A DNA stretch of 64,000 bases from Oikopleura dioica. Its lineage: Eukaryota > Animalia > Chordata. Position numbers and translations under genes: made by a program. The notes beneath the pieces are model-generated. The model was given only the letters and a program-made list of their open reading frames with translations. It did no database searches and had not been told where the DNA came from. How positions within the stretch are numbered: the stretch's first letter is position 1; every line of letters starts with the position of its first letter. The stretch covers positions 16,689,208 to 16,753,207 of the forward strand of contig OU015568.1 in NCBI GenBank assembly GCA_907165135.1. The letters run 5' to 3'. Positions 1-64,000 of this stretch are shown here, one piece after another.

Positions 1-513
1 CAAGCGAGTCGTTTTCTTGAAGCAGCTCGAGTCTGGACTTCTCCTCGTCACCGGACCTTACAAGGTACTCTTCCTTGATATCAATTTTAAGAACTTGAAG
101 CTGCAAGCGGCTTGTCGAGTTTTCTATCAAATGAAGATGGGTGTCAATTTCTAGAGTCAAATTTTCAATCCCTTTTAACCCGCTTTTCTTAGGTCAACGG
201 AGTCCCACTCCGACGAGCCATCGCTTCCCAGGTCATCGCAACCTCCGCCAAGGTCGATGTCTCCAACATCGCCGTCCCCGAGCACGTCAACGACGCCTAC
301 TTCAAGCGAACCAAGGCCGCCAAGAAGACCGAGGAGGGCATCTTCGAGAAGACACAGGAGAAGTACTCCGCCTCCGAGCAGCGAAAGGCTGACCAGAAGA
401 GCATCGATGCCGCTCTCCTCGCCCCCATCGCCGCCACTCCCTACCTCAAGGGATACCTCCAGGCGCAGTTCGGCCTTTCCCGCGGACAATACCCCCACAA
501 CTTGAAGTTCTAA
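1..513 (+). CDS. RPL6: 60S ribosomal protein L6 (eL6), 3' part; intron 65-192
   Basis: Spliced translation KRVVFLKQLESGLLLVTGPYK|VNGVPLRR...YLKGYLQAQFGLSRGQYPHNLKF* matches the eL6 C-terminal half. GT-AG intron; AATAAA at 541. Confidence 0.95.
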
Positions 514-1174
514 GTGTCTCCCTGTGTTTCCTTTTGAATGAATAAAGTTGTGAAAAAAATCTCATGGTTGAAGAAAAAAACATCTGTTTTGGCAAGGCAA
601 AATTTATCGAATAAATAAGTCAGGGTTTTGAAAGATCTAGAATATTTAGCTGCGTAGCGGCTTTTAAAAAGTAGAGCTGCGAAAAAGTAAAGGATATAAA
701 TATTGGTTGTCAAGTTTGTTTTGTCAAAGCCGCTACTGGGCTATTTCTTCAGGTCTTTCAGGATCCCGACTCAAGTTTCTGAGCCTAGAATTCAATGACT
801 TGAAATCCACTTGATCGCTACAAGAATTGTTCACCGCCCGCCTAAGGGCAGTCAACTCTTATTATTACCAGGCTTGGTTGCCTTTGGTCGCATTATTAAA
901 AAAATGAAAAGCGGGCAGCGAGATTTATTATTCCAAAAAGAGCCGTTTTCGAAGCTTTGTTGGAGTTGTTTTTACGAGAAACGTCAGATGCGTTGATTTG
1001 AAAAGAAAGCTGGAAAATAATGAGCGCTAGTTTTGGTTTTTGGCCTGGCCGTGAGGCGATATTCGACGGCGAAAATATCAAACCGTCGGCGGAATATCAA
1101 TATGCAAGCGCGTTGCGAGAGACTGATAAAAACGATATTTAATTTAGAGAAAGGAATCGGTTGCGTGATCGAAA

Positions 1175-2893
1175 ATGGCGGACCATAAGAAGGTAGATAT
1201 CGAAAGCGTTGATAAAAAAACGGAGGTAACGTCGGGTATATTCACTTTCTCTAGAATATACAGTAGAGCAATCTTTATCGGTCATTTTTCAAGCAGTTTT
1301 GCCAGCTTCAAATTTAGTCAAAGCAGGTTTCAGTAATCAGGAAAGGCGGGCAGATTCTGATTCAACTGGAAAATTGAACTGAAGAAAAATGACAGTTGGA
1401 AAAGAAAAGAGTGTCTAAAATAGATCCTGGAGTCAATTTTAGTTTGCTTCGTTCTTTCTTTAACTCTTCAATTAGAAATGTAAATACGCTGTCACTGTAT
1501 TAGTCATTTATCAAACTCACTGAAAATCGAAATTTTAAAAGAGAAAAAACACTAACAAAAGAGTAGCATTAAACCTAACCCTAAAGAATATTTTTTCGCA
1601 GCCAAGTGAGGAAGACAAAATGGCCAATATTCAAATGTACTCAAATCAAAAGCAGCCTTTACTCAATATTGCAGATCCGCATGTGATTAGACCAAGTAAC
1701 GTAATACCCTACTTCTTTCATTTTTTCAACGCTAACGTCTTTTTTCCAATTAGCCAACTGTGGCCGGCTTGAACATGAAATACGTCTCGTTGATTCTTCT
1801 CGTCGTGCAAAATGCTTCCCTGGCGTTGACGATGCGCGCTGCTAGAACTCAGACTGGGGATATGTTCTTGTCTACTTCTGCTGTCTGCATGGCCGAAATT
1901 ACAAAAGGTAAAAAGAAGAGGGTTTGGAGTATTTTTAATACCATTTTCCAGTGCTCGTTTGTCTGATCATCATCCTCCACTCGTTCGGCTGGAACATCCG
2001 AAACTGGACCGGCCACATCAAAGAAGAAATCTTCGACAAACCGATGGAAACCCTCAAAGTCGCCGTCCCCGCCTTCATCTACACCGTCCAAAACAACCTC
2101 CTGTATGTTTCAATTTCCAACCTCCCCGCCGCCGTCTTCCAGGTGCTTCGCGCAAATTCGCGCTGTCGTCAACTGTCAATTTTATTCAGGTCTCTTATCA
2201 ACTCAAAATTCTCACCACCGCCATGTTCTCGATTACCATGCTTGGCCGAAGTCTCATCAGAACTCAGTGGCTCTCGCTTTTGATCCTCTTTGCCGGAATC
2301 GCCATCGTCCAAGTTCAAAATATCGGTAGCTCGAACAGCACTGAAGGACAGGTGCAGTTAAAGTTGTCGTTTCAATAGTCTAACTCCCTCTTCCTCATTC
2401 TAGAGCCCCTTCATTGGATTCATGTCCGTCATTCTGGCGTGTACCTTCTCCGGTTTCGCAGGTGTCTACTTCGAAAAAGTGCTCAAAGGATCAAAAGCTT
2501 CCGTATGGCTCCGAAATGTTCAGCTTGGAATTTTCGGCTCCATCATCGCCTTCATCGCCGCTTATTTGAAGGACGGAGCTGAGATTCAGGAGAAAGGATT
2601 CTTCTTCGGATACAATAAGCTCGTCTGGTGTGTTGTTGCCAATCAGGTGCGTTTTTCAATCAAGAAAATTGTTTCCAAAAGCTGATTTTTAGGCTTGCGG
2701 AGGTCTTCTGGTCGCCATGGTTATCAAGTACGCCGACAACATCCTCAAGGGTTTCGCCACCTCCCTTTCGATCGTCCTTTCTTCGATCCTCTCCGTTTTC
2801 CTTTTCGATTACAGCATCACCCTCATGTTCACGTTCGGTGCCTCCCTCGTCATCGGTGCCGTCTACCTTTATTCTATCCCAGCCAAAAAGTAA
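1175..2893 (+). CDS. SLC35A: Golgi nucleotide-sugar transporter (UDP-Gal/UDP-GlcNAc, SLC35A2/A3 family), multi-exon
   Basis: Exons give [62 protein letters not shown] and [22 protein letters not shown]. Stop at 2891-2893. The 5' exon (MADHKKVD.., ATG 1175) is inferred. Confidence 0.9.
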
Positions 2894-3368
2894 AACTCAC
2901 TATCCCAGTTGACCAGTAGCTCAAGCTTCAGAACCTGTCACTATAAAACGCACAAATCCGAGACGAGTTAGCGTCTCGAAGCTTTTATTTTTCCCTGTTC
3001 AAAAGAAAAAAGTACCGCTAGTTCACAAAATGAAACATTGTGAGTTTTCAAAACTAAGACTTTTCAACTTTCAATTTTCAATTTTCTGTATAAGAGTCTT
3101 TCGAGCCAGTGTCGATTCAAGACAATCTGACGATCAAGATGCTGTTGTTTTATTTCTGTTATTTTTTCTTTTCACATATCAAATAATCAGAGTTATTCCC
3201 AAACGAACAAAATCATTCAAGAAAAAGCAACTCTTTCACAACTCCTTTTTCTGACGAATGTTAGTGCAATATTAATAATAATAAATATCGTATTTATATC
3301 AACCCTTGTCTTTACTCTTTCTTTTTCAGCAGTGTTGTTTCAATTGATTTCGCAGTAAAAAAGCAATC

Positions 3369-5353
3369 ATGTCATTCGGATCAGAAGCACTTTTCACAGC
3401 ATTTGACAATGAAGGCTGGAACTCCAGTAAGTCAGTTTTTTCCCAGAGCGCGTATTATCTCGATTTAGATAAAGCGCCAACGATCGAGGAGGCGTATAAG
3501 GAGCTGCCGCAGAAAACGAACAAGGACAAGCTATACGAGTTGGAGCTTGAAAACGAAAAATTGAAACGCATTGTCGGAATTCTTACGCCTTCAAAACCAA
3601 TTAAAGGTAAGACATTCCCCTGATGAGTTCCGAAGCTGATCACTCTTTCCTAGATCAAGACGACGGTCCACTTTGCCAAATCAATTTCTTCCACAACCAG
3701 CTTTCGCGTTACTACAAAAACGACCTGATAAAGCTCATCACGGATTTTCTCCTCGAAAAAGAAGCCTCCCGAAAAGACGATCTTGAAGCTTACCCCCGGC
3801 AAAAATCAGCAGTTTGCTTACCAAGCCGAGGGGAGGATTATGACGAGTTTGTGGTCATGCAGAGTGTGCACATCTTTCCTGATGGCCACATTTTGGACAG
3901 AATTGGCGAGCCTCTGGACAAGAACTCCAATCCCGAGTCCTCCAACTGGATAATTCCAAGCTACGAGACGTTGTACAAAGACATGCTCACTGAAAACATA
4001 GAAGACGACACTGCCAAGCTGGAGAAGCAGAAGAACAAGATTTTCAACGTCTGCTTCAACTGTGGCTCCGACCAGCACGGAATCGCCAACTGTCCCGAGG
4101 AAAAGAACCCCGAAGAAATCAACAAGCGAAAGCAAGAGTTTCAAAAGGCAGTTGGAAACACTCCTAAACGAGCGGGGACGAAAGCAAGACTCTTTGAAGT
4201 GGGAGCGGGTCATACGAACAACAAGAGATTTTCTTCCTTCAAGCCAGGGGTGATTTCCGATGAATTGAAGGAAGCAATGGATTTGAAAAAAGATCAGTTA
4301 CCGCCTTGGATCCCAGTCATGCGAGTAGAAGGTAGAATGACCCCTTCCTAATGCGTTTTTTCACCGAAATTTAAGGTTACCCGCCAGGATGGCTCGCAGT
4401 AGCAGAGGTTCGAAAAGCAACAGTGAGCGTAAACGAAGAAGGGCAAATCAACGAGCTGAACCCGCAACTTGGCGATGGCGATGAATCATCAGATTCGGAG
4501 GACGAAAGCAAGAAAACAGAACTCGTCGGTCTTGACGTGTCGAAGATCATTGAATACCCGGGCTTCAATATGCCAAGTGAGCTCTTCCCTTTCCGCTTTT
4601 TCTTAACGAAAATTCAGTGCCAAAGGGAGTCAAGGATCCGTCAAAGCCAAAGTGGAACAAAACCCAGTCAAAGAAAAACTTCATCGACTATTATTTGCAA
4701 GCAAACAGATGCGAAAGAATTCAACGAAAACGAGCTGCGTCGGATGATTCCAATAGTTCCAATCCTTCCAAAGTTGTGAGTTCATCTTCTCTTATACCCT
4801 TTCCTCAAATGTTTTAGCCGAAACTGGAGCTGGAAGAAGAGGAAGAATTCGAAGATGTAGATGAGCTGTTCCAACCTGGATGGGTCAAAAAGGAAGAGCC
4901 AGAAGAGGAAGAAGAAGGAGTCACTGAAAAAGGGCTGCCAAGAAGAAATAAGTGGCAAACTGGCGTTGTTGCATTCGCCCACGATGCTTACCAAGTTGAG
5001 CCGACCAAGGAAAGAATTTCAAAACCGAAAGAGAAACAGCTCTTTTCAGTGAATTTTGAAGAGTTGCTCGATGGGTCTTTCTTTTTGAAATTCTTTGTGA
5101 GACTGGCGCGTACAAGAAGCTAAAGAAAACGCTAAAGAAGACACCAAGAAAAGATGCATCAAAGAAAGAACCCGTCAAAAAAGAACCGGTAGAGATTGTT
5201 GATGAATCGATGGTGATATCCGACGATGAAGGAGAAGTAGTAGAAGTTAGGGAAAGTGATGAAGAACAGGAGAAGAAAGAAGAAAGTGGCGATGAATTCG
5301 ACACGACAGCTGAAATGGAAGAAGACGGCGAAGACGGAGAAGTTCAGGACTAA
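3369..5353 (+). CDS. ZCCHC8: Zinc-knuckle/PSP-domain protein, NEXT complex subunit ZCCHC8-like
   Basis: CFNCGSDQHGIANCP zinc knuckle followed by a PSP domain (FKPGVISDELKEAM..LPPWI..MRVEG|YPPGWL) and an acidic C-terminus. Canonical short introns. Confidence 0.85.
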
Positions 5354-5543
5354 ATCTCATTATGATAATTGCTGGATACATGTAAAAAGATCTGGATTGA
5401 AAGCAGAATAAATTATCTTTCTTTCGTATTGTTTTATTTCGGAGCGATTCTAGCTCCGCCCACCCAACCGACTCAAAAGAAAATCTGACGCTTATTTTTT
5501 CGTTTTAGAATTTGATAATTGAAATCGATAGAAATTAGTGAAA

Positions 5544-5806
5544 ATGGTGGCAATTTTCAATTTCGAGGTAAAAACCGAAAAGGGTTGGCATTTATTTATT
5601 GAATTTTTTAGAGTATGGTTACTCTTATTTTGCTGTCAATCTGCACCTGCGCTTACATCCGCTCTTTTTTCCCCAGCCTTTTGGACAAGCATAAAACTGG
5701 CTTCCTCGGCATCTTCTGGAAATTCGCCCGAGTCGGCGAACGACTATCTCCTTATGTTTCCCTAGCCTGCATTATCCTCGGTCTCAAGATCATGTTTTTC
5801 TCGTAA
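5544..5806 (+). CDS. TMEM167: Protein kish (TMEM167); intron 5568-5611
   Basis: MVAIFNFE|SMVTLILLSICTCAYIRS...GIFWKFARVGERLSPYV matches the kish family signature. Confidence 0.92.
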
Positions 5807-6084
5807 AAACTGCAACGCAAATTCCTTCAGTTCGACATTTTTGGCCATTCTACATTTCCAGATTTAGAAATCACTGAAAACTCGAGTTAACCTTTGACAT
5901 GTACTGCGTCAACCCCTCTGTACTTACTGTAGTTCTAATATCTATTTCGACAGTTGACGACCTTTGCTACTTACACTTACAGTCACGTGTCGAATTCGGC
6001 AAGTGGGGATATATTTATCCTTGCCTGAGTGCAATAACAAACTTTTAGCTATAAAAAGTTTAACAGCCTCCTTTTTTTGAAGAG

Positions 6085-8199
6085 ATGGACGAAGTCTGCC
6101 CCAGCCTTTTTGACGATATTCTCGAAGGAATACCAGAAGATAAAGGTGCTAACGATCCTGTGGGCGATGAGGGAATTTCTCTGGGAGAAGAGGAAAATGG
6201 CAAAAAACAGCATAGAAGTGCTTCTGTCGTTCATTTTGCTATGATGGAAAATACAAGAAAAATTCAAGGTGAATGATTAAAACAGGCATTTTCGGAGCTG
6301 ACTTTTTTCTAGGAAGTAATATCGGTACGTGGTAAGATTAATTAGAAAAGCAGTAAAACAAGTAGACCGAAATTGGCATCTACTCTTTTTGATCAGCTGA
6401 TTCTTTTTTACGGATGATTACGTACTTTTCGATTCTTTTCATTTATCGAATTCCCCTACTTAATTATCTTTAGATTCTAAAAAGCGCAATGCCAAACTCT
6501 GGAAACTAGCCGCTGATCGAGGCTTGGATGAATCGCTGAAAACCGACTGGTCAAAGATCGTCGGAGATGAACCAGTTGAAGTTGCCAAACGACTTCGATT
6601 CGATGGGCGAAAATGGTCGGAAGATAAAATCAAACTTCGAATACAAAAAAGTCCTTTTGCAAATGGTACTCGAATTTACCCAAAAAATGAGAGATGATCG
6701 TTTTTAGGTGCGATGCGAGAATGCTACAGAGCTCAAAAGCTCGGGAACTTTTCTCTGAAAGCCGACTGGAAGTATGCCTCAAATGTTGTTTTGAAAAAAT
6801 ACATCGAGGAGGTCGAGAAATCCGTTCTTTTCGAAGACATCACGCTTCAAATGGAAGCCAAGCTCTGGGCGAACGAGTACAATCGTCGAAACCCGCCAAA
6901 GAAAATCGACGTCATGCAGATTTGCATCGTCCAGCTCATCGGTAACTCCTTCTTTTTTTCACCTTGACTGATGATATCTAAAGATCGGGATGATGCTCCC
7001 TTCTTTCAAATGGAAAATTTCATCGACGGAAAATACGTGAAATACAACTCGAACTCTGGCTTCATCGGAAATGATCGAATGACGCCACAAACATTTTCGC
7101 ACTTTTCATTCGAAGTCTCCAACAGGTAGATTAGCGGCTTACTCTGAACTTGCTAATGAGCGCAATTTGAAGAGAGAAGATGATTATCGACATCCAGGGC
7201 GTAAATGACCTTTGGACCGATCCACAAATCCACTCCGCGAATGGCCTCGACTACGGAGACGGAAATCTCGGTGTTCGAGGAATGGCGCTCTTTCTCCTCT
7301 CGCATACTTGCTCTTCCCTTTGCGATTTCTTCAATTTGCCCAAGTTCGAAAAACACGAGTCCGAAGAAGCAGGCTCCCAGCTTCACCAAGCTGTAAAATC
7401 CACTCTCGCTTCATTGACAAAAGTCGAAACTCAGAAGCGAAAAAGGTTCGAAAGCAGAACTTCTTCAAGACACGATTCTGGGCTAGAATCACTCTCGGAA
7501 GAGCCTATCGATCCTCGAATTCGTCATATCTCAGCTTGCTCTCAAATTTCGGATGATTCTGGTGCCTGCGGCTCGCTCTCGTTGAAAACTATCGAAGAAG
7601 AAGTGATTTCGCTATCACCAAAAGTTTCCAAAGAAGAAATTCTAGTTGAAATCCACTACGCCATCTGCCAGCTTTATTGTCAAGAAAGAATTGAATTTTC
7701 AAACGAAGCGTCTATTTTCCACCTGATAATCGCGGCCGATGCTGGTCATTTAGAAGCATTGACGATTTATGCGAAGAAATTGCTCGGAATCCAAACGGAT
7801 ATTCTTGAAGAAATCGTGGTCGAGCCCGATCGAAATGAAGGATTCAAATATCTTGAAAAAGCTTCTGCTCTGGGCGATTCTTACTCGACTTTTCTTATCG
7901 CAAATGCTTATCGAACTGGCGATGGTCTTCCCGAAGGAGTGGAAAAGAACTGGGAAAAGGCTTGCACACTCTTGACTCAACTGATCGATTCGAGGACTGA
8001 AATAGGTGTTGCTGTTTACAAACTCATGGAAGAAAAAGCATCCATGCTCCAAGAAGGGGGCCACGGACTCGAGGCCAATCCCACCGAAGCCGCAGAGACG
8101 TTCGAATGGGCGGCGGAAGAAGCCACCTGCGCGATGAAAGGAAAACAGGCGGCGAAATACTTCGAAATGGCGGAAATTGCCTGGAGCCTCGTTGAATAA
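6085..8199 (+). CDS. EEF2K: Eukaryotic elongation factor 2 kinase (alpha-kinase plus C-terminal SEL1-like repeats)
   Basis: PFANG|AMRECYR, FEDITLQMEAKLWANEYNRRNPPKKIDVMQ, YVKYNSNSGF, MIIDIQGVNDLWTDPQIH, DGNLGVRGMALF..H.C..C, then a helical SEL1-like tail. Confidence 0.93.
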
Positions 8200-8396
8200 T
8201 TATCCGTTTTTTCTTATCACAAATTCTTCTTTATCAATTTTCAACTTTACATGCCTTGCTGACAATTTTTCTATTCCCTGCACTTGTTCAAAAACTGCAC
8301 AACTTCAAAAAGTACTTCTTGCGATGCCACGAATAAAAGCTTATTTATTCTATTCAAAAAACCGTCCTTCATATTTTTCTCGCTTAGAACTACTGT

Positions 8397-8777
8397 ATGT
8401 CGCAGTATTTAAAATACGCGGCAGGCACAGTAGCCGCTGCTGGCGGGGCATTCGCAGTCGGTCGCCTTGCTCTTGGAGATCCAGCAAAATCGGTTAAGCC
8501 CAGTCGAGTCTGTGTTCGCTTGGACTTCTGCTCCTCCTGATCCTACCTCCCCAAAGCTCAATCAGTCGTCTGGGCGATTCAAGAAGAATTCGACGATCAA
8601 ACTGACAAGATCTATTTCAAAACAAACCCAGCGTCTGGAAAAACGGGAGAGTTCGAAGTCTTCGTAAATGAAGAGCTCGTGCACTCGAAACTCAAAGGCG
8701 ACGGACTAGTTGATTCCAGGCAGAAATTTCAGAAGATCGCGAAGGCTATTGAATCCAGCATTGCCGATTTGAGCTAA
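8397..8777 (+). CDS. SELENOW: Selenoprotein W-like (Rdx family), 126 aa, in-frame TGA at 8538-8540 read as selenocysteine; ~35-aa N-terminal extension
   Basis: Single frame from ATG 8397: MSQYLKYAAGTVAAAGGAFAVGRLAL...VRLDFCSSUSYLPKAQ...GEFEVFVNEELVHSKLKGDGLVDSRQKFQKI...*. CxxU motif, SelW-type C-terminus and a downstream SECIS. Confidence 0.9.
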
Positions 8778-8818
8778 AAACTGTTAATTTATTTATTCAC
8801 TGACCGATAGTTTGTTGA

Positions 8819-8891
8819 TTTTTCGAGCTTATGAAGCAAAAAGCTAAACCAGTTTTTCTGGCGCTCTTTGTGGAGCCCCCTTTCTCGAAAA
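8819..8891 (+). promoter_or_regulatory. SECIS element (type II) in the 3' UTR of the SelW-like gene
   Basis: Helix I is TTTTCGAG/CTCGAAAA. The core is ATGA (8831) facing GA (8873). Helix II is GCAAAAAGC/GCTCTTTGT. Unpaired AAA at 8846-8848, apical mini-stem CCAG-TTTTT-CTGG, AATAAA at 8909. Confidence 0.88.
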
Positions 8892-8960
8892 TGAAACTGA
8901 ACTCAAACAATAAAAACTCGACGGATAGACAATTTACTCCTTTTTCATTTTGTAGAAAAC

Positions 8961-9359
8961 ATGGTTTGCGTTCCGTGCATTATCATCCCCGCCCTGATCT
9001 GGCTCTACAAAAACTACCTGGCAAAATATCTCGATCCAGTTCTCGCGCCAGTGCTTGGCCCGATTTTGAAGCCAATTTACGCAGCGATCGAGCCTTATGT
9101 CGGGAAATACATCAATCCTCCTCCAGCCGGAAGTTCGGGCGGGACTTGCCCAGTCTCTGGAAAATCTTCGTCTGGTTAGTTCGAAAAATGACAAAATTCA
9201 ATTGAAATCAAGGAAGAGAACTCTTCAAATTTCTTCTTCTTCCGTGATACGGAAAAAATAAAACTTTATTCAGATTCTGACGCCAAATGTCCTGGCGAAT
9301 CTACTTCTAGCGCTGCGTCTCCATCATCTCCAAGAAGAAGAACCAAAAAAGCAGAATAA
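8961..9359 (+). CDS. C18orf32: UPF0729 / C18orf32-like small membrane protein; probable intron ~9175-9273
   Basis: MVCVPCIIIPALIWLYKNYL..YLDP matches the MVCIPCIVIP family start. The second exon (...RRRTKKAE*) is inferred. Confidence 0.8.
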
Positions 9360-9687
9360 ATCCATTTTCAAAATTTTCAACTTGTAGTTTCTCCTCTAAC
9401 CAGTAGTTCTCCGCTCCGTTCTAATTTCTACTTTGTCTCTTGATTCAAAGAACCGACGATGATTCAACTAATTTCTGTCGTTCGCGCAAATAAACACATG
9501 TTTATCCAATTTCCTGGCAGAAAAGAAACCCGATGTTCTTTATCTCCACAAGTCTTGTTTTTCTCCATTTATCGCAGAAAAAGCAGCTGCAGCAGGGCAA
9601 TAAAATCATCGCAAACTCGAGCATTTGCATCAATCATTTTCACGAGATAATTTTATACACATAAAAAAGATATTTCGCCTGAAAAAG

Positions 9688-10741
9688 ATGAAAACCTTTA
9701 GCCTTTTCGCATCAATTCTCAAAGTCGCCCTCGCTCAGGATAAATTTGCAACAGATCTGGAAAACCTCAACTCAATGGCAAACCAGCTTTCCCTCGTCAA
9801 AGGCAGTCAAGTCTCCCAAGACATCGATGTCAGCGCAGACACGCTCTTCAACACCGCAATCGGAATGTACTCCGCAATCGACAGCGGCTCCGCTCCAGTC
9901 AGCAAGGCCGACGTCTCAGCTGCTCTTTTCGCTGGCAAGACTGTCCTCCAAGCCGCGTTCTTCGAGCTCTACGGCGGCAGCATCAGTGAAGTCAACGACA
10001 ATGACTCCCTCTCCGCCCGTGGCAAAAAGAACAAAGTCAAAGGAGAGGAGAAATTCATCAACTACGGCTGCTACTGCTCGCCCAGCCAAATCGGTCAACC
10101 AGACTCGAACTGGCTCGGTGTTGGAATCCCAGTTGACGGAATTGATCATCTCTGCCATGATCTTCACAAAAGGTACAGTTTGGAATTTCATATTTCGAGA
10201 AAATTATCATCAAATTTTAGCTACAACTGTTTGAAAGTTGACCACGGCAAAGAATGCGCTTCCACAACACCTTACAACTGGGAATTGCAAGACGATGTTC
10301 CTGTTTGTGGTATGTTCCTTTTTCCATCAACATTCAGCTAAATTCTCTTTCAGTCGACGAAGAAGGCACCTGCGCCGGTGATGTCTGCAGACTGGATATG
10401 CTATTCGCTCGAAGCTTGCTTTCCGTAAGTTGAAGCAAGATTCTCCCAAAGACTCAACAAAAATTAAGGCGGCAGATCAATGGAGTGCCAAATTTCACAT
10501 CCTAAACGGCTTCGACCGCGAAGCCGAGTGCGGCAACCCCGCCAACGAACCCGATCTCCCACCGGTCGCCAATCTCGCCACTGACTCCGGTAAATCATCA
10601 TCGAGCGTTGGCGGATCGAGCTCCGGAAATTCATCCTCCGGCCCACAGTGTTGCGGCTTTGGACTAAACCGACACATCTTCCACGCCGCCACGCACCAGT
10701 GCTGCGAAGACGGGACAAGCAAACTCGTCGGAGAATGCTAA
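9688..10741 (+). CDS. Secreted phospholipase A2-like protein, probably catalytically inactive, with a C-terminal CCG..CC module
   Basis: Signal peptide MKTFSLFASILKVALA; NYGCYC; PVDGIDHLCHDLHK|SYNC; C-terminal PQCCGFGLNRHIFHAATHQCCEDG..GEC*. Confidence 0.75.
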
Positions 10742-10989
10742 AACTAGCCGCCGGATTTGAAAACCAAAATCTGTTGTAAATTTTGTCACATTTGAATACC
10801 GGACAGTCGCCAAATTTCACTGGTCTGTTCATGCTTGTTAAAATAAATTTTTTATATAAATAGTCAATTGTGAGTCATAATTTATGACGATGTTTATCAA
10901 GTTTTATACGCAGGAAGTACTTAAAAATCAATTCTGAATCGAACTACAATTCTCAGCTCCGCCTCAATATGGAGCAAAGGTAAAAATAA

Positions 10990-11600
10990 AAATTCCGATA
11001 TTTTAAAAGTTTCTCTCCGAAGGCGGCAGAGGATTCAAAACTGTCGCGCAACAAATTGATCGTGTAACCGGGGAAGAGAGGAATCATCAAGAAATCGAAA
11101 GTGAGGCGGATGGAAGGCGACAATCTATCAAATACAAAAGAGAAGCTGGTTTTGGTGATTTTGCAAGATTTAACGTCTCTTTGCTGTGAATAAAGCTAAT
11201 TCAACGTCAAATTTTTGATTTTTGATGATTTGTAAATGACGTCCAAAGCCGTTCGTGACAATTTTCTTTCGAAAACCCTCTCCTTGATAGCCTCCTTGAA
11301 GCCGCGCAAACCATCGTCAGCTCTCTCATTGGCTCGGACTTTCCAGATTCTGTTCTTCAGAATCTAGAGATTCTTCTAAACAGCCAAGCAAGCGTTCAAG
11401 AAATTTTCTAGACTTCCCCGTCACTGATTTGCGCGGGATAGAGGGAATGGGGCCAAGGGCTTTCTCCCCAAAGAGTTAAACTTCATGGTAGTTCAACATT
11501 TGCTGAGCGCATAAATACTCACCAGCTTTTTTCACATCTGCGCTCACGTTACTTTCTCTCGCGGTTTTTTTTTCTGAGATCTGTGGAATGGAAATGTGAT
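10990..11600 (-). CDS. Possible small multi-exon gene of unknown function
   Basis: Open minus-strand segments (..RIWKVRANERADDGLRGFKEAIKERVFERK.. and ..KTSFSFVFDRLSPSIRLTFDFLMIPLFPGY..) separated by GT-AG-like gaps. Start and end are unresolved. Confidence 0.3.
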
Positions 11601-11715
11601 AAGCTGCTGCAGGCCACAGAGTTATTTTAGTAATGAGCTTTCTATTTTGCTCTCGGGCGCCATCTGAGCGTCTACGAAAAGGTAAAAATTTTAGTAACTG
11701 AAAAAAGAGAGAAAA

Positions 11716-14314
11716 ATGAAACTTTCGTCGGGATTTTTAATTTCTCAGGCAGCGGCTCTGACTGTCGGTAAGAAAATAGAGAAAATAAAAAAGAGGTTTA
11801 AATCTTTTGAGAATGTGACATTTCGCATTTGCTCTCGAATTCGACTCTTCGTCTCCGTCCGTATAACAGGCTTGACCTCCTTACCAACAGAGGCAAGATC
11901 CGAAAACGAGCTCAAACTTTCGTCCACGAGTCTGGCCCCTTCTCTGACTATTTCGTAAAATGCTCCGCCTACCGAAAACAAGTCGGAACCATCAAATGCT
12001 ACAGCGACGGGAGCTTGGTCGAAGACCCAGGGTGTCTAATTTGGACGGACAAAATTGGATTGGATAGTTGGATTGGCCTATTTTGGAAAATAGCCGGAAA
12101 TTGGTTGGATCTGGCCCCGGTTTTTGTTGGATATTTCGGATTATTGGGCATTATTGGATAGTTGGAATAAATTGGAAATCGGGGCTAAAATGGGCAAATT
12201 GGCGGCCAAAATAAATTGGAATACTGGTAAATTGTTGGGCAACCAGCCGAATCAGCCGTTTTAATCAAATTTTAACCAAAAAATACTCCTAAATTTAACC
12301 GAATAATGACTACAATCAGTTGGATAAATGCACTTTTGGGTCCAAAGAGCAATTTTTAAAGTCCTTTTTTTAGTTTCTTAGAGAAGAAATAAGATAATAT
12401 AAATCGAAAATATTTTTGGGAAGTAAACTTTGTCGGATTTTTATCGGATCCAGCTTTTTTATTGGAATCGGAAAATAATTGGAAAACTGGCTAAATTGGG
12501 GAACTTCAAAATTGGCAAATTATTGGATTATTGGGCTAAATTGGAATTGGATTGGATTTTGGCCGGATCAAACCCGAAAAAAAATTATTGGCCGGAAAAT
12601 GGGCGGCCAGACCCGAAAATTTTGTCCAATTTAGACACCCTGGAAGACCTTCCAGATTGTGTTGAAAGAGGATGTGACCCTTCTGATTTGGGAATTTGGA
12701 ATACAAAGACGTACACTGAAGCTGATGGGTGTAAAAGAGGATATACGGAGAACGGACTAGAAGTGGAAAATAATGGATGCTTCAGAGAATGCAATCAGGT
12801 GTGCTTCAAAATTCCAGCAGAAACTAGATAAACTGCCATTTTTCAGCCCGACGGAACAAAGCTCACCTCGAACAAAAAGATCAAATGCGTCTGCAACGGA
12901 AACAGCTGCAACTATGTTTTTAATGTCCGAAGGGAACAAACAAGGAAATTGTTTTTCAAACATGCAAATTCTTTTTTTGCGAAAAGATCAATCAAAAAGA
13001 TGGTCGAATTATGAAGGACACGTGCTTTTTTATGTAAAAAAAAAAACAAAAATATAGCATCGACGAAACCAAGCCAAACGGCCTCCCTTACATCACTCCC
13101 TGTGATACAGAGACAACGACTTCTCCAGCGACAACTTCTTCTCCTTCTTCCACCAACATCAATATTTTGGTGATTCCTATGTATAATAGCGAATCCTTTA
13201 TCGTCTCCGGCGATGGATCAAGAACTACATCCGCGACTTTGACTGGCAGTTCAACTGAAAGAGCGCATTCCGTTATCATCCGCGACGAGCTCTACAGCTT
13301 CAAATATAAGAATGTAATTTTTAATTTTGGGGATTTTGAACCCATATTTTTTTCTTAGATCTCCAAGCTTAATGGTTGCAATTGGCAACTGATTCCACCG
13401 ACAGCAAACTATTTTCACGCCTTCAACAGCGCTGTTCTTGCTATTGAAGATGGAAAAAAAGGTAAATTATATCATATATATATATAATTTATATGTTTCT
13501 GAAATCTTAATTTCCTGGCCAAATTTTGCCCCTCTTAAATTCTAAAAACACATATTTTTTGTCTTTTTTAGGCTTGATTTGTTTTCCCTACTACAATTAT
13601 GTGACCGCAAGTTACGAGGGCCCCCAGTTGCACAGAGCTTGTGAGATCTTCGACCCCGAAAGCAGTTTGAGTCAACTCCAACTGACGGCTTCGACCGAGT
13701 TTAAACACAACAGCGCTGGGCTAGCTTTTTACAATGGAAAGCCGACAGTTGTCGGTAGCAGCACAGCCCATGGCGCTCAAAAGGTGGAATTCTTCACTGG
13801 GGACGAGTGGGTTTCTATGCCGGATCATCCAACGTAAGAAACAATTTTATTATTTTTCTTTGATAAACTTTTCTTCAAGTCCCGTGTACGGCTACTCTCT
13901 GACGGGCCTTGATAGCGGGGCAATGCTTGTATTTGGCGGGTGCACTCGAAAACCTGTCACTTCGACTTCTTGTTTCTTGTCAAATACGATTTGGAGACTC
14001 AAGGACGATCAATGGACGGATATTGGACAATTATCATCAACTGTGAGCTACTATCTTCAAAATTTTTTTGTTTTATTTCTTCGTAGATTTATGGATACGG
14101 TTCTGCCATCAATATCGGCAATTTCGTTTATCTCGTCGACGAACAAGACGGAACACAAGAAAATACATATACAACACGGAGACTTTCGCTGGAAAACGAT
14201 CTGATCATAAATGAGGAGATTATTGACACTAGAACTATTTCCATGCGACCTGGAAACTATGCGATCGCCACAAGGCCTCACATTATGCTGACTAGCTTTG
14301 ATTTCTGTGTTTGA
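11716..14314 (+). CDS. Secreted Cys-rich (sushi-like) modules plus a C-terminal kelch-like beta-propeller of a lineage-expanded family
   Basis: Signal MKLSSGFLISQAAALT, Cys-rich exons and a Thr/Ser linker. Propeller motifs LICFP..ACEIFDP, FYNGKPTVVG, MPDHP, MLVFGG, IWRLKDDQW and terminal DFCV*. The frame across the 12930-13060 homopolymers is unresolved. Confidence 0.6.
12040..12630. repeat. Degenerate AAATTGG/TATTGG/GGCC-rich intronic repeat
   Basis: Many imperfect copies of ttgga/aaattgg and ggcc units inside a long intron. Confidence 0.55.
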
Positions 14315-14480
14315 AATAAAGAAAAGTCAATTTGAAATTTATCAAAATTTCGATAATCAATATGATATTAACAGAATATCTCCAAGAAATGTCAAGGGTG
14401 ACGTCATATTTATTTAAAATATGAGGAAAGGAACTTTAAACAGTTGGACGGAGATTTTTAAAAGTCGTTAAAAGAGCGAA

Positions 14481-17400
14481 TCAAAACCCAGTAAATGAGG
14501 TCGTAGTTGTCGTCGTCGAAGTTGTTGTCGAGACTGTTGCGGTTGAGTGTGATGCAAGTTCTTTGTAAAAGAAGTTTCTGACTCCAACGTCACTGATGAA
14601 ACTGCCCGCTGGATTATTTGAGAAGCCAAGTTGATAATTTCCTGGGAAGTTTTGAGAAGCATATGTGGCAGACACAACTGGAAGGCCGTTGATTGACCAC
14701 ATGCTTGTCCAAAGTCCGGCTTCGTCGTCGAAGATGTGCTCGAAGACAAAGGTGCTCCAGCTATCGCCAGGGCATTGATCGACCCAACTAAGGACGACTT
14801 CGTGGTCGAGATCGCCATCCCAGTTGTTTTGAACGATTGGACTGGAGAAGAGTAGATTGAAGTTTTCGTGGTTCGTGACCATTGCATCATCATCAACCGC
14901 ACTGAAAAATATTCAATTTCATCAAGTTAAAACAAACTTACAATGCAAGCCAAAGGAAGCCGGGCAATCGGCTCATTGCTAGGAATGGCTTATCTGCAGC
15001 CGTAACTCGAGGAGCTTCTTCTGGATTCGTCAGTTCTTCTTCTGAGGCGAGAATTTCTGCATTCTGCTCGCGAATGTCCAAAATGTGGCCAGCACCGAAG
15101 ACCGAATTGCCGCAATCAATCTCGAACTGAATCTTGAACGACTTTTCCAAGTCAACATCCATTAGGACATTTTCACCGCTGGCGGATTCTGGCGTTTCGC
15201 CGACAAATGAAATCATGGAAGTGTCTCTGACGTAAAAATTTCGAATCTGCCCTGGTGGCGCGGCGAAGACAGCAGGAGAGGCAAGTGACGCAGTCATTGT
15301 TCCTTCGTACATATCATCACTTGCGGCGAACATCCTCGTTTGCAAAAGTTCGCCGTTGAGGAAAGTTTCTTTCGTTATCATGTTAAAATTTTCATCGTAG
15401 CTTTGAGTGAGTCGAATGCTATTGAAACCAGGAACACAAGCGTTGTGAATGAGCTCGTTGAAAGTTGCTCCACTTTGGTTTTCACTAAGAATACAATTAA
15501 GAGAGCGGTCATTTTTATCGTATATTTTATAAGAATTTTAAAAACTTACTGGCCGATCCACGCCCTTCCACCGCTGCTACGAGAATGGAAGAACCATAAA
15601 TTGCCCTCTTCCCACCAGTTTCGTGCTTGTCTTCTTGCGAACTTCGTGTCAGGATTGGTCATAACATCCCTAGCCATTGATACACGAGTGAAGTCCCCAT
15701 CCCAAATGTGAGGACCAATGTGCTCTCCAGCTGCGGTTGGGTACTCGCAAGTGAACTCATAACCGAGCTCGTAGTTCTTTGTGACTTCGAATGTTCCGAG
15801 AATTCCCTCTGTGCCACCGACATAGTCGCGAGGTGTCGCGCAGACAAAATTGGTGCAAGTATCAAAACCATCACATGGGCAGGACAATGCTTCGCATGTC
15901 AATCCTTCACTTCCACAAGTGCATCTCTCTGTTTCAGTGAAAATTTCACCGTTGAGTTCGACGTAATCATCGTCTTCAGTAAGACAGCCACACGATGATT
16001 CAGGAACACAGACGCCGCCCTCAAGAACTTTTCCCTCTGGACAACCGCACATTCCCTCGACAAAATTGAGGGTTGAAAATTCACATCGATTCTCCTTGCT
16101 TACGCCTCGGACAACATCTTCGCATGTTTGAAGCTCATGGCACATGTTTCCACAGCCTTTATAGACCTGGCCAGCGGGACACTCTTCTTCACAGCCTGTA
16201 GCCGCAGCCCAATTGCAAATTCTATCGTAATCAGCAGATAGTGGATCTTTGCCTTCGAGACAACTTGACGCATAATCTCGCATGATACCGCAATGGAGAT
16301 CATCTTGAATGCAGCTGTTGAAAAGGCAAGCTTCGTAAGTTGGTGTTCTATCTCCAAGGAATTCACAGCCTGCGAATATGTTGCGATTTGTATAAACATT
16401 AGGCGATTGGCGAACAGGGTCACATCGATCAGCTGCTTCGTTGTATTCTGCTGTAGATAAATCTTCACATGGTGCTATTCTGTCACCATGTGAGCATGTT
16501 GTGTCATCATCAGTCTTGAATTGTTCTCCAAAAGCGTCACTGTCGAGAGCGTACTGCCTTATAAACTCTCTTTCTTCAGAAAAATTGTCATTAAAATTGC
16601 CGCAGAGACCAGTTACTTTATTCTGGTAGCAACTTGAAACACCAACTTTTGCTTTCCAGTAATATGCTTCGAATCTGACATATAAATTTTCATGAACCCT
16701 TATATATACATTTTTAATATCATCGCTGCCTCGCCATTTTGATAAATAAATGTAATAATCATCAGTATTAAGACGTTGAGTCCGATCAGGCATCTTTGAG
16801 TAAGCATCAAATATCCTTTCTCCAGTCAGATTATCAATGAACGTGATTTCTAATTTGGTGTTCCTATAATTTGCTGAATCGTCTATATTGCGAATGTGAA
16901 CAGAATATCTCTTCTCATCTCCAAACACATAATTGGCTGCATGAAAATCGAACCACAGCTCATCAGTGACAGCCCCAACAAAAGGCAGCCATGGACGACG
17001 ATTTTTCGTATCAACATTGAAGCCAGGAAAGTCGATTGTATCTTCAGCACTTGCAAGATTATATCGACAATCACCATGAAAGCCGAGTTGATAATAACCG
17101 TCGAAAGGTTTAATATACGGATCATTATGGGCCTTGCAAAACGCCCATTTTCTTTCCTCGCAAGGAAGTGGTCTACAAGTGACTCCAGTCGACGTACACT
17201 CGCAGATTTCATCGTCATGTCTGAACTCGCCTTGTTCGTAATAGCAGTGGAGATAGAAGCAGCCGCATTCACTTTCTTCAATGCAGCGTCCATTGTCGAA
17301 GATGTATCCCGGCTGGCAAACACACATGCTATCGATCTCGTCAACTGAGTCTCCACATCGTTGCTCATCTGTCAAATGTCGATTCGCACATGTTCTCCTC

Positions 17401-20400
17401 GCCGAGCAGACATTAGCACATCCATCAAATACCATGTTTTCGCCACACTCTTCCTCACAGCCAAGCTCATTCGCCCAAGAGCAGACTTGTGGTCGTAGAT
17501 TTGTCGCAATATTGTTCAAGCACTCTGTCGCGTATGCTTTTAGAGTAGAGCAGAGAGCCGTTCTATCTTCGCAGGTGTCAACCAGACAGGCGAGATGGAA
17601 GTCATCTTTGTCAACAGTGCACTGGTTGAAAGGCCCGCCAAGAATATTCTTATCGAGCGCAACACACATGTCAGTGACTTCATCGATGTCATCGCACTCA
17701 AAATCGTGAACTTCTCGGCATCGAGGATCAGGCTCGGCAAAGTCGTTCGCCCATTCAACGAGCTCAGTTTGATGAGCTCTCCAGTTTCCAAGACCTTGAG
17801 CTCGGCTAAACTCGTCATATGCAATACCGTTCCAGTTTCCGCAAAGGCCGAAAACGTGATTCATGTAGTAGTCTGGTAGATCAACTCTTAGATGAGCGAA
17901 GAAGAAATAGTTGAGATCAGCGCCGAACCATGTTTTTACTCTGAAATGATTTCCGTTGATTTCCATAAGAACATCATCATTTTCGAATGTCAGATCGTAA
18001 TTTCCTGCTTGACGATCGTCCAAAACTATATTTCTTCCCATAAGAGTCACAATGTATCGCGGAACTTCTTCCGGACCTTGAGTTTGACCTGGGAATTCGA
18101 ATGTCCAGCCGTTAATGCAAGACACTGCGTTCGCAACATTGCCACATTGTCTTTGGTCTACATCAATTTTGAAAGCGGGCATATTGAAAAACTCAGAATC
18201 TCCTTCTGACTCGACGAATGTGTACTTGCAAGCTCCTTGGAAATGATGTCTTCCGCCATCAAAAGTTGTGTAATGAGGATCTCCCTGTCCTGTGCATCGA
18301 CGAGAACCAGTTGAAACGGCGTATTTGGGGCAATCTTCTTCTTCAATACATTCGCCGTTATGCAAAACTTTGCCGTCCGCGCAGCCGCACATTGCAGTAA
18401 TGATGTCGTCATTCTGACAGCGATCAGAGTCTGAAACACCATTTGCGATGTCTTCGCATGTTTTTTGCTCTCTGCACTCAGTAGTACAGCCCTTGTAGAC
18501 CTGACCGACGGGACACTCCTCCTCGCAGCCTGTTGCTGCTGCCCAATTGCAAATTCTTTCGTAGTCAGCAGAGAGTGGACTTTTACCTTCGAGACATCTA
18601 GAAGCGTAGTCACCAATGATACCACAGTGAAGATCGTCTTGAATACAGCTGTTGAACAGGCAAGCTTCGTAAGTTGGAGTTCGATCTCCGAGGAACTCAC
18701 AACCGGCGAAAATGTTGCGATTAGCTGAGTTCTGAGGCGATTGCCGAACGGCGTCGCAACGGTCAGCTGCTGCATCGTAATCAGCGGCTGATAGATCTTC
18801 GCAAGGAGCGAGTCTATCGCCGTGAGAGCACGTGTTGTCATCATCAGTTTGGAATTGATCGCCAAATGCATCACTATCAAGAGCGTACTGTGTTATGTAG
18901 TCTCTTTCTTCTGAATTATCGCCATTGAAATTGCCACAGAGACCCGTCACTTGATTTTGGTAACAATTAGAAACGCCCACATACGCCGACCAAGAATAGT
19001 ATGAGAATCTTATATAGACACTGCCGTGAGCTCGTAGATAGACTGAGTTCACAGCACCAGTCAACCATGATCTTGTTACAGATAAATAGAAATCGTCCGT
19101 TGACACATACATATTTCGTGTGATTTGCGAGACAGCATCATACAATTTTACTCCAGTAAGATTGTCTGTCAGGGTAAATTCGAATCTGACATCTCTCCAT
19201 GAAGATGAATCATCAAGATTTCGAATGTGGAGGGAGTATCTTTTTTCGTCTCCGAGTGTGTAATCAGCTGCGTGGAAATCAAACCAGAGCTCATCGGTAA
19301 CAGCGCCAGCGAATGGAAGCCATGGCCGACGATTTTTCGTATCCACATTGAAGCCAGGATAGTCGACTGTGTCTTCTGCACTCGCTAAGTTATATCGGCA
19401 ATCACCATGGAAGCTGAGTTGATTCCAACCATCGAAAGGTTTAATATACGGATCATTATGGGCTCTGCAATATCCCCATGATTTTTCCTCACAAGGAAGT
19501 GGTCTACAAGTGACTCCAGTCGACGTACACTCGCAGATTTCATCGTCATGTCTGAACTCGCCTTGTTCGTAATAGCAGTGGAGATAGAAGCAGCCGCATT
19601 CACTTTCTTCAATGCAGCGTCCATTGTCGAAGATGTATCCCGGCTGGCAAACACACATGCTATCGATCTCGTCAACTGAGTCTCCACATCGTTGCTCATC
19701 TGTCAAATGTCGATTCGCACATGTTCTCCTCGCCGAGCAGACATTAGCACATCCATCAAATACCATGTTTTCGCCACACTCTTCCTCACAGCCAAGCTCA
19801 TTCGCCCAAGAGCAGACTTGTGGTCGTAGATTTGTCGCAATATTGTTCAAGCACTCTGTCGCGTATGCTTTTAGAGTAGAGCAGAGAGCCGTTCTATCTT
19901 CGCAGGTGTCAACCAGACAGGCGAGATGGAAGTCATCTTTGTCAACAGTGCACTGGTTGAAAGGCCCGCCAAGAATATTCTTATCGAGCGCAACACACAT
20001 GTCAGTGACTTCATCGATGTCATCGCACTCAAAATCGTGAACTTCTCGGCATCGAGGATCAGGCTCGGCAAAGTCGTTCGCCCATTCAACGAGCTCAGTT
20101 TGATGAGCTCTCCAGTTTCCAAGACCTTGAGCTCGGCTAAACTCGTCATATGCAATACCGTTCCAGTTTCCGCAAAGGCCGAAAACGTGATTCATGTAGT
20201 AGTCTGGTAGATCAACTCTTAGATGAGCGAAGAAGAAATAGTTGAGATCAGCGCCGAACCATGTTTTTACTCTGAAATGATTTCCGTTGATTTCCATAAG
20301 AACATCATCATTTTCGAATGTCAGATCGTAATTTCCTGCTTGACGATCGTCCAAAACTATATTTCTTCCCATAAGAGTCACAATGTATCGCGGAACTTCT

Positions 20401-23400
20401 TCCGGACCTTGAGTTTGACCTGGGAATTCGAATGTCCAGCCGTTAATGCAAGACACTGCGTTCGCAACATTGCCACATTGTCTTTGGTCTACATCAATTT
20501 TGAAAGCGGGCATATTGAAAAACTCAGAATCTCCTTCTGACTCGACGAATGTGTACTTGCAAGCTCCTTGGAAATGATGTCTTCCGCCATCAAAAGTTGT
20601 GTAATGAGGATCTCCCTGTCCTGTGCATCGACGAGAACCAGTTGAAACGGCGTATTTGGGGCAATCTTCTTCTTCAATACATTCGCCGTTATGCAAAACT
20701 TTGCCGTCCGCGCAGCCGCACATTGCAGTAATGATGTCGTCATTCTGACAGCGATCAGAGTCTGAAACACCATTTGCGATGTCTTCGCATGTTTTTGCTC
20801 TCTGCACTCAGTAGTACAGCCCTTGTAGACCTGACCGACGGGACACTCCTCCTCGCAGCCTGTTGCTGCTGCCCAATTGCAAATTCTTTCGTAGTCAGCA
20901 GAGAGTGGACTTTTACCTTCGAGACATCTAGAAGCGTAGTCACCAATGATACCACAGTGAAGATCGTCTTGAATACAGCTGTTGAACAGGCAAGCTTCGT
21001 AAGTTGGAGTTCGATCTCCGAGGAACTCACAACCGGCGAAAATGTTGCGATTAGCTGAGTTCTGAGGCGATTGCCGAACGGCGTCGCAACGGTCAGCTGC
21101 TGCATCGTAATCAGCGGCTGATAGATCTTCGCAAGGAGCGAGTCTATCGCCGTGAGAGCACGTGTTGTCATCATCAGTTTGGAATTGATCGCCAAATGCA
21201 TCACTATCAAGAGCGTACTGTGTTATGTAGTCTCTTTCTTCTGAATTATCGCCATTGAAATTGCCACAGAGACCCGTCACTTGATTTTGGTAACAATTAG
21301 AAACGCCCACATACGCCGACCAAGAATAGTATGAGAATCTTATATAGACACTGCCGTGAGCTCGTAGATAGACTGAGTTCACAGCACCAGTCAACCATGA
21401 TCTTGTTACAGATAAATAGAAATCGTCCGTTGACACATACATATTTCGTGTGATTTGCGAGACAGCATCATACAATTTTACTCCAGTAAGATTGTCTGTC
21501 AGGGTAAATTCGAATCTGACATCTCTCCATGAAGATGAATCATCAAGATTTCGAATGTGGAGGGAGTATCTTTTTTCGTCTCCGAGTGTGTAATCAGCTG
21601 CGTGGAAATCAAACCAGAGCTCATCGGTAACAGCGCCAGCGAATGGAAGCCATGGCCGACGATTTTTCGTATCCACATTGAAGCCAGGATAGTCGACTGT
21701 GTCTTCTGCACTCGCTAAGTTATATCGGCAATCACCATGGAAGCTGAGTTGATTCCAACCATCGAAAGGTTTAATATACGGATCATTATGGGCTCTGCAA
21801 TATCCCCATGATTTTTCCTCACAAGGAAGTGGTCTACAAGTGACTCCAGTCGACGTACACTCGCAGATTTCATCGTCATGTCTGAACTCGCCTTGTTCGT
21901 AATAGCAGTGGAGATAGAAGCAGCCGCATTCACTTTCTTCAATGCAGCGTCCATTGTCGAAGATGTATCCCGGCTGGCAAACACACATGCTATCGATCTC
22001 GTCAACTGAGTCTCCACATCGTTGCTCATCTGTCAAATGTCGATTCGCACATGTTCTCCTCGCCGAGCAGACATTAGCACATCCATCAAATACCATGTTT
22101 TCGCCACACTCTTCCTCACAGCCAAGCTCATTCGCCCAAGAGCAGACTTGTGGTCGTAGATTTGTCGCAATATTGTTCAAGCACTCTGTCGCGTATGCTT
22201 TTAGAGTAGAGCAGAGAGCCGTTCTATCTTCGCAGGTGTCAACCAGACAGGCGAGATGGAAGTCATCTTTGTCAACAGTGCACTGGTTGAAAGGCCCGCC
22301 AAGAATATTCTTATCGAGCGCAACACACATGTCAGTGACTTCATCGATGTCATCGCACTCAAAATCGTGAACTTCTCGGCATCGAGGATCAGGCTCGGCA
22401 AAGTCGTTCGCCCATTCAACGAGCTCAGTTTGATGAGCTCTCCAGTTTCCAAGACCTTGAGCTCGGCTAAACTCGTCATATGCAATACCGTTCCAGTTTC
22501 CGCAAAGGCCGAAAACGTGATTCATGTAGTAGTCTGGAAGATCGACTCGGAGGTCGGCGAAGTGGAAATAGTTGAGATCGGCGCCGAACCAAGTTTTGAC
22601 TCTGAAATGATTTCCGTTTATTTCCATAAGAACGTCATCGTTTTCAAAAGTCAAATCATAGCTTCCTGCTTGACGATCGTCCAGGACAATCCTTGATCCC
22701 ATAAGCGTGACAATGTATCTTGGAACTTCATCCGCAGGTTGCTTTCTCCCTGGGAATTCGAATGTCCAGCCGTTGATGCAAGTGACTGCGTTAGCAACAT
22801 CGCCGCATTGTCTTTGGTCAACATCAATTTTGAAAGCTGGCATATTTCTAAAGTTTGAATTTCCGCCTGACTCGACAAAGGTGTATTTGCAGGCTCCCTG
22901 GAAATGATGCTGTCCTCCATCGAATGTTGTATAATGGGGATCTCCCCATGCTCGACATCTAGCTGTGCTCGTAGATACAGCATCTCGAGGGCATTCATCT
23001 TCGTCAATACACTTTTCATTATGCCATATTTTTCCCCAACCACAACCACACATTGGTTGAATTCTTGGTTCATCCTTGCATCTTTCCATAATGTCGATAC
23101 CATCGGCGATATCGTCACATGTTCTCGCTTCATGGCACGCACTTGTGCAGCCCTTATAGATTTGAGTTTCTGGACATTCTTTTTCGCATCCTGTTGTCTT
23201 TGGCCATTTGCAAACTTCCCAATAGCCAGTTGTATGAATATTTTTTGTTTTTAAGCATTCTTGAGCATAATTTCTGAGGGTACCGCAGCCAATGTCTGGT
23301 CTTATACAGCTATTAAATAGACAAGTATCATAATATGGCTGTTTATCAATATGACAAGATCCGAAGGCCTTTCCAAATTGATCCTCGTTCTCATCAAGAA

Positions 23401-26400
23401 GCTCGAAGCACTGGTCGGTAACAATTTTATAGTCAGCATCAGACAGATCTTCGCATGGTTCAAAATGAGTACCATGACTGCAAATACCATCTTTTTGAGT
23501 AACAAAAAGCTCTCCAAATGCGTCCGAATCGTTCTCATATGCTAGTTTCATACTGTTTTCTTCTGCAACGTTTTCATTCCAATCTCCGCACATTCCGGAG
23601 ACTTGTTCTTTGTAGCATTGTGGAAGGTTCACTGTGAATGTCCACCAGTCAAAAGTGTATTTAATATCTATATCATACATGGGAAGATAAAGATCAAGTT
23701 CCCACTGTCTCGAATAAAGCTCGATTTCATAATCTTCTGTCTTAAGCTCCGTCTTCGAGGAGCCTCTGATGGTTTGATCGGTTTTTCTGTCCGTAAGAAT
23801 GAATTCTAAGGACACATACTCCTCTTCGTCAGAATTATTTATGTCATTTATGTACAATAAATAACGTTTTTCATCCCCGAAAGAATAATTTTTTTCATGA
23901 AATTCGATCCAAAACTCGTCAATTATTGAGCCTTCCGGGTTGTTTTCGAAAACACCGCGTCGACTTTTGAACTCAATGTTGAATCCTGGAAGAGTTCTTG
24001 TATCAGCGACAGACATAAGATTGTAACGACAGTTTCCGTGAAACATATATTGAGGTCCATCAAGTGTTTTGATATATGGATCACTGTGAACTATGCACTC
24101 TCCTCTCGTTTTTTCATTGCATGGGATCGGAGTGCATTGAACACCAGTGGACGTGCATGTGCATCGCTCATCATCGTTAGCAAATTCTGCGTCTTGCTGG
24201 TAGTAAACGCCGTTGTGATCCCAAACGCATCCACAATTTTCCTCAGGAATGCATTCTCCATTGTCGAGAATGAAGCCAGGTTGACAAACACACATGCTTT
24301 CAATCCTACCGACATCTGCCCCGCATCTTTCATCATCAGTAACATGTCTATTCATACATGTTCTTGATGCAGAACAGACACTTGCACATCCTTGGAACTC
24401 CATATTCTCGCCACAAGTCTCCTCGCAGCCAAGTTCTCTTGCCCATTCGCAAACCTCAGTTCTGGTTGTGCTTCCAGCGGTAACAGCATTCATGCATTCA
24501 GTTGCATATGCCTTTAATGATTGACAGACAGAGTCTCTGTTTTCACATGCATCAACAAGGCAAGCGATGTAGAATCCAGACTTATCATTAGGGCAACCGT
24601 TGAATGGTCCACCGGGTAAAGTCTCGTCAAGAGAAACGCATAGATCCGACACTTCATCGATATCATCGCACTCAATGTCATGTACTTCTCGGCATCGAGG
24701 ATCTGGCTCCGAGAAATCATTCGCCCAAGCGTTCAGCTCAAGCTGATGATCTCTCCATTGCCCTTGCCAATTCGCGCCTAAGCTTTGAAGTCGGCTAAAT
24801 TCATCATATAGCTGGGAGTTGTAGTTTCCGCAAAGACCGGATACTTGATTTTGATAGCAATCTGGAATCGCTGCTTTCAAGTCTGCGTGATAGCCCCAGT
24901 GGTCGCCGCGATCCGTGTAGGAGTATTCAATATCAACGTCGAACCAAGTTGTAAGCTTCACGGAATTTCCATTGACTTCGAAAAAGAAATCTGGAAGATT
25001 ATCTTTATTTGAAGTATACGAAACACCAGTTCGATCTTCGAGAACAATCAGTTCGTTATCAACTGCAAGCATAAATCTTGGAATCTCGTTTGGCAATTGG
25101 TCCTTTGCGAAAAATTCAAAAGTGAAACCCTGGACGCAAGAAACAGCAAGATTGTTCGCACCGCATCTTCGTTGATCGACAATGATTTTGAAAGCAGGCA
25201 TGTTACGGTATTCATCGACGCCTTCAGATTCGATGAAGGTGTATTTGCATGCTCCTTGGAAGTGGTGAGTTTCTCCGTCCAACGTGGTGTAGTGAGGATC
25301 GCCCCAGGCTCTGCAATGGCTCGTCGTCTCCGAAGCACAGTCAGTTGGACATTCACTTTCGTCGATGCACTGATCTCCGTGCCAGACTTGACCATGTGGG
25401 CATCCGCACATCGGACCTCGTACTAGTTCGTTGCCACATCGCTGTTTATTCGTGATTCCATCAACTACATCGTTGCAAGTCCTCGCTTCGATGCATTCAG
25501 TCGAGCATCCCTTGAACACCTGGCCTCCTGGACAGTTCTGTTCACAGCCTGTTCTCGATGGCCAGCTACAAATCTCGTCGTAGTACCAGACATCAGGGTG
25601 CTTGGTTGCAAGACATTTTTGCGCAAAGTCGTTTATGTGTCCACAAGCGAAATCGTCTTGAACGCAAGTGTTAAAGAGACACATGTCGAAATATGGCTGC
25701 TTGTCGATTCCAGTGCAATAACTGAAGATCTCTGAAGGTGATTTCCCATCCTTGAGCACATGGCAGCGCTCTCTTGCTTCGGCAAATTCAACACTTGTTA
25801 GATTATTGCAGGGTTCAAACCATTCTCCATGGGTGCAAATGCCATCCTTTTCAGTGACGTAAAGTTCGCCGAAGGCTTCTGAGTCTGCTTTGTAGTCATC
25901 TTCCATACGCTCTTCATCACGTTGATCATCATTCCAGTTTCCGCTGAGACCACTGATAAGGCCTTTGTAGCACGGTGTTATGTGCGCTTCGAAATTCCAG
26001 TAGTCATCGTCGAATTGCATGTAAACATTGTTCCAGAAAGTGATCTGTATCATCTTCGAGCTTACAGTCATATTTACATCTAAGAAGTTGTTCTCGTAAA
26101 TAAGAACTGATGAGTCGTATTGAAGACGACTGAAATTATCAGTCAGAAGAACACGTGCATTGAAGTTGCTTTTGCTATTCGAATTATCAATATTATTTAG
26201 ATAGATGGAGTAGCGTTTGGAATCACCGAGAGTGTATGTGTTCGAGTGAAATTCAATCCAGATTTCGTCGATTACCGAGCCGCTTCCGGAACTCCAATCT
26301 TCTCGTCTTCGATTTTTGATATCAATGTTGAAACCAGGCAGAGTAGCGGAATCTTCAACAGTGGCGAGATTGTAGCGACAATTGCCGTGGAAGCCCCATT

Positions 26401-28536
26401 CAAAGCCGTCCGAGACTCCGTCGATTGGCGCGATGTATGGATCACTGTGAACTGTTATGACTCCTCTTGTTTTCTCGTCGCACGGGAGAGGCGTGATGAC
26501 TAGTCCTGTAGAAGTACACTCAATCAAATCTTCTTCAGTTCGCGTGTTTTCTCCGAGCTTGAGATAGTGCCCTTGTTTCGGACCAGACTCGATAGTGCAG
26601 CCACAATCAGATTCAGGAATGCAGACTCCGAACTCAAGGATGAATCCGGGCTCGCATACGCACATGCTCTGTGTAAGCTGAAATCCAAGATTGGAGAAAA
26701 AACCGCACCGCCGGAATACTGGAAGGTGTTGGTTTTGGCAAGTTCTACTTCCACTGCAAGCGGACGCGCATCCATTCCAGACTGCGTTTTCACCGCATGT
26801 TTCTTCGCAACCGAGATCGCTAGCCCAGTTACATAGGTCCGGAATTGTAGGAGCAGTTCCAGCTAGCCAGTGAGTAAGCGAAATTGGTGGATTCATGCAA
26901 GCTTGAGCGTAGTTTTTGAAGGATTCGCATCGATTAGAGTCATCTTCACAGGTGTCCAGGATGCATGACGTGTGGTATGATGACTTGTCCAGGTCACATG
27001 ATGCGAAAACAGAAGCGGCGTTGTTCGGATCTAGTGGAAGGCATTCATCAATGGCGGTAGTGAGGTCGACTTCGCACTCAAAATCATGAATTTGTCGACA
27101 ACGGTCATCTGGTTCTTCAAATTGTTCAGCCCAGTCTGTAAGCCCTTCTTGGTAGGCTTTCCAGTTTCCAAATTGAGTGCTTGAAATCTGGTCGAATTCA
27201 TCGTATTGAATTCCATCCCAGTTTCCGCAAAGTCCATCGACATTGTCCTGGTAGCAGTCTGGAATAGTCACATCGAGCCTCGATCCTGCTTGGTAGAGGA
27301 CAGTAACTCCAAACCAAGTCGTAATTGTCACTGTATTGCCATTCGTAGAGAGTTGAAAATCCGGGTTGCCGTAGAAATCATCGGTGTAGAACTCGCCTAA
27401 TTCACGATCTTCTAAAACCATTCCGCGCATGAGCCATTTCCAGCCGTCAGCATTCACAGTGTATCTAGGAGCCTCGTCTTCAGCTTGATCCTTTCCTTGA
27501 AACTCAAAAACGAAGCCTCGGTTCCACGTGTAGGGTGAATTGAGCGTCATTGCAGCGAGGTCCGCGCGGACTTTGAACCAAGGCATGTTTGGGTACTGGA
27601 CAGTGTCGACTTCCACCATCGTGTACTCGCAAGTTCCCTGGAAGTGATGAAATTCCCCGTCAAATGTTGTATAGTGAGGATCACCACTGCTGACGCAAGT
27701 TTTGTAAGACCCAGCGTAGCACTTATCCGTGAAATGCCCGGACTCGCAGACAGCCTTGAGTTGTTCCTGGCAATTCTCCGCCTGGATTCTTCCTTCACCG
27801 TTGATGGAAGTGCAAGAGTTGTCGCCATCGTACCAGTAGCGTCCTGTCTCGCTCAAGGCTTCTCGGAGAGCGCCGACGCGGTTTTTATCGCCAGCAGGCT
27901 CGGCAAGCCAACTTCCACGGAGATAGCAGTAAGCAAGAGCTTCATCAAAATCCATTTCTTCTGCGGATATTTCGTACGCGTACTCGGTCTCCTAAGAATA
28001 TTCATTAGAAATCAAGTTAATTAAATATTTTTTATAGAATATCTTAATTTAATTTTTGTTTTCAATTCAAGTTAAAGTAGTAGTTACAGTACCTGATATT
28101 CCTTACGCTCGGAAAGCTTTCTTATATCCTTGACAGACCGTCTAGGAACTCGAATTTTCTTTCCCGAAACTCTATCATGAGCTTCGAGGCAAGCGTATGA
28201 ATCCATCCAGCCATCAAGCATATCTGCCAAGTTCACCAGATTCGTGGCCATCGCTTCTCGTGGATCGAATCTCTTCATTTCGACCAGCTGGTAGGTTGGG
28301 TCGGTGAAGGACGAGTCGCATGGGCCGCTATCCTGGTAGAACTCGGCTGCTCGTTTGGCTCTCTCGTAACGATTTTGAAAAGACGAGGCGAATTTCTTGC
28401 CGCTGACCAAGTTGATCTTGGTGAAAATCTCGGCCGCGAATTCGTCTGCTTCCTCCCAGAACTCGATAAATTGAACATCGGCGCTGACGTAGCTAACGCC
28501 ATTCAGCGCTAGAATCTTCAGCAGCGGCTCTCTCAT
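14481..28536 (-). CDS. Giant secreted FCGBP/zonadhesin-like protein (~4,616 aa if one missing A is restored). Signal peptide, helical WxDxYAC domain, C-type-lectin-like domain, 10 VWD-C8-TIL assemblies, C-terminal domains, Thr-rich tail
   Basis: Exons 28536-28093, 27991-15550, 15484-14942 and 14901-14481 are joined by in-phase GT-AG introns of 101, 65 and 40 nt. The ORF track gives the VWD motifs (GDPHY, DPYI, GLCGNWN/FN). There is a 1-nt frameshift at 20792-20796. Confidence 0.88.
17161..22537. repeat. Near-identical intragenic tandem repeat, period 2331/2330 bp, ~2.3 copies
   Basis: Identical off-frame ORFs recur at 17281/19612/21942 and 17540/19871/22201. Identity ends at 17160 and 22538. 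Confidence 0.95.
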
Positions 28537-28622
28537 CTTTTTTTCTTCGCGAGCTGGAAAGAAAACTGCTTTCTTTCCACTCGCTGAAGAAGGAAGTGAA
28601 AGAGTGACCGGCTCAACAGTCG

Positions 28623-28628
28623 TTTATA
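28623..28628 (-). promoter_or_regulatory. Candidate TATA box of the giant VWD gene
   Basis: TATAAA on the minus strand ~90 nt upstream of ATG 28536. Confidence 0.4.
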
Positions 28629-29043
28629 AAGCATGCCAAGAACTGCCTAAAGCGCTGATCGGTTGGTTTCCTAACCTAGCTTCTTGAAGCGATCAGTGGT
28701 CAGCGCCACCATTTTTCCTGGCGAAGGCGCGGTGGAGCCGAGTACCTCTTTACATGGCCGAGGCAAGAGAACTCCATTCACACACTTTGACCAAAAGTAA
28801 ATGGATTAGTGCATAAGTTGACGATTAATTTCGTCTCAGGAGTCGTTCAATACTGTTTTTTTCTTTCAGAAATAATCTTTGAAAGTGGGTGTTTTAAAAA
28901 CAACTTGTTATTTTATATCATATAATTTTTCAAAATTCAAAATAATTTAGTAATAAAATTTTTATTCAAGAAGAAAAATATGTTTATATAAGGTAGGCAA
29001 ATAAAAATTCAAGAGTTTGGATCCTTCATGTAAAATGTATGGT

Positions 29044-29229
29044 CTGGGCTCTGGAACCTGTGTAAAAAACCTGAGTCAAGATTATTTAATTTATCATTAT
29101 CGTCGATAATTTATCGATGTCATCTACAATTAAAACTTGATAACTATCTATCTAACTTTCTAGTTTTCGCGTATCGTTCAAGCTCTTTGAAATCCTGACT
29201 CAGGCTTTCTACACAGGTCGCTAACCCAG
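29044..29229. mobile_element. MITE family A, copy 1 (TIR ~CTGGGCTCAGCAACCTGTGTAGAAAACCTGAGTCAG)
   Basis: ctgggctctggaacctgtgtaaaaaacctgagtcaagatt ... aatcctgactcaggctttctacacaggtcgctaacccag form imperfect terminal inverted repeats. Confidence 0.8.
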
Positions 29230-29796
29230 TTCAAGGTACATGTTCTTCTGCTTTCTTTGTCATAAAAACTAATGACGAATTTTACGGGCGTTTCGAACTT
29301 TTCCCAAAAGTTTGTTTTCAGAGAGGATTATCCTGGACCTTCGCTTGGTCTCCAGTCCCACTAAACTATCATCAGACAGGAAACATTGTTAAAACACGGA
29401 GAGGTCCTTTCAAATAGGATTGACGACCGCTAAGTTGGCCTCGTGAATTTAAAGCCGGATAAAAAGCCAAATAGTGCCCACTTCTGTTCCATTTTTGCCC
29501 TGCTACGATGCAGCATATTTTCGCTCGGAGGCAGAAAGAAACGCCTTGAAATGTTTCTTTTTGTTGATAACAAGATGCTCGACTGGTAACTGATAATGTC
29601 ATAACACGGAAGGTAAGTTTTGAAAGTTCGCAATCAAGAAGCAACTTTTCTTGACCATTTTTTAGAAATTAAAAGATATAATATAAAAATTTATTATATT
29701 ATATTATATTGAAAAAAATGATGACAAATATGGACAAATAATTGTAAAAAAATTCAAGCAGCCTTTTGCCACGTTTTTTGAGAAGAGTTTTTCATA

Positions 29797-29967
29797 CAGT
29801 AGATAATCCTATCTTGGGTAGCGCCGGCCTAGTCCTAAACTGGGTAGCGAGGCCCTACTTTGAAAATGAAATCCCTATCTCTCTAGAGAAAAATGGCGCC
29901 GCCGGCCTAATCCTAAACTGGGTAGCGACGCACTAAAGTGACCTACCCAAGATAGGATTATCCACTG
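29797..29967. mobile_element. Tc1/mariner-type MITE with TA target duplication
   Basis: TA|CAGTAGATAATCCTATCTTGGGTAG ... CTACCCAAGATAGGATTATCCACTG|TA (one mismatch). Internal direct repeat gccggcctaRtcctaaactgggtagcga occurs twice. Confidence 0.9.
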
Positions 29968-30273
29968 TAGTTGACGTCACCCATTCATACTCGAATGCCC
30001 GCGAAAATTTCCCTTCAAAATATTTAATGAATAAATGACCCGACTGGAGGCTTTGTTTTCAAATAGAGAGAAGAAGTTTTCGAAAAATAAAAATTCGCGC
30101 AGAGACAGTAAAATGTGTCTAGTAGACGCGGTTTACCTGTGAACAACGTTCGTAATCATTTTTACGCTTTGAAGAGTCGCTTTGCATCCGCTGTTTTACG
30201 ACTTTTGTGAACCTTTGCCAGACCGAGAGTTACCCCGTTCAAAAAGGAGAGAGAAAACCGAAGAATTGTTAAA

Positions 30274-31905
30274 ATGGGGGTTTTTGGGCTTGTCGATCCT
30301 AGCAATGTTCTTGCAAAATTATCAGGAGAGACAAAGAGAAACCGGAGCTTGCCTTTTTTGATGCTCAATGCTGACAGGTAAAATGCAAATTTCAGGAGTC
30401 AGCAAGCTGTATTATGCAGGCCTAATAGGGGCTGTATAGAAAACCCTGAGTCAGGGTTCTGAAGTAGCTCTAATAAAAATCCTAACTCAGGTTTGCTACA
30501 CAGGTTGCTGAGCCCAGTCTGGGCAGCATAGACCAAACTCTAACCCTAACCTTGTTTTTTTTTCAGGATTTTCATCCATTTCATCGCCGCAGTTCCTTCA
30601 TTAATTCTCACCGCAGCAGTTCTCCTTGGAGACAAAATGTACTCTTCCAGTTCTTTGGTCCTAATGACGCCTCTCAACAACGGCTCCCGACCCTTCGATC
30701 GTTGGTACGATCAACCAGCAATCACTGAATATTGCTGGTCCCAAATGAAAGCAGTCGAGGTCGAAAACGGTCAAATAACGGAGACGTCGATTTGGCACTA
30801 TTCGATGTTTCCCTACGTAATGGTTCTTTTTTGCTTAATTCCTTTGGTCGCAAATCTCGCTTGGAGAGTCATTGATCTTAGCGAGCTCGCTCACGGTAAT
30901 AATTTTCATTGTTTCCTACCAATTACCGAAGTTTTTAGCGCTGGATTTTATCATCGACGGAATAGAAGAGTCCATTCAAGACAGCGTCGCATTCCTCATC
31001 AAACGAGCCAAAAGCAATGGAAGACTTGACAATTCGAATAATCCGCAAACTGCGACGGAAAACTCAGCTTTTGTTCAGCCAAATTTATACAAAGATTATG
31101 TCAGGAGAGGTTTCATAATTTTTCGATCGTAAAAAATCATATTCATCGATAATTAATAAATTTAAAAACCTCTCAAAGATCTTTCAAAGTCGAAAAATTC
31201 ACCGAATTCAATCAAATACTCAACAAGTACTCCAAACAAGCTGATTTCCGGCTAAAGCTGAAATTCTTGAGGTACCACTTTTATTCCCAATAAACTCACA
31301 ACCATATTTTTTAGATTAATAAGCCTCTCCTGCGTTTTAATCGAGAACTGTTTGTGCTACTACATCTACCTCGTTCCCGCCAGAAATCCAGTCACGTTCG
31401 GCTGCTACCTTCCTCAAGAACTGGCTGATTCTAGCGGCCAGAAAATCGGGTATTTCGTCTTTTCGCCGGTAACGACTAGGACTCTTCTCCTCTGGTCGAT
31501 GTTTTACCTGAACTGGGTTATTCTTGCTTTCGGTCTTTTTGCGTTTTACACGGTAATCTTTCCTTATTAGCTGGAAATTTACTAAATCTCCAGAACCCGA
31601 AAACAACGAAGAAAAACCCCGGGGTGCAGCTCGCCGACCACCTTCCCCAAATCGACGACGACCTGAAATTCGACGAAAGCAAAGATCTCCACTACATTCT
31701 CTCCCTCGTCCACACCAACCGATTCCGTTACGAAAGCCTTCGTTTCGGCTTCCACATTCTCGCAGTTTCGAAACTGGCCTCCTCGGATTTGGACAAAAAG
31801 CACCACGAGTTCTTGAAAGCAATGAGGGAATCTGCACTGTGGGAGGCTTCGAGAAACTCGGCGGATGAAATAATTGCCGGAATTAATCAAAATGTAAAAT
31901 TATGA
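30274..31905 (+). CDS. PANX: Pannexin/innexin-superfamily large-pore channel
   Basis: Spliced ADR|IFIHFIAAVPSLIL (TM1), ITEYCWSQ, IWHYSMFPYVMVLF (compare the PANX1 HKFFPYILL motif), LDFIIDGIEE, FGCYLP, and a C-terminal LPQIDDDL..DLHYIL. Intron 1 (30378-30566) carries a MITE. Confidence 0.82.
30432..30517. mobile_element. MITE family A, copy 2 (pannexin intron 1)
   Basis: ctgtatagaaaaccctgagtcaggg ... cctaactcaggtttgctacacaggttgctgagcccag. Confidence 0.75.
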
Positions 31906-32109
31906 AAGCTGTTCTTCTTGAAATAAAATTTATACGACAATTTCTTCTTGAATATTATTTTTTTCTATTTTTATTTTTGCAAGTAGTTAAATATTGATCT
32001 CCGAAAATACCTGTTCTCGAACTTTCCATTTTGAACCAATAAAATCAACCAAATCTCCCACGCCTTTTGAAATCATAGAGAAAATCGCAGAAATTCACAA
32101 CTTGCAATT

Positions 32110-33089
<980 letters not shown>

Positions 33090-33849
33090 TTTTTGCGTTC
33101 AAAACTCCACTTCTAATTGTAATTTCACGAATAATTTCACTTTCAACATTACATATATTCGAACATTGTATTATCAATTAAACTTACATGGATCATGAAA
33201 AATGCCAAAACAAGAATAACGCTAGAGAAAGAGCGCTTACAAGGACCAAAAACAACGTTCGTTTTGGCAAAACGTTGTCTAAAATCAAGCGATAGCTCGG
33301 CGAGAGGATTTACCGTAAATACGTCGATGTACTCTCTAATAGGAAAGCGAACGCAAAATCGACCTAAGAGTCTTGATTAAGGACCCCCTAGTCAACTTTC
33401 CCAGCAAAAGAATCGAATTTTATCAAAAGCCTAATTTTTGGTTCTCAATGTGTCAGGGGGGTTAAATATTTAGTGAGAACTTGAGGCCAGCGGGTAAATA
33501 AATCCGTGTATTTTTGTCAAAATTTGTACATTTTTTTGTCATTTTTCGGCTAGAAGTCCAATTTGAAAGACAATTTTGAGGGTATTAGAGTCAAGATAGA
33601 TCCTCTAAAAATAAAGCCTCAAAATCGTTTTTTGACCTGTAGAATCTATTTTCGGGGTCAAAATTATGAAACTCGGAAATTTGATTTTTTGGAAAAATTG
33701 ACCAGGGATTTCAAATTCATCAAATCCTGAAACAATACTTTTTGACAAATTAAACCGCTCGCGCCATCTCGCTCCCTGGCGCTAGAATGAACGATTGTTG
33801 CTACAAAAGAGCTCGGCGAAAGCAGCAACTCAAAAAAATTTTTCAGCAA

Positions 33850-35743
33850 ATGAAAGTTTTTATTCTTTTTACAATTACTTTGGCCCAACGGGGAAAAGGA
33901 AATAAAAAGCTAAAAACTCTATGACCAGTTTAAAGAGAGCGGAAGGAGTTCCGGCGGCTCGTGCGACCACGCCGATCCAAACGACGTTGCATATTGCTGC
34001 TATCTCAACAGAGGTTGCTCCGCTTTCGGAGACAGGGCACAATGTACCACTCATCTGAAGCTTTGCGGAGTTGACCCGGCGATGGTCGATTGCGAAATAG
34101 GCTACTCCAAATGGACTACCCTTGGCTGTGCTGACATCAATGAGTGCAAAATAGGGTGGCACAATTGCGACGACACCAGTGAAATCTGCAAAAACACGCC
34201 AGGATCGTTCAGGTGCGAGCCTCGTGTAGTCTGCCCAGCCGGGTTCAGCGGGCTGGAGCCATACTGTGTCGATATCGATGAGTGTTCAAGCGGAAGCCAC
34301 ACTTGTTCTGCAACTGAAAACTGCTCCAACACTGCTGGCTCCTTTTTCTGCAGCTGCAAGAGCGGTTACAGAAGTAGTGCAAGTGGTTGCACTGACATCG
34401 ACGAATGCACTGCTGGAACTGACACTTGTGATGACGCAACTGAAATTTGCAATAATACCCAAGGCTCGTTCTCGTGCTCCTGTGCTCCTGGCTACGCGAA
34501 AAACGACGCCGGAGTTTGTGTCGACATAGACGAGTGCGCAACCGGAAGTCACAACTGCTCCGCTACTGAGAACTGCTCCAATACTGCCGGTTCTTTCTCC
34601 TGCAGCTGCAAGAGCGGATATGGCGGAAACGACTGCACTGACATCGACGAATGTGCAGCGGGAATACATACATGCGACGATGTAACTGAAGTTTGCACCA
34701 ATCAACCCGGCTCTTTCTTATGCCATTGTGCCTCAGGCTACTATGGCGACATCGGAAAGCCCTGTGTCGACATAAATGAGTGTGCTGAGAGAATCGACGG
34801 CTGCAACGACGTCACTGAAGTTTGCAACAACTATGCTGGCGGGTACAGTTGTTTTTGCGCTCCTGGATACGCTACGAACGCCGCCGGAGTTTGTGTGGAC
34901 GTTGATGAGTGCGCTGCTGGCACTGACAGTTGCGATGATGTAACAGAAGTCTGCAATAACAGCCAAGGCTCTTTCTCATGCTCTTGCGCTTCTGGCTACG
35001 CTGGAAACGGCGCGGGAGTTTGTGTCGATATCGACGAGTGCAGCGATGGAATTCACGACTGCGCAGTTACCGTTGAGACCTGCGTCAACAGCATTGGATC
35101 TTTCTTTTGCCCCTGCTCGACTGGATACGATCGAGACGACGCAGGAGATTGCGTCGACATCAACGAATGCGCAACTGAAACGGACACTTGCTCCGATGTC
35201 ATCGAAACCTGTATCAACTTGATTGGCTCTTACGGCTGTCCTTGCTCTAGCGGATACGAACGTAATGCCGATGGAGTTTGTGTTGACATCGATGAGTGTG
35301 CGAGAGGAACTGACACTTGTCACGACACAAAAGAACGATGCGAAAACAAGGCCGGCTCTTTCGAGTGCATCTGTCTGCCGATGTCCTACGATGAGGCCAT
35401 GTCCACCATCCAAGACTGGATTGAGATGACTGGCCAGGTCCTCGCCGATCACGAACGCGCTGGCAAATTCCAAATCCGAACTGACAAACTTCTTCGAAAC
35501 GCCCTTCGCAGTTACGATGCCAACTGCACTATCCCCTACGATGCTCATCTAATCGGTAAAAACGACTTTGCCGTCTGGGAAAAGCAAGCTGTCCGGTCCG
35601 AAGATCACTGCATTCAAGTTAGCACTGCTCGAGCTGGCTTGAAAGCTTGGGTCGACAACTACGCCTGCATGAGCAAGAAAACCAGCCGACAAACTAAGCG
35701 GGTGACGAAGTTCATTGGAAAAATTGCCAATCCTTACTGTTAA
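33850..35743 (+). CDS. Secreted protein with 10 calcium-binding EGF repeats and a C-terminal WxDxYAC domain; first intron non-canonical (33899-33935)
   Basis: Signal MKVFILFTITLA. Ten D[IV][DN]EC...C.N..GS[FY].C.C repeats. The frame is open upstream of the track's 34082 start, back to 33936. Confidence 0.85.
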
Positions 35744-35921
35744 TTTAAGTAATTTGATAATGAAAATATCATGAAAACTGAAGAGGATTTTTAATAAATA
35801 AACAAAAATAATCATTCAAAGATATGTTATAGCCGGCTACGAGGCAGCGGGCGGGTATGAAAACGCGCTCCCCAAAATTTCGTCCAAAATACCCACCCTG
35901 TAATGAATATCAGAAAGCACT

Positions 35922-37595
35922 TTATTCGTCATCGAGAAAATAGTAAATTTCGTCTATGATATCAGCCACAAGAGGATGTCTGCTTTGCTCAATATTTTGA
36001 TAGTCGATTGGAATATCGTGTCCGACGTAAATCGGCTTACTGAGTCCATCTAGCGTTACTTCTATAAAGTCGTCTTCCTCAACGATGTAATATCTAACGA
36101 AATTTGATTTTCTGATGAAAGGATTCTTTTACCTGTAGTTTTTGCAGAGTTTGTCTTCCAAATGAACATAAAAAACTTTCCCGATCGCGAAATCTATCAA
36201 CTTCAGCGTCGTCAGCTGCAGTTTCTTATTGACGGTAATGCTGTGAAGATAGAAGCAGTAGAAGCTCAAGAATCCATCCGTCAAATGCGGCGCTTGAAGA
36301 AGCTTCAGTTCGAAATCTGCGAATTCATCTCCTTAGGTAGGGTCAAAAATGGTCTCAAAGAAGTTAGGGTTGTTGGTTTTTACGACCCTATTCTTGCAAC
36401 GCACCAGCTAAATTTTGCGAAAAGGGATGAAACTTATCGAAAGGAAATTTTAACCCGTTCTGTAGCAACTGAACACTTTAGGGGGTGATCCCTATCGAGA
36501 GTTTGTTTTTGACCCTGGACCTTTTCCAGTCATACTAAATTGAAGGGAAGGGGTCAATCTTATCGTCAGATTTTCTCGTCTCCCGATTTTTTCCAAGATT
36601 GTCGTTAAATCTCAAGAAATGGCGCCCAAAATTGCCTATTTTTTCATCCGAAACGGACGGGTAAGGCTTTAATTGGCTAAACTCAATCGAAACGTTGACA
36701 ATTTTGGGCCCGATTTCGAAAGTTTTATTCACAATCTCGGTGAAAAAATACCCCGTGTTAAAATCTCTTACGATAAGGTTCACCCCTAAAGCAAAATTAT
36801 CAATCTTTGACCCTTGAACTTCCAGCTTGCCCGGATCCACGAGAGAGGACTAAATGCTCCCTGAAGAGATTCAAAATCTTCTCCGTCTTTGCTTCCCACT
36901 CTTGTTCTTCTCTTCCCAAAATGAAGAAATCTGCGTCGACGGAATACGGCGAAGTTTTTGCATCTGCAATTTCCAACCCTTTTTTCGAGCTCAAAACTGA
37001 TCTTTTTTTTGAAAAGAAGAAAACTGTCAATTGAACTTTTCCTTGAGCGAATTTCTTCTTCATCGCCCTGTAGGCTTGATTGACAATTCTGAAATCTTCC
37101 GGATCTCCGCCGTAATCTGGATGATGGACTTTTGCAAGAGCCATGTAGGCAAAGGTGATTTCTAAAAAAATTTTAGACGCAAACACAAATTAAAAAATAC
37201 GATTTCGAGAAAATTAGCCGCGCGAAGAAGCCCCAGAAATACCGAAAAATCGAAGCCGCATTCTCCGCGGCTTTCCTTTTGAGGACAAGAGCCGCTTGCG
37301 GCTTCTGGCCCTATGATAGAAAAAGCCGCAGGAAGCGCGGCTATAATTTCATTTTTGCGGCTTTTTCGGTATGACTCGAAGCCGCGAGCGGTTTCTCTAT
37401 TTTATTCTCAAGTTCAAAATAAAAAGCCGCACGCGGCTTCAATTTCAACTTCCAAAGCCACAAACGTCCTTTCGTCTTTTTTCTTTGAATTTTACCTTTG
37501 AGCGTCGCAGTTTTTCCAAGCTTCAAAATCTCATGCGGCTGGACGGCGACAAGACATCTGACTGGCTTCACTAATCTCTGTACTTGTCTGAGCAT
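35922..37595 (-). CDS. DnaJ/Hsp40 J-domain protein with a probable mitochondrial transit peptide
   Basis: MLRQVQRLVKPVRCL..PHEILKLGKTATLK|EITFAYMALAKVHHPDYGGDPEDFRIVNQAY contains the HPD motif; intron 37495-37162. Downstream exons run to ...IYYFLDDE* at 35922. Confidence 0.75.
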
Positions 37596-37689
37596 TTCTG
37601 ACTTTAATTTTTCGTTGATTTTTTTGAAGAATGGAAAAAAGTAATTTCTTGCGTTGAATTTGGTTCGACCCTGTTGCGCAAGAAAAGGA

Positions 37690-37900
37690 TAACCTCACCA
37701 ATTTCTTCTTTTTAAAATCATTACGTCATCAGTTCGAAAATTTGGTACTATGACTCATCAGAACTTCTACAAGGAAAAAGTTCGCTTGGAGATCGATGTT
37801 TTCAACGAGAAAAGCTCGAGAATTGAATTCTTCTAGAAGAGCATTGGCGGAAAAGAATGGAAGCGGGCCAATCAGCGCGCGCGAAAGAATTTTCTTCGGT
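37690..37900. promoter_or_regulatory. Candidate bidirectional promoter between the DnaJ gene (-) and PSMD3 (+)
   Basis: Divergent gene starts. TTACGTCAT (ATF/CRE-like), TGACTCA (AP-1-like), ATTGG/CCAAT boxes and E2F-like TTGGCGGAAAA/GCGCGAAA. Motif matches only. Confidence 0.45.
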
Positions 37901-38309
37901 TTAGCGGTCGATTTTTGAGGAATATAGCGTTTTTTCGAAGAGAAGAAATGGAAGAAAATTTTACTATTTATCGAAGAAAAAAATAATTAAAATCATTCAC
38001 AAAACTAAAAAGGAAAATTGAAACGTAAATCTACTTTTTTTACAAATTGAATCTCCTTGAAAATTTTGCACATGAGAAATTTTTGCTCGCTGCTTTTTTC
38101 CAGATGGTTTTTACGAAAATCGAGAAGCCGCGTGCGGCTTTCAGCACCAAAAAGAAAAAGCCGCCCGGGAGTACCTTCCATTTCCATTTTCAAAGCCGCG
38201 TGCGGCTTCCCAATTTTTTCTTCATTCTTTCTTTCTATTTCTGCTATTTACTGCATTTTGTCTCGTCATCAAAAAAGCAACTCTTCAATTTTCCACTTTC
38301 AGATTCGCG

Positions 38310-40426
38310 ATGGTCACAACAAGGTCTTCTCGAACGAAACTGAGCGAGGAAAAGCCCAAAGAGTCGAAAAAGAAGCAAGAAGAAGCTTCGTCAGTTGAAG
38401 AGACCGAGAGCATGGAAGTAGAGCAGACCGAAGAGCAGAAACTCGAGGAAAAGAGAGCGCTCCACATCAAAGATGTAAATTTGCAGCTCAAGGAGCTCGA
38501 AAAGGCCGGACAGCAGCGAGAGCCCAGGATTGTTTCAAAAGTAAGTTTTTATATTTTCCTTGATAAATTTATTCGCATTAATTTCGATCGACGTTCTTGA
38601 AGAACTTTAACAGAATAAATTACTTTCAAAGTGAAATCTTTCATTTTAAAGTTTCTCAAATATTGAAAAGAGTCTATGATTTGCGAGCTTTGACGACTTT
38701 ATTTATAAAGAAAAGTGATGCAGCAAAGTTTTCACTTATTTGAAGATATTTACCATGTCGTTGATAATTTCTAAACGAAGATTACGAAGCCGCAAGTCCC
38801 GGTTAAAAAGTATTCATTTAAGAATTTCTGTTTGAGAAATCTTTGAAAGCACCCTTTTATGAACCTTTCCTCGCCATTATCGTCCCCCTTTTCTACCCCA
38901 AATTCCTTATCGACCTACTTATCTCATCCATCAATTTTCAGGTGATCCGACAACTCCCAAAGACCCGCCGCTGTCTGGACGAAGAAGTCCTTCTTTCTGT
39001 CATTTCTCAGTTCCACTTTGATCGCCGCGACGCTCTCCTCGGTCTTTTAGGCCTTTCGGCGAAGAAGAACGATACAAAAGCTCCCTGCATCGAAGTCGAG
39101 TTCTACTTGACTCTGATCAGCGCCATTTACTTGCTGGACAAGGAGCGACTCGAGCAAGCGCGGGAGATTTTGGATAATTTGCTCATCCGCGCTGGAAATA
39201 ATTTGGGCCAGCGGAGGTCGATGGATCCTCTCAATGCGAAAATTTACTTTTACCACAGGTACACATCCAAAAGCTCGAAAGATAACTGATGATTTTTGCA
39301 GTCGAGTTTACGAGTTGCTGAAAATCCTGGAGCAAGCACGAACAGTTTACATGAAGCGTCTGCGAACAGTGACTCTTCACGCCGAGTACGAGTCCGAATC
39401 CGTCCTCTTGAACTTGCTCCTGCGAAACTACCTCCATTACGATCTGTACGAGCAGGCTGAGAAGCTCATTTCCAAAAGTACCTTCCCAGAGCAAGGTAGA
39501 CCAATTTATCTTCATCCCTCTTTTCATTCTTTTTTTAGCAAACAACAACGAATACGCTCGATATTTCTACTACCTCGGCCGAATCAAAGCTATTCAACTC
39601 GAATACTCCAACGCTCAGAAAATGCTCACAAACGGTATTTTCTTCTCTAATCCTGCTCCTTATCCCCCTTTTTAGCTCTTCGAAAGTCGCCACAAGTGTC
39701 GGGCGTTGGCTTCCGACAAGCAGCTACAAAGCTTCTTACAGTCGTCGATCTCCTCCTCGGAGACATTCCCGAGCGCTCGCGGTTCACTGAAAAAGCCATG
39801 GAAGGCGCGTTGAAGCCCTATTTCGCTCTGACTCAGGCGGTCAGAATCGGCAACTTGGTCCAGTTCAATAAAGGTACCAAAGAAACGTCAATTCATTTTT
39901 CCATTCATTTTCTAGTTTTGGAGGAGTTTGGCGAAAACTTTAAATCGGATCGAACTCTAACTTTGATCCTCCGCCTCCGCCACAACGTCATCAAAACCGG
40001 CGTCCGTCGCATGAGCTTGGCCTACTCTAGAATCTCGTTAACAGACATTGCCGATCACCTCGCCCTCGACGGACCTGAGGATGCCGAATTCATCGTCGCC
40101 AAGGCAGTTCGTGACGGCGTCATCGATGCCAACCTCGATCACCACGCTGGATACGTCTCTTCGCAGAATACCAAGGACACTTATGCTTCGAGAGATCCCG
40201 AACGGGCGTTTGACAAGCGAATCAAGGTACCAATCGTGCATCCTCAGGCTCTTTTGAATCTTTCTTCTTTCAGTTCTGCCACAATTTGTACGCCCAGTCC
40301 GTCAAAGCGATGCGTTTCCCGCCCAAAAGCTACCACGACCCGCTGAGCCCCGAGGAACGCCGCCAACGAGAACAAGAAGATCTCGAATTCGCGCAAGAAA
40401 TGGCCGAAGAAGACGACATGTATTAA
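38310..40426 (+). CDS. PSMD3: 26S proteasome regulatory subunit Rpn3 (PSMD3)
   Basis: [122 protein letters not shown]. Confidence 0.95.
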
Positions 40427-40687
40427 TGAAAAAAACCTTTTCTTCGTTGTATTATTTCTCTAAATTTTCCACTAGCGATATTTCATTCAGCGCGTTTTTT
40501 GTTCAGTTCTTTCAAGTTTCCCCCAAAGTTCTGCAGCAACCGTTTTTTCGATTATTTTTTCCTCTTTTACTGTTACTTCACAGCAGCTGACCACATGTAT
40601 TGCAATACAAAAAAGAAACAACAATAAAATAGATACACATCAGTTAATCCTAGAAAAACGTCTTTCACTCACCCCTCTATTCTCAGA

Positions 40688-42267
40688 ATGACGCTTTCGT
40701 TAGGCAACAACAAGTACAATCGCCAGAATTGGGAAGACTCCGACTTCCCGATTCTCTGCCCGACATGTCTCGGAGACAATCCCTACATCCGAATGATGAA
40801 GGATAAATACGGAAAAGAATGTTCCATCTGTGAACGACCCTTTACCACTTTCAGGTGGTGCCCGGGTAGGGGAATGAGATACAAGAAAACGGAAATTTGC
40901 CAGACTTGCGCAAAGGTATTATAATGGACAGGCGGTATTCGTATTTGAATGTACGTGCATTTCTTATTTCTATTCGTTTTTATGGTCATCTTGAGCGTTT
41001 TCTTAGATGAAAAATGTCTGCCAGACATGCGTCTTCGATCTCGAGTACGGGCTGCCTGTGGCTGTGAGAGATCATGCGCTGGGACTGAAGGATGATATAC
41101 CGGTGAGTTTCGAGGCAAATTTTCGCGCTGAAAATTAATTTAGACGGGTGATTTCAACAAAGAGCATTTCCACCAAAATCTTGGAAAAGAACTGGCGCTA
41201 CAAGGAGACGATTTGAGAGAGGCGCATTCAGCGCCGAATGCGTTTTTGGAGAGAATTTCGGCTGGGCGGAAAGGGCCGTATTACAAACGAAACTTGCCGC
41301 ATATTTGTTCTTTCTGGGTCAAGGTCAGATCTTAGATCTCTTCTCCATCCGAATTTCTTTCTAGGGCGAGTGTAGAAGAGGAGAAGAGTGTCCGTACCGG
41401 CACGAGAAGCCATCAGATCCAGATGATCCGCTCTCTGTTCAAAATATTGTCGATAGATTTTACGGTACGAAGGATCCCGTCGCCGACAAGCTCCTTCGAC
41501 GAGCTGAAGAAATGCCTTCCATGGCGCCTCCAGAGGACAAGGTAACACTCTTCTTCTGATCAAATCCCTTCTCAATTTTCAATAGACGATTACGACTCTC
41601 TGGTGCGGTGGCGTGACTTCTGCACTGACAGAAACAGATCTTCAAGAGTATTTCTACCAATTCGGCGAGGTTGCTTGCATCAACATCGTCCAGAAAAACT
41701 CATGCGCCTTTGTCCAATTTACGAAACGAGAATCGGCCGAGCACGCGGCAAACAAGTGTTATGGAAGACTCGATCTCAAGGTAAATCATTTTTCCTAGCG
41801 TTTTTTTATGTTTTAAAAGGGAGTTCGCTTGAATGTTCGATGGGGCAAGCCGCAGCAATCAGGAGCGAAGCATCACGCCGATGTGGAGAAAACGACTCCC
41901 GTTCCAGGTCTTCCCGGGCCTCTACCGAACCCAGGAAAAGTCACTCAATACGATCCGTCCAAGAGAGCGAAACTGGCTGAAAGCGTGCCAAAACCAATGT
42001 CTGAACCTATTGATCTGCCAACAATGGGGGCAATGGGAGCCCCTAGAGCGCCATCTGAGTTTGCTGGACCTGACAAAGGAGGAAATTCTGGCTTCCAGAA
42101 GGTATGAAGAAATCATATTTTTGCTGTTTCCAATATTTTCTTTCAGATTCATTATCCATCGCAATCGAAAGACAGAATGGGCTCTGGAAAGTATTCGCAC
42201 ATGGCTCCCCCTTCTCAGTACAACAACGCAAATCAGGTATTCCTTGATTGTCCATAAAATTCGCTAG
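40688..42267 (+). CDS. RBM22: Pre-mRNA splicing factor RBM22 (Cwc2/Slt11-like; zinc finger plus RRM)
   Basis: [96 protein letters not shown]. The final exon boundary is uncertain. Confidence 0.95.
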
Positions 42268-42980
42268 CGCCAAGTTTAGGGGCAGAAACGACCAGGACAA
42301 AAGCGCGCTGCATCTGATTGGAACTAAAGTGAAATTTCTACTGCCACTGAAACACATTTTTCCTTCTAGGCAAATTCCTAGTCTCAATAAAACCCGATTT
42401 CAGCTTAATAGTCTTGCTTTGTTGATTTGAGCTTTATTCTAGCTTACTTGATCAACAAGTTTAACAGGTTTTTTTTAACGTTGCACATAATTGGTGGAGC
42501 TTTTTTGATGGTGTTAGAGTCGAGATATTTCAATTCTCTCTTTTGCACCTTGTTTGGGAGGGTCTGTAGTATGTTAAATAAGCTTTTGGTGTCGGCACCA
42601 TCACTGGTGGTGGAGTAATCAATACATCCAAAATACACTAAAATCATAGGAAAAAATCTTGATGACGTCATTACTCCAGCACCAACCTTGGTTCTGGCAC
42701 CAAAAACTATCAGGTTTATTTCGTATACATGTATGAAACATCCCTATATGGTAAAAAATTATATGTGGTGCTTTTAAGGACTTTTCAAATTTTCCCCATT
42801 TCTTTTTGAAATACTTTTTTAAATACAAGATAAATTCATTCAATTCTTTAGCAAGATTTGACAATTATCAATTCGATTTCTATTTTTGTGGACTATGCAT
42901 ATGATAGCAAATCGTCAATCAAGGTCAGGGCGCACTGAAAGCATACAGTGACAGTAAAAGACTCGGATCAGCTGGAGCCT

Positions 42981-43045
42981 TAGTAGTAATGGCGAGAGCA
43001 CTCTCGGGAAGAGTTTTTGTTATTCTAGTTGAGTGGTTAATTACT
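42981..43045. repeat. 65-bp repeat, inverted partner of 47364-47428
   Basis: tagtagtaatggcgagagcactctcgggaagagtttttgttattctagttgagtggttaattact versus the reverse complement at 47364-47428: 3 mismatches. Confidence 0.9.
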
Positions 43046-43703
43046 ACCTCCATCTCCAAGTTCAACACCACTAATAAGCACCAACCTCAAGCTCAACAAC
43101 AGTTATTAACAGCCATCTGGCATGGTTGAATAAAAAAAAGCCCGTTATCATATAAAATTATGCTCATGATGTCATAAACCTACATGACAGATGATAAATT
43201 TTTTTTCAGGATCTTAAAAATCTCCCCAGCATTTTTGAGACGTCAACAAGTCAGTGCATTGTCAATAAATTCTGTAATTATATTTTGAAGCTATCTCATA
43301 CCCTCAGGAATTTAGAATACCCCATGCCTTACAAGGTTTTTCCATCCTGCAAATAACCCCAGGCAAAAAAAGATCAACTGAGGTTGAAAGAAGTAAAAAA
43401 TTAAATTTCCATGCCAAAGATATCCCTCTGCTCCCCGATAAGAGGCACCTCAATTCAAGGCAAAAATTTCGGAAATCCTGTATCCTGGCAATTATTATTT
43501 AAGGCACATTTTTTCGCGATAAATTTTATTGGCATAAAAATTTAAGTTCATTTTTAGTAAAGAATGCGTAGACTTTTGCGGTAGATCTTTTCTCTTTTGA
43601 TGGTTCTTTCGCTGAAACTTTCTTTTGTTGGCCTTGATTGTCAGTGTTGACCTGTTTTCATCTACAAGATTTTTAAATAAACCAGTTCTCGTTATGACTG
43701 ACC

Positions 43704-44042
43704 TCACCTTGATGAAAACTTTCGCTTTTTTGATTGTTCGATCTCTCGTATGGCGATCTGCGCATAAACATATTTGAATTTTAAAGCGGAGTCGACGATT
43801 TGAAACTTGAAGAACGTGTTTTCCAAATCACATGCAACTAGTTTGAAATAATACGGATCCGTTGTGATGGATCTGAATGCTGATCCACTGAATGGAAGCA
43901 TCATAATTGTTTCTACGTTGCTTCCTTCCGTTAAGCAAATTCCATTGTAAGTTATCTTGAGTATGTGTGGTGATTTAAGAACATTTTCGGTGATGCCTCC
44001 AATTTGATAGATTCCAATTTCATAAATGGAGTCTCTCTTCAA
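43704..44042 (-). other. Intronless 112-aa ORF of unknown origin
   Basis: Open frame from the ORF track with no motif I recognise, in an AT-rich accessory region. Confidence 0.25.
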
Positions 44043-44756
44043 AGTGATGTTAGGCTATTTAAGCTCTGAGCTCTTTGACAAAAGGTTGACGATCATTTTG
44101 AATAAAAGTAAAACTTCAGTTTCGTTTTATAGCCAAACTTTATAGCCCGGGGGGCTAGAATATAAAATCCCATTTTCCACTACGACTTGGAGTTTCCTGT
44201 AGAGCTTGTTGACAACGGAGTTATCATTCGCTCAGTCATCCGCCGCATCGTTGTCATTCGACTGTTTGTATGATTGTGCACAGTCTCTGAAATTTCTTTT
44301 GGTTTTCTACTTTCGGCTTGGTTTTATCAAATAGAAAAAAAAATTGTAATAGAACGAAAAAAGAGTTGTATTCTTAAAAATCGTCATTTTTCTCCCAATT
44401 TGAACATTAATTTTCGAAAAAATCATAACTATTCTCAATTATTGCCAATTGATTACTAAAATCATATATTTTCACAATATCTCGCAGCAAAAATCATATA
44501 AATATCAATTTTAGGACAGAAAATCAAATTTCAAAATTTCGAAAAATCGTAAATTCCCGACTGAAAATCGATATTTTCTAAAGTTATGTTGATCCAATCG
44601 AAAAATTTTAGGGACAGATAATGTTCCTTTTTTATTGAGGAATCTAAAAATAAAATCAAAATTTCGAAAAGTCGAAAAAAAAATTCTCGACCACCACCCC
44701 CTTAAAGAGTCTATGACTCATAGATACTATAGACTATGAGGGAAAATAACACTCTT

Positions 44757-44782
44757 TCTGTGTAAAAAAACCTGAGTCAGGC
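44757..44782. mobile_element. MITE family A, solo terminal repeat
   Basis: tctgtgtaaaaaaacctgagtcaggc matches the family A TIR; no partner seen. Confidence 0.65.
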
Positions 44783-45769
44783 TGCACTGCTTTAGACCAA
44801 CATGCGAATTTGTCCAATGAAGACGAAAATCAGCTCTAAAACCATGAAAAACCGAAAAGAAAGAACCAAAGAGTCGAATAAAAACCACGGGACTTCGTAA
44901 TTGTCTCAGTGGAACCTCATCTCATTCGCGCTAGAAAAATTTTTCAACTTTTCCCGTTCAATTGCAAATCGAGTTACCTGACACACTGTGCAAAAATTCC
45001 CTTCCAATATTCGCTTCCAATGGCCAAACTCATCGATTCCCTTCTGTACGTCACCATCCATCTTTAGCTCAAAATGATGATGCCTGGTTTATGCATCGGT
45101 TTATGCTGCTTGCTTCAGTTAGATAATAAGTAGGTTAACTTAGGTAAAGTAGGTAAAGTAACATGGGGATTTCTATTTAACTTCAAGTAAAATGTCTGCA
45201 CCTGTAGCACCACAATATGATCAATTTTTAAAAGTTTTCGATCAAAACTCGATTCGCTTAAAATTAAAGACAAGCTGGAATTGACCATTGTAGCTCTTCC
45301 CCTCTTTTGACATTTTTGCAGCTGCTAGAATTTCAAGCGCATGATCAAATTCATCAAAAAGCTCAAAATCTTCTATTTTTTATTCGATTGTTTTTTTATA
45401 TTACAAGAGAAATAAGCGAAAGATTCAGACTGCAACTTATTAAAATAAATATAAAGCTGGAGAAATAATTCGTTTGAATCAGCTCTGACTCAGAGGCCTC
45501 TGAAGTCAAAGCTCAGAAAATGACATTTTCGAAGGAAGAAAAACGGAGAAAAGTACATGTCGAGTTGTCAGACAAGCGGGTTGTTATTTTTCCCATAAAC
45601 TAAAGCTTTCGTTCCGTTCAGATCTTCACAGCTGTTTTTGGTCAAGAGTTTTCGTTATGAAATGAAAAAACAAAGCCTTTTTATGAGTTCAAAACTAAAG
45701 ATAAATTTATTTAAGATCAAAAATGCGCAGAAATAAGGTCAAAATTGAAAGTCGAAAATGAATGAACAG

Positions 45770-46672
45770 CTGATTATAGACGCAGAAATCGGCTCTTGAT
45801 TCGAAAATAACTGGATTCACGCTGATAAACTCGTGTCCGCCGATGTTGGCTATGTGTAGAGGAGATGTTCACTCGTATCGTGCATTGATTTTTCGACATT
45901 CGTTTCGTGCTGCCTCAGTTCTTTTTTGTACCGATAGTTCAAATACAGTACGACCAGCTTAGGTCCAGCGATGAGTCCAGCGATGAGTCCAACTCCGACG
46001 AGAGACCCAATGACGATCCCTACTGTTGACGAATTTTCAGTTTCAATCTCTTTCTTTCTCTGAAGAAGATCTTCGATTTGTTGATTAAGTTCGTCGACTT
46101 CTAGATTTTTTTCTGCTTCTAATTTTCGTTCGAGCTGCTCTTTTTGGTATCGTAGGACCTCTATTTCGTCTTCTTTTTCCTATTATAATTAAATAGAGCT
46201 TTGATTTTCTTATAAAATGCTTACCAGCAGTTTTGCCTCATGCTCGAATATTTGAACCTCTGTTTCTTTCTCCTCTTCCGCTGAAACGTAATCAGATGAT
46301 TCCTGAAAATGATTTTCGCTATTGCCTTGGCCGTTTCATTCTTACCGAAGATCCTTGAAGAATGCTTATTATTTTTTGCCGCGCCTTTTCTTCCCGTTCT
46401 TTTTTAGCCCGATCTTCTTCAATTTCTTCCAAGCAAGATTTTTTAACCAATTTCATTTCTTTTCTCATATATGGTTGCAATTTTTTTCAATCAAACATCA
46501 ATAATTCTTTGAAACCAAATCCTGCAATTCTTAAAACAATCGCTGTCAGAACACTTGTCGACACATTGATTAAAAACAGTCTTCGCCTTTTTTCTACATT
46601 GGGATTCTTCTGTGTCTCTGTCGCTCGCAGAAGAATATCCGAAAAGCAGAAAAAGAATAAGTAAGAATTTCA
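45770..46672 (-). pseudogene. Decayed or mosaic secreted/membrane protein gene
   Basis: Signal plus Cys module (MKFLLILFLLFGYSSA..QCRKKAKTVFNQCVDKCSDSDCFKNC), coiled-coil exons, a TM-like IVIGSLVGVGLIAGLIAG and a propeller-family tail PVIFESRADFCV, interrupted by several stops. Confidence 0.45.
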
Positions 46673-46862
46673 TGTGTCTTTGTAATATTCTTGCGAGGCG
46701 TTGTGTCCAAAGAAGCGAATTAATATTTGCATTTCGGCAAAAAATATCACTATTGACTTTTTTCATTCAAAAGATCAAGGAAATTTTATAGGTGGTGAAA
46801 GTCTTATGAAAACGCGCTCATTCTTGTATATTTGTAATAAATCACACTTCCAGTTTTTCTAG

Positions 46863-47033
46863 GCCTGGTTTGTTTCGTTGAGAAACAAGCGCTGGTGACT
46901 TTTCGAAAAGAATCAGAAATTCGGCATTTGCTCCAGCTACCCAAAATACCTCGTTATTCCTGCCGCGGTCAAGGACGATCTAATTCTCAAATCTGCTAAA
47001 TTTCGCGATTTCCAGTTCTCTCCGCTCTTATCG
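46863..47033 (+). pseudogene. Isolated myotubularin-family exon with an in-frame TGA
   Basis: AG/GT-bounded segment translating KRW*LFEKNQKFGICSSYPKYLVIPAAVKDDLILKSAKFR..PLLS, matching the MTMR W.....N..F..C.SYP..L..P....D..L...A.FR motif. Confidence 0.7.
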
Positions 47034-47149
47034 GTAAGATTCCTACTTTTTCAGCATTTTTATTGATAGTTTTTATGGAGAGCAGAAACAAACGGTTCAC
47101 AATATGGTTAGGCATCAGAATGGAAATATGCAATTAGCCTGGCCCCCGA

Positions 47150-47295
47150 GCCAGGATTCGACCAAAATCCGAATCCTGGCCCCCTAGCCAGAATTCGACT
47201 TAGAGCTGAATCCTAGGCCCTCGATTCATATTGCCTAGCCTGGCACCCGGGGCCAGGATTGGGCTCTTCAGACGAATTCTGGCACCTGAATCTTC
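47150..47295. repeat. Short array of CCTGGC-N5-6-GCCAG palindromic units
   Basis: gcctggcccccgagccagg, cctggccccctagccag, gcctggcacccggggccagg recur with GAATTC/GAATCC spacers. Confidence 0.55.
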
Positions 47296-47677
47296 TGAAT
47301 TCGCAGGTTAGCTGTCTTTGCTTCATCAAATGTCCGCAATAGTCCATTTTTGCAATTTGAACAAGTAATTAACCACTCAACTAGAATAACAAAAACTCTT
47401 CCCAAGAGTGCTCTTGACATTACTACTAGCCTTCCATAAGATTTTAAGCTTAGCTACGTGAAATTTTTGAAAAATTTGCAACTCTGTGCTGAATAGAGAA
47501 GTCTCAAATAAGGATAAAATTGATGATGTCGGAAGCGACGTAATATAACATCCTTCAGGTGACGTAAATAGCCCAGATTTGGTGTTGAGAGACCAGCAAT
47601 TTTGAATCGTAAAATTCTATTTTCCTGTCTTTTTCCCGCAACAGTTAAATCAGAATCCAACGACATTTATTGAGAGA

Positions 47678-49668
47678 ATGCTCTGGTTTTTCATATTGTT
47701 ATGCTTGACGAATGTGGAGACTTGTGTTTTATTCGATCTGGATTGCCAAGATAACAATGCTGTGCTGTCCTTGAATGAAACATGTTTCAATATCAGAGAG
47801 CCGAGTTTTGGACTGAACCTGACCGGCGTTTATGTTTCCAAAACTCCGGAAATTATGAACTTGAGTTCTGTCCCGACGGATTGTCAATTGGAAAAAGGAG
47901 AAGCGATTCCGTACAATACCTGCTTCAATCAAACAAAGGCATATCTACTAAACGCGATCGAGGTTAACGGAGAAGTTGTCCATCTCATTCCGTCAGAAGG
48001 GATCACGTGCGCAGAAGCAAAGCAATCAAATTTTACTTTGAAATCAGAAAAAGAAGCTCTGATTTCTTCGATAAATAGCGCACGAGGGGTAATACAGAGC
48101 GAGATCTTTGATTTGATCATATCTGGAGGAGACAAGCTCGGCGAAACTATGAATTTTAAAGGATCAATAGCATCGGAGGATTTTTATGTGAAAATCAATA
48201 GCTGTTCATTAAAAATTGCTGGGAAGAACTTTACAATCATCGACAACAGCAACATAACAAACATTGGATTGAGCTTGAGGTTTTTTAAACACTCATCGGC
48301 AAGTATTATTTTTATTTAATTTATAATTGTAGAACAAGAAGTGCCTGCAGAAGTCGAGAATATGAGATTCCCCGAATGTCAACAAGAGTCGACAAAGTTG
48401 ATTCTTTCGAGCTTGAATGTTCGATGGAGATGAGAAAACGCGACTCAGTTCTGATTCTTTCCGACAAAACAGGATACTCGCGACTCAGCTATGTTCTTTC
48501 TCTGGACACTTTAGATCAGACAAATCAGGAGATAGCCCCTTCAACAGATGAATATTTTGAAAACGTTTTCCATGCAGTTTGGAAAGACGAAAACTATATT
48601 TTTGGAGGCGACCAGGACAACTACAAGGTAGCTTTCGAAATGAAAAAGATAAATCATAAATAAAGATTGCAAAATTCGTCTGTTGCGAGTTTTCTGAGCT
48701 CCCTCTTCGATTAAATTTTGCAGCGTCCCGTCACTCATCAGGAATTGCGCTCTATGACAATTCTGGAGTTATAATTTGTTTTGGTGATGACACAAGAAAA
48801 TGTGACAAATTTAATGGTGAAGAAACATCTATTTTAGCAGCGGCAACGACTTTTACTCATAAACTTTCGGGTTTGATAAATTAATTAATATAATACCAAT
48901 GCGTCGAAATAGAAAACCCTAACAAAGAATCTTGTATGGCAAATTATAATAATTCGTCGCTAGTGATTGCTGGACTTACGTAAGGGTCTTAACATGTTAT
49001 ATAGTTAATATAGTTTTTTATTTGAAAGACCCTTTTTGAGAAATAAAAAGGTCGGAGTATTCAAGAATGATATGTGGACTTATTTGAATGATAACCCTGC
49101 GTACGAATAAAGGACTAGTTTATTCGTTAGTATTATTTTAGAACTCGAGCAATGCAAGCTTGTCTTGAAGTAGACGACGGGATTCTAGTATCGGGTCTAG
49201 AATTATTTATTGAAAGCGGATTCTTTGCTTTTCCATAAAATTTTGGAACCCTTTCTTCAGTTTTTGGAGGTTACTATGGATCGACAAAATATAAACGCAT
49301 CGATCTTCTTCGAAACGATATTTGGACAAATAACGGAACTCTACAACAAAAGATTGAGCTTGGAAACGTCATTTCCTTTGGGTTTTTGTTTTTGATATTT
49401 CTCAAATTATTCGATTATTGCAAATTATAACGGAAGTATTTATGAAGAAGTAGAGTGTAAAGATTAAACCCAATCAAAATTAAAACAAAGATCTACTATT
49501 ATCGTGGTCAGTGGTGCATCGGTGGGAGTCAGCAATGCTCATGTTGAGAAGATTTTTTGGGACGGTAATGCCGCTACTTCTGGAGGAATTATTGATCACA
49601 TTCCGATTGCAACAACTTTTGCACGACCGATTTTGATGAAAACTGACTCCGATTTCTGTGCTATATAA
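47678..49668 (+). CDS. Secreted ZP-like domain plus kelch-like propeller family protein
   Basis: Signal MLWFFILLCLTNVET and a Cys pattern resembling a ZP module (FYVKINSCSL..IID). Then YIFGGDQDNYK, IICFGDDTRKCDKFNG, VFKNDMW, and a last exon ending RPILMKTDSDFCAI*. Confidence 0.6.
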
Positions 49669-49981
49669 ATTATGTTTAACCTCTGCCCGCATAGAAAATT
49701 TGATTTTTCAGGACTACAAATCAAAGTTTTCGGAAATCTTATATGCTTTAATTGATGAGCAAAGGCAAAGATCCACTGTCCGCTGATAACGAGAGAATTT
49801 GCAATTGGGCTGAAGCGACAGGCTGTGAAGAAGAGGGTCCCGCTGGCCAGGTCTATGAAGACGGAATTTGATGAATTTTCAATTGATTTTTCTTTATTTC
49901 AATTTGTTATTATCAAACACAAGTGGCCTTCTCACATAAGCATAATCTCCAGAATAGGCAGGTCGCATGGAAATAGCTCTA

Positions 49982-50133
49982 CATCAGGGATCCCTGTAAT
50001 GCGCCGGAAAATACAGCGCTCTGATTCGTCGAGCGTACAGCGCCCATCTTTCCCTTTTGCCTCTGAAGCGGCCAAAAGAAAGCGCACTGATGGGGCGGCG
50101 GATGAGTCAGTGCACTACAGGGATCCCTGATGG
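49982..50133. mobile_element. Tc1/mariner-type MITE with TA duplication, inserted in the propeller-gene relic
   Basis: TA|CATCAGGGATCCCTGTA ... TACAGGGATCCCTGATGG|TA. The uninterrupted paralog at ~14225-14240 (gacacTAgaactatttcc) shows the empty site. Confidence 0.88.
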
Positions 50134-50739
50134 TAGTATCAATTATCTTCTCGTCCGTAATCAGATCGTTTTCCAGCGATAGTCTTCGTGTTGAGTGAGT
50201 ATTTTCCTCTCTTCCGTCTTCTTCGTCGATCAGAAAAAAGAAATGAGCTTGCTATTCAAATCTTTATTAGACGATCACGACTCTTTCGTGCGGTGGCGTG
50301 ACTTCCGCCTTGACGGAAACAGATCTTCAAGAGTTTCCACCCTTAATATTGTCGAGGGAATGTGCGGCTGTCCAGAGGGAGAAGTTCTTGAAGCCGGCGT
50401 CTGTGTTCCTGAAACATCATGTGGATGTCTAACTGAAGACGATGATTACGTCGAACTTAATGGAGAAATTTTTACTGAAGCAGAGAGGTGTACTTGTGGA
50501 AGCGAAGGACTGACATGCGAAGCTTTGTCCTGCCCATGTGATGGTTTTGATACTTGTACGGATTTCTTGAGACTCGGTCCTCAAAGTTCCGGCTTCTCAA
50601 AAAGACATATCAATTAAAAGTTATCATCGATATTTTCCGGCAAAAAGTCAAAAATTTTGATATTTTTAAATTTTAAACTGAAAACCTGGCTTATTTTATC
50701 AAACAATGACGTTGGTTCAGGCTTTTTTGAAACAAATTC

Positions 50740-50996
50740 GAACTTAAATCGTGCTTTTTTACGGATTTTTTTGGATTCTGCCCGGATTTTACAGACATAG
50801 ACAAAAGTCTGGGGTTGTCCGGATTTCAAGGACAAATACGGACAAATACGGATTTTGTCCGGATCGTGACAAAAGTCCGGTCTAGCCTGTCCGTTTTTTC
50901 CTCGACCAAAAGACTAAAAGTCTAGTCTGTCCGCACGGACAAGACCGGACAGACACGGATAAAATCCGTACACGGACATGTCCGTTTAGAACCCTG
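50740..50996. repeat. CGGACA/TGTCCG-rich repeat, MITE-like, ending ...TTTAGAACCCTG
   Basis: More than 10 copies of cggaca/tgtccg/acggat. Its right end abuts the propeller fragment at 50997; the left end is undefined. Confidence 0.6.
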
Positions 50997-51919
50997 ATCA
51001 CAGGGAGTGATGTATGGGAGGCCGTTGGGCCTGGTTTCGTCGATGCTTTATTTTTTGTTTTTTTTTTTTACATAAAAAGCACGTGTCCTTCAAAATTCGA
51101 GTGTTTCGAGTCAAAGCTCAAAAAACCCATCTTTCTGATAGATCTTTTTACGAAAAAAGAATTTGAAACTTTGAAAAACAATTTCCTTCTTTGTTCCCCT
51201 CGTAAATTGAAAACGTAGTTGCAGTAGAATGAACTTTAAACAGTTGGATGGAGATTTTTTGCTTCGTCAGGTGCTGAAGGAGCAGGCAGAAGAAGACGTT
51301 GACTAAACTTTCCAGTTGTCAGTCAAATAATCTCCGTATAAACGTCGAGTCTCATAAACCAGCACTTTTTCGTTTTTTTTTTCTTCGATAGCTTTTTCTC
51401 TCTAAGAGATCACTAACTATGGTTACTGAAAAAGAAACAGAGACAAGTGCGAATCAGATTGAGCAACCTAAAATTCAGGTGAAGAATGCAGGTAAAGGCA
51501 AATATAAATAACGCAGAGATTGAAAGTGTCTGGACTGTCACTGCATTGGCATTCTCAAGCAGAAGGATGACAAGGTCTATTTGTGTCCCGAAGAAGTATT
51601 GTCGACGAGGAGCATAAACACGCGGAAACAAGACTTGAAGGAACGGTTATTGACTTTAATTAACAGTATTGCTACTAATTTACAGTTGTAGCACAACCTT
51701 TTTAACCCACAGCAAAAATGTTGACAAAGTGATATTAATAAGTTATAAATAATAACCACGTTGATTCAGAAGAAACTGACAAGGAAAAGAGTCCGTCAGA
51801 GGTCAACCCTGGCAAAACATGGATTTTCGACAAATGATCAAAAGATATCCTACCTCAGCATTGGCTCGATATTCTGGCTAACCATCATCCTCATAAGTAC
51901 CTTTTGATAGATTTTCTTA

Positions 51920-53355
51920 GTCGAAACAATTTTCAGCGAATTGGTACTCGCTTCAAAGGTCACGAGGTGTAACGACTTTTCTGACTTCTGAATGCCATCG
52001 AAACTACAAAGAATGCGTCAAAATCGCAACAATGGACTACTGCGGGCATTTGATGAAGCAATGTTTTGAAACTAAAGAGTTCATCCTTCCAGAATCAGTT
52101 TCTAAAATTGAGCAAACGAAAGTCCCTCCGCACGTATTCTCCCAAGACGAAAACAAAGTCAATCTCCGCCGCTGTCAGAAGAAACAATTTTACGACCTGA
52201 AAATTTGCCGCCATCTTTGTTCGAATTCAATTGTTTTGGAATCAAGGAGGACTAACTCGATGTCGCCCTGTGAGTCCATTTGCTTTGAACTGACACGATC
52301 TTCCGATTCTGCTGGAGAAGTTTGCCCGTTTCAGAAATACTGTAGAAATGGATGTCCTTGTCGTTATTACCAATGCGAGAAGCTGAAGTCTCGGCAGATA
52401 TTGGTTCCTGTTTTTGACTTAAAGACGTACACAACATATGATGGTGAAGCTAATGGTGACGCTGAATTTATTACAGGTCGTTGGACGCCTCGAATTAATA
52501 AAAAGCGGTATCAAATAAATTTATCGAACTTGAATGGAAATGATAAACAATTGAATGTCTCCGATTCTTTATACCCCTATGCACGTGTTTACTGATTGAT
52601 TTTTAAGTAAATATTTTGCCCCTTTTTGTGGGTGCCCTTTATTGGGTTGTATGATTCCAAATCAATAAAAACGGGAAAGTCAACCGGTGCCACTTTCCTC
52701 AATGGCGAGCACTACTTGGTTGATGCCATTGGAAATCTGGCGAAAGTCAGAGAAAACGGCGATGCTCCGATATTTATTGCAAATCGACATAGGAATATGT
52801 GGGTAAGCCTCTTGCTAGTCGTATTTTAGTTTGAGTTTCAGAGGGTTTTTTGTTTTTCACTTTGGATCATCGATCGGTACTCATCAAATCGAGATTCGTC
52901 GTCGAGACAAAGGAAGAAAGTATTTTCCTGTCGTTGTCATCTGAAAGAGATCAAATAAAATTATATTTAAAATTTGACAAATTTTGATCATGAGAAGTTC
53001 TCCGACCGGAAGAGTCAATAAATGCTTCTATTATGCTCCGGATTACAACCTGAATCGCTTCGAAGAAGCACAGGGCTACATCGCCAACAATCACTTCAAC
53101 GCGAAAGTGTCGTCAGTGAGCTTCAGAGAAGTGTTTTACTTGATGAGTGTCCGGCTAGGTGACCATTATATCCAGTTGTCGACGACTGTAGCGTTGAACA
53201 GAATCAGAATAAGCGAAGAATTGGAGAAAGGTTGGAAGAAATCCGAAATCGGAATGCCAGCAGAGTTGCGAGACTTGGATCCAGTACATGTGATTCCCTT
53301 GAAACGAGTTTCACCTATTTTTGGACTAAACCAGTTTATCGGAGTGCATTTTTGA
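51920..53355 (+). CDS. Cys-rich module (C..C...C...CP.QKYCRNGCPCRYYQC) plus a divergent propeller-like region; 5' end unresolved
   Basis: ORFs 52032-52595, 52626-52829 and 52984-53355 are co-oriented with intron-sized gaps. GATFLNGEHYLV and KCFYY motifs resemble the propeller family. Confidence 0.5.
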
Positions 53356-54303
53356 ATTCCCAATAAGATTGCTTAATTTGGCCTACCGGCCAATCAAAAC
53401 CCTGATCCATAAAATCGTTTAACCCCTGTTTTCGGGTTTAAGGGTATAGTCATCGATTTTGGTCGGGTCTCCAATTTTTAATCTGAGCACATTTTTAGAA
53501 TCCCCATAAAATTCTGAGCAAAAACCTCCACGTGATCATTTTGGCTATCTTAACCCATTTGGCGTTTGAAAGTGGCGAAATTTAGTGCATTTTGACCATT
53601 AGCCGAATATTTTGAAATTTTGACCATTTTTAGGAGCTTTGTAAGGGTGCCATATGATACATTTTTAGAAAGCTTATATTCAGGGCATATATTTAGGAGC
53701 ACGTAGAGTGAATTTGGGCTATGCCCGCAGGGCATTTTATCAAAGTGAAAGGTCAAAATTTGGTACCTTGGTTCTTTTAAAAATTTTTAAAAGAAAATTT
53801 TATGATTACAGTATAACGCTGTGTCATTTTTTAGATAAGGGTCTATATTTTGAGAAAAAAAACATAAAATCAATAGGTTTATATAGAAACTTTGGACTTA
53901 TAACGCCTTGAAAAGAGGCTATTTTCGCGTTATTCGGCCGAGAGCTCAACTTTGAGCGATCCGAAAACCATGATCTCCTTGGAAATAACGTAAAAGGCTG
54001 TGACAAAAGTGAGATCTAGGATAGATCTTTTATATGACCTATTTTAGAGCCTCCCAAATATTCCAAGTCCCGAGTTATAACCCCCTGAAGTCGGCCAAAT
54101 CGACGACTATACCCTTAAGCAAGGAATGACAGTGATTTACAGGATGAGGTTTTTGATTGGCCGTTAAGCCAAACGGAGTCATCTTATTGGTTATCCAAAA
54201 ATACAGTTTTATTTTCACATTTTTTGAACTCTCAGAATAAAAATTTATTGTCAATAAAGCCAAAGGAAAGTGCACCAACTCGAAAAAGAAAGATGACGGA
54301 AGA

Positions 54304-56413
54304 ATGCTTTTATTGATTGTGACGAGGAGTATAGAACTGTCGAACACCTTATACTCGTTGTTGATGGAGGCTGAGGGGAAATTCGTGACACTGGGTCGCG
54401 AGTGGATCGGTTCCCTTGTGAAATACACAGACGAGTCTATCTGCTATTCGAAATTATTTTCGCCCGATGACATTAATTATGTCGACTTTAGAGGCGTCAA
54501 CAAGGACGAATGTGAATATTTCGGAAACGTGATCATCAATGACGAAAAGATCTTTGTTCAAAATTACGTTTTTGATACTCTTTTTGAAGTCAAATTTAAT
54601 TTCGGGAAGGATTTTCATTTTTCTAACCCGATGCCGAGCGGTGAGCGTAGAAATGCCTTCAACGCCATTAAGGGTGTCAACAACGATCGAATAAGGGTCT
54701 GTCTTATGATTTGACTAATTAATATCTTTTTATTCAGCCTTTGAGGATTTCAAATCTTTTTCAGATCTGAAATATCTCATCTGGGGCACGAGATACGCAA
54801 CAATCTATAGGCGTGCTAATGCACTAGCGGTCAGTAGAAATGCACTATTAGAAAGCTCATTTTTCAATTTTCGTTTTTATATATCAAACAGTATATTTTC
54901 TGAAAGCTTAGAAAAACTCCTATTCGCTGATACCTAGATCGATAAGATCAGATACTTTTTTCAAGGTCGAACTGCGCGCCAAAAGTTTCAAACACCTGCT
55001 CTTTGGCGCCGGAAAAGGGGATTAAAGGATTAATCAGTGTACAATCTGAGCGCGCAGCGAGAAAGAAGAAGAGTTGTTCTATTATTCCTGTGAAAATAGC
55101 CTCATTTGGATTACAGGAACTATTCTTAAATCCACTTTTAAATAAGCAAAAATCGTATGTTTACATAATGCATGCAAAAACATGCATGCAAGATGAATTT
55201 TGAAATTCTGCCAAATTTATCAGATAGAAAAGTGTTTAAACTATCACTCTGCGAAAAATATAAGAAATTGATTTTGAGGAACATACCGTATCTGTGGTAA
55301 TAAGTTCAGTCAAATTACTGGTTTAGTGGACTTTTGATGTCGCGGTAGGGGTTAACGGATTACAAAATAAAAAATTCGCCAAATTTATCAGAGAGTTTAG
55401 GGTCTTAGCTATTATTTTTATTAAAAAAATATGAAATAAAATATCAGGAAGGTACCTAAACTGTGGTAATAAAATTGGCAAAATCGTTGTTGACACCCTT
55501 AAGAATGCCGTATTTCGAGCCTCGGGGCGTGTCGTTGCAGCGAAATTGCTGCGTGCTCGGCAACGGGTTAACCCCTGCCCGCATGAAAAATTTGTTACCC
55601 CTGCCTGCATATCGACCTACGCGTAGGTCGGGCCTTTTGAGGGTCTTTCAGTCGTGATAAAATTTTCGAAAGGTCAGGAATGGAAAGATTAAAGGCTGAG
55701 CTATCTCCTGGACATAATCAAATTTCAAATGTCAAATGTCAAATGTGAACAAATGTCAAATGTCGTTTTTCCAAAAGTATAATTGCGTTGAAAAGCCACT
55801 TTACCTACGCGTAGGTCGATATGCGGCCAGGGGTTAAGAAGAGATAACTTGGTTGAATTCTAATTTATTAATTTTTACAAATGATAAAATCCTTCATAAA
55901 GAGTTCATCGAACTTGAATTCGTCCAACAGACGCCCGAAGGAAAAATTCACGTAACGAGCAATCCCTATTTTGCTTTTCACGACGACATCTTTCCCAATT
56001 TCGCAAAGAACGCGGTGTTTCAGAAACGATTTCCTCCAACAAGCCCTCTCTTGAAAACGATTATTCCAGAGTCGTTCTTTTCTTCGCTCGAAGGGTTGAA
56101 TCACATTTCAACCGTCGAGATGGAATTGAATGGAACAGACACTTTCGCATTCGAAATCTTTTTTCCTGGAAATGGCGTTTGGAGGCAAATGAATATTCTT
56201 GAATGCAATTTCTTCGACGGAATTACTTTGCTACGTTTTGGAATTTGCCGAGACAGCTCTCTTTGGATTGAATGTGACTATTTTCTTGAGCGCTTTTATT
56301 TACAGTCAAACGCTTCAGAATTGGAAAAAGTGGAATTTCATTTCAACTCATCGGTTTCGATGAAATCATCTTCCCTCGAAATTTCCGAGGAAAAGTTTAA
56401 TTTCAAATTTTGA
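54304..56413 (+). CDS. Unassigned coding segments (54304-54714 and 55853-56413), possibly upstream exons of the 56450 propeller gene
   Basis: Two long open frames with protein-like composition; no family recognised. Confidence 0.35.
55572..55833. mobile_element. piggyBac-type MITE with TTAA target duplication
   Basis: TTAA|CCCCTG... and ...CAGGGG|TTAA. Subterminal IR gcatatcgacctacgcgtaggt / acctacgcgtaggtcgatatgc, a duplicated left end and an internal (CAAATGT)n. Confidence 0.8.
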
Positions 56414-56449
56414 AATTTTCATGAAAATAAATAACTTTCAATTGATTTT

Positions 56450-57551
56450 AACTTCAAAAAGAACCCTCAACAAGAAAGAAAAATTCGCTCGAAAATTGAC
56501 ATATCGAACATTGCAAAAACTGTCAACAAAAAAGTGCGGATATTCAAGAATGACGGCAGCGCTATAATCATGAATTTTGTTTACACTGTCGGATGTGAAA
56601 CGAAAGCAATCCTGGTCCTGGGCATGCGCCTGAACCAAGCATTTTCGATTTCCTTGGACGGATCAACTAAGACGGCAGTAAGAATCGGAGCGCCGAGAAA
56701 CAGCAATTTTTACTCTTCCATTAATGCGCTTCTGAAAAACGACGTCTATATTTTCGGTGGATGGCCGGATGACAGAAAAGTAGAAATTCGATATTCTTCT
56801 TTTTAAAATCGAGTTCAGGTAGCACGATTGGAAGGCTGTGAGTGGATAGAGCAGTCGACTCGATTAATCCACAGGTTTTCGTGGATGTCGGCCGCAATTT
56901 CGATTGAAGACAAAGCGTTGATTTGCTTTGATTACGAATACAATAATAGATGTGAACTTTTCGATGGATTGTCTTCGACAAGAACATACACACCGAATTT
57001 CCAACATCGCGGTGGCAAACTCGGCCTCTACAACGGAAGACCGACAACAGTAGGAAGCTATTATGGGCTAGGTAGAAAGGCTGTCGAAAGACTCCATTTT
57101 TCAGGCTGGTCGTCTTTACCCGACTTCCCGATTCGGTATTTATTCAATTCTGGTTCATTCATTAAAAATTCATAGAGAAATAAGCTATCATGTTTTGGTG
57201 GGTCTACCGAGCGGCAGTCTTTTGCTAGCTGGAGGTTGCCAAAGTAATTATTTTGTGCAATCGGGGATTTGGCTCCTCCAAACCGATATGTGGAAGGAGA
57301 TCGGAGATCATAAAAATGTATGTTCAAGAAAAATTGAAAATAACAATTCGATTTGAACTTAGGCTGACCACAAAGCATTTGCAATTCTCATCGGAAATTC
57401 AATTTTCGTTGTCTCTGGCCTTGATACACCACATGCAATCGAACGTCTCGATTTCGAAGGAGATCATTTGGTCAATCAAGAAGTCATTGGAACATCTTTT
57501 TACAGTCCTATTCCTTTACTTATAGAAGTTTCTGCTGACTTCTGCGTCTAA
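56450..57551 (+). CDS. Kelch-like beta-propeller family protein; 5' end unresolved
   Basis: VYIFGGWPDDRK|VARLEGCEW, ALICFDYEYNNRCELFDG, LGLYNGRPTTVG, LPDFP, LVGLPSGSLLLAGG, IFVVSG, LIEVSADFCV*. Confidence 0.75.
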
Positions 57552-57635
57552 AATTACCCTGATACTTTTGAGCGGAAAAGACCTTTACTTGGTGCTCGTC
57601 TAAAGCGAGTTTCATTTCATGCCATTATTTTCGTT

Positions 57636-60600
57636 TTACTTTTTATCCGAGAAAATTTTGTAACGGATCTCGGTATCGGGTTCTCGGGGGTGCGCGTCGA
57701 TCCCTTGATTCATTATTTTCAAAAGAGCAAAAATAATCTCCTCAGATTCCTCAGAAATAGAGCCATTGTCGACGTGCAGGTTTGAGTGTATTTTGTTTAC
57801 GAAAAAAAAAACAGAAAAACAACAGTGATTAAGGCTGTTTTCCTTGTTTGTAAGTTTGCATTTCCCGAATATAATCATCGGACAGTTTTCGATCTAATCC
57901 CGAATTTGCTTTGCTTTCTCTGCGGAATTTGGTGTTGGCTCTATCATCGTGTTGATTCAAACACTTGTAAATGTGACTTTCACGAGCACAAGAATTGACA
58001 ATTATAAGTTATTATTAACTGTTAAAATTCTATAAAAATCAATGATTACTACTTCAGAAAAAGCAATAAGTATTCAGTATTGCTCAGTTCCTGAATATGA
58101 TAAAAGGAGGCGGCTGCTTTGGCTTAAAATAATATTCCTTCACCAGCTGATACCGTCCAAACTCCCATATTTGAATCGAGTTTTCATTAATCTTCTCATA
58201 TGTCGATGAGAACAAGGCAATCAGCAAGTTGATCAGAAGTATTTGCACAATCATCATGTAGATCCCATGAAGAATGTCAGAGACTGTCGATTTCGTTGGA
58301 CAGCGGGGAACGGTTGAATTCCCGACAGTCTCTCTAGGAAGAAGGCAATCTTCTAAATCTTCAAACGCATAGGTTGTTCTTTCTCCGAGAAACAGCTCTC
58401 CATAGATTCCAAAATAAGGTCCAATTAAAATATTCTTTCAATTTAAATTTGAAATTTGACTTTGTCGAAAAATACCTTGAAAATATGACTGCTTCGCTGT
58501 TCGTTCGGGTATTGCAAGCCCTGCTGGGCAGCTCCGTACGCAACGATGAAAACGCCCATTATGCTTAAAAACTGAAACATTTGAACAAACATCTTCGAAA
58601 TCATTTTGACTTTTGGCCCTAAAGTTGCAGAAACTGCAAAAACATCAAGTGTCCGGTAAGCCATCAGCATGAAAGATAGTGTAAACAGAATTTGAGCGGC
58701 GTAGAATTGCCCTGTAATCTAGGGTCGGCACCGCTGCAGCCAAAAGTTGACCGATTGAAAAATTGATGAATGGTTCCTTACCGACCCTTGCCTGTGATTT
58801 CTGTCGGACATTCTTGAATTCCTGAAAACTTTGCGCCGCTTGAAAAGGAGGACAATTTTAAAAGTGGTTAGAACTCTCCTGCTGAATGATTTGTATAAAG
58901 CAACGACCCTTTGTCTTCTTTGATGTCAGTTTTAAAATTGCTCCAACGACAAAGCATAAACATGAAAGTCCATCGAATTTATTATAATGAGAGCTCAACC
59001 ATGTTTTTAAAACATCACTACGAGCGGCTTTCTTATTAAAAGTTTAATGCAAAAGGCTTCAACCTGAAGCTTTCAGGAACAGATTAAAGAAAAACCTAAT
59101 CCTGAGATTGCGATATTTAGAGCCATCCTCGATATCGTAGATTTGCCGTATCTCTTCAACAATAAGTGTGAAAGTCCAAAAATATAGGGTCCACTCCAGC
59201 CATGTCGGTTTGAAGCAAAACATTCGGGTCAGAAAGATTGCAAATAACACAACATATGTAAGATATGAAATCATATTGAGCTAAAATCATGATCTATGTT
59301 TGGTTGAGATGGTTAAGAATTACCCAAAAGACGGTTTTAGGCGCTTGTAGTCGATTTTTCACTTTTCGAAAAACTCGACGGACATTTTCAGTAAAGGCAA
59401 ATTTTTTGATTGAATCACAAGACTGCGCATTTTCTTCATTTGAAATTGGGAGTGAGATTTTGGTGGAGTCTAAATCATCTCCCGACCAGATTCTGAGCTA
59501 GGATGTAAAGGTGCCTTAAATCTGCCAGACTTTTATTTTGCGTGTGATCCCTAGTTATGTTGTTTTCTGTTCATTTATCCATCCCTTTCTGGAGAGGTAA
59601 TCTTGAACTAACTTTTTTGACATAAAATTGAAGCATTTGCCAGAATATGCAAGATTGAGCATCGTCATATTTCCCATTCTATCACTCGTCTCGATTAACA
59701 TCTCATAGTTCATGTCTTGTCTCCTCCACCAACACTCATTCGCGTATTTCGACAGCGCCTGTGAAGCAACACTCTCGTAGTAATCTGCCATTTCTCGGTA
59801 AAGTTTTGTAACAGTTGAGTCTCTATTGAGCAGCAGTTTCGAATTCGCTGCTCCTCTTAAAATTGCCGCTCCAACAAGTGCCATGCTAACTGCATTTTCA
59901 CTTCTTCGCCAAACGAGATTAGCTTCATCCAAACGTCCAGTGAACAAAAGTAGGCAAAAAAGCCTTTCTTCAGGATCCTGCCTTTTGAAGCATTCGTCCA
60001 AATTTTCTAATTTCGCCCTCTTGCCAAATGGCTTCCAGTTGGGTGATATGAATGAACATTCAATTCTTTCAATCTTCTCTAGTAAACTCTCACTTCTTTT
60101 TTCATCTGGTGATAAATCGACAAGAAACTGCAATTTCTTTTGCTCTTTTGACAATGTCCTCTCCGAGAACATAGACTTATAGATTTCCGCGATTGCAGCA
60201 AAGTCTGTTTCCTTTGAGAAGCCCCGGTATGGACATTTAAAATCAAATAAACTTGACCCATTGTCGAGATAAAGCCTGACCATTGCTTTTTTCGAATTAT
60301 CGAGTTTTCTTAAACGATGAATATGATCCAGCTGGTCAGAGTTTGATGCTTTTAGTTTTGCTTCCTTTCTGAACCATTTCAAGGAGTCCAATGGTTTATC
60401 GAAATTTGGCTTTGTTGCTGTATAAATCTCCTTTTCAAGAAACAGTGGGACGAGATTTTCGACCATTCCGCCAGAATTTCCAACCAAAACGACGCTGCCG
60501 TACTTTTTATCAAGTATTTCGTGTAGAAGCGGCAGAGTTTCATTCGTTCCGTTAAATATCGCGAACTCAAATGGGAATTGCCGTCTTAAAATAGAATGAA

Positions 60601-61163
60601 GGTGGAATTGCGCACCATCCTGATTTGGGTTAAGAAACTCTTAAATAGAATTTGCAGCTTTTGCAAAGACTTATAGTGATAATCATAGCTGCTTTGTTCA
60701 AACCCTGTACCTGACTATTGAACTCAGAATCAAGAACCAGAATTACACTAGAATATTCTTTTGAACCAAATGATTCCCATGAAACTTTAGAATAATCTTC
60801 AAGTTCATCCAGTTTGACTTTTAATTTTTCCGAAAGACTTTCTTTATCAATGATTTGGAGAAGATTCGGAAGATCGTTTTTTCCTCCCGAAATTCCCGTG
60901 AAGACTTTGATGGGGACTGAAGATATTATCCATTTTTCACCTTGGCGAGCGTGATTTTGGAGATGACTAGTAAATCTATCGAAGTATTCTGATTGATTTT
61001 GATCGGACTTCGAAGGTCCAAGAAGAGATATGATTCCTTTCGGTGAAGATTGGAATAAAACCTGAATGGCAAAGAAGAAAGATTCTTTGGTTTCTTCATC
61101 TTTTTTTAAAACGATGCAAACTGCTGCCTGATTGTGATCGTCTTTTATTCTGCCGATCTTCAT
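57636..61163 (-). CDS. TRPM: TRPM-family cation channel; N-terminus may extend to ~61330
   Basis: LFCLLLFTGRLDEANLVWRRSENAVSMALVGA (MHR4), S2 VEEIRQ, S3 YNKFD, LGPKVKMISKM, pore GPYFGIYGELFL, S6 ILLINLLIALFSSTY, TRP box WEFGRYQLVKEY..K..PPPF. Confidence 0.9.
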
Positions 61164-63381
61164 TCTCTCAATTTAAACCGACAAGGGGGCTTATTTACCG
61201 TCGCCCTGCTTCAAGATTCTTGGAAAAATATAGGAGCGGGCAGTGATTCCTACTTTTAATCGCGAGGGCAGGATCGTAAATTTTATTTGAAGACATAAAA
61301 AAACATAAGAATCTGACCACAATGAGAATTTTCGCCTACCCGAAAATGCTGATTTCATTAGTCGCCCTCTCATTAACTCATTCATGATTTAAACTTGACA
61401 TGATGATCGCCATAATAGTTTGGTGAAATATTATAATTAAAACGATTTTTGTTTTTGTAAGGCAATTATTTCATTCATTCTAAGTTTCGGCGATTTTGTC
61501 ACTTGTCATGTCACCATGTCACTTGTCTATTTCAAATTGTTCCTTGGTCTAAGTTTTTGGAAACTCAGAATTCGAAGCTTTTACGCGTTCTATTGCTCTC
61601 TCTTCAAATAACGCAGAGGCGCAAGCAGACAAGTTCAAATATTAACTGCAAACTCTGAAACGCGGAAAATTCCAAATCTCGCCCTCTTATTTCAAACAGT
61701 CTTGCTCTGAGAGAAAAAAGAGAGTTTCTCGTAATTTTCATTTTTTTGAAAATGGCACGATCATTGTTAAAGTTTAAAAAAACAGCAGTTGATAAGATTT
61801 CATTTTATTTTTAGTTAATTTTAAAAACTCTTGAAAGAAAAATGGGTAGGCTTATTAATGGAAAAATCAACCCTTTTTTCTATCTTGATATAGGGGTCAC
61901 ATAACACAGCCTTAGAAAGCCCAGAACCTTAGCTTTCATTTAGGCACCATATCAAGGGGTCTGGGTTATGCCCGCAAGGCAATTCAGGGGCCCGGAACTC
62001 CAAATATAGGCACTAGATCTCTAAAATCGCCTGGGGCATCCGCCTCCACGCTCGAGAGGTCTCGTGACTACGTCTCAGAGAAAGCTGAGGGTCTGAGCTT
62101 TCAGTAGATGTCAAGTTATTCTGCTTGCCTCTCTCCTGAAGTCATCTACAAACGATAAACTGCCAAAAAAGCATGGTATTTTTCTATCTTTTGCTGGAGA
62201 AAAGCCCAGATTTCCCTTAAGGGTACTACCGTCGATTACCCGAATGACTGGTTATGTTAAATTTTTCATCGGAAATGAATTCCTCATAAAATTTTGACCA
62301 AAAAAGGTCCGAACGTTTCATTCATAACGTCAAGCATTTTCATAATAATTAGAGTTTTAATTGATTTCTGTACTATAAAGAATTTTTTCCGAAAAAATTT
62401 TTGGTGTCCGATACTTTCAAATAAGGGCTCGTTTTGAAGCTCAAAACAAGATGAGGATTATGGTGAGATCATTAATTCTTGAACTTAGATATTTTAGCTT
62501 CTAGAGTAGGGTCCGGCATGGATCAGGGTCAGATTTTTTTATTTGCCCATTTCACTTTTATCGAATTCTTCAGGTCAAAAAACATATTTTATTCCATTAC
62601 AGTGAAGCTTGAAACCCAACTAGAAAAAAATTACAGGCAATTTTGAGGATTTTCGAGTGTTTTTTTGGGTTACCATTGTTTTTATTAAGAAAAATTTTAC
62701 TGTAGTCATATTTTTTGATCGCTTGATTATTCAACCTAAAGAACAAACTCTGAGCTTCATTTATAGGGATCATTGATTGAATTTCATCAGTTTTTTCTTG
62801 TAAAGTTTCCATTTCAAAGTTAAACAAACGCCAAAATTTCACCTTTCTATAAGTTTCAATCAAGAATTTAATACAGTAAACTTCAACTTGAAGCGAAAAA
62901 CTTTCTTGATTATAATAGCGCAGACTCTAATCTACAAATAGGAATGTAAATCACTCTTTGTCGAGTTGGGAATCGTAAGATATTTAAGGTTTTCGAGGTT
63001 GAAATACGATATTTCAGCCATGGGAAAGTCCTCCGGAGGACTTTTGCTTGAAGATATTTGCTAAGAAAGCGTTTACTTTTTAATTCAGTGACCTCAAATT
63101 ACTTCAGTTTTCGCGAATTAAAGAATATGAAGAGCAGGATGCATGGTCGTTTGACCATATAATAATGATATAAATTATTTGATATAAATTATTATTAATT
63201 ATAACAGAGCATAATAATGAAAAATATTTCGGTAATCTGAAAAAGAATCCGGTTATAGAAAAACTATAACGATTTTCGAAATTGGAACAATAAAGATTTT
63301 ATAAAATATGGGTGTGGGCGGGGATGGGGACAAAACTGAAATTGATCAACTCAGTCTTGTACTTTTTAGTTCCCTGCCTAT

Positions 63382-64000
63382 GTCAAGCCCAAATTTAATT
63401 AAAAGCCAGGGAAGGGGGGGGGAAACGGCCCTTCGGGCCGTCAAGCCCAAATTTAATTAAAAGCCAGGGAAGGGGGGGAAACGGCCCTTCGGGCCGTCAA
63501 GCCCAAATTTAATTAAAAGCCAGGAAGGGGAAACGGCCCTTCGGGCCGTCAAGCCCAAATTTAATTAAAAGCCAGGGAAGGGGAAACGGCCCTTCGGGCC
63601 GTCAAGCCCAAATTTAATTAAAAGCCAGGGAAGGGGGGGAAACGGCCCTTCGGGCCGTCAAGCCCAAATTTAATTAAAAGCCAGGGAAGGGGGGGAAACG
63701 GCCCTTCGGGTCGTCAAGCCCAAATTTAATTAAAAGCCAGGGAAGGGGGGGAAACGGCCCTTCGGGCCGTCAAGCCCAAATTTAATTAAAAGCCAGGGAA
63801 GGGGGGGAAACGGCCCTTCGGGCCGTCAAGCCCAAATTTAATTAAAAGCCAGGGAAGGGGGGGAAACGGCCCTTCGGGCCGTCAAGCCCAAATTTAATTA
63901 AAAGCCAGGGAAGGGGGGGAAACGGCCCTTCGGGCCGTCAAGCCCAAATTTAATTAAAAGCCAGGGAAGGGGAAACGGCCCTTCGGGCCGTCAAGCCCAA
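63382..64000. repeat. Tandem satellite, ~56-bp unit (52-58), 11 full copies plus a partial, running off the window
   Basis: Unit GTCAAGCCCAAATTTAATTAAAAGCCAGGGAAG(n)AAACGGCCCTTCGGGCC. Unit starts at 63382, 63440, 63496, 63548, 63601, 63657, 63713, 63769, 63825, 63881, 63937, 63990. Confidence 0.97.

Follow-up and report, generated by a model that had tools for sequence, protein, structure and literature searches.

A spacer mosaic of about 1.5 kb in Oikopleura dioica, composed of shuffled DNA pieces from two nearby places

In the stretch of Oikopleura dioica DNA analysed here (64,000 nucleotides, called the window), the spacer of a two-gene interval contains a patch of approximately 1.5 kb, which is a mosaic of shuffled DNA pieces from two nearby places. 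On balance, and with modest confidence, we regard this patch as a real, single-copy and non-functional relic, which was made by error-prone break repair or template switching from diverged templates that have since been lost. One template would have been a diverged copy of a 3.35-kb block, in which the 3' ends of an oikosin-30-like VWD gene and of a Kelch-like propeller gene face each other; the second template would have been approximately 95 bp of RBM22, comprising a mini-intron and part of the RRM exon. Pieces of both would have been joined out of order, either in error-prone double-strand-break repair or by replicative template switching (of the MMEJ or the MMBIR/FoSTeS kind). A TA-targeting MITE inserted later into one of the pieces, and a second repeat (TE2) is situated at one of the joints.

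The fragments were mapped by BLASTN of positions 49400-51700 against the whole window. This self-comparison recovered every fragment that a first-pass annotation, made from the letters alone, had listed, and the scrambled mosaic described there was found in the same order and sense (E-values from 1e-7 to 1e-86). The matched loci are situated 8-38 kb away from the patch, which begins 94 bp downstream of a same-strand gene and contains the following features:

49762-49860, plus strand (sense): fragment A, source 16255-16157, inverted, 91% identical, E-value 3e-34
about 49862/49867 to 49981, minus strand: fragment B1, source 14346-14230, inverted, ends 89-96% identical, middle 56 nt diverged
49982-50133, no strand assigned: MITE1, a non-autonomous element of 152 bp with 21-nt terminal inverted repeats and a TA target duplication
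50134-50244, minus strand: fragment B2, source 14231-14121, 80% identical, E-value 2e-23
50195-50617, plus strand: open reading frame (ORF) of 140 codons, GTG start, first ATG at 50243
50247-50341, plus strand: fragment C, source approximately 41548-41658, direct, 85-87% identical, E-value 1e-20
50334-50565, plus strand (sense): fragment D, source 16078-15847, inverted, 90% identical, E-value 2.5e-86
50556-50996, no strand assigned: TE2, a multi-copy, palindrome-rich, non-autonomous repeat between D and E
50997-51224, minus strand: fragment E, source 13106-12906, inverted, 79% identical with a 26-bp indel, E-value 3e-54
51228-51259, source orientation kept: fragment F, source 14428-14459, direct, 30 of 32 positions identical (94%), E-value 1e-7

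Fragment A comprises the end of the C8 domain and the start of the TIL domain from the last unit of the VWD gene, which is oikosin-30-like, and is 81% identical to the VWD units at 18589 and 20919. Fragment D contains the second half of the TIL domain and the next Cys-rich module of the same last unit. The propeller gene contributed its final codons, the stop and the 3' UTR or flank (B1) as well as sequence of its last exon (B2), and these two pieces are collinear across MITE1. In the case of C, the BLASTN match covers 50259-50341 (41574-41658) with a core at 50259-50334 that is 87% identical; the fragment represents the 3' part of an RBM22 mini-intron with its AG acceptor, of which 27-38 nt are kept, followed by the first approximately 72 nt of the RRM exon, and the alignment enters the intron with a 10-nt deletion. 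Two fragments needed correction. Fragment E had been described as the middle of the propeller gene; the match is real, but it consists of non-coding intron sequence directly upstream of a propeller-blade exon, with stops in all six frames, and the homology ends approximately 4 nt before the acceptor near 13110. Similarly, F had been taken as 28 bp of the VWD gene's 3' flank; the piece exists, but it measures 32 bp and belongs to the 3' UTR, as its source in the spacer between the convergent genes is bordered on the minus strand, according to our reading of the sequence, by the stop codon of the VWD gene at 14481 and by an AATAAA at approximately 14412.

The VWD and propeller pieces had been assumed to come from separate loci. 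Instead, all of them map to one contiguous block of 3.35 kb (12906-16255), which represents the facing ends of the two convergent genes. The earlier description as at least six fragments from three genes overstated the degree of shuffling, since five of the six fragments belong to this block and only one pair is displaced, while the sixth (C) stems from RBM22 at approximately 41.5 kb. Compared to the block, the patch shows a single swapped pair, a single inverted piece of 32 bp (F, which runs in the opposite sense to A, B, D and E) and the insertion of approximately 95 bp of RBM22 mini-intron and exon. Altogether six templated segments are found at this one site, four inverted and two direct with respect to their sources. 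The view that one chromosomal neighbourhood was sampled was correct, with sources at 12.9-16.3 kb and 41.5 kb, and the mosaic was made at the DNA level. The identity of the pieces to the present source loci ranges from 79 to 94%, and the non-coding pieces are approximately 20% diverged. Pfam searches with the ORFs neighbouring the patch and an Rfam search with the patch gave no match. A propeller paralogue is located at 55.8-57.5 kb. By eye, the gene at 47.7-49.7 kb possibly belongs to the propeller family as well; tblastx gave no match for it.

It could be argued that the chimeric joins were created by the assembler, an objection already foreseen in the first-pass annotation, because the short repeats MITE1 and TE2 are situated inside the patch and no single short-read contig spans it as a whole. 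However, Logan short-read contigs of run X1, which have 0 mismatches to the window, span 48200-50039, 50056-50554 and 50977-51295 at a depth of 118-128, the same as in the flanks. These independent contigs cross the A/B, B/C, C/D and E/F joints and both outer edges, with gaps only inside the two repeats. Moreover, the second sample (run X3) also carries the arrangement flank-A-B, with 2 mismatches. Since X1 contigs without mismatches cross the junctions at single-copy depth, the patch is not an assembly chimera; this explanation is largely refuted, and we consider it extremely improbable.

Run X3 also revealed differences between individuals. It lacks 620 bp (49047-49666) at a site 95 bp upstream of the patch, where 7 nt of filler are found, and it also contains an empty-site form of MITE1 (joint 49980>50136), i.e. 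the element is polymorphic. The deletion and the MITE-empty allele demonstrate structural instability of this neighbourhood within the population. Furthermore, no patch-type contig was seen over C-D in X3, and the structure of the patch may thus differ between haplotypes. Run X6 was too diverged to score presence or absence of the patch.

The pieces were copied as DNA and not as mRNA, because an intron, an acceptor site and UTR sequence are included. A retrocopy or processed pseudogene was therefore rejected: C keeps the RBM22 mini-intron with its intact AG acceptor, E is intron sequence, and neither a poly(A) tract at the 3' end of any piece nor a target duplication was seen. Chimeric retrocopies that arise by template switching of reverse transcriptase also join the transcribed regions of several genes, head to tail, whereas the patch retains intron and acceptor in C and E.

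Pack-MULEs and Helitrons typically carry gene fragments as mosaics of mixed orientation, and capture of the Helitron or Pack type had been put forward in the first-pass annotation next to template switching and microhomology repair. According to this idea, a mobile element took up host fragments (as Pack-MULE, Pack-TIR or by Helitron transduplication) and inserted here, which would be in line with the mosaic itself, with its chimeric exon and intron fragments of several genes, with the ORF over a junction, and with the multi-copy repeat TE2 inside the patch. However, the patch is bounded neither by terminal inverted repeats nor by a target duplication. A search for a flanking inverted repeat (49560-49800 against 51200-51450) gave a best score of 8.5, compared to a mean of 8.6 and a maximum of 12 after shuffling, and no direct repeat or target-site duplication was found at the patch edges. 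By eye, neither the patch edges (49762 and 51259) nor the two TE2 ends show Helitron-type features (5' TC, 3' hairpin with CTRR, insertion between A and T). In X1, the depth over the parts of host origin is 118-128, which corresponds to a single copy, and the unit has therefore not transposed. Finally, TE2 is limited to 50556-50996, and MITE1, which has a TA duplication of its own, simply inserted later, i.e. the transposable elements of the patch are a junction occupant and a nested insertion rather than carriers. A transposon carrier was rejected on the grounds of the missing inverted repeats, the missing target duplication and the single-copy depth, and we rate this origin as highly improbable.

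Of the mechanisms named earlier, repair or replicative template switching is favoured. At the C/D junction (50335-50342), an imperfect microhomology is common to the RBM22 and the VWD source. This microhomology is longer than the GA(G/A)TTT noticed before, with GAGTATTTCTACC and GAATTTTCAACC agreeing at 10 of 12 positions with one gap (chance 0.0005 at fixed register and 0.003 with sliding of +/-3 nt). The A/B joint shows a 1-nt overlap, and the B/C and E/F joints contain 2-3 nt of filler. Such a combination of microhomology, minimal overlap and short filler is expected of microhomology-primed joining. It must be mentioned that clear microhomology is found at one of the five junctions; the divergence of 10-20% hides the original states of the others.

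The host context is relevant here. Classical NHEJ is absent from O. dioica, which depends on microhomology-mediated end joining instead (PMC12426944, PMC11067885); MMEJ/TMEJ is described as its only end-joining route (PMC12426944; Deng et al. 2018, cited in PMC11067885). MMEJ has also been proposed as a driver of genome scrambling in this species (PMC11067885). The "patchwork" insertions of polymerase-theta MMEJ/TMEJ share with the patch this host context, microhomology at the joints, short untemplated or unmappable filler and segments of mixed origin. However, typical templated insertions of polymerase theta are <25 bp long and derive from the immediate flanks of the break (PMC12426944), whereas the pieces of the patch measure 32-232 bp and match sequences 8-38 kb away. 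These far larger sizes and distances count against a repair origin, as does the restriction of clear microhomology to a single junction. Furthermore, the missing donor is an extra assumption, and four of the five local pieces share one orientation with one swap, so that much of their order is already accounted for if an inverted duplicate underwent ordinary decay. Rearrangements of the FoSTeS/MMBIR, chromoanasynthesis type consist, like the patch, of several pieces of tens to hundreds of bp, taken in both orientations from within tens of kb, and their joints show a few bases of microhomology or short filler. The patch differs from them in being germline-fixed, diverged and only 1.5 kb long, in the lack of a large-segment copy-number change alongside, and in templates that are 10-20% off the present sequences.

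This last point is related to the most peculiar feature of the patch. Nearly all differences between the coding pieces and the neighbouring genes fall on synonymous sites. In D we counted 18 synonymous and 6 nonsynonymous differences (dN/dS 0.07). Fragment C has 6 synonymous and 1 nonsynonymous differences, a bias that lies in the RBM22 frame and not in the frame of the ORF (p = 0.02 for C alone). In B2 the numbers are 10.5 and 11.5 in the frame of the propeller gene. Fragment A shows 9 differences from its source, 5 of them nonsynonymous, and comparison with outgroups assigned 4 of these 5 to the patch, including the change of a conserved Cys to Gly. In total, the patch lineage acquired 6-9 nonsynonymous changes in 253 sites, the Cys to Gly change among them. 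The assumption that the patch evolved neutrally since it was copied from the local gene is contradicted by these data (pooled p = 1.2e-5), and a single recent event from local genes is excluded, because the templates were 10-20% different from the sequences now present. The local genes had previously been looked upon as the sources. Judging from the synonymous bias, the present neighbour genes instead appear to be relatives of the templates, while the direct donors were probably diverged functional copies that are now lost. The distance between these templates and the present neighbours would amount to approximately 0.25-0.5 substitutions per neutral site, and the patch itself would have drifted by only approximately 3% since its formation.

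Candidate donors were sought in several data sets. A closer donor in the same genome was rejected, since the X1 depth over A and D is fully explained by the patch plus the known VWD copies of the window. X1 contains a third RBM22-like contig, with G at 50287 and A at 50297, which agrees with the patch at neither position. Two exact-pattern scans of JGI metagenome contigs, with D and with C, N standing at the variable sites, found no donor in this environmental DNA. Among the RBM22 contigs in Tara/ENA assemblies (L002-L006), one is of the same lineage (95%) and ends before the RRM exon; the remaining ones are too diverged, intron positions included. At 24 silent sites, the Norwegian O. dioica orthologue (L001) agrees with the patch at 7, with the source at 10 and with neither at 7, i.e. 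polarising the silent changes with this orthologue is saturated.

The same observations bear on a possible, although rather doubtful, origin of the patch as a paralogous block wrecked in place. An inverted segmental duplicate, comprising the propeller gene and the abutting 3' end of the VWD gene, would have joined a local propeller-family cluster, stayed at least partly functional for long before its breakdown, and then been fragmented by successive deletions; the repair of one break with filler would have moved B and brought in the RBM22 piece. This would fit with five local pieces that form one 3.35-kb block, four of them in the same orientation and one swap away from collinearity, with the propeller paralogue at 55.8-57.5 kb and perhaps the unmatched gene at 47.7-49.7 kb as family members, and with the ongoing deletion with filler in the neighbourhood. 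A long functional phase would account for the synonymous-biased divergence of D, and a short dead phase for the Cys to Gly change in A and approximately 3% nonsynonymous drift. However, it is not evident how a 3' fragment of the VWD gene could have been functional, and yet D has the strongest purifying signature. Moreover, the RBM22 piece is equally synonymous-biased, which makes a lost RBM22 paralogue necessary too, F is inverted and displaced, and BLASTN and tblastx within the window revealed no further trace of VWD or propeller exons in the flanks of the patch. Decaying segmental duplicates and mosaic pseudogenes generally resemble the patch in having pieces of one block mostly in one orientation, insertions of transposable elements and the loss of a conserved Cys; the patch in contrast is non-collinear, contains an unrelated RBM22 piece and shows the substitution pattern of functional genes rather than of neutral decay.

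Differences that lie almost only at silent sites, in pieces of two unrelated genes and in a patch that can encode neither protein, would also follow if a single templated rearrangement had used a deeply diverged second haplotype or lineage of this neighbourhood (an introgressed or lost chromosome segment), or if the patch were a nucleotide-constrained locus of sense and antisense gene pieces that makes regulatory small RNAs; taken together, we consider these two readings improbable. Under nucleotide constraint, for example as a source of antisense or small RNA directed against the parent genes, the patch would have stayed fixed while the parents drifted silently. This would explain without a lost donor why D and C differ almost only at the synonymous sites of their parents, and also the mixed orientation of the pieces. 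However, 4 nonsynonymous changes in the 99 nt of A arose in the patch, the non-coding pieces have diverged by 20%, and the patch includes a polymorphic MITE, a repeat and possibly a presence/absence variant of C-D. Words of the stretch were absent from the listed RNA data sets, and Rfam gave no match. Hence, constraint at the nucleotide level is in our opinion a very remote explanation on its own.

To our knowledge, O. dioica has the most scrambled genome of all animals. Comparisons within lineages and populations have been called for to find the mechanism of this scrambling (Plessy et al. 2024; PMC11067885). The patch represents a junction-resolved, small-scale example, with pieces copied at the DNA level, one microhomology joint and short fillers; in addition, a second individual shows neighbouring polymorphisms, namely a deletion with filler and the MITE. 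Should such relics turn out to be numerous, the repair pathway responsible for the scrambling could be deduced from their junctions. The divergence at silent sites only would furthermore point to gene copies or haplotype blocks that were lost from this genome recently enough to leave readable fragments. Taken alone, the patch is one non-functional locus, and its value is that of a lead and not of a discovery.

The ORF at 50195-50617 exists and spans the RBM22-VWD join as claimed before. The suggestion that new secreted genes are assembled in this way was not supported, since the ORF consists of antisense B2, out-of-frame C, D in frame with half a TIL domain, and 17 repeat codons, has no signal-peptide-like start by eye, and matched neither a Pfam family nor a homologue among proteins of 77-245 aa. 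Nevertheless, it was considered whether a young chimeric gene is present, in which a selected small Cys-rich protein is encoded either by this ORF or by a transcript, SL-trans-spliced or from an operon, that is spliced at the captured acceptor of RBM22. D with its dN/dS of 0.07 is read in the VWD frame by the open ORF, a polypyrimidine-AG acceptor from C is situated just upstream, and the distance of 94 bp to the same-strand gene resembles operon spacing. On the other hand, the TIL domain is halved and the D part contains 11 Cys, an odd number; the synonymous bias of C does not follow the frame of the ORF; the last 17 codons are repeat-derived; and the neighbourhood is polymorphic for the MITE and possibly for C-D itself. 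Words of the stretch were absent from all 18 listed O. dioica RNA data sets, which is weak evidence given the uncertain lineage of these data. In a bulk RNA run from a diverged lineage (X14), reads match only 55 nt of D and come from another gene, and the flanking genes are without cover, so that this run carries no weight. A functional chimeric gene is, in our view, very improbable.

Regarding the repeats, the presence of a MITE inside the propeller piece was confirmed, with the inverted repeats (CATCAGGGATCCCTGTAATGC, 95% complementary) and the TA duplication given above; the source is uninterrupted at the corresponding TA. MITE1 has approximately 5 times the single-copy depth and is putatively a Stowaway-like (Tc1/mariner-type) MITE, the superfamily being assigned by the TA duplication alone. 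The terminal inverted repeats of TE2 are imperfect (TACGGATTT... / ...AAATCCGTA). Its depth amounts to 930-1640 compared to approximately 125, the X1 contigs are interrupted at its two edges, and its fold z-score is -3.5.

The interval 49400-51700 was searched by BLASTN against the whole window, and the alignments recovered every fragment that the first-pass annotation had listed for a mosaic patch of ~1.5 kb (49762-51259).

Pieces of the patch: position, source, orientation relative to the source, identity and, for coding pieces, synonymous (syn) and nonsynonymous (nonsyn) differences.
A: 49762-49860, from 16255-16157 (VWD gene), inverted, 91% (E 3e-34); 4 syn, 5 nonsyn, including conserved Cys to Gly
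B1: 49867-49981, from 14346-14230 (propeller gene), inverted, ends 89-96%
MITE1: 49982-50133, repeat, no source in the VWD/propeller block
B2: 50134-50244, from 14231-14121 (propeller gene), inverted, 80% (E 2e-23); 10.5 syn, 11.5 nonsyn in the propeller frame
C: 50259-50341, from 41574-41658 (RBM22), direct, 85-87% (E 1e-20); 6 syn, 1 nonsyn in the RBM22 frame, which is not the frame read by the patch ORF
D: 50334-50565, from 16078-15847 (VWD gene), inverted, 90% (E 2.5e-86); 18 syn, 6 nonsyn, dS 0.49, dN 0.035, dN/dS 0.07
TE2: 50556-50996, repeat, no source in the block
E: 50997-51224, from 13106-12906 (propeller gene), inverted, 79% (E 3e-54)
F: 51228-51259, from 14428-14459 (VWD/propeller spacer), direct, 94% (E 1e-7)

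A and D belong to the same long exon, the last VWD-C8-TIL unit of the VWD gene, where 78 bp lie between them; in the patch, B, MITE1 and C stand in place of this interval. B is the last exon, stop and 3' flank of the propeller gene. E, previously described as the propeller middle, has stops in all six frames and its homology ends ~4 nt short of a blade-exon acceptor, hence it represents an intron and not coding sequence. F belongs to the 3' UTR or spacer of the convergent gene pair, located between the VWD stop (14481) and a polyadenylation signal (~14412, minus strand). C begins within the ~44-nt mini-intron of RBM22, of which 27-38 nt including the AG are kept with a 10-nt deletion, and extends 72 nt into the RRM exon. 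Since intron, acceptor and spacer sequences are present, the template of the copying was DNA rather than spliced RNA. The five VWD/propeller pieces can all be traced to a single uninterrupted block of 3.35 kb (12906-16255); inverted, this block would give the order A, D, F, B, E. The order found is A, B, C, D, TE2, E, F. Thus, B and D have exchanged places, F has moved and been inverted, and C is of outside origin. The proposed shuffling of six fragments from three genes holds in that the pieces are non-collinear, but with five of them from a single block the patch is less scrambled than described.

The giant VWD gene (minus strand, ~14.5-28.5 kb) has its best relatives among O. dioica proteins, including oikosin 30c; a Norwegian-reference VWFD protein shows 72% identity to it across the queried region, and the window lineage differs from this reference. 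All DNA runs that contain the stretch carry the label of a single marine animal species, and parts of it occur in marine metagenomes. The convergent partner at 12.4-14.3 kb (plus strand) is a Kelch-like propeller gene (weak match), and RBM22 is located at 40.7-42.1 kb with the Pfam domains STL11_N and RRM. In the Norwegian reference (scaffold FN653104.1, 10001-20712), the convergent downstream neighbour of the VWD orthologue (P0002, 1834 aa) is an EF-hand gene instead of a propeller gene, hence the adjacency copied by the patch is lineage-specific. Fragment A has identical BLAST matches, spaced 2.33 kb, in the VWD units at ~18.5 and ~20.9 kb (window 15546-27955), and two giant ORFs of this region overlap out of frame at 20489-20807, implying an intron or frameshift there.

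Chimeric assembly, a possibility raised initially, is largely ruled out. Logan contigs of the DNA run X1 cover 48200-50039, 50056-50554 and 50977-51295 with 0 mismatches and at the depth of the flanks (118-128), crossing the left edge, the junctions A/B, B/C, C/D and E/F, and the right edge. Contig breaks are confined to the interior of MITE1 and the TE2 borders; these are multi-copy repeats with ~5x and 8-13x the single-copy depth, respectively. In a second DNA run, X3, flank-A-B1 is present with 2 mismatches in 390 nt, and a form without 49981-50135 represents the empty MITE site. MITE1 has 21-nt inverted repeats, TA on either side of an insertion site that is intact in the source, and is polymorphic in X3; its insertion is a separate event, later than the patch. 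No patch-type contig over C-D was seen in X3, where a gap in the contigs is no proof of absence. Another X3 contig joins 49046 to 49667 with the 7-nt filler GAAAATA between them, i.e. a 620-bp deletion or insertion polymorphism (49047-49666), hence the patch neighbourhood is visibly unstable. The stretch missing in X3, 95 bp from the patch, comprises what look like the 3' exons of the gene upstream.

The non-coding pieces differ from their source by 20%. If the patch had drifted neutrally since copying from the present genes, ~35-41% of the differences would be synonymous; the synonymous excess over this null model gave p = 8e-5 for D, 0.02 for C, 0.38 for A and 1.2e-5 for the pooled pieces. 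Nonsynonymous changes were assigned to lineages by means of the outgroup proteins P0001 and P0002 and the VWD gene's own second unit, which placed 6-9 on the patch and 1-2 on the source lineage and thus sets the unconstrained drift of the patch at ~3%. With a neutral divergence of 0.25-0.5 in total, the larger part of the differences would have arisen in sequences functioning as VWD and RBM22 genes. Neither reference served to polarise the silent sites: the Norwegian orthologue is saturated, and the RBM22 contigs from environmental data were insufficient in length or too diverged. The patch and the window's own units together account for all of the X1 depth over A and D, hence no closer copy of them survives in the genome. 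X1 also contains one extra RBM22-like contig outside the window (RRM-exon-like, depth ~100, seen via 50287 and 50297), neither the window RBM22 nor the patch, which points to either an additional RBM22 copy or a further captured fragment.

Because of the 10-20% divergence after the event, only the C/D junction is callable. Here, GA-T-TTTC-ACC is common to both sources (10/12 with one gap), a level reached by random window 13-mers in 0.05% of trials, or 0.3% when sliding by +/-3 nt is allowed. A/B shows a 1-nt overlap, B/C and E/F each hold 2-3 bases without assignable source, and D/TE2 has AC..ATTT in common with the end of the repeat. For the two outer flanks, the highest-scoring inverted match equalled the shuffle mean, direct repeats were absent from the patch edges and no Helitron-type ends were seen by eye, so that transposon capture was rejected. 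The observation itself is confirmed and its first interpretation partly supported: the DNA-level mosaic and the C/D microhomology stand, whereas Helitron/Pack-type capture fails for lack of bounding ends.

The patch is probably a dead mosaic, assembled at the DNA level through either error-prone repair of a break or replicative template switching. O. dioica is without classical NHEJ and relies on microhomology-mediated joining (PMC12426944), a suspected driver of its extreme genome scrambling (PMC11067885). Judged from piece sizes and template distances, MMBIR/FoSTeS-type switching is a better fit than insertion by polymerase theta, where inserts are usually <25 bp (PMC12426944). The chief alternative assumes an inverted paralogous block in a propeller-family cluster, followed by stepwise decay and one filler-repair event; it accounts for the near-collinearity of the pieces, but leaves the functional-gene signature of the 3' VWD fragment and the RBM22 snippet unexplained. 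Repair or template switching, which we favour, and decay differ mainly in the location of the lost donor. The patch adds a further case to a known kind of rearrangement relic, and is a junction-resolved lead on scrambling and recent gene-copy loss in O. dioica.

The reported 140-codon ORF (50195-50617) is present, with a GTG start and the first ATG at 50243. It crosses B in antisense and C out of frame, keeps the frame of D and takes in 17 codons of TE2; it includes half a TIL domain, with 11 cysteines counted in the D part. No signal-peptide-like start was seen by eye, neither a Pfam family nor a homologue among short proteins was found, and an Rfam search of the patch gave no match. Of the O. 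dioica RNA data sets listed (18), none contained words of the ORF. In X14, bulk RNA from a diverged O. dioica lineage, the neighbouring genes are also without cover. Several hundred X14 reads match only 55 nt (50351-50406) and continue on both sides with unlike sequence; their origin is a TIL-containing gene with high expression in that lineage.

Downstream of the patch, 51975-52427 has a depth of 2500-4500 compared to ~125 in all three DNA runs and is a large gene family or mobile exon; it includes the start of a Cys-rich ORF (52032-52595) without Pfam match, whose first codons (MDYCGHLMKQ) recur as an inverted fragment at 47295-47363. A 65-bp inverted duplicate (42981-43045 and 47364-47428, 95% identity), between the 3' side of RBM22 and the gene preceding the patch, could be a further small relic or part of a TE. 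Finally, 63382-64000 consists of tandem repeats (period ~56 bp, copies 95-98% identical) that continue past the window end.

Follow-up and report, generated by a model that had tools for sequence, protein, structure and literature searches.

Genomic setting and source genes

The DNA analysed here comes from the Oikopleura dioica assembly OKI2018_I69, which holds 64,281,565 bases (64.3 Mb) in 19 contigs. The window, that is, the whole stretch of 64,000 nucleotides under study, covers positions 16,689,208-16,753,207 of contig C1; coordinates given without a contig name are window positions. C1 is the PAR (17,092,476 bp), and the window lies 340-400 kb short of its long-arm end. The source animal was an Okinawan male, and the authors of the assembly assume that the X- and Y-specific regions (XSR and YSR) are attached at this end of the PAR (PMC8008620). 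The assembly was produced by merging a 99.3-Mb diploid Canu draft with HaploMerger2 and keeping the 'reference' half, the allelic half being taken out; heterozygosity is estimated at 3.6%. O. dioica has the quickest gene-order scrambling known and includes documented cryptic lineages; the authors of the scrambling study could not find precise molecular breakpoints (PMC11067885). According to Deng et al. 2018, as cited in that study, the species is without canonical NHEJ and uses MMEJ, which is put forward there as a driver of the genome scrambling (PMC11067885).

Three genes in the first 42 kb of the window are relevant to what follows. An oikosin-30-like VWD/C8/TIL gene lies on the reverse strand; its terminal ORF (15546-20807) is intact, intron-free and 1753 aa long, and the gene reaches to about 28.5 kb. 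The terminal ORF has a Pfam VWD domain. Among named proteins the closest relative is the house protein oikosin 30c (45% identity), and the protein matches of the gene carry PF00094, PF08742 and PF01826, which places it among the oikosin / VWD-C8-TIL proteins. Within it, positions 16117-23214 consist of three tandem 2334-bp units (U1 to U3). U2 and U3 are nearly identical, and U1 is about 82% identical to both, a pattern that points to recent duplication of units, or to their concerted evolution, inside an ORF longer than 5 kb and free of introns.

A forward-strand gene starts at 40688. Its exon 1 matches Pfam STL11_N at 7e-14, and its RRM exon (41586-41798) matches RRM_1 and aligns to residues 230-292 of human RBM22 (E=1e-18) ahead of every other RRM protein. 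The exons were searched singly rather than as one joined spliced model. With both STL11_N and RRM matches, the predicted gene is RBM22, a splicing factor of the Slt11/Cwc2 type, and it is the sole RBM22 gene of the assembly. The third gene, K1, is kelch-like. Kelch-like genes at 13123-14100 and 56534-57341 form one lineage-specific family, with 31-41% amino acid identity to each other and no Pfam match.

Anatomy of the shard chain

A patchwork of about 1.5 kb is found at 49762-51259. It consists of at least seven abutting pieces, referred to here as shards, and every best match is a local source. This was established with BLASTN, by comparing the window with itself and positions 49700-51300 with the whole 64.3-Mb assembly. 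All gene pieces have sources within 37 kb. Shards A and E derive from the oikosin-like gene and shard D from RBM22; BC, F and G come from non-coding sequence in the surroundings of K1. Shards D and G are in direct orientation relative to their sources, and A, BC, E and F are inverted. All shards are described below as read on the forward strand.

Shard A (49762-49860) contains codons of the oikosin-like VWD gene and is 91% identical to its source (16255-16157, reverse strand). A conserved TIL cysteine has been changed to glycine, and the reading frame runs into a stop right past the shard. Shard BC (49861-50255) is non-coding and matches 14346-14121 (reverse strand), the stretch between K1 and the oikosin gene, whose 3' ends converge there. 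It is split by TE1 (49982-50133), a MITE of about 152 bp which is missing from the source. With TE1 removed, BC differs from its source by p=0.214 across 210 aligned bases, with five gap events. TE1 has perfect 17-bp terminal inverted repeats, a GGATCC core and TA on each side (a TA duplication). Its genomic copies, for example C3:148445-148602, are 85-97% identical. One copy lies about 320 bp from an oikosin paralog tail on C4 (13,303,270); this is probably a coincidence.

Shard D (50256-50334) contains the end of an RBM22 intron and 21 codons of the RRM exon; its source is 41558-41649 (forward strand). BLASTN aligns 50259-50334 with 41574-41649 (forward strand) at 87% identity. In the 5' part of the shard about 15 nt align, with an 11-nt gap, to the final 28 nt of the 44-nt RBM22 intron. 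Because these intron bases are kept, DNA or pre-mRNA must have been copied; spliced mRNA is excluded as the template. Shard D does not have the makings of a working RBM22: it has 21 codons only, its RNP2 tryptophan (tyrosine in human) is replaced by serine, and no other RBM22 exons are found near it.

Shard E (50334-50565) contains 77 codons of the cysteine-rich C-terminal tail of the oikosin-like gene and is 89.7% identical to its source (16078-15847, reverse strand). All 12 cysteines are retained, and neither D nor E has indels or stops. The exon part of D together with E makes up the interval 50271-50562, from which the sequence-only reading of this DNA had started.

The next piece, TE2 (50563-50999), comprises the terminal 437 bp of a roughly 1.42-kb repeat, the 5' end of which is missing here; the piece has no template nearby in the assembly. 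The repeat itself is non-autonomous and has more than ten genomic copies at 88-95% identity. Shard F (50997-51224) is a copy of non-coding DNA directly upstream of a K1 exon (13106-12906, reverse strand). Its initial 103 nt or so are about 95% identical to the source and the remainder about 85%, with a 25-nt indel separating them; the overall divergence is p=0.10. The chain ends with shard G (51228-51259), a 32-nt copy of 14428-14459.

No further shards are found when 43-64 kb is compared with 1-43 kb by tblastx and short-word blastn. The left flank (47.3-49.76 kb) is unique in the genome. The right flank (51343-53323) belongs to a big dispersed family, for which a first look gave 470 candidates, 66-78% identical and spread over all large scaffolds. 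Within this flank is a cysteine-rich ORF of 187 aa (52032-52595), and the family may be either a gene family or a mobile element. The window closes with a tandem array (63382-64000) that repeats about every 56 bp and whose copies are 95-98% identical; it runs past the window end.

Two other kinds of object were considered for the patchwork. A Pack-type transposon is ruled out: the mosaic occurs once in the genome, no part of it but TE1 and TE2 is repeated, and the sources lie within 37 kb. False haplotypic duplication as an assembly artefact is unlikely, as the flanking DNA at 47.3-49.76 kb is unique and nothing else is duplicated.

Junctions

The shards are joined at microhomologies of 4-9 bp. 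The D|E junction is TTTCnACC, the junction between E and TE2 is a 9-mer common to the oikosin source and the TE2 copies, and the junction between TE2 and F is CTG(T)ATC. These three are direct junctions in short shared identity without target-site duplications, as expected of microhomology scars. At A|B, C|D and F|G there are 3-14 unassigned bases and the overlap is weaker. Simple duplication followed by deletion cannot yield the chain, since the order and orientation of the shards are mixed. The chain may instead be the scar of a microhomology-mediated repair or rearrangement which used multiple templates (MMBIR/MMEJ type). Judging from the junctions, the repair looks like end joining or replicative template switching.

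Silent-site signal in the coding shards

The coding shards were compared with their sources in the parental reading frames, and dN/dS (omega) was estimated by GY94 pairwise maximum likelihood. Shard D has six synonymous differences and one non-synonymous difference from RBM22 in its 21 codons; the latter is the Trp to Ser change at the RNP2 aromatic position. These are the same codon pairs as in the sequence-only reading. That reading had also described the changes in the VWD fragment as mostly third-position ones, and the counts for E bear it out: 19 synonymous and 6 non-synonymous differences in 77 codons. Shard A (49764-49859) is different, with four synonymous and five non-synonymous differences in 32 codons. 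Pooled over the shards, the differences at codon positions 1, 2 and 3 number 10, 3 and 28. Omega is 0.073 for E, 0.055 for D, 0.07 (0.074) for the two together and 0.33 for A.

It should be noted that a dead copy, when compared with its living parent, is expected to show an omega of about (1+omega_parent)/2, that is, at least 0.5. The pseudogene null is thus about 0.5 rather than 1, because the parent still accumulates silent changes. The earlier argument that decay of local copies would not favour silent sites has to be restated against this value; restated, it holds. For E+D, likelihood ratio tests reject omega=1 (p=9.5e-11) and also omega=0.5 (p=2.7e-6), and a binomial test against omega=0.5 gives P = 1e-5. 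A dN/dS near 1 after codon-aware alignment, which would have spoken against the sequence-only reading, is therefore not what is seen. The omega of shard A differs from neither 0.5 nor 1. Only A looks like a pseudogene of a local parent, for which a dN/dS of at least 0.5 and replacements on the copy side are expected; E+D does not. The silent-site excess in D and E is well beyond chance.

The two shards also agree in the size of the signal. Divergence at 4-fold sites is equal in D (4/13) and E (10/32), at p 0.31 each, and their sources are 25 kb apart. Neutrality of the shards over the full length of their separation, as measured by 4-fold or BC divergence, would predict 32-44 replacement differences; 12 are seen. 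Hypermutable third positions are ruled out as a cause by the low GC3 (0.31-0.57) and by the mixture of types among the silent changes.

Non-coding shards are not in step with the silent sites. Their divergence is below the 4-fold level: 10% in F, 11% in B, 6% in G, and 6% in the UTR of a STIP1 piece which is described below. The difference between F and the 4-fold sites of D+E is significant (Fisher, p=7e-4, F lower), and the silent sites have about 3.5-fold the changes which F predicts. This low non-coding divergence could reflect either strong constraint in both lineages or shards of unequal age. Total divergence is about 10% in the coding shards as well as in several non-coding ones, a level that would suit plain neutral copies; this is contradicted by the codon-position pattern.

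The most similar part of F (50997-51100, source 13004-13106) is about 103 nt long and includes a T-run as well as the sequence CACGTG. Its identity to the source is about 95%, compared with about 70% at silent coding sites. Neither source nor copy matches a family in Rfam, and a conserved RNA gene was dropped as an explanation for this part.

Polarity and timing of decay

Amino acid differences were polarised with the closest public O. dioica proteins, three in-genome paralogs and human RBM22 as outgroups. Across A, D and E, seven of the eight differences that could be polarised are derived on the shard side; they include the Cys to Gly change in A and the RNP2 Trp to Ser change in D. For shard A, units U2 and U3 provide an outgroup at the DNA level. 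Six of its nine differences can be polarised in this way, and five of these are shard-derived, four of them non-synonymous.

Since the replacement changes are mostly on the shard side, decay of the shards would be recent only. The neutral phase on the shard lineage amounts to about 0.02-0.05 per site, compared with a raw 4-fold difference of about 0.3. As read from these comparisons, the shards have been under purifying selection for most of their separate history and appear to have lost it only lately. Shard A behaves as a plain decaying pseudogene would, and simple copying of the local gene could account for it.

A second patchwork

Another patchwork of local pieces is found 43 kb downstream, at C1 ~16,782,700-16,784,250 (with pieces from ~16,782,650). 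It consists of inverted pieces of 62-377 bp which come from 20-27 kb upstream (sources at C1 ~16,755,900-16,762,200), are 90-91% identical to them and have local matches only. One piece contains the final 34 codons and the 3'UTR of a STIP1/Hop gene. The codons have six silent and two replacement changes, and the adjoining 3'UTR differs by 6%. The second patchwork thus shows a trend in the same silent-biased direction; the numbers are small.

Identity of the template

No donor closer than the local genes was found in the 64.3-Mb assembly, in searches at the DNA level and with six-frame protein across all 19 scaffolds, including XSR, YSR and unplaced ones. The six-frame protein searches of the 19 scaffolds also gave no second RBM22. 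The next paralogs of the VWD/oikosin tail have merely 54-60% amino acid identity, and a metagenome scan returned no close relatives of the tail. Unlinked functional paralogs, which had been named as a possible refutation of a same-neighbourhood donor, are thus not found in this assembly. However, a missing second copy is uninformative about the other allele in a merged haploid assembly.

The template of the coding shards was very probably a diverged and functional version of the same neighbourhood, comprising the oikosin tail, the K1 flanks and RBM22. Purifying selection would have acted on this version until it was copied, by which time its silent sites would have reached a divergence of about 0.2-0.3 substitutions per site; neutral decay of the shards since then would have added only about 3-5%. 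The sequence-only reading had proposed a donor of this kind, and to that extent it stands; its description of the donor as 'lost or foreign' finds no support, since the donor may be another allele which the merged assembly does not show. Silent divergence is equal in D and E in spite of the 25 kb between their sources, so a donor at the level of a block fits better. With independent genealogies, two loci each with an excess of at least 0.2 would be improbable unless silent diversity were at least 0.15.

Copying of the present local genes followed by neutral decay, with the silent bias due to chance or to mutational bias, is highly improbable. It fits shard A, the total divergence of about 10% in the coding and several non-coding shards, and even the replacement count if that is taken alone (neutral at about 0.05 per site). 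However, omega=0.5 is rejected for E+D (p=3e-6), the codon-position counts are 10/3/28, there is no hypermutable class (GC3 being low, at 0.31-0.57, and the silent changes mixed), and shard F predicts fewer silent changes by a factor of about 3.5. For D and E these comparisons refute neutral local copying, short of a third-position mutation rate at least 5-fold above that of non-coding DNA. A reading in which E, and perhaps D, serves as an exon of a functioning chimeric gene and so remains under selection is also very unlikely; candidates for such an exon are an ORF of 140 aa (50195-50617) and a 3' exon of the upstream gene at 47.7-49.7 kb. The ORF is open through E in frame, and the 12 cysteines, the freedom from indels and the omega of 0.07 would all be expected of a living exon. 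Nevertheless, it reads D out of frame, yet D is silent-biased in its old frame; it terminates within the transposon piece TE2 and has no Pfam match. E is half a TIL-type module severed from A, which has lost a cysteine and meets a stop, and among 5.8 billion proteins there is no protein of 77-245 aa with shared words. A comparably small chance is given to introgression, with either the orthologs of another cryptic O. dioica lineage acting as template or the mosaic as a whole passing from one species to another. Cryptic lineages are known (PMC11067885), and the donor was functional and diverged as this would require. The known lineages are too distant, though: the closest public (North Atlantic) O. 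dioica protein is about 65% identical, whereas shard E is 92% identical to the local tail and has no special states in common with that protein. The metagenome scan gave no close relative either, and a near-sister lineage is undocumented here. The introgressed cryptic-species segment suggested in the sequence-only reading accordingly lacks positive evidence.

Two kinds of block-level donor remain to be weighed. One is an in-situ paralogous duplicate of the 12.9-41.6-kb block, including a second RBM22, which would have sat at about 50 kb, stayed functional for a long time and then been destroyed by microhomology-mediated deletions, with one or a few deletion or rearrangement events leaving about 1 kb of shards. 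Such a duplicate accounts for the omega of about 0.07, for D and E being equally diverged at silent sites, for the late onset of decay and for the location beside the sources; it needs no surviving second copy, and deletion by MMEJ is to be expected in O. dioica on the work of Deng et al. 2018 as cited in PMC11067885. In its fit to the data it is about on a par with its rival. Even so, it is rather unlikely. At least 29 kb must shrink to a tight chain of 1.5 kb with no remnants otherwise in 43-64 kb, the order and orientation of the shards (D and G direct, the others inverted) are not collinear with a simple copy, duplicate housekeeping genes must be retained for long, and the patchwork 43 kb away would require a duplicate block of its own. 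The other donor is allelic: a haplotype of this distal PAR segment, past or present, that has diverged deeply. This is preferred over the duplicate because of the tight chain, the trend in the second patchwork and the nearness to the sex-specific junction; taken by itself it is given a little less than an even chance. Against it stand a silent divergence of about 0.2-0.3, which is several-fold above the level suggested by 3.6% heterozygosity, the lower divergence of the non-coding shards, the fit of shard A to simple local copying, the lack of a nearby template for TE2 and the small change counts (seven in D and eight in STIP1).

If the donor was allelic, as it may have been, the candidates are an old non-recombining arrangement and a partly sex-linked haplotype. 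The shards would have been made in cis on the diverged haplotype and come to lie beside the genes of the other haplotype later; either natural recombination or a HaploMerger2 path can place shards from one haplotype in cis with the genes of the other. A further step, for which the case is doubtful, would be that the last 400 kb or so of the Okinawan PAR has, or recently had, a second functional haplotype class with a silent divergence of about 0.3. This putative class might represent a recently formed sex-linked stratum, or else an old inversion masked by haplotype merging. If it existed, local shard patchworks would be datable footprints both of the second haplotype class and of microhomology-driven repair.

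Significance and comparison with known systems

The kind of object is already known: it is a microhomology-joined scar of shards with pseudogene fragments. The locus offers a base-level view of junctions with microhomology in the fast-scrambling genome of O. dioica. Coding shards also serve as a clock, which sets the time that the template spent under selection apart from the short time since shredding. The interest of the locus lies in clues to haplotype structure near the PAR boundary and to the repair behind genome scrambling. If the template was a deep haplotype near the PAR boundary, the patchwork flags an unrecognised non-recombining segment of the sex chromosomes; if it was a destroyed duplicate, it shows the speed with which redundant blocks are erased in this genome. 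It is also a warning that, in haplotype-merged assemblies, a copy and its seeming parent may be different alleles.

Pack-type transposons are similar to the mosaic in that they are patchworks of gene pieces with transposon sequence. However, they are defined by terminal repeats and multiple copies, and the mosaic is single-copy and unframed by terminal repeats. Unprocessed pseudogenes from segmental duplication share with it the intron bases of D, the nearby parents and the decay of A. They differ in having an omega of at least 0.5, where D and E have 0.07; in addition, the fragments here are scrambled and no larger duplicate is left. Gametologs, evolutionary strata and old inversion haplotypes resemble the locus in block-wide, silent-biased divergence of a single age, here 340-400 kb from the PAR end. 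In those systems two haplotype classes are present, whereas here there is a merged haploid path with no match in XSR, YSR or the unplaced scaffolds.

With regard to the joining itself, the closest species-level parallel is MMEJ in O. dioica (Deng et al. 2018, via PMC11067885), where microhomologies at junctions are likewise found. The experimental products, as given in that source, are deletions with short microhomology; the chain described here has seven pieces, with inserts of 76-437 bp. Chains formed by FoSTeS/MMBIR and chromoanasynthesis are alike in their short segments (32-437 bp here), which come from tens of kb away in both orientations and are joined by microhomology. No breakpoint partner was identified for the shard chain in this comparison. 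FoSTeS/MMBIR insertions are identical to their templates at birth, but the coding shards here are silently diverged from the local genes, so that another functional template is needed.
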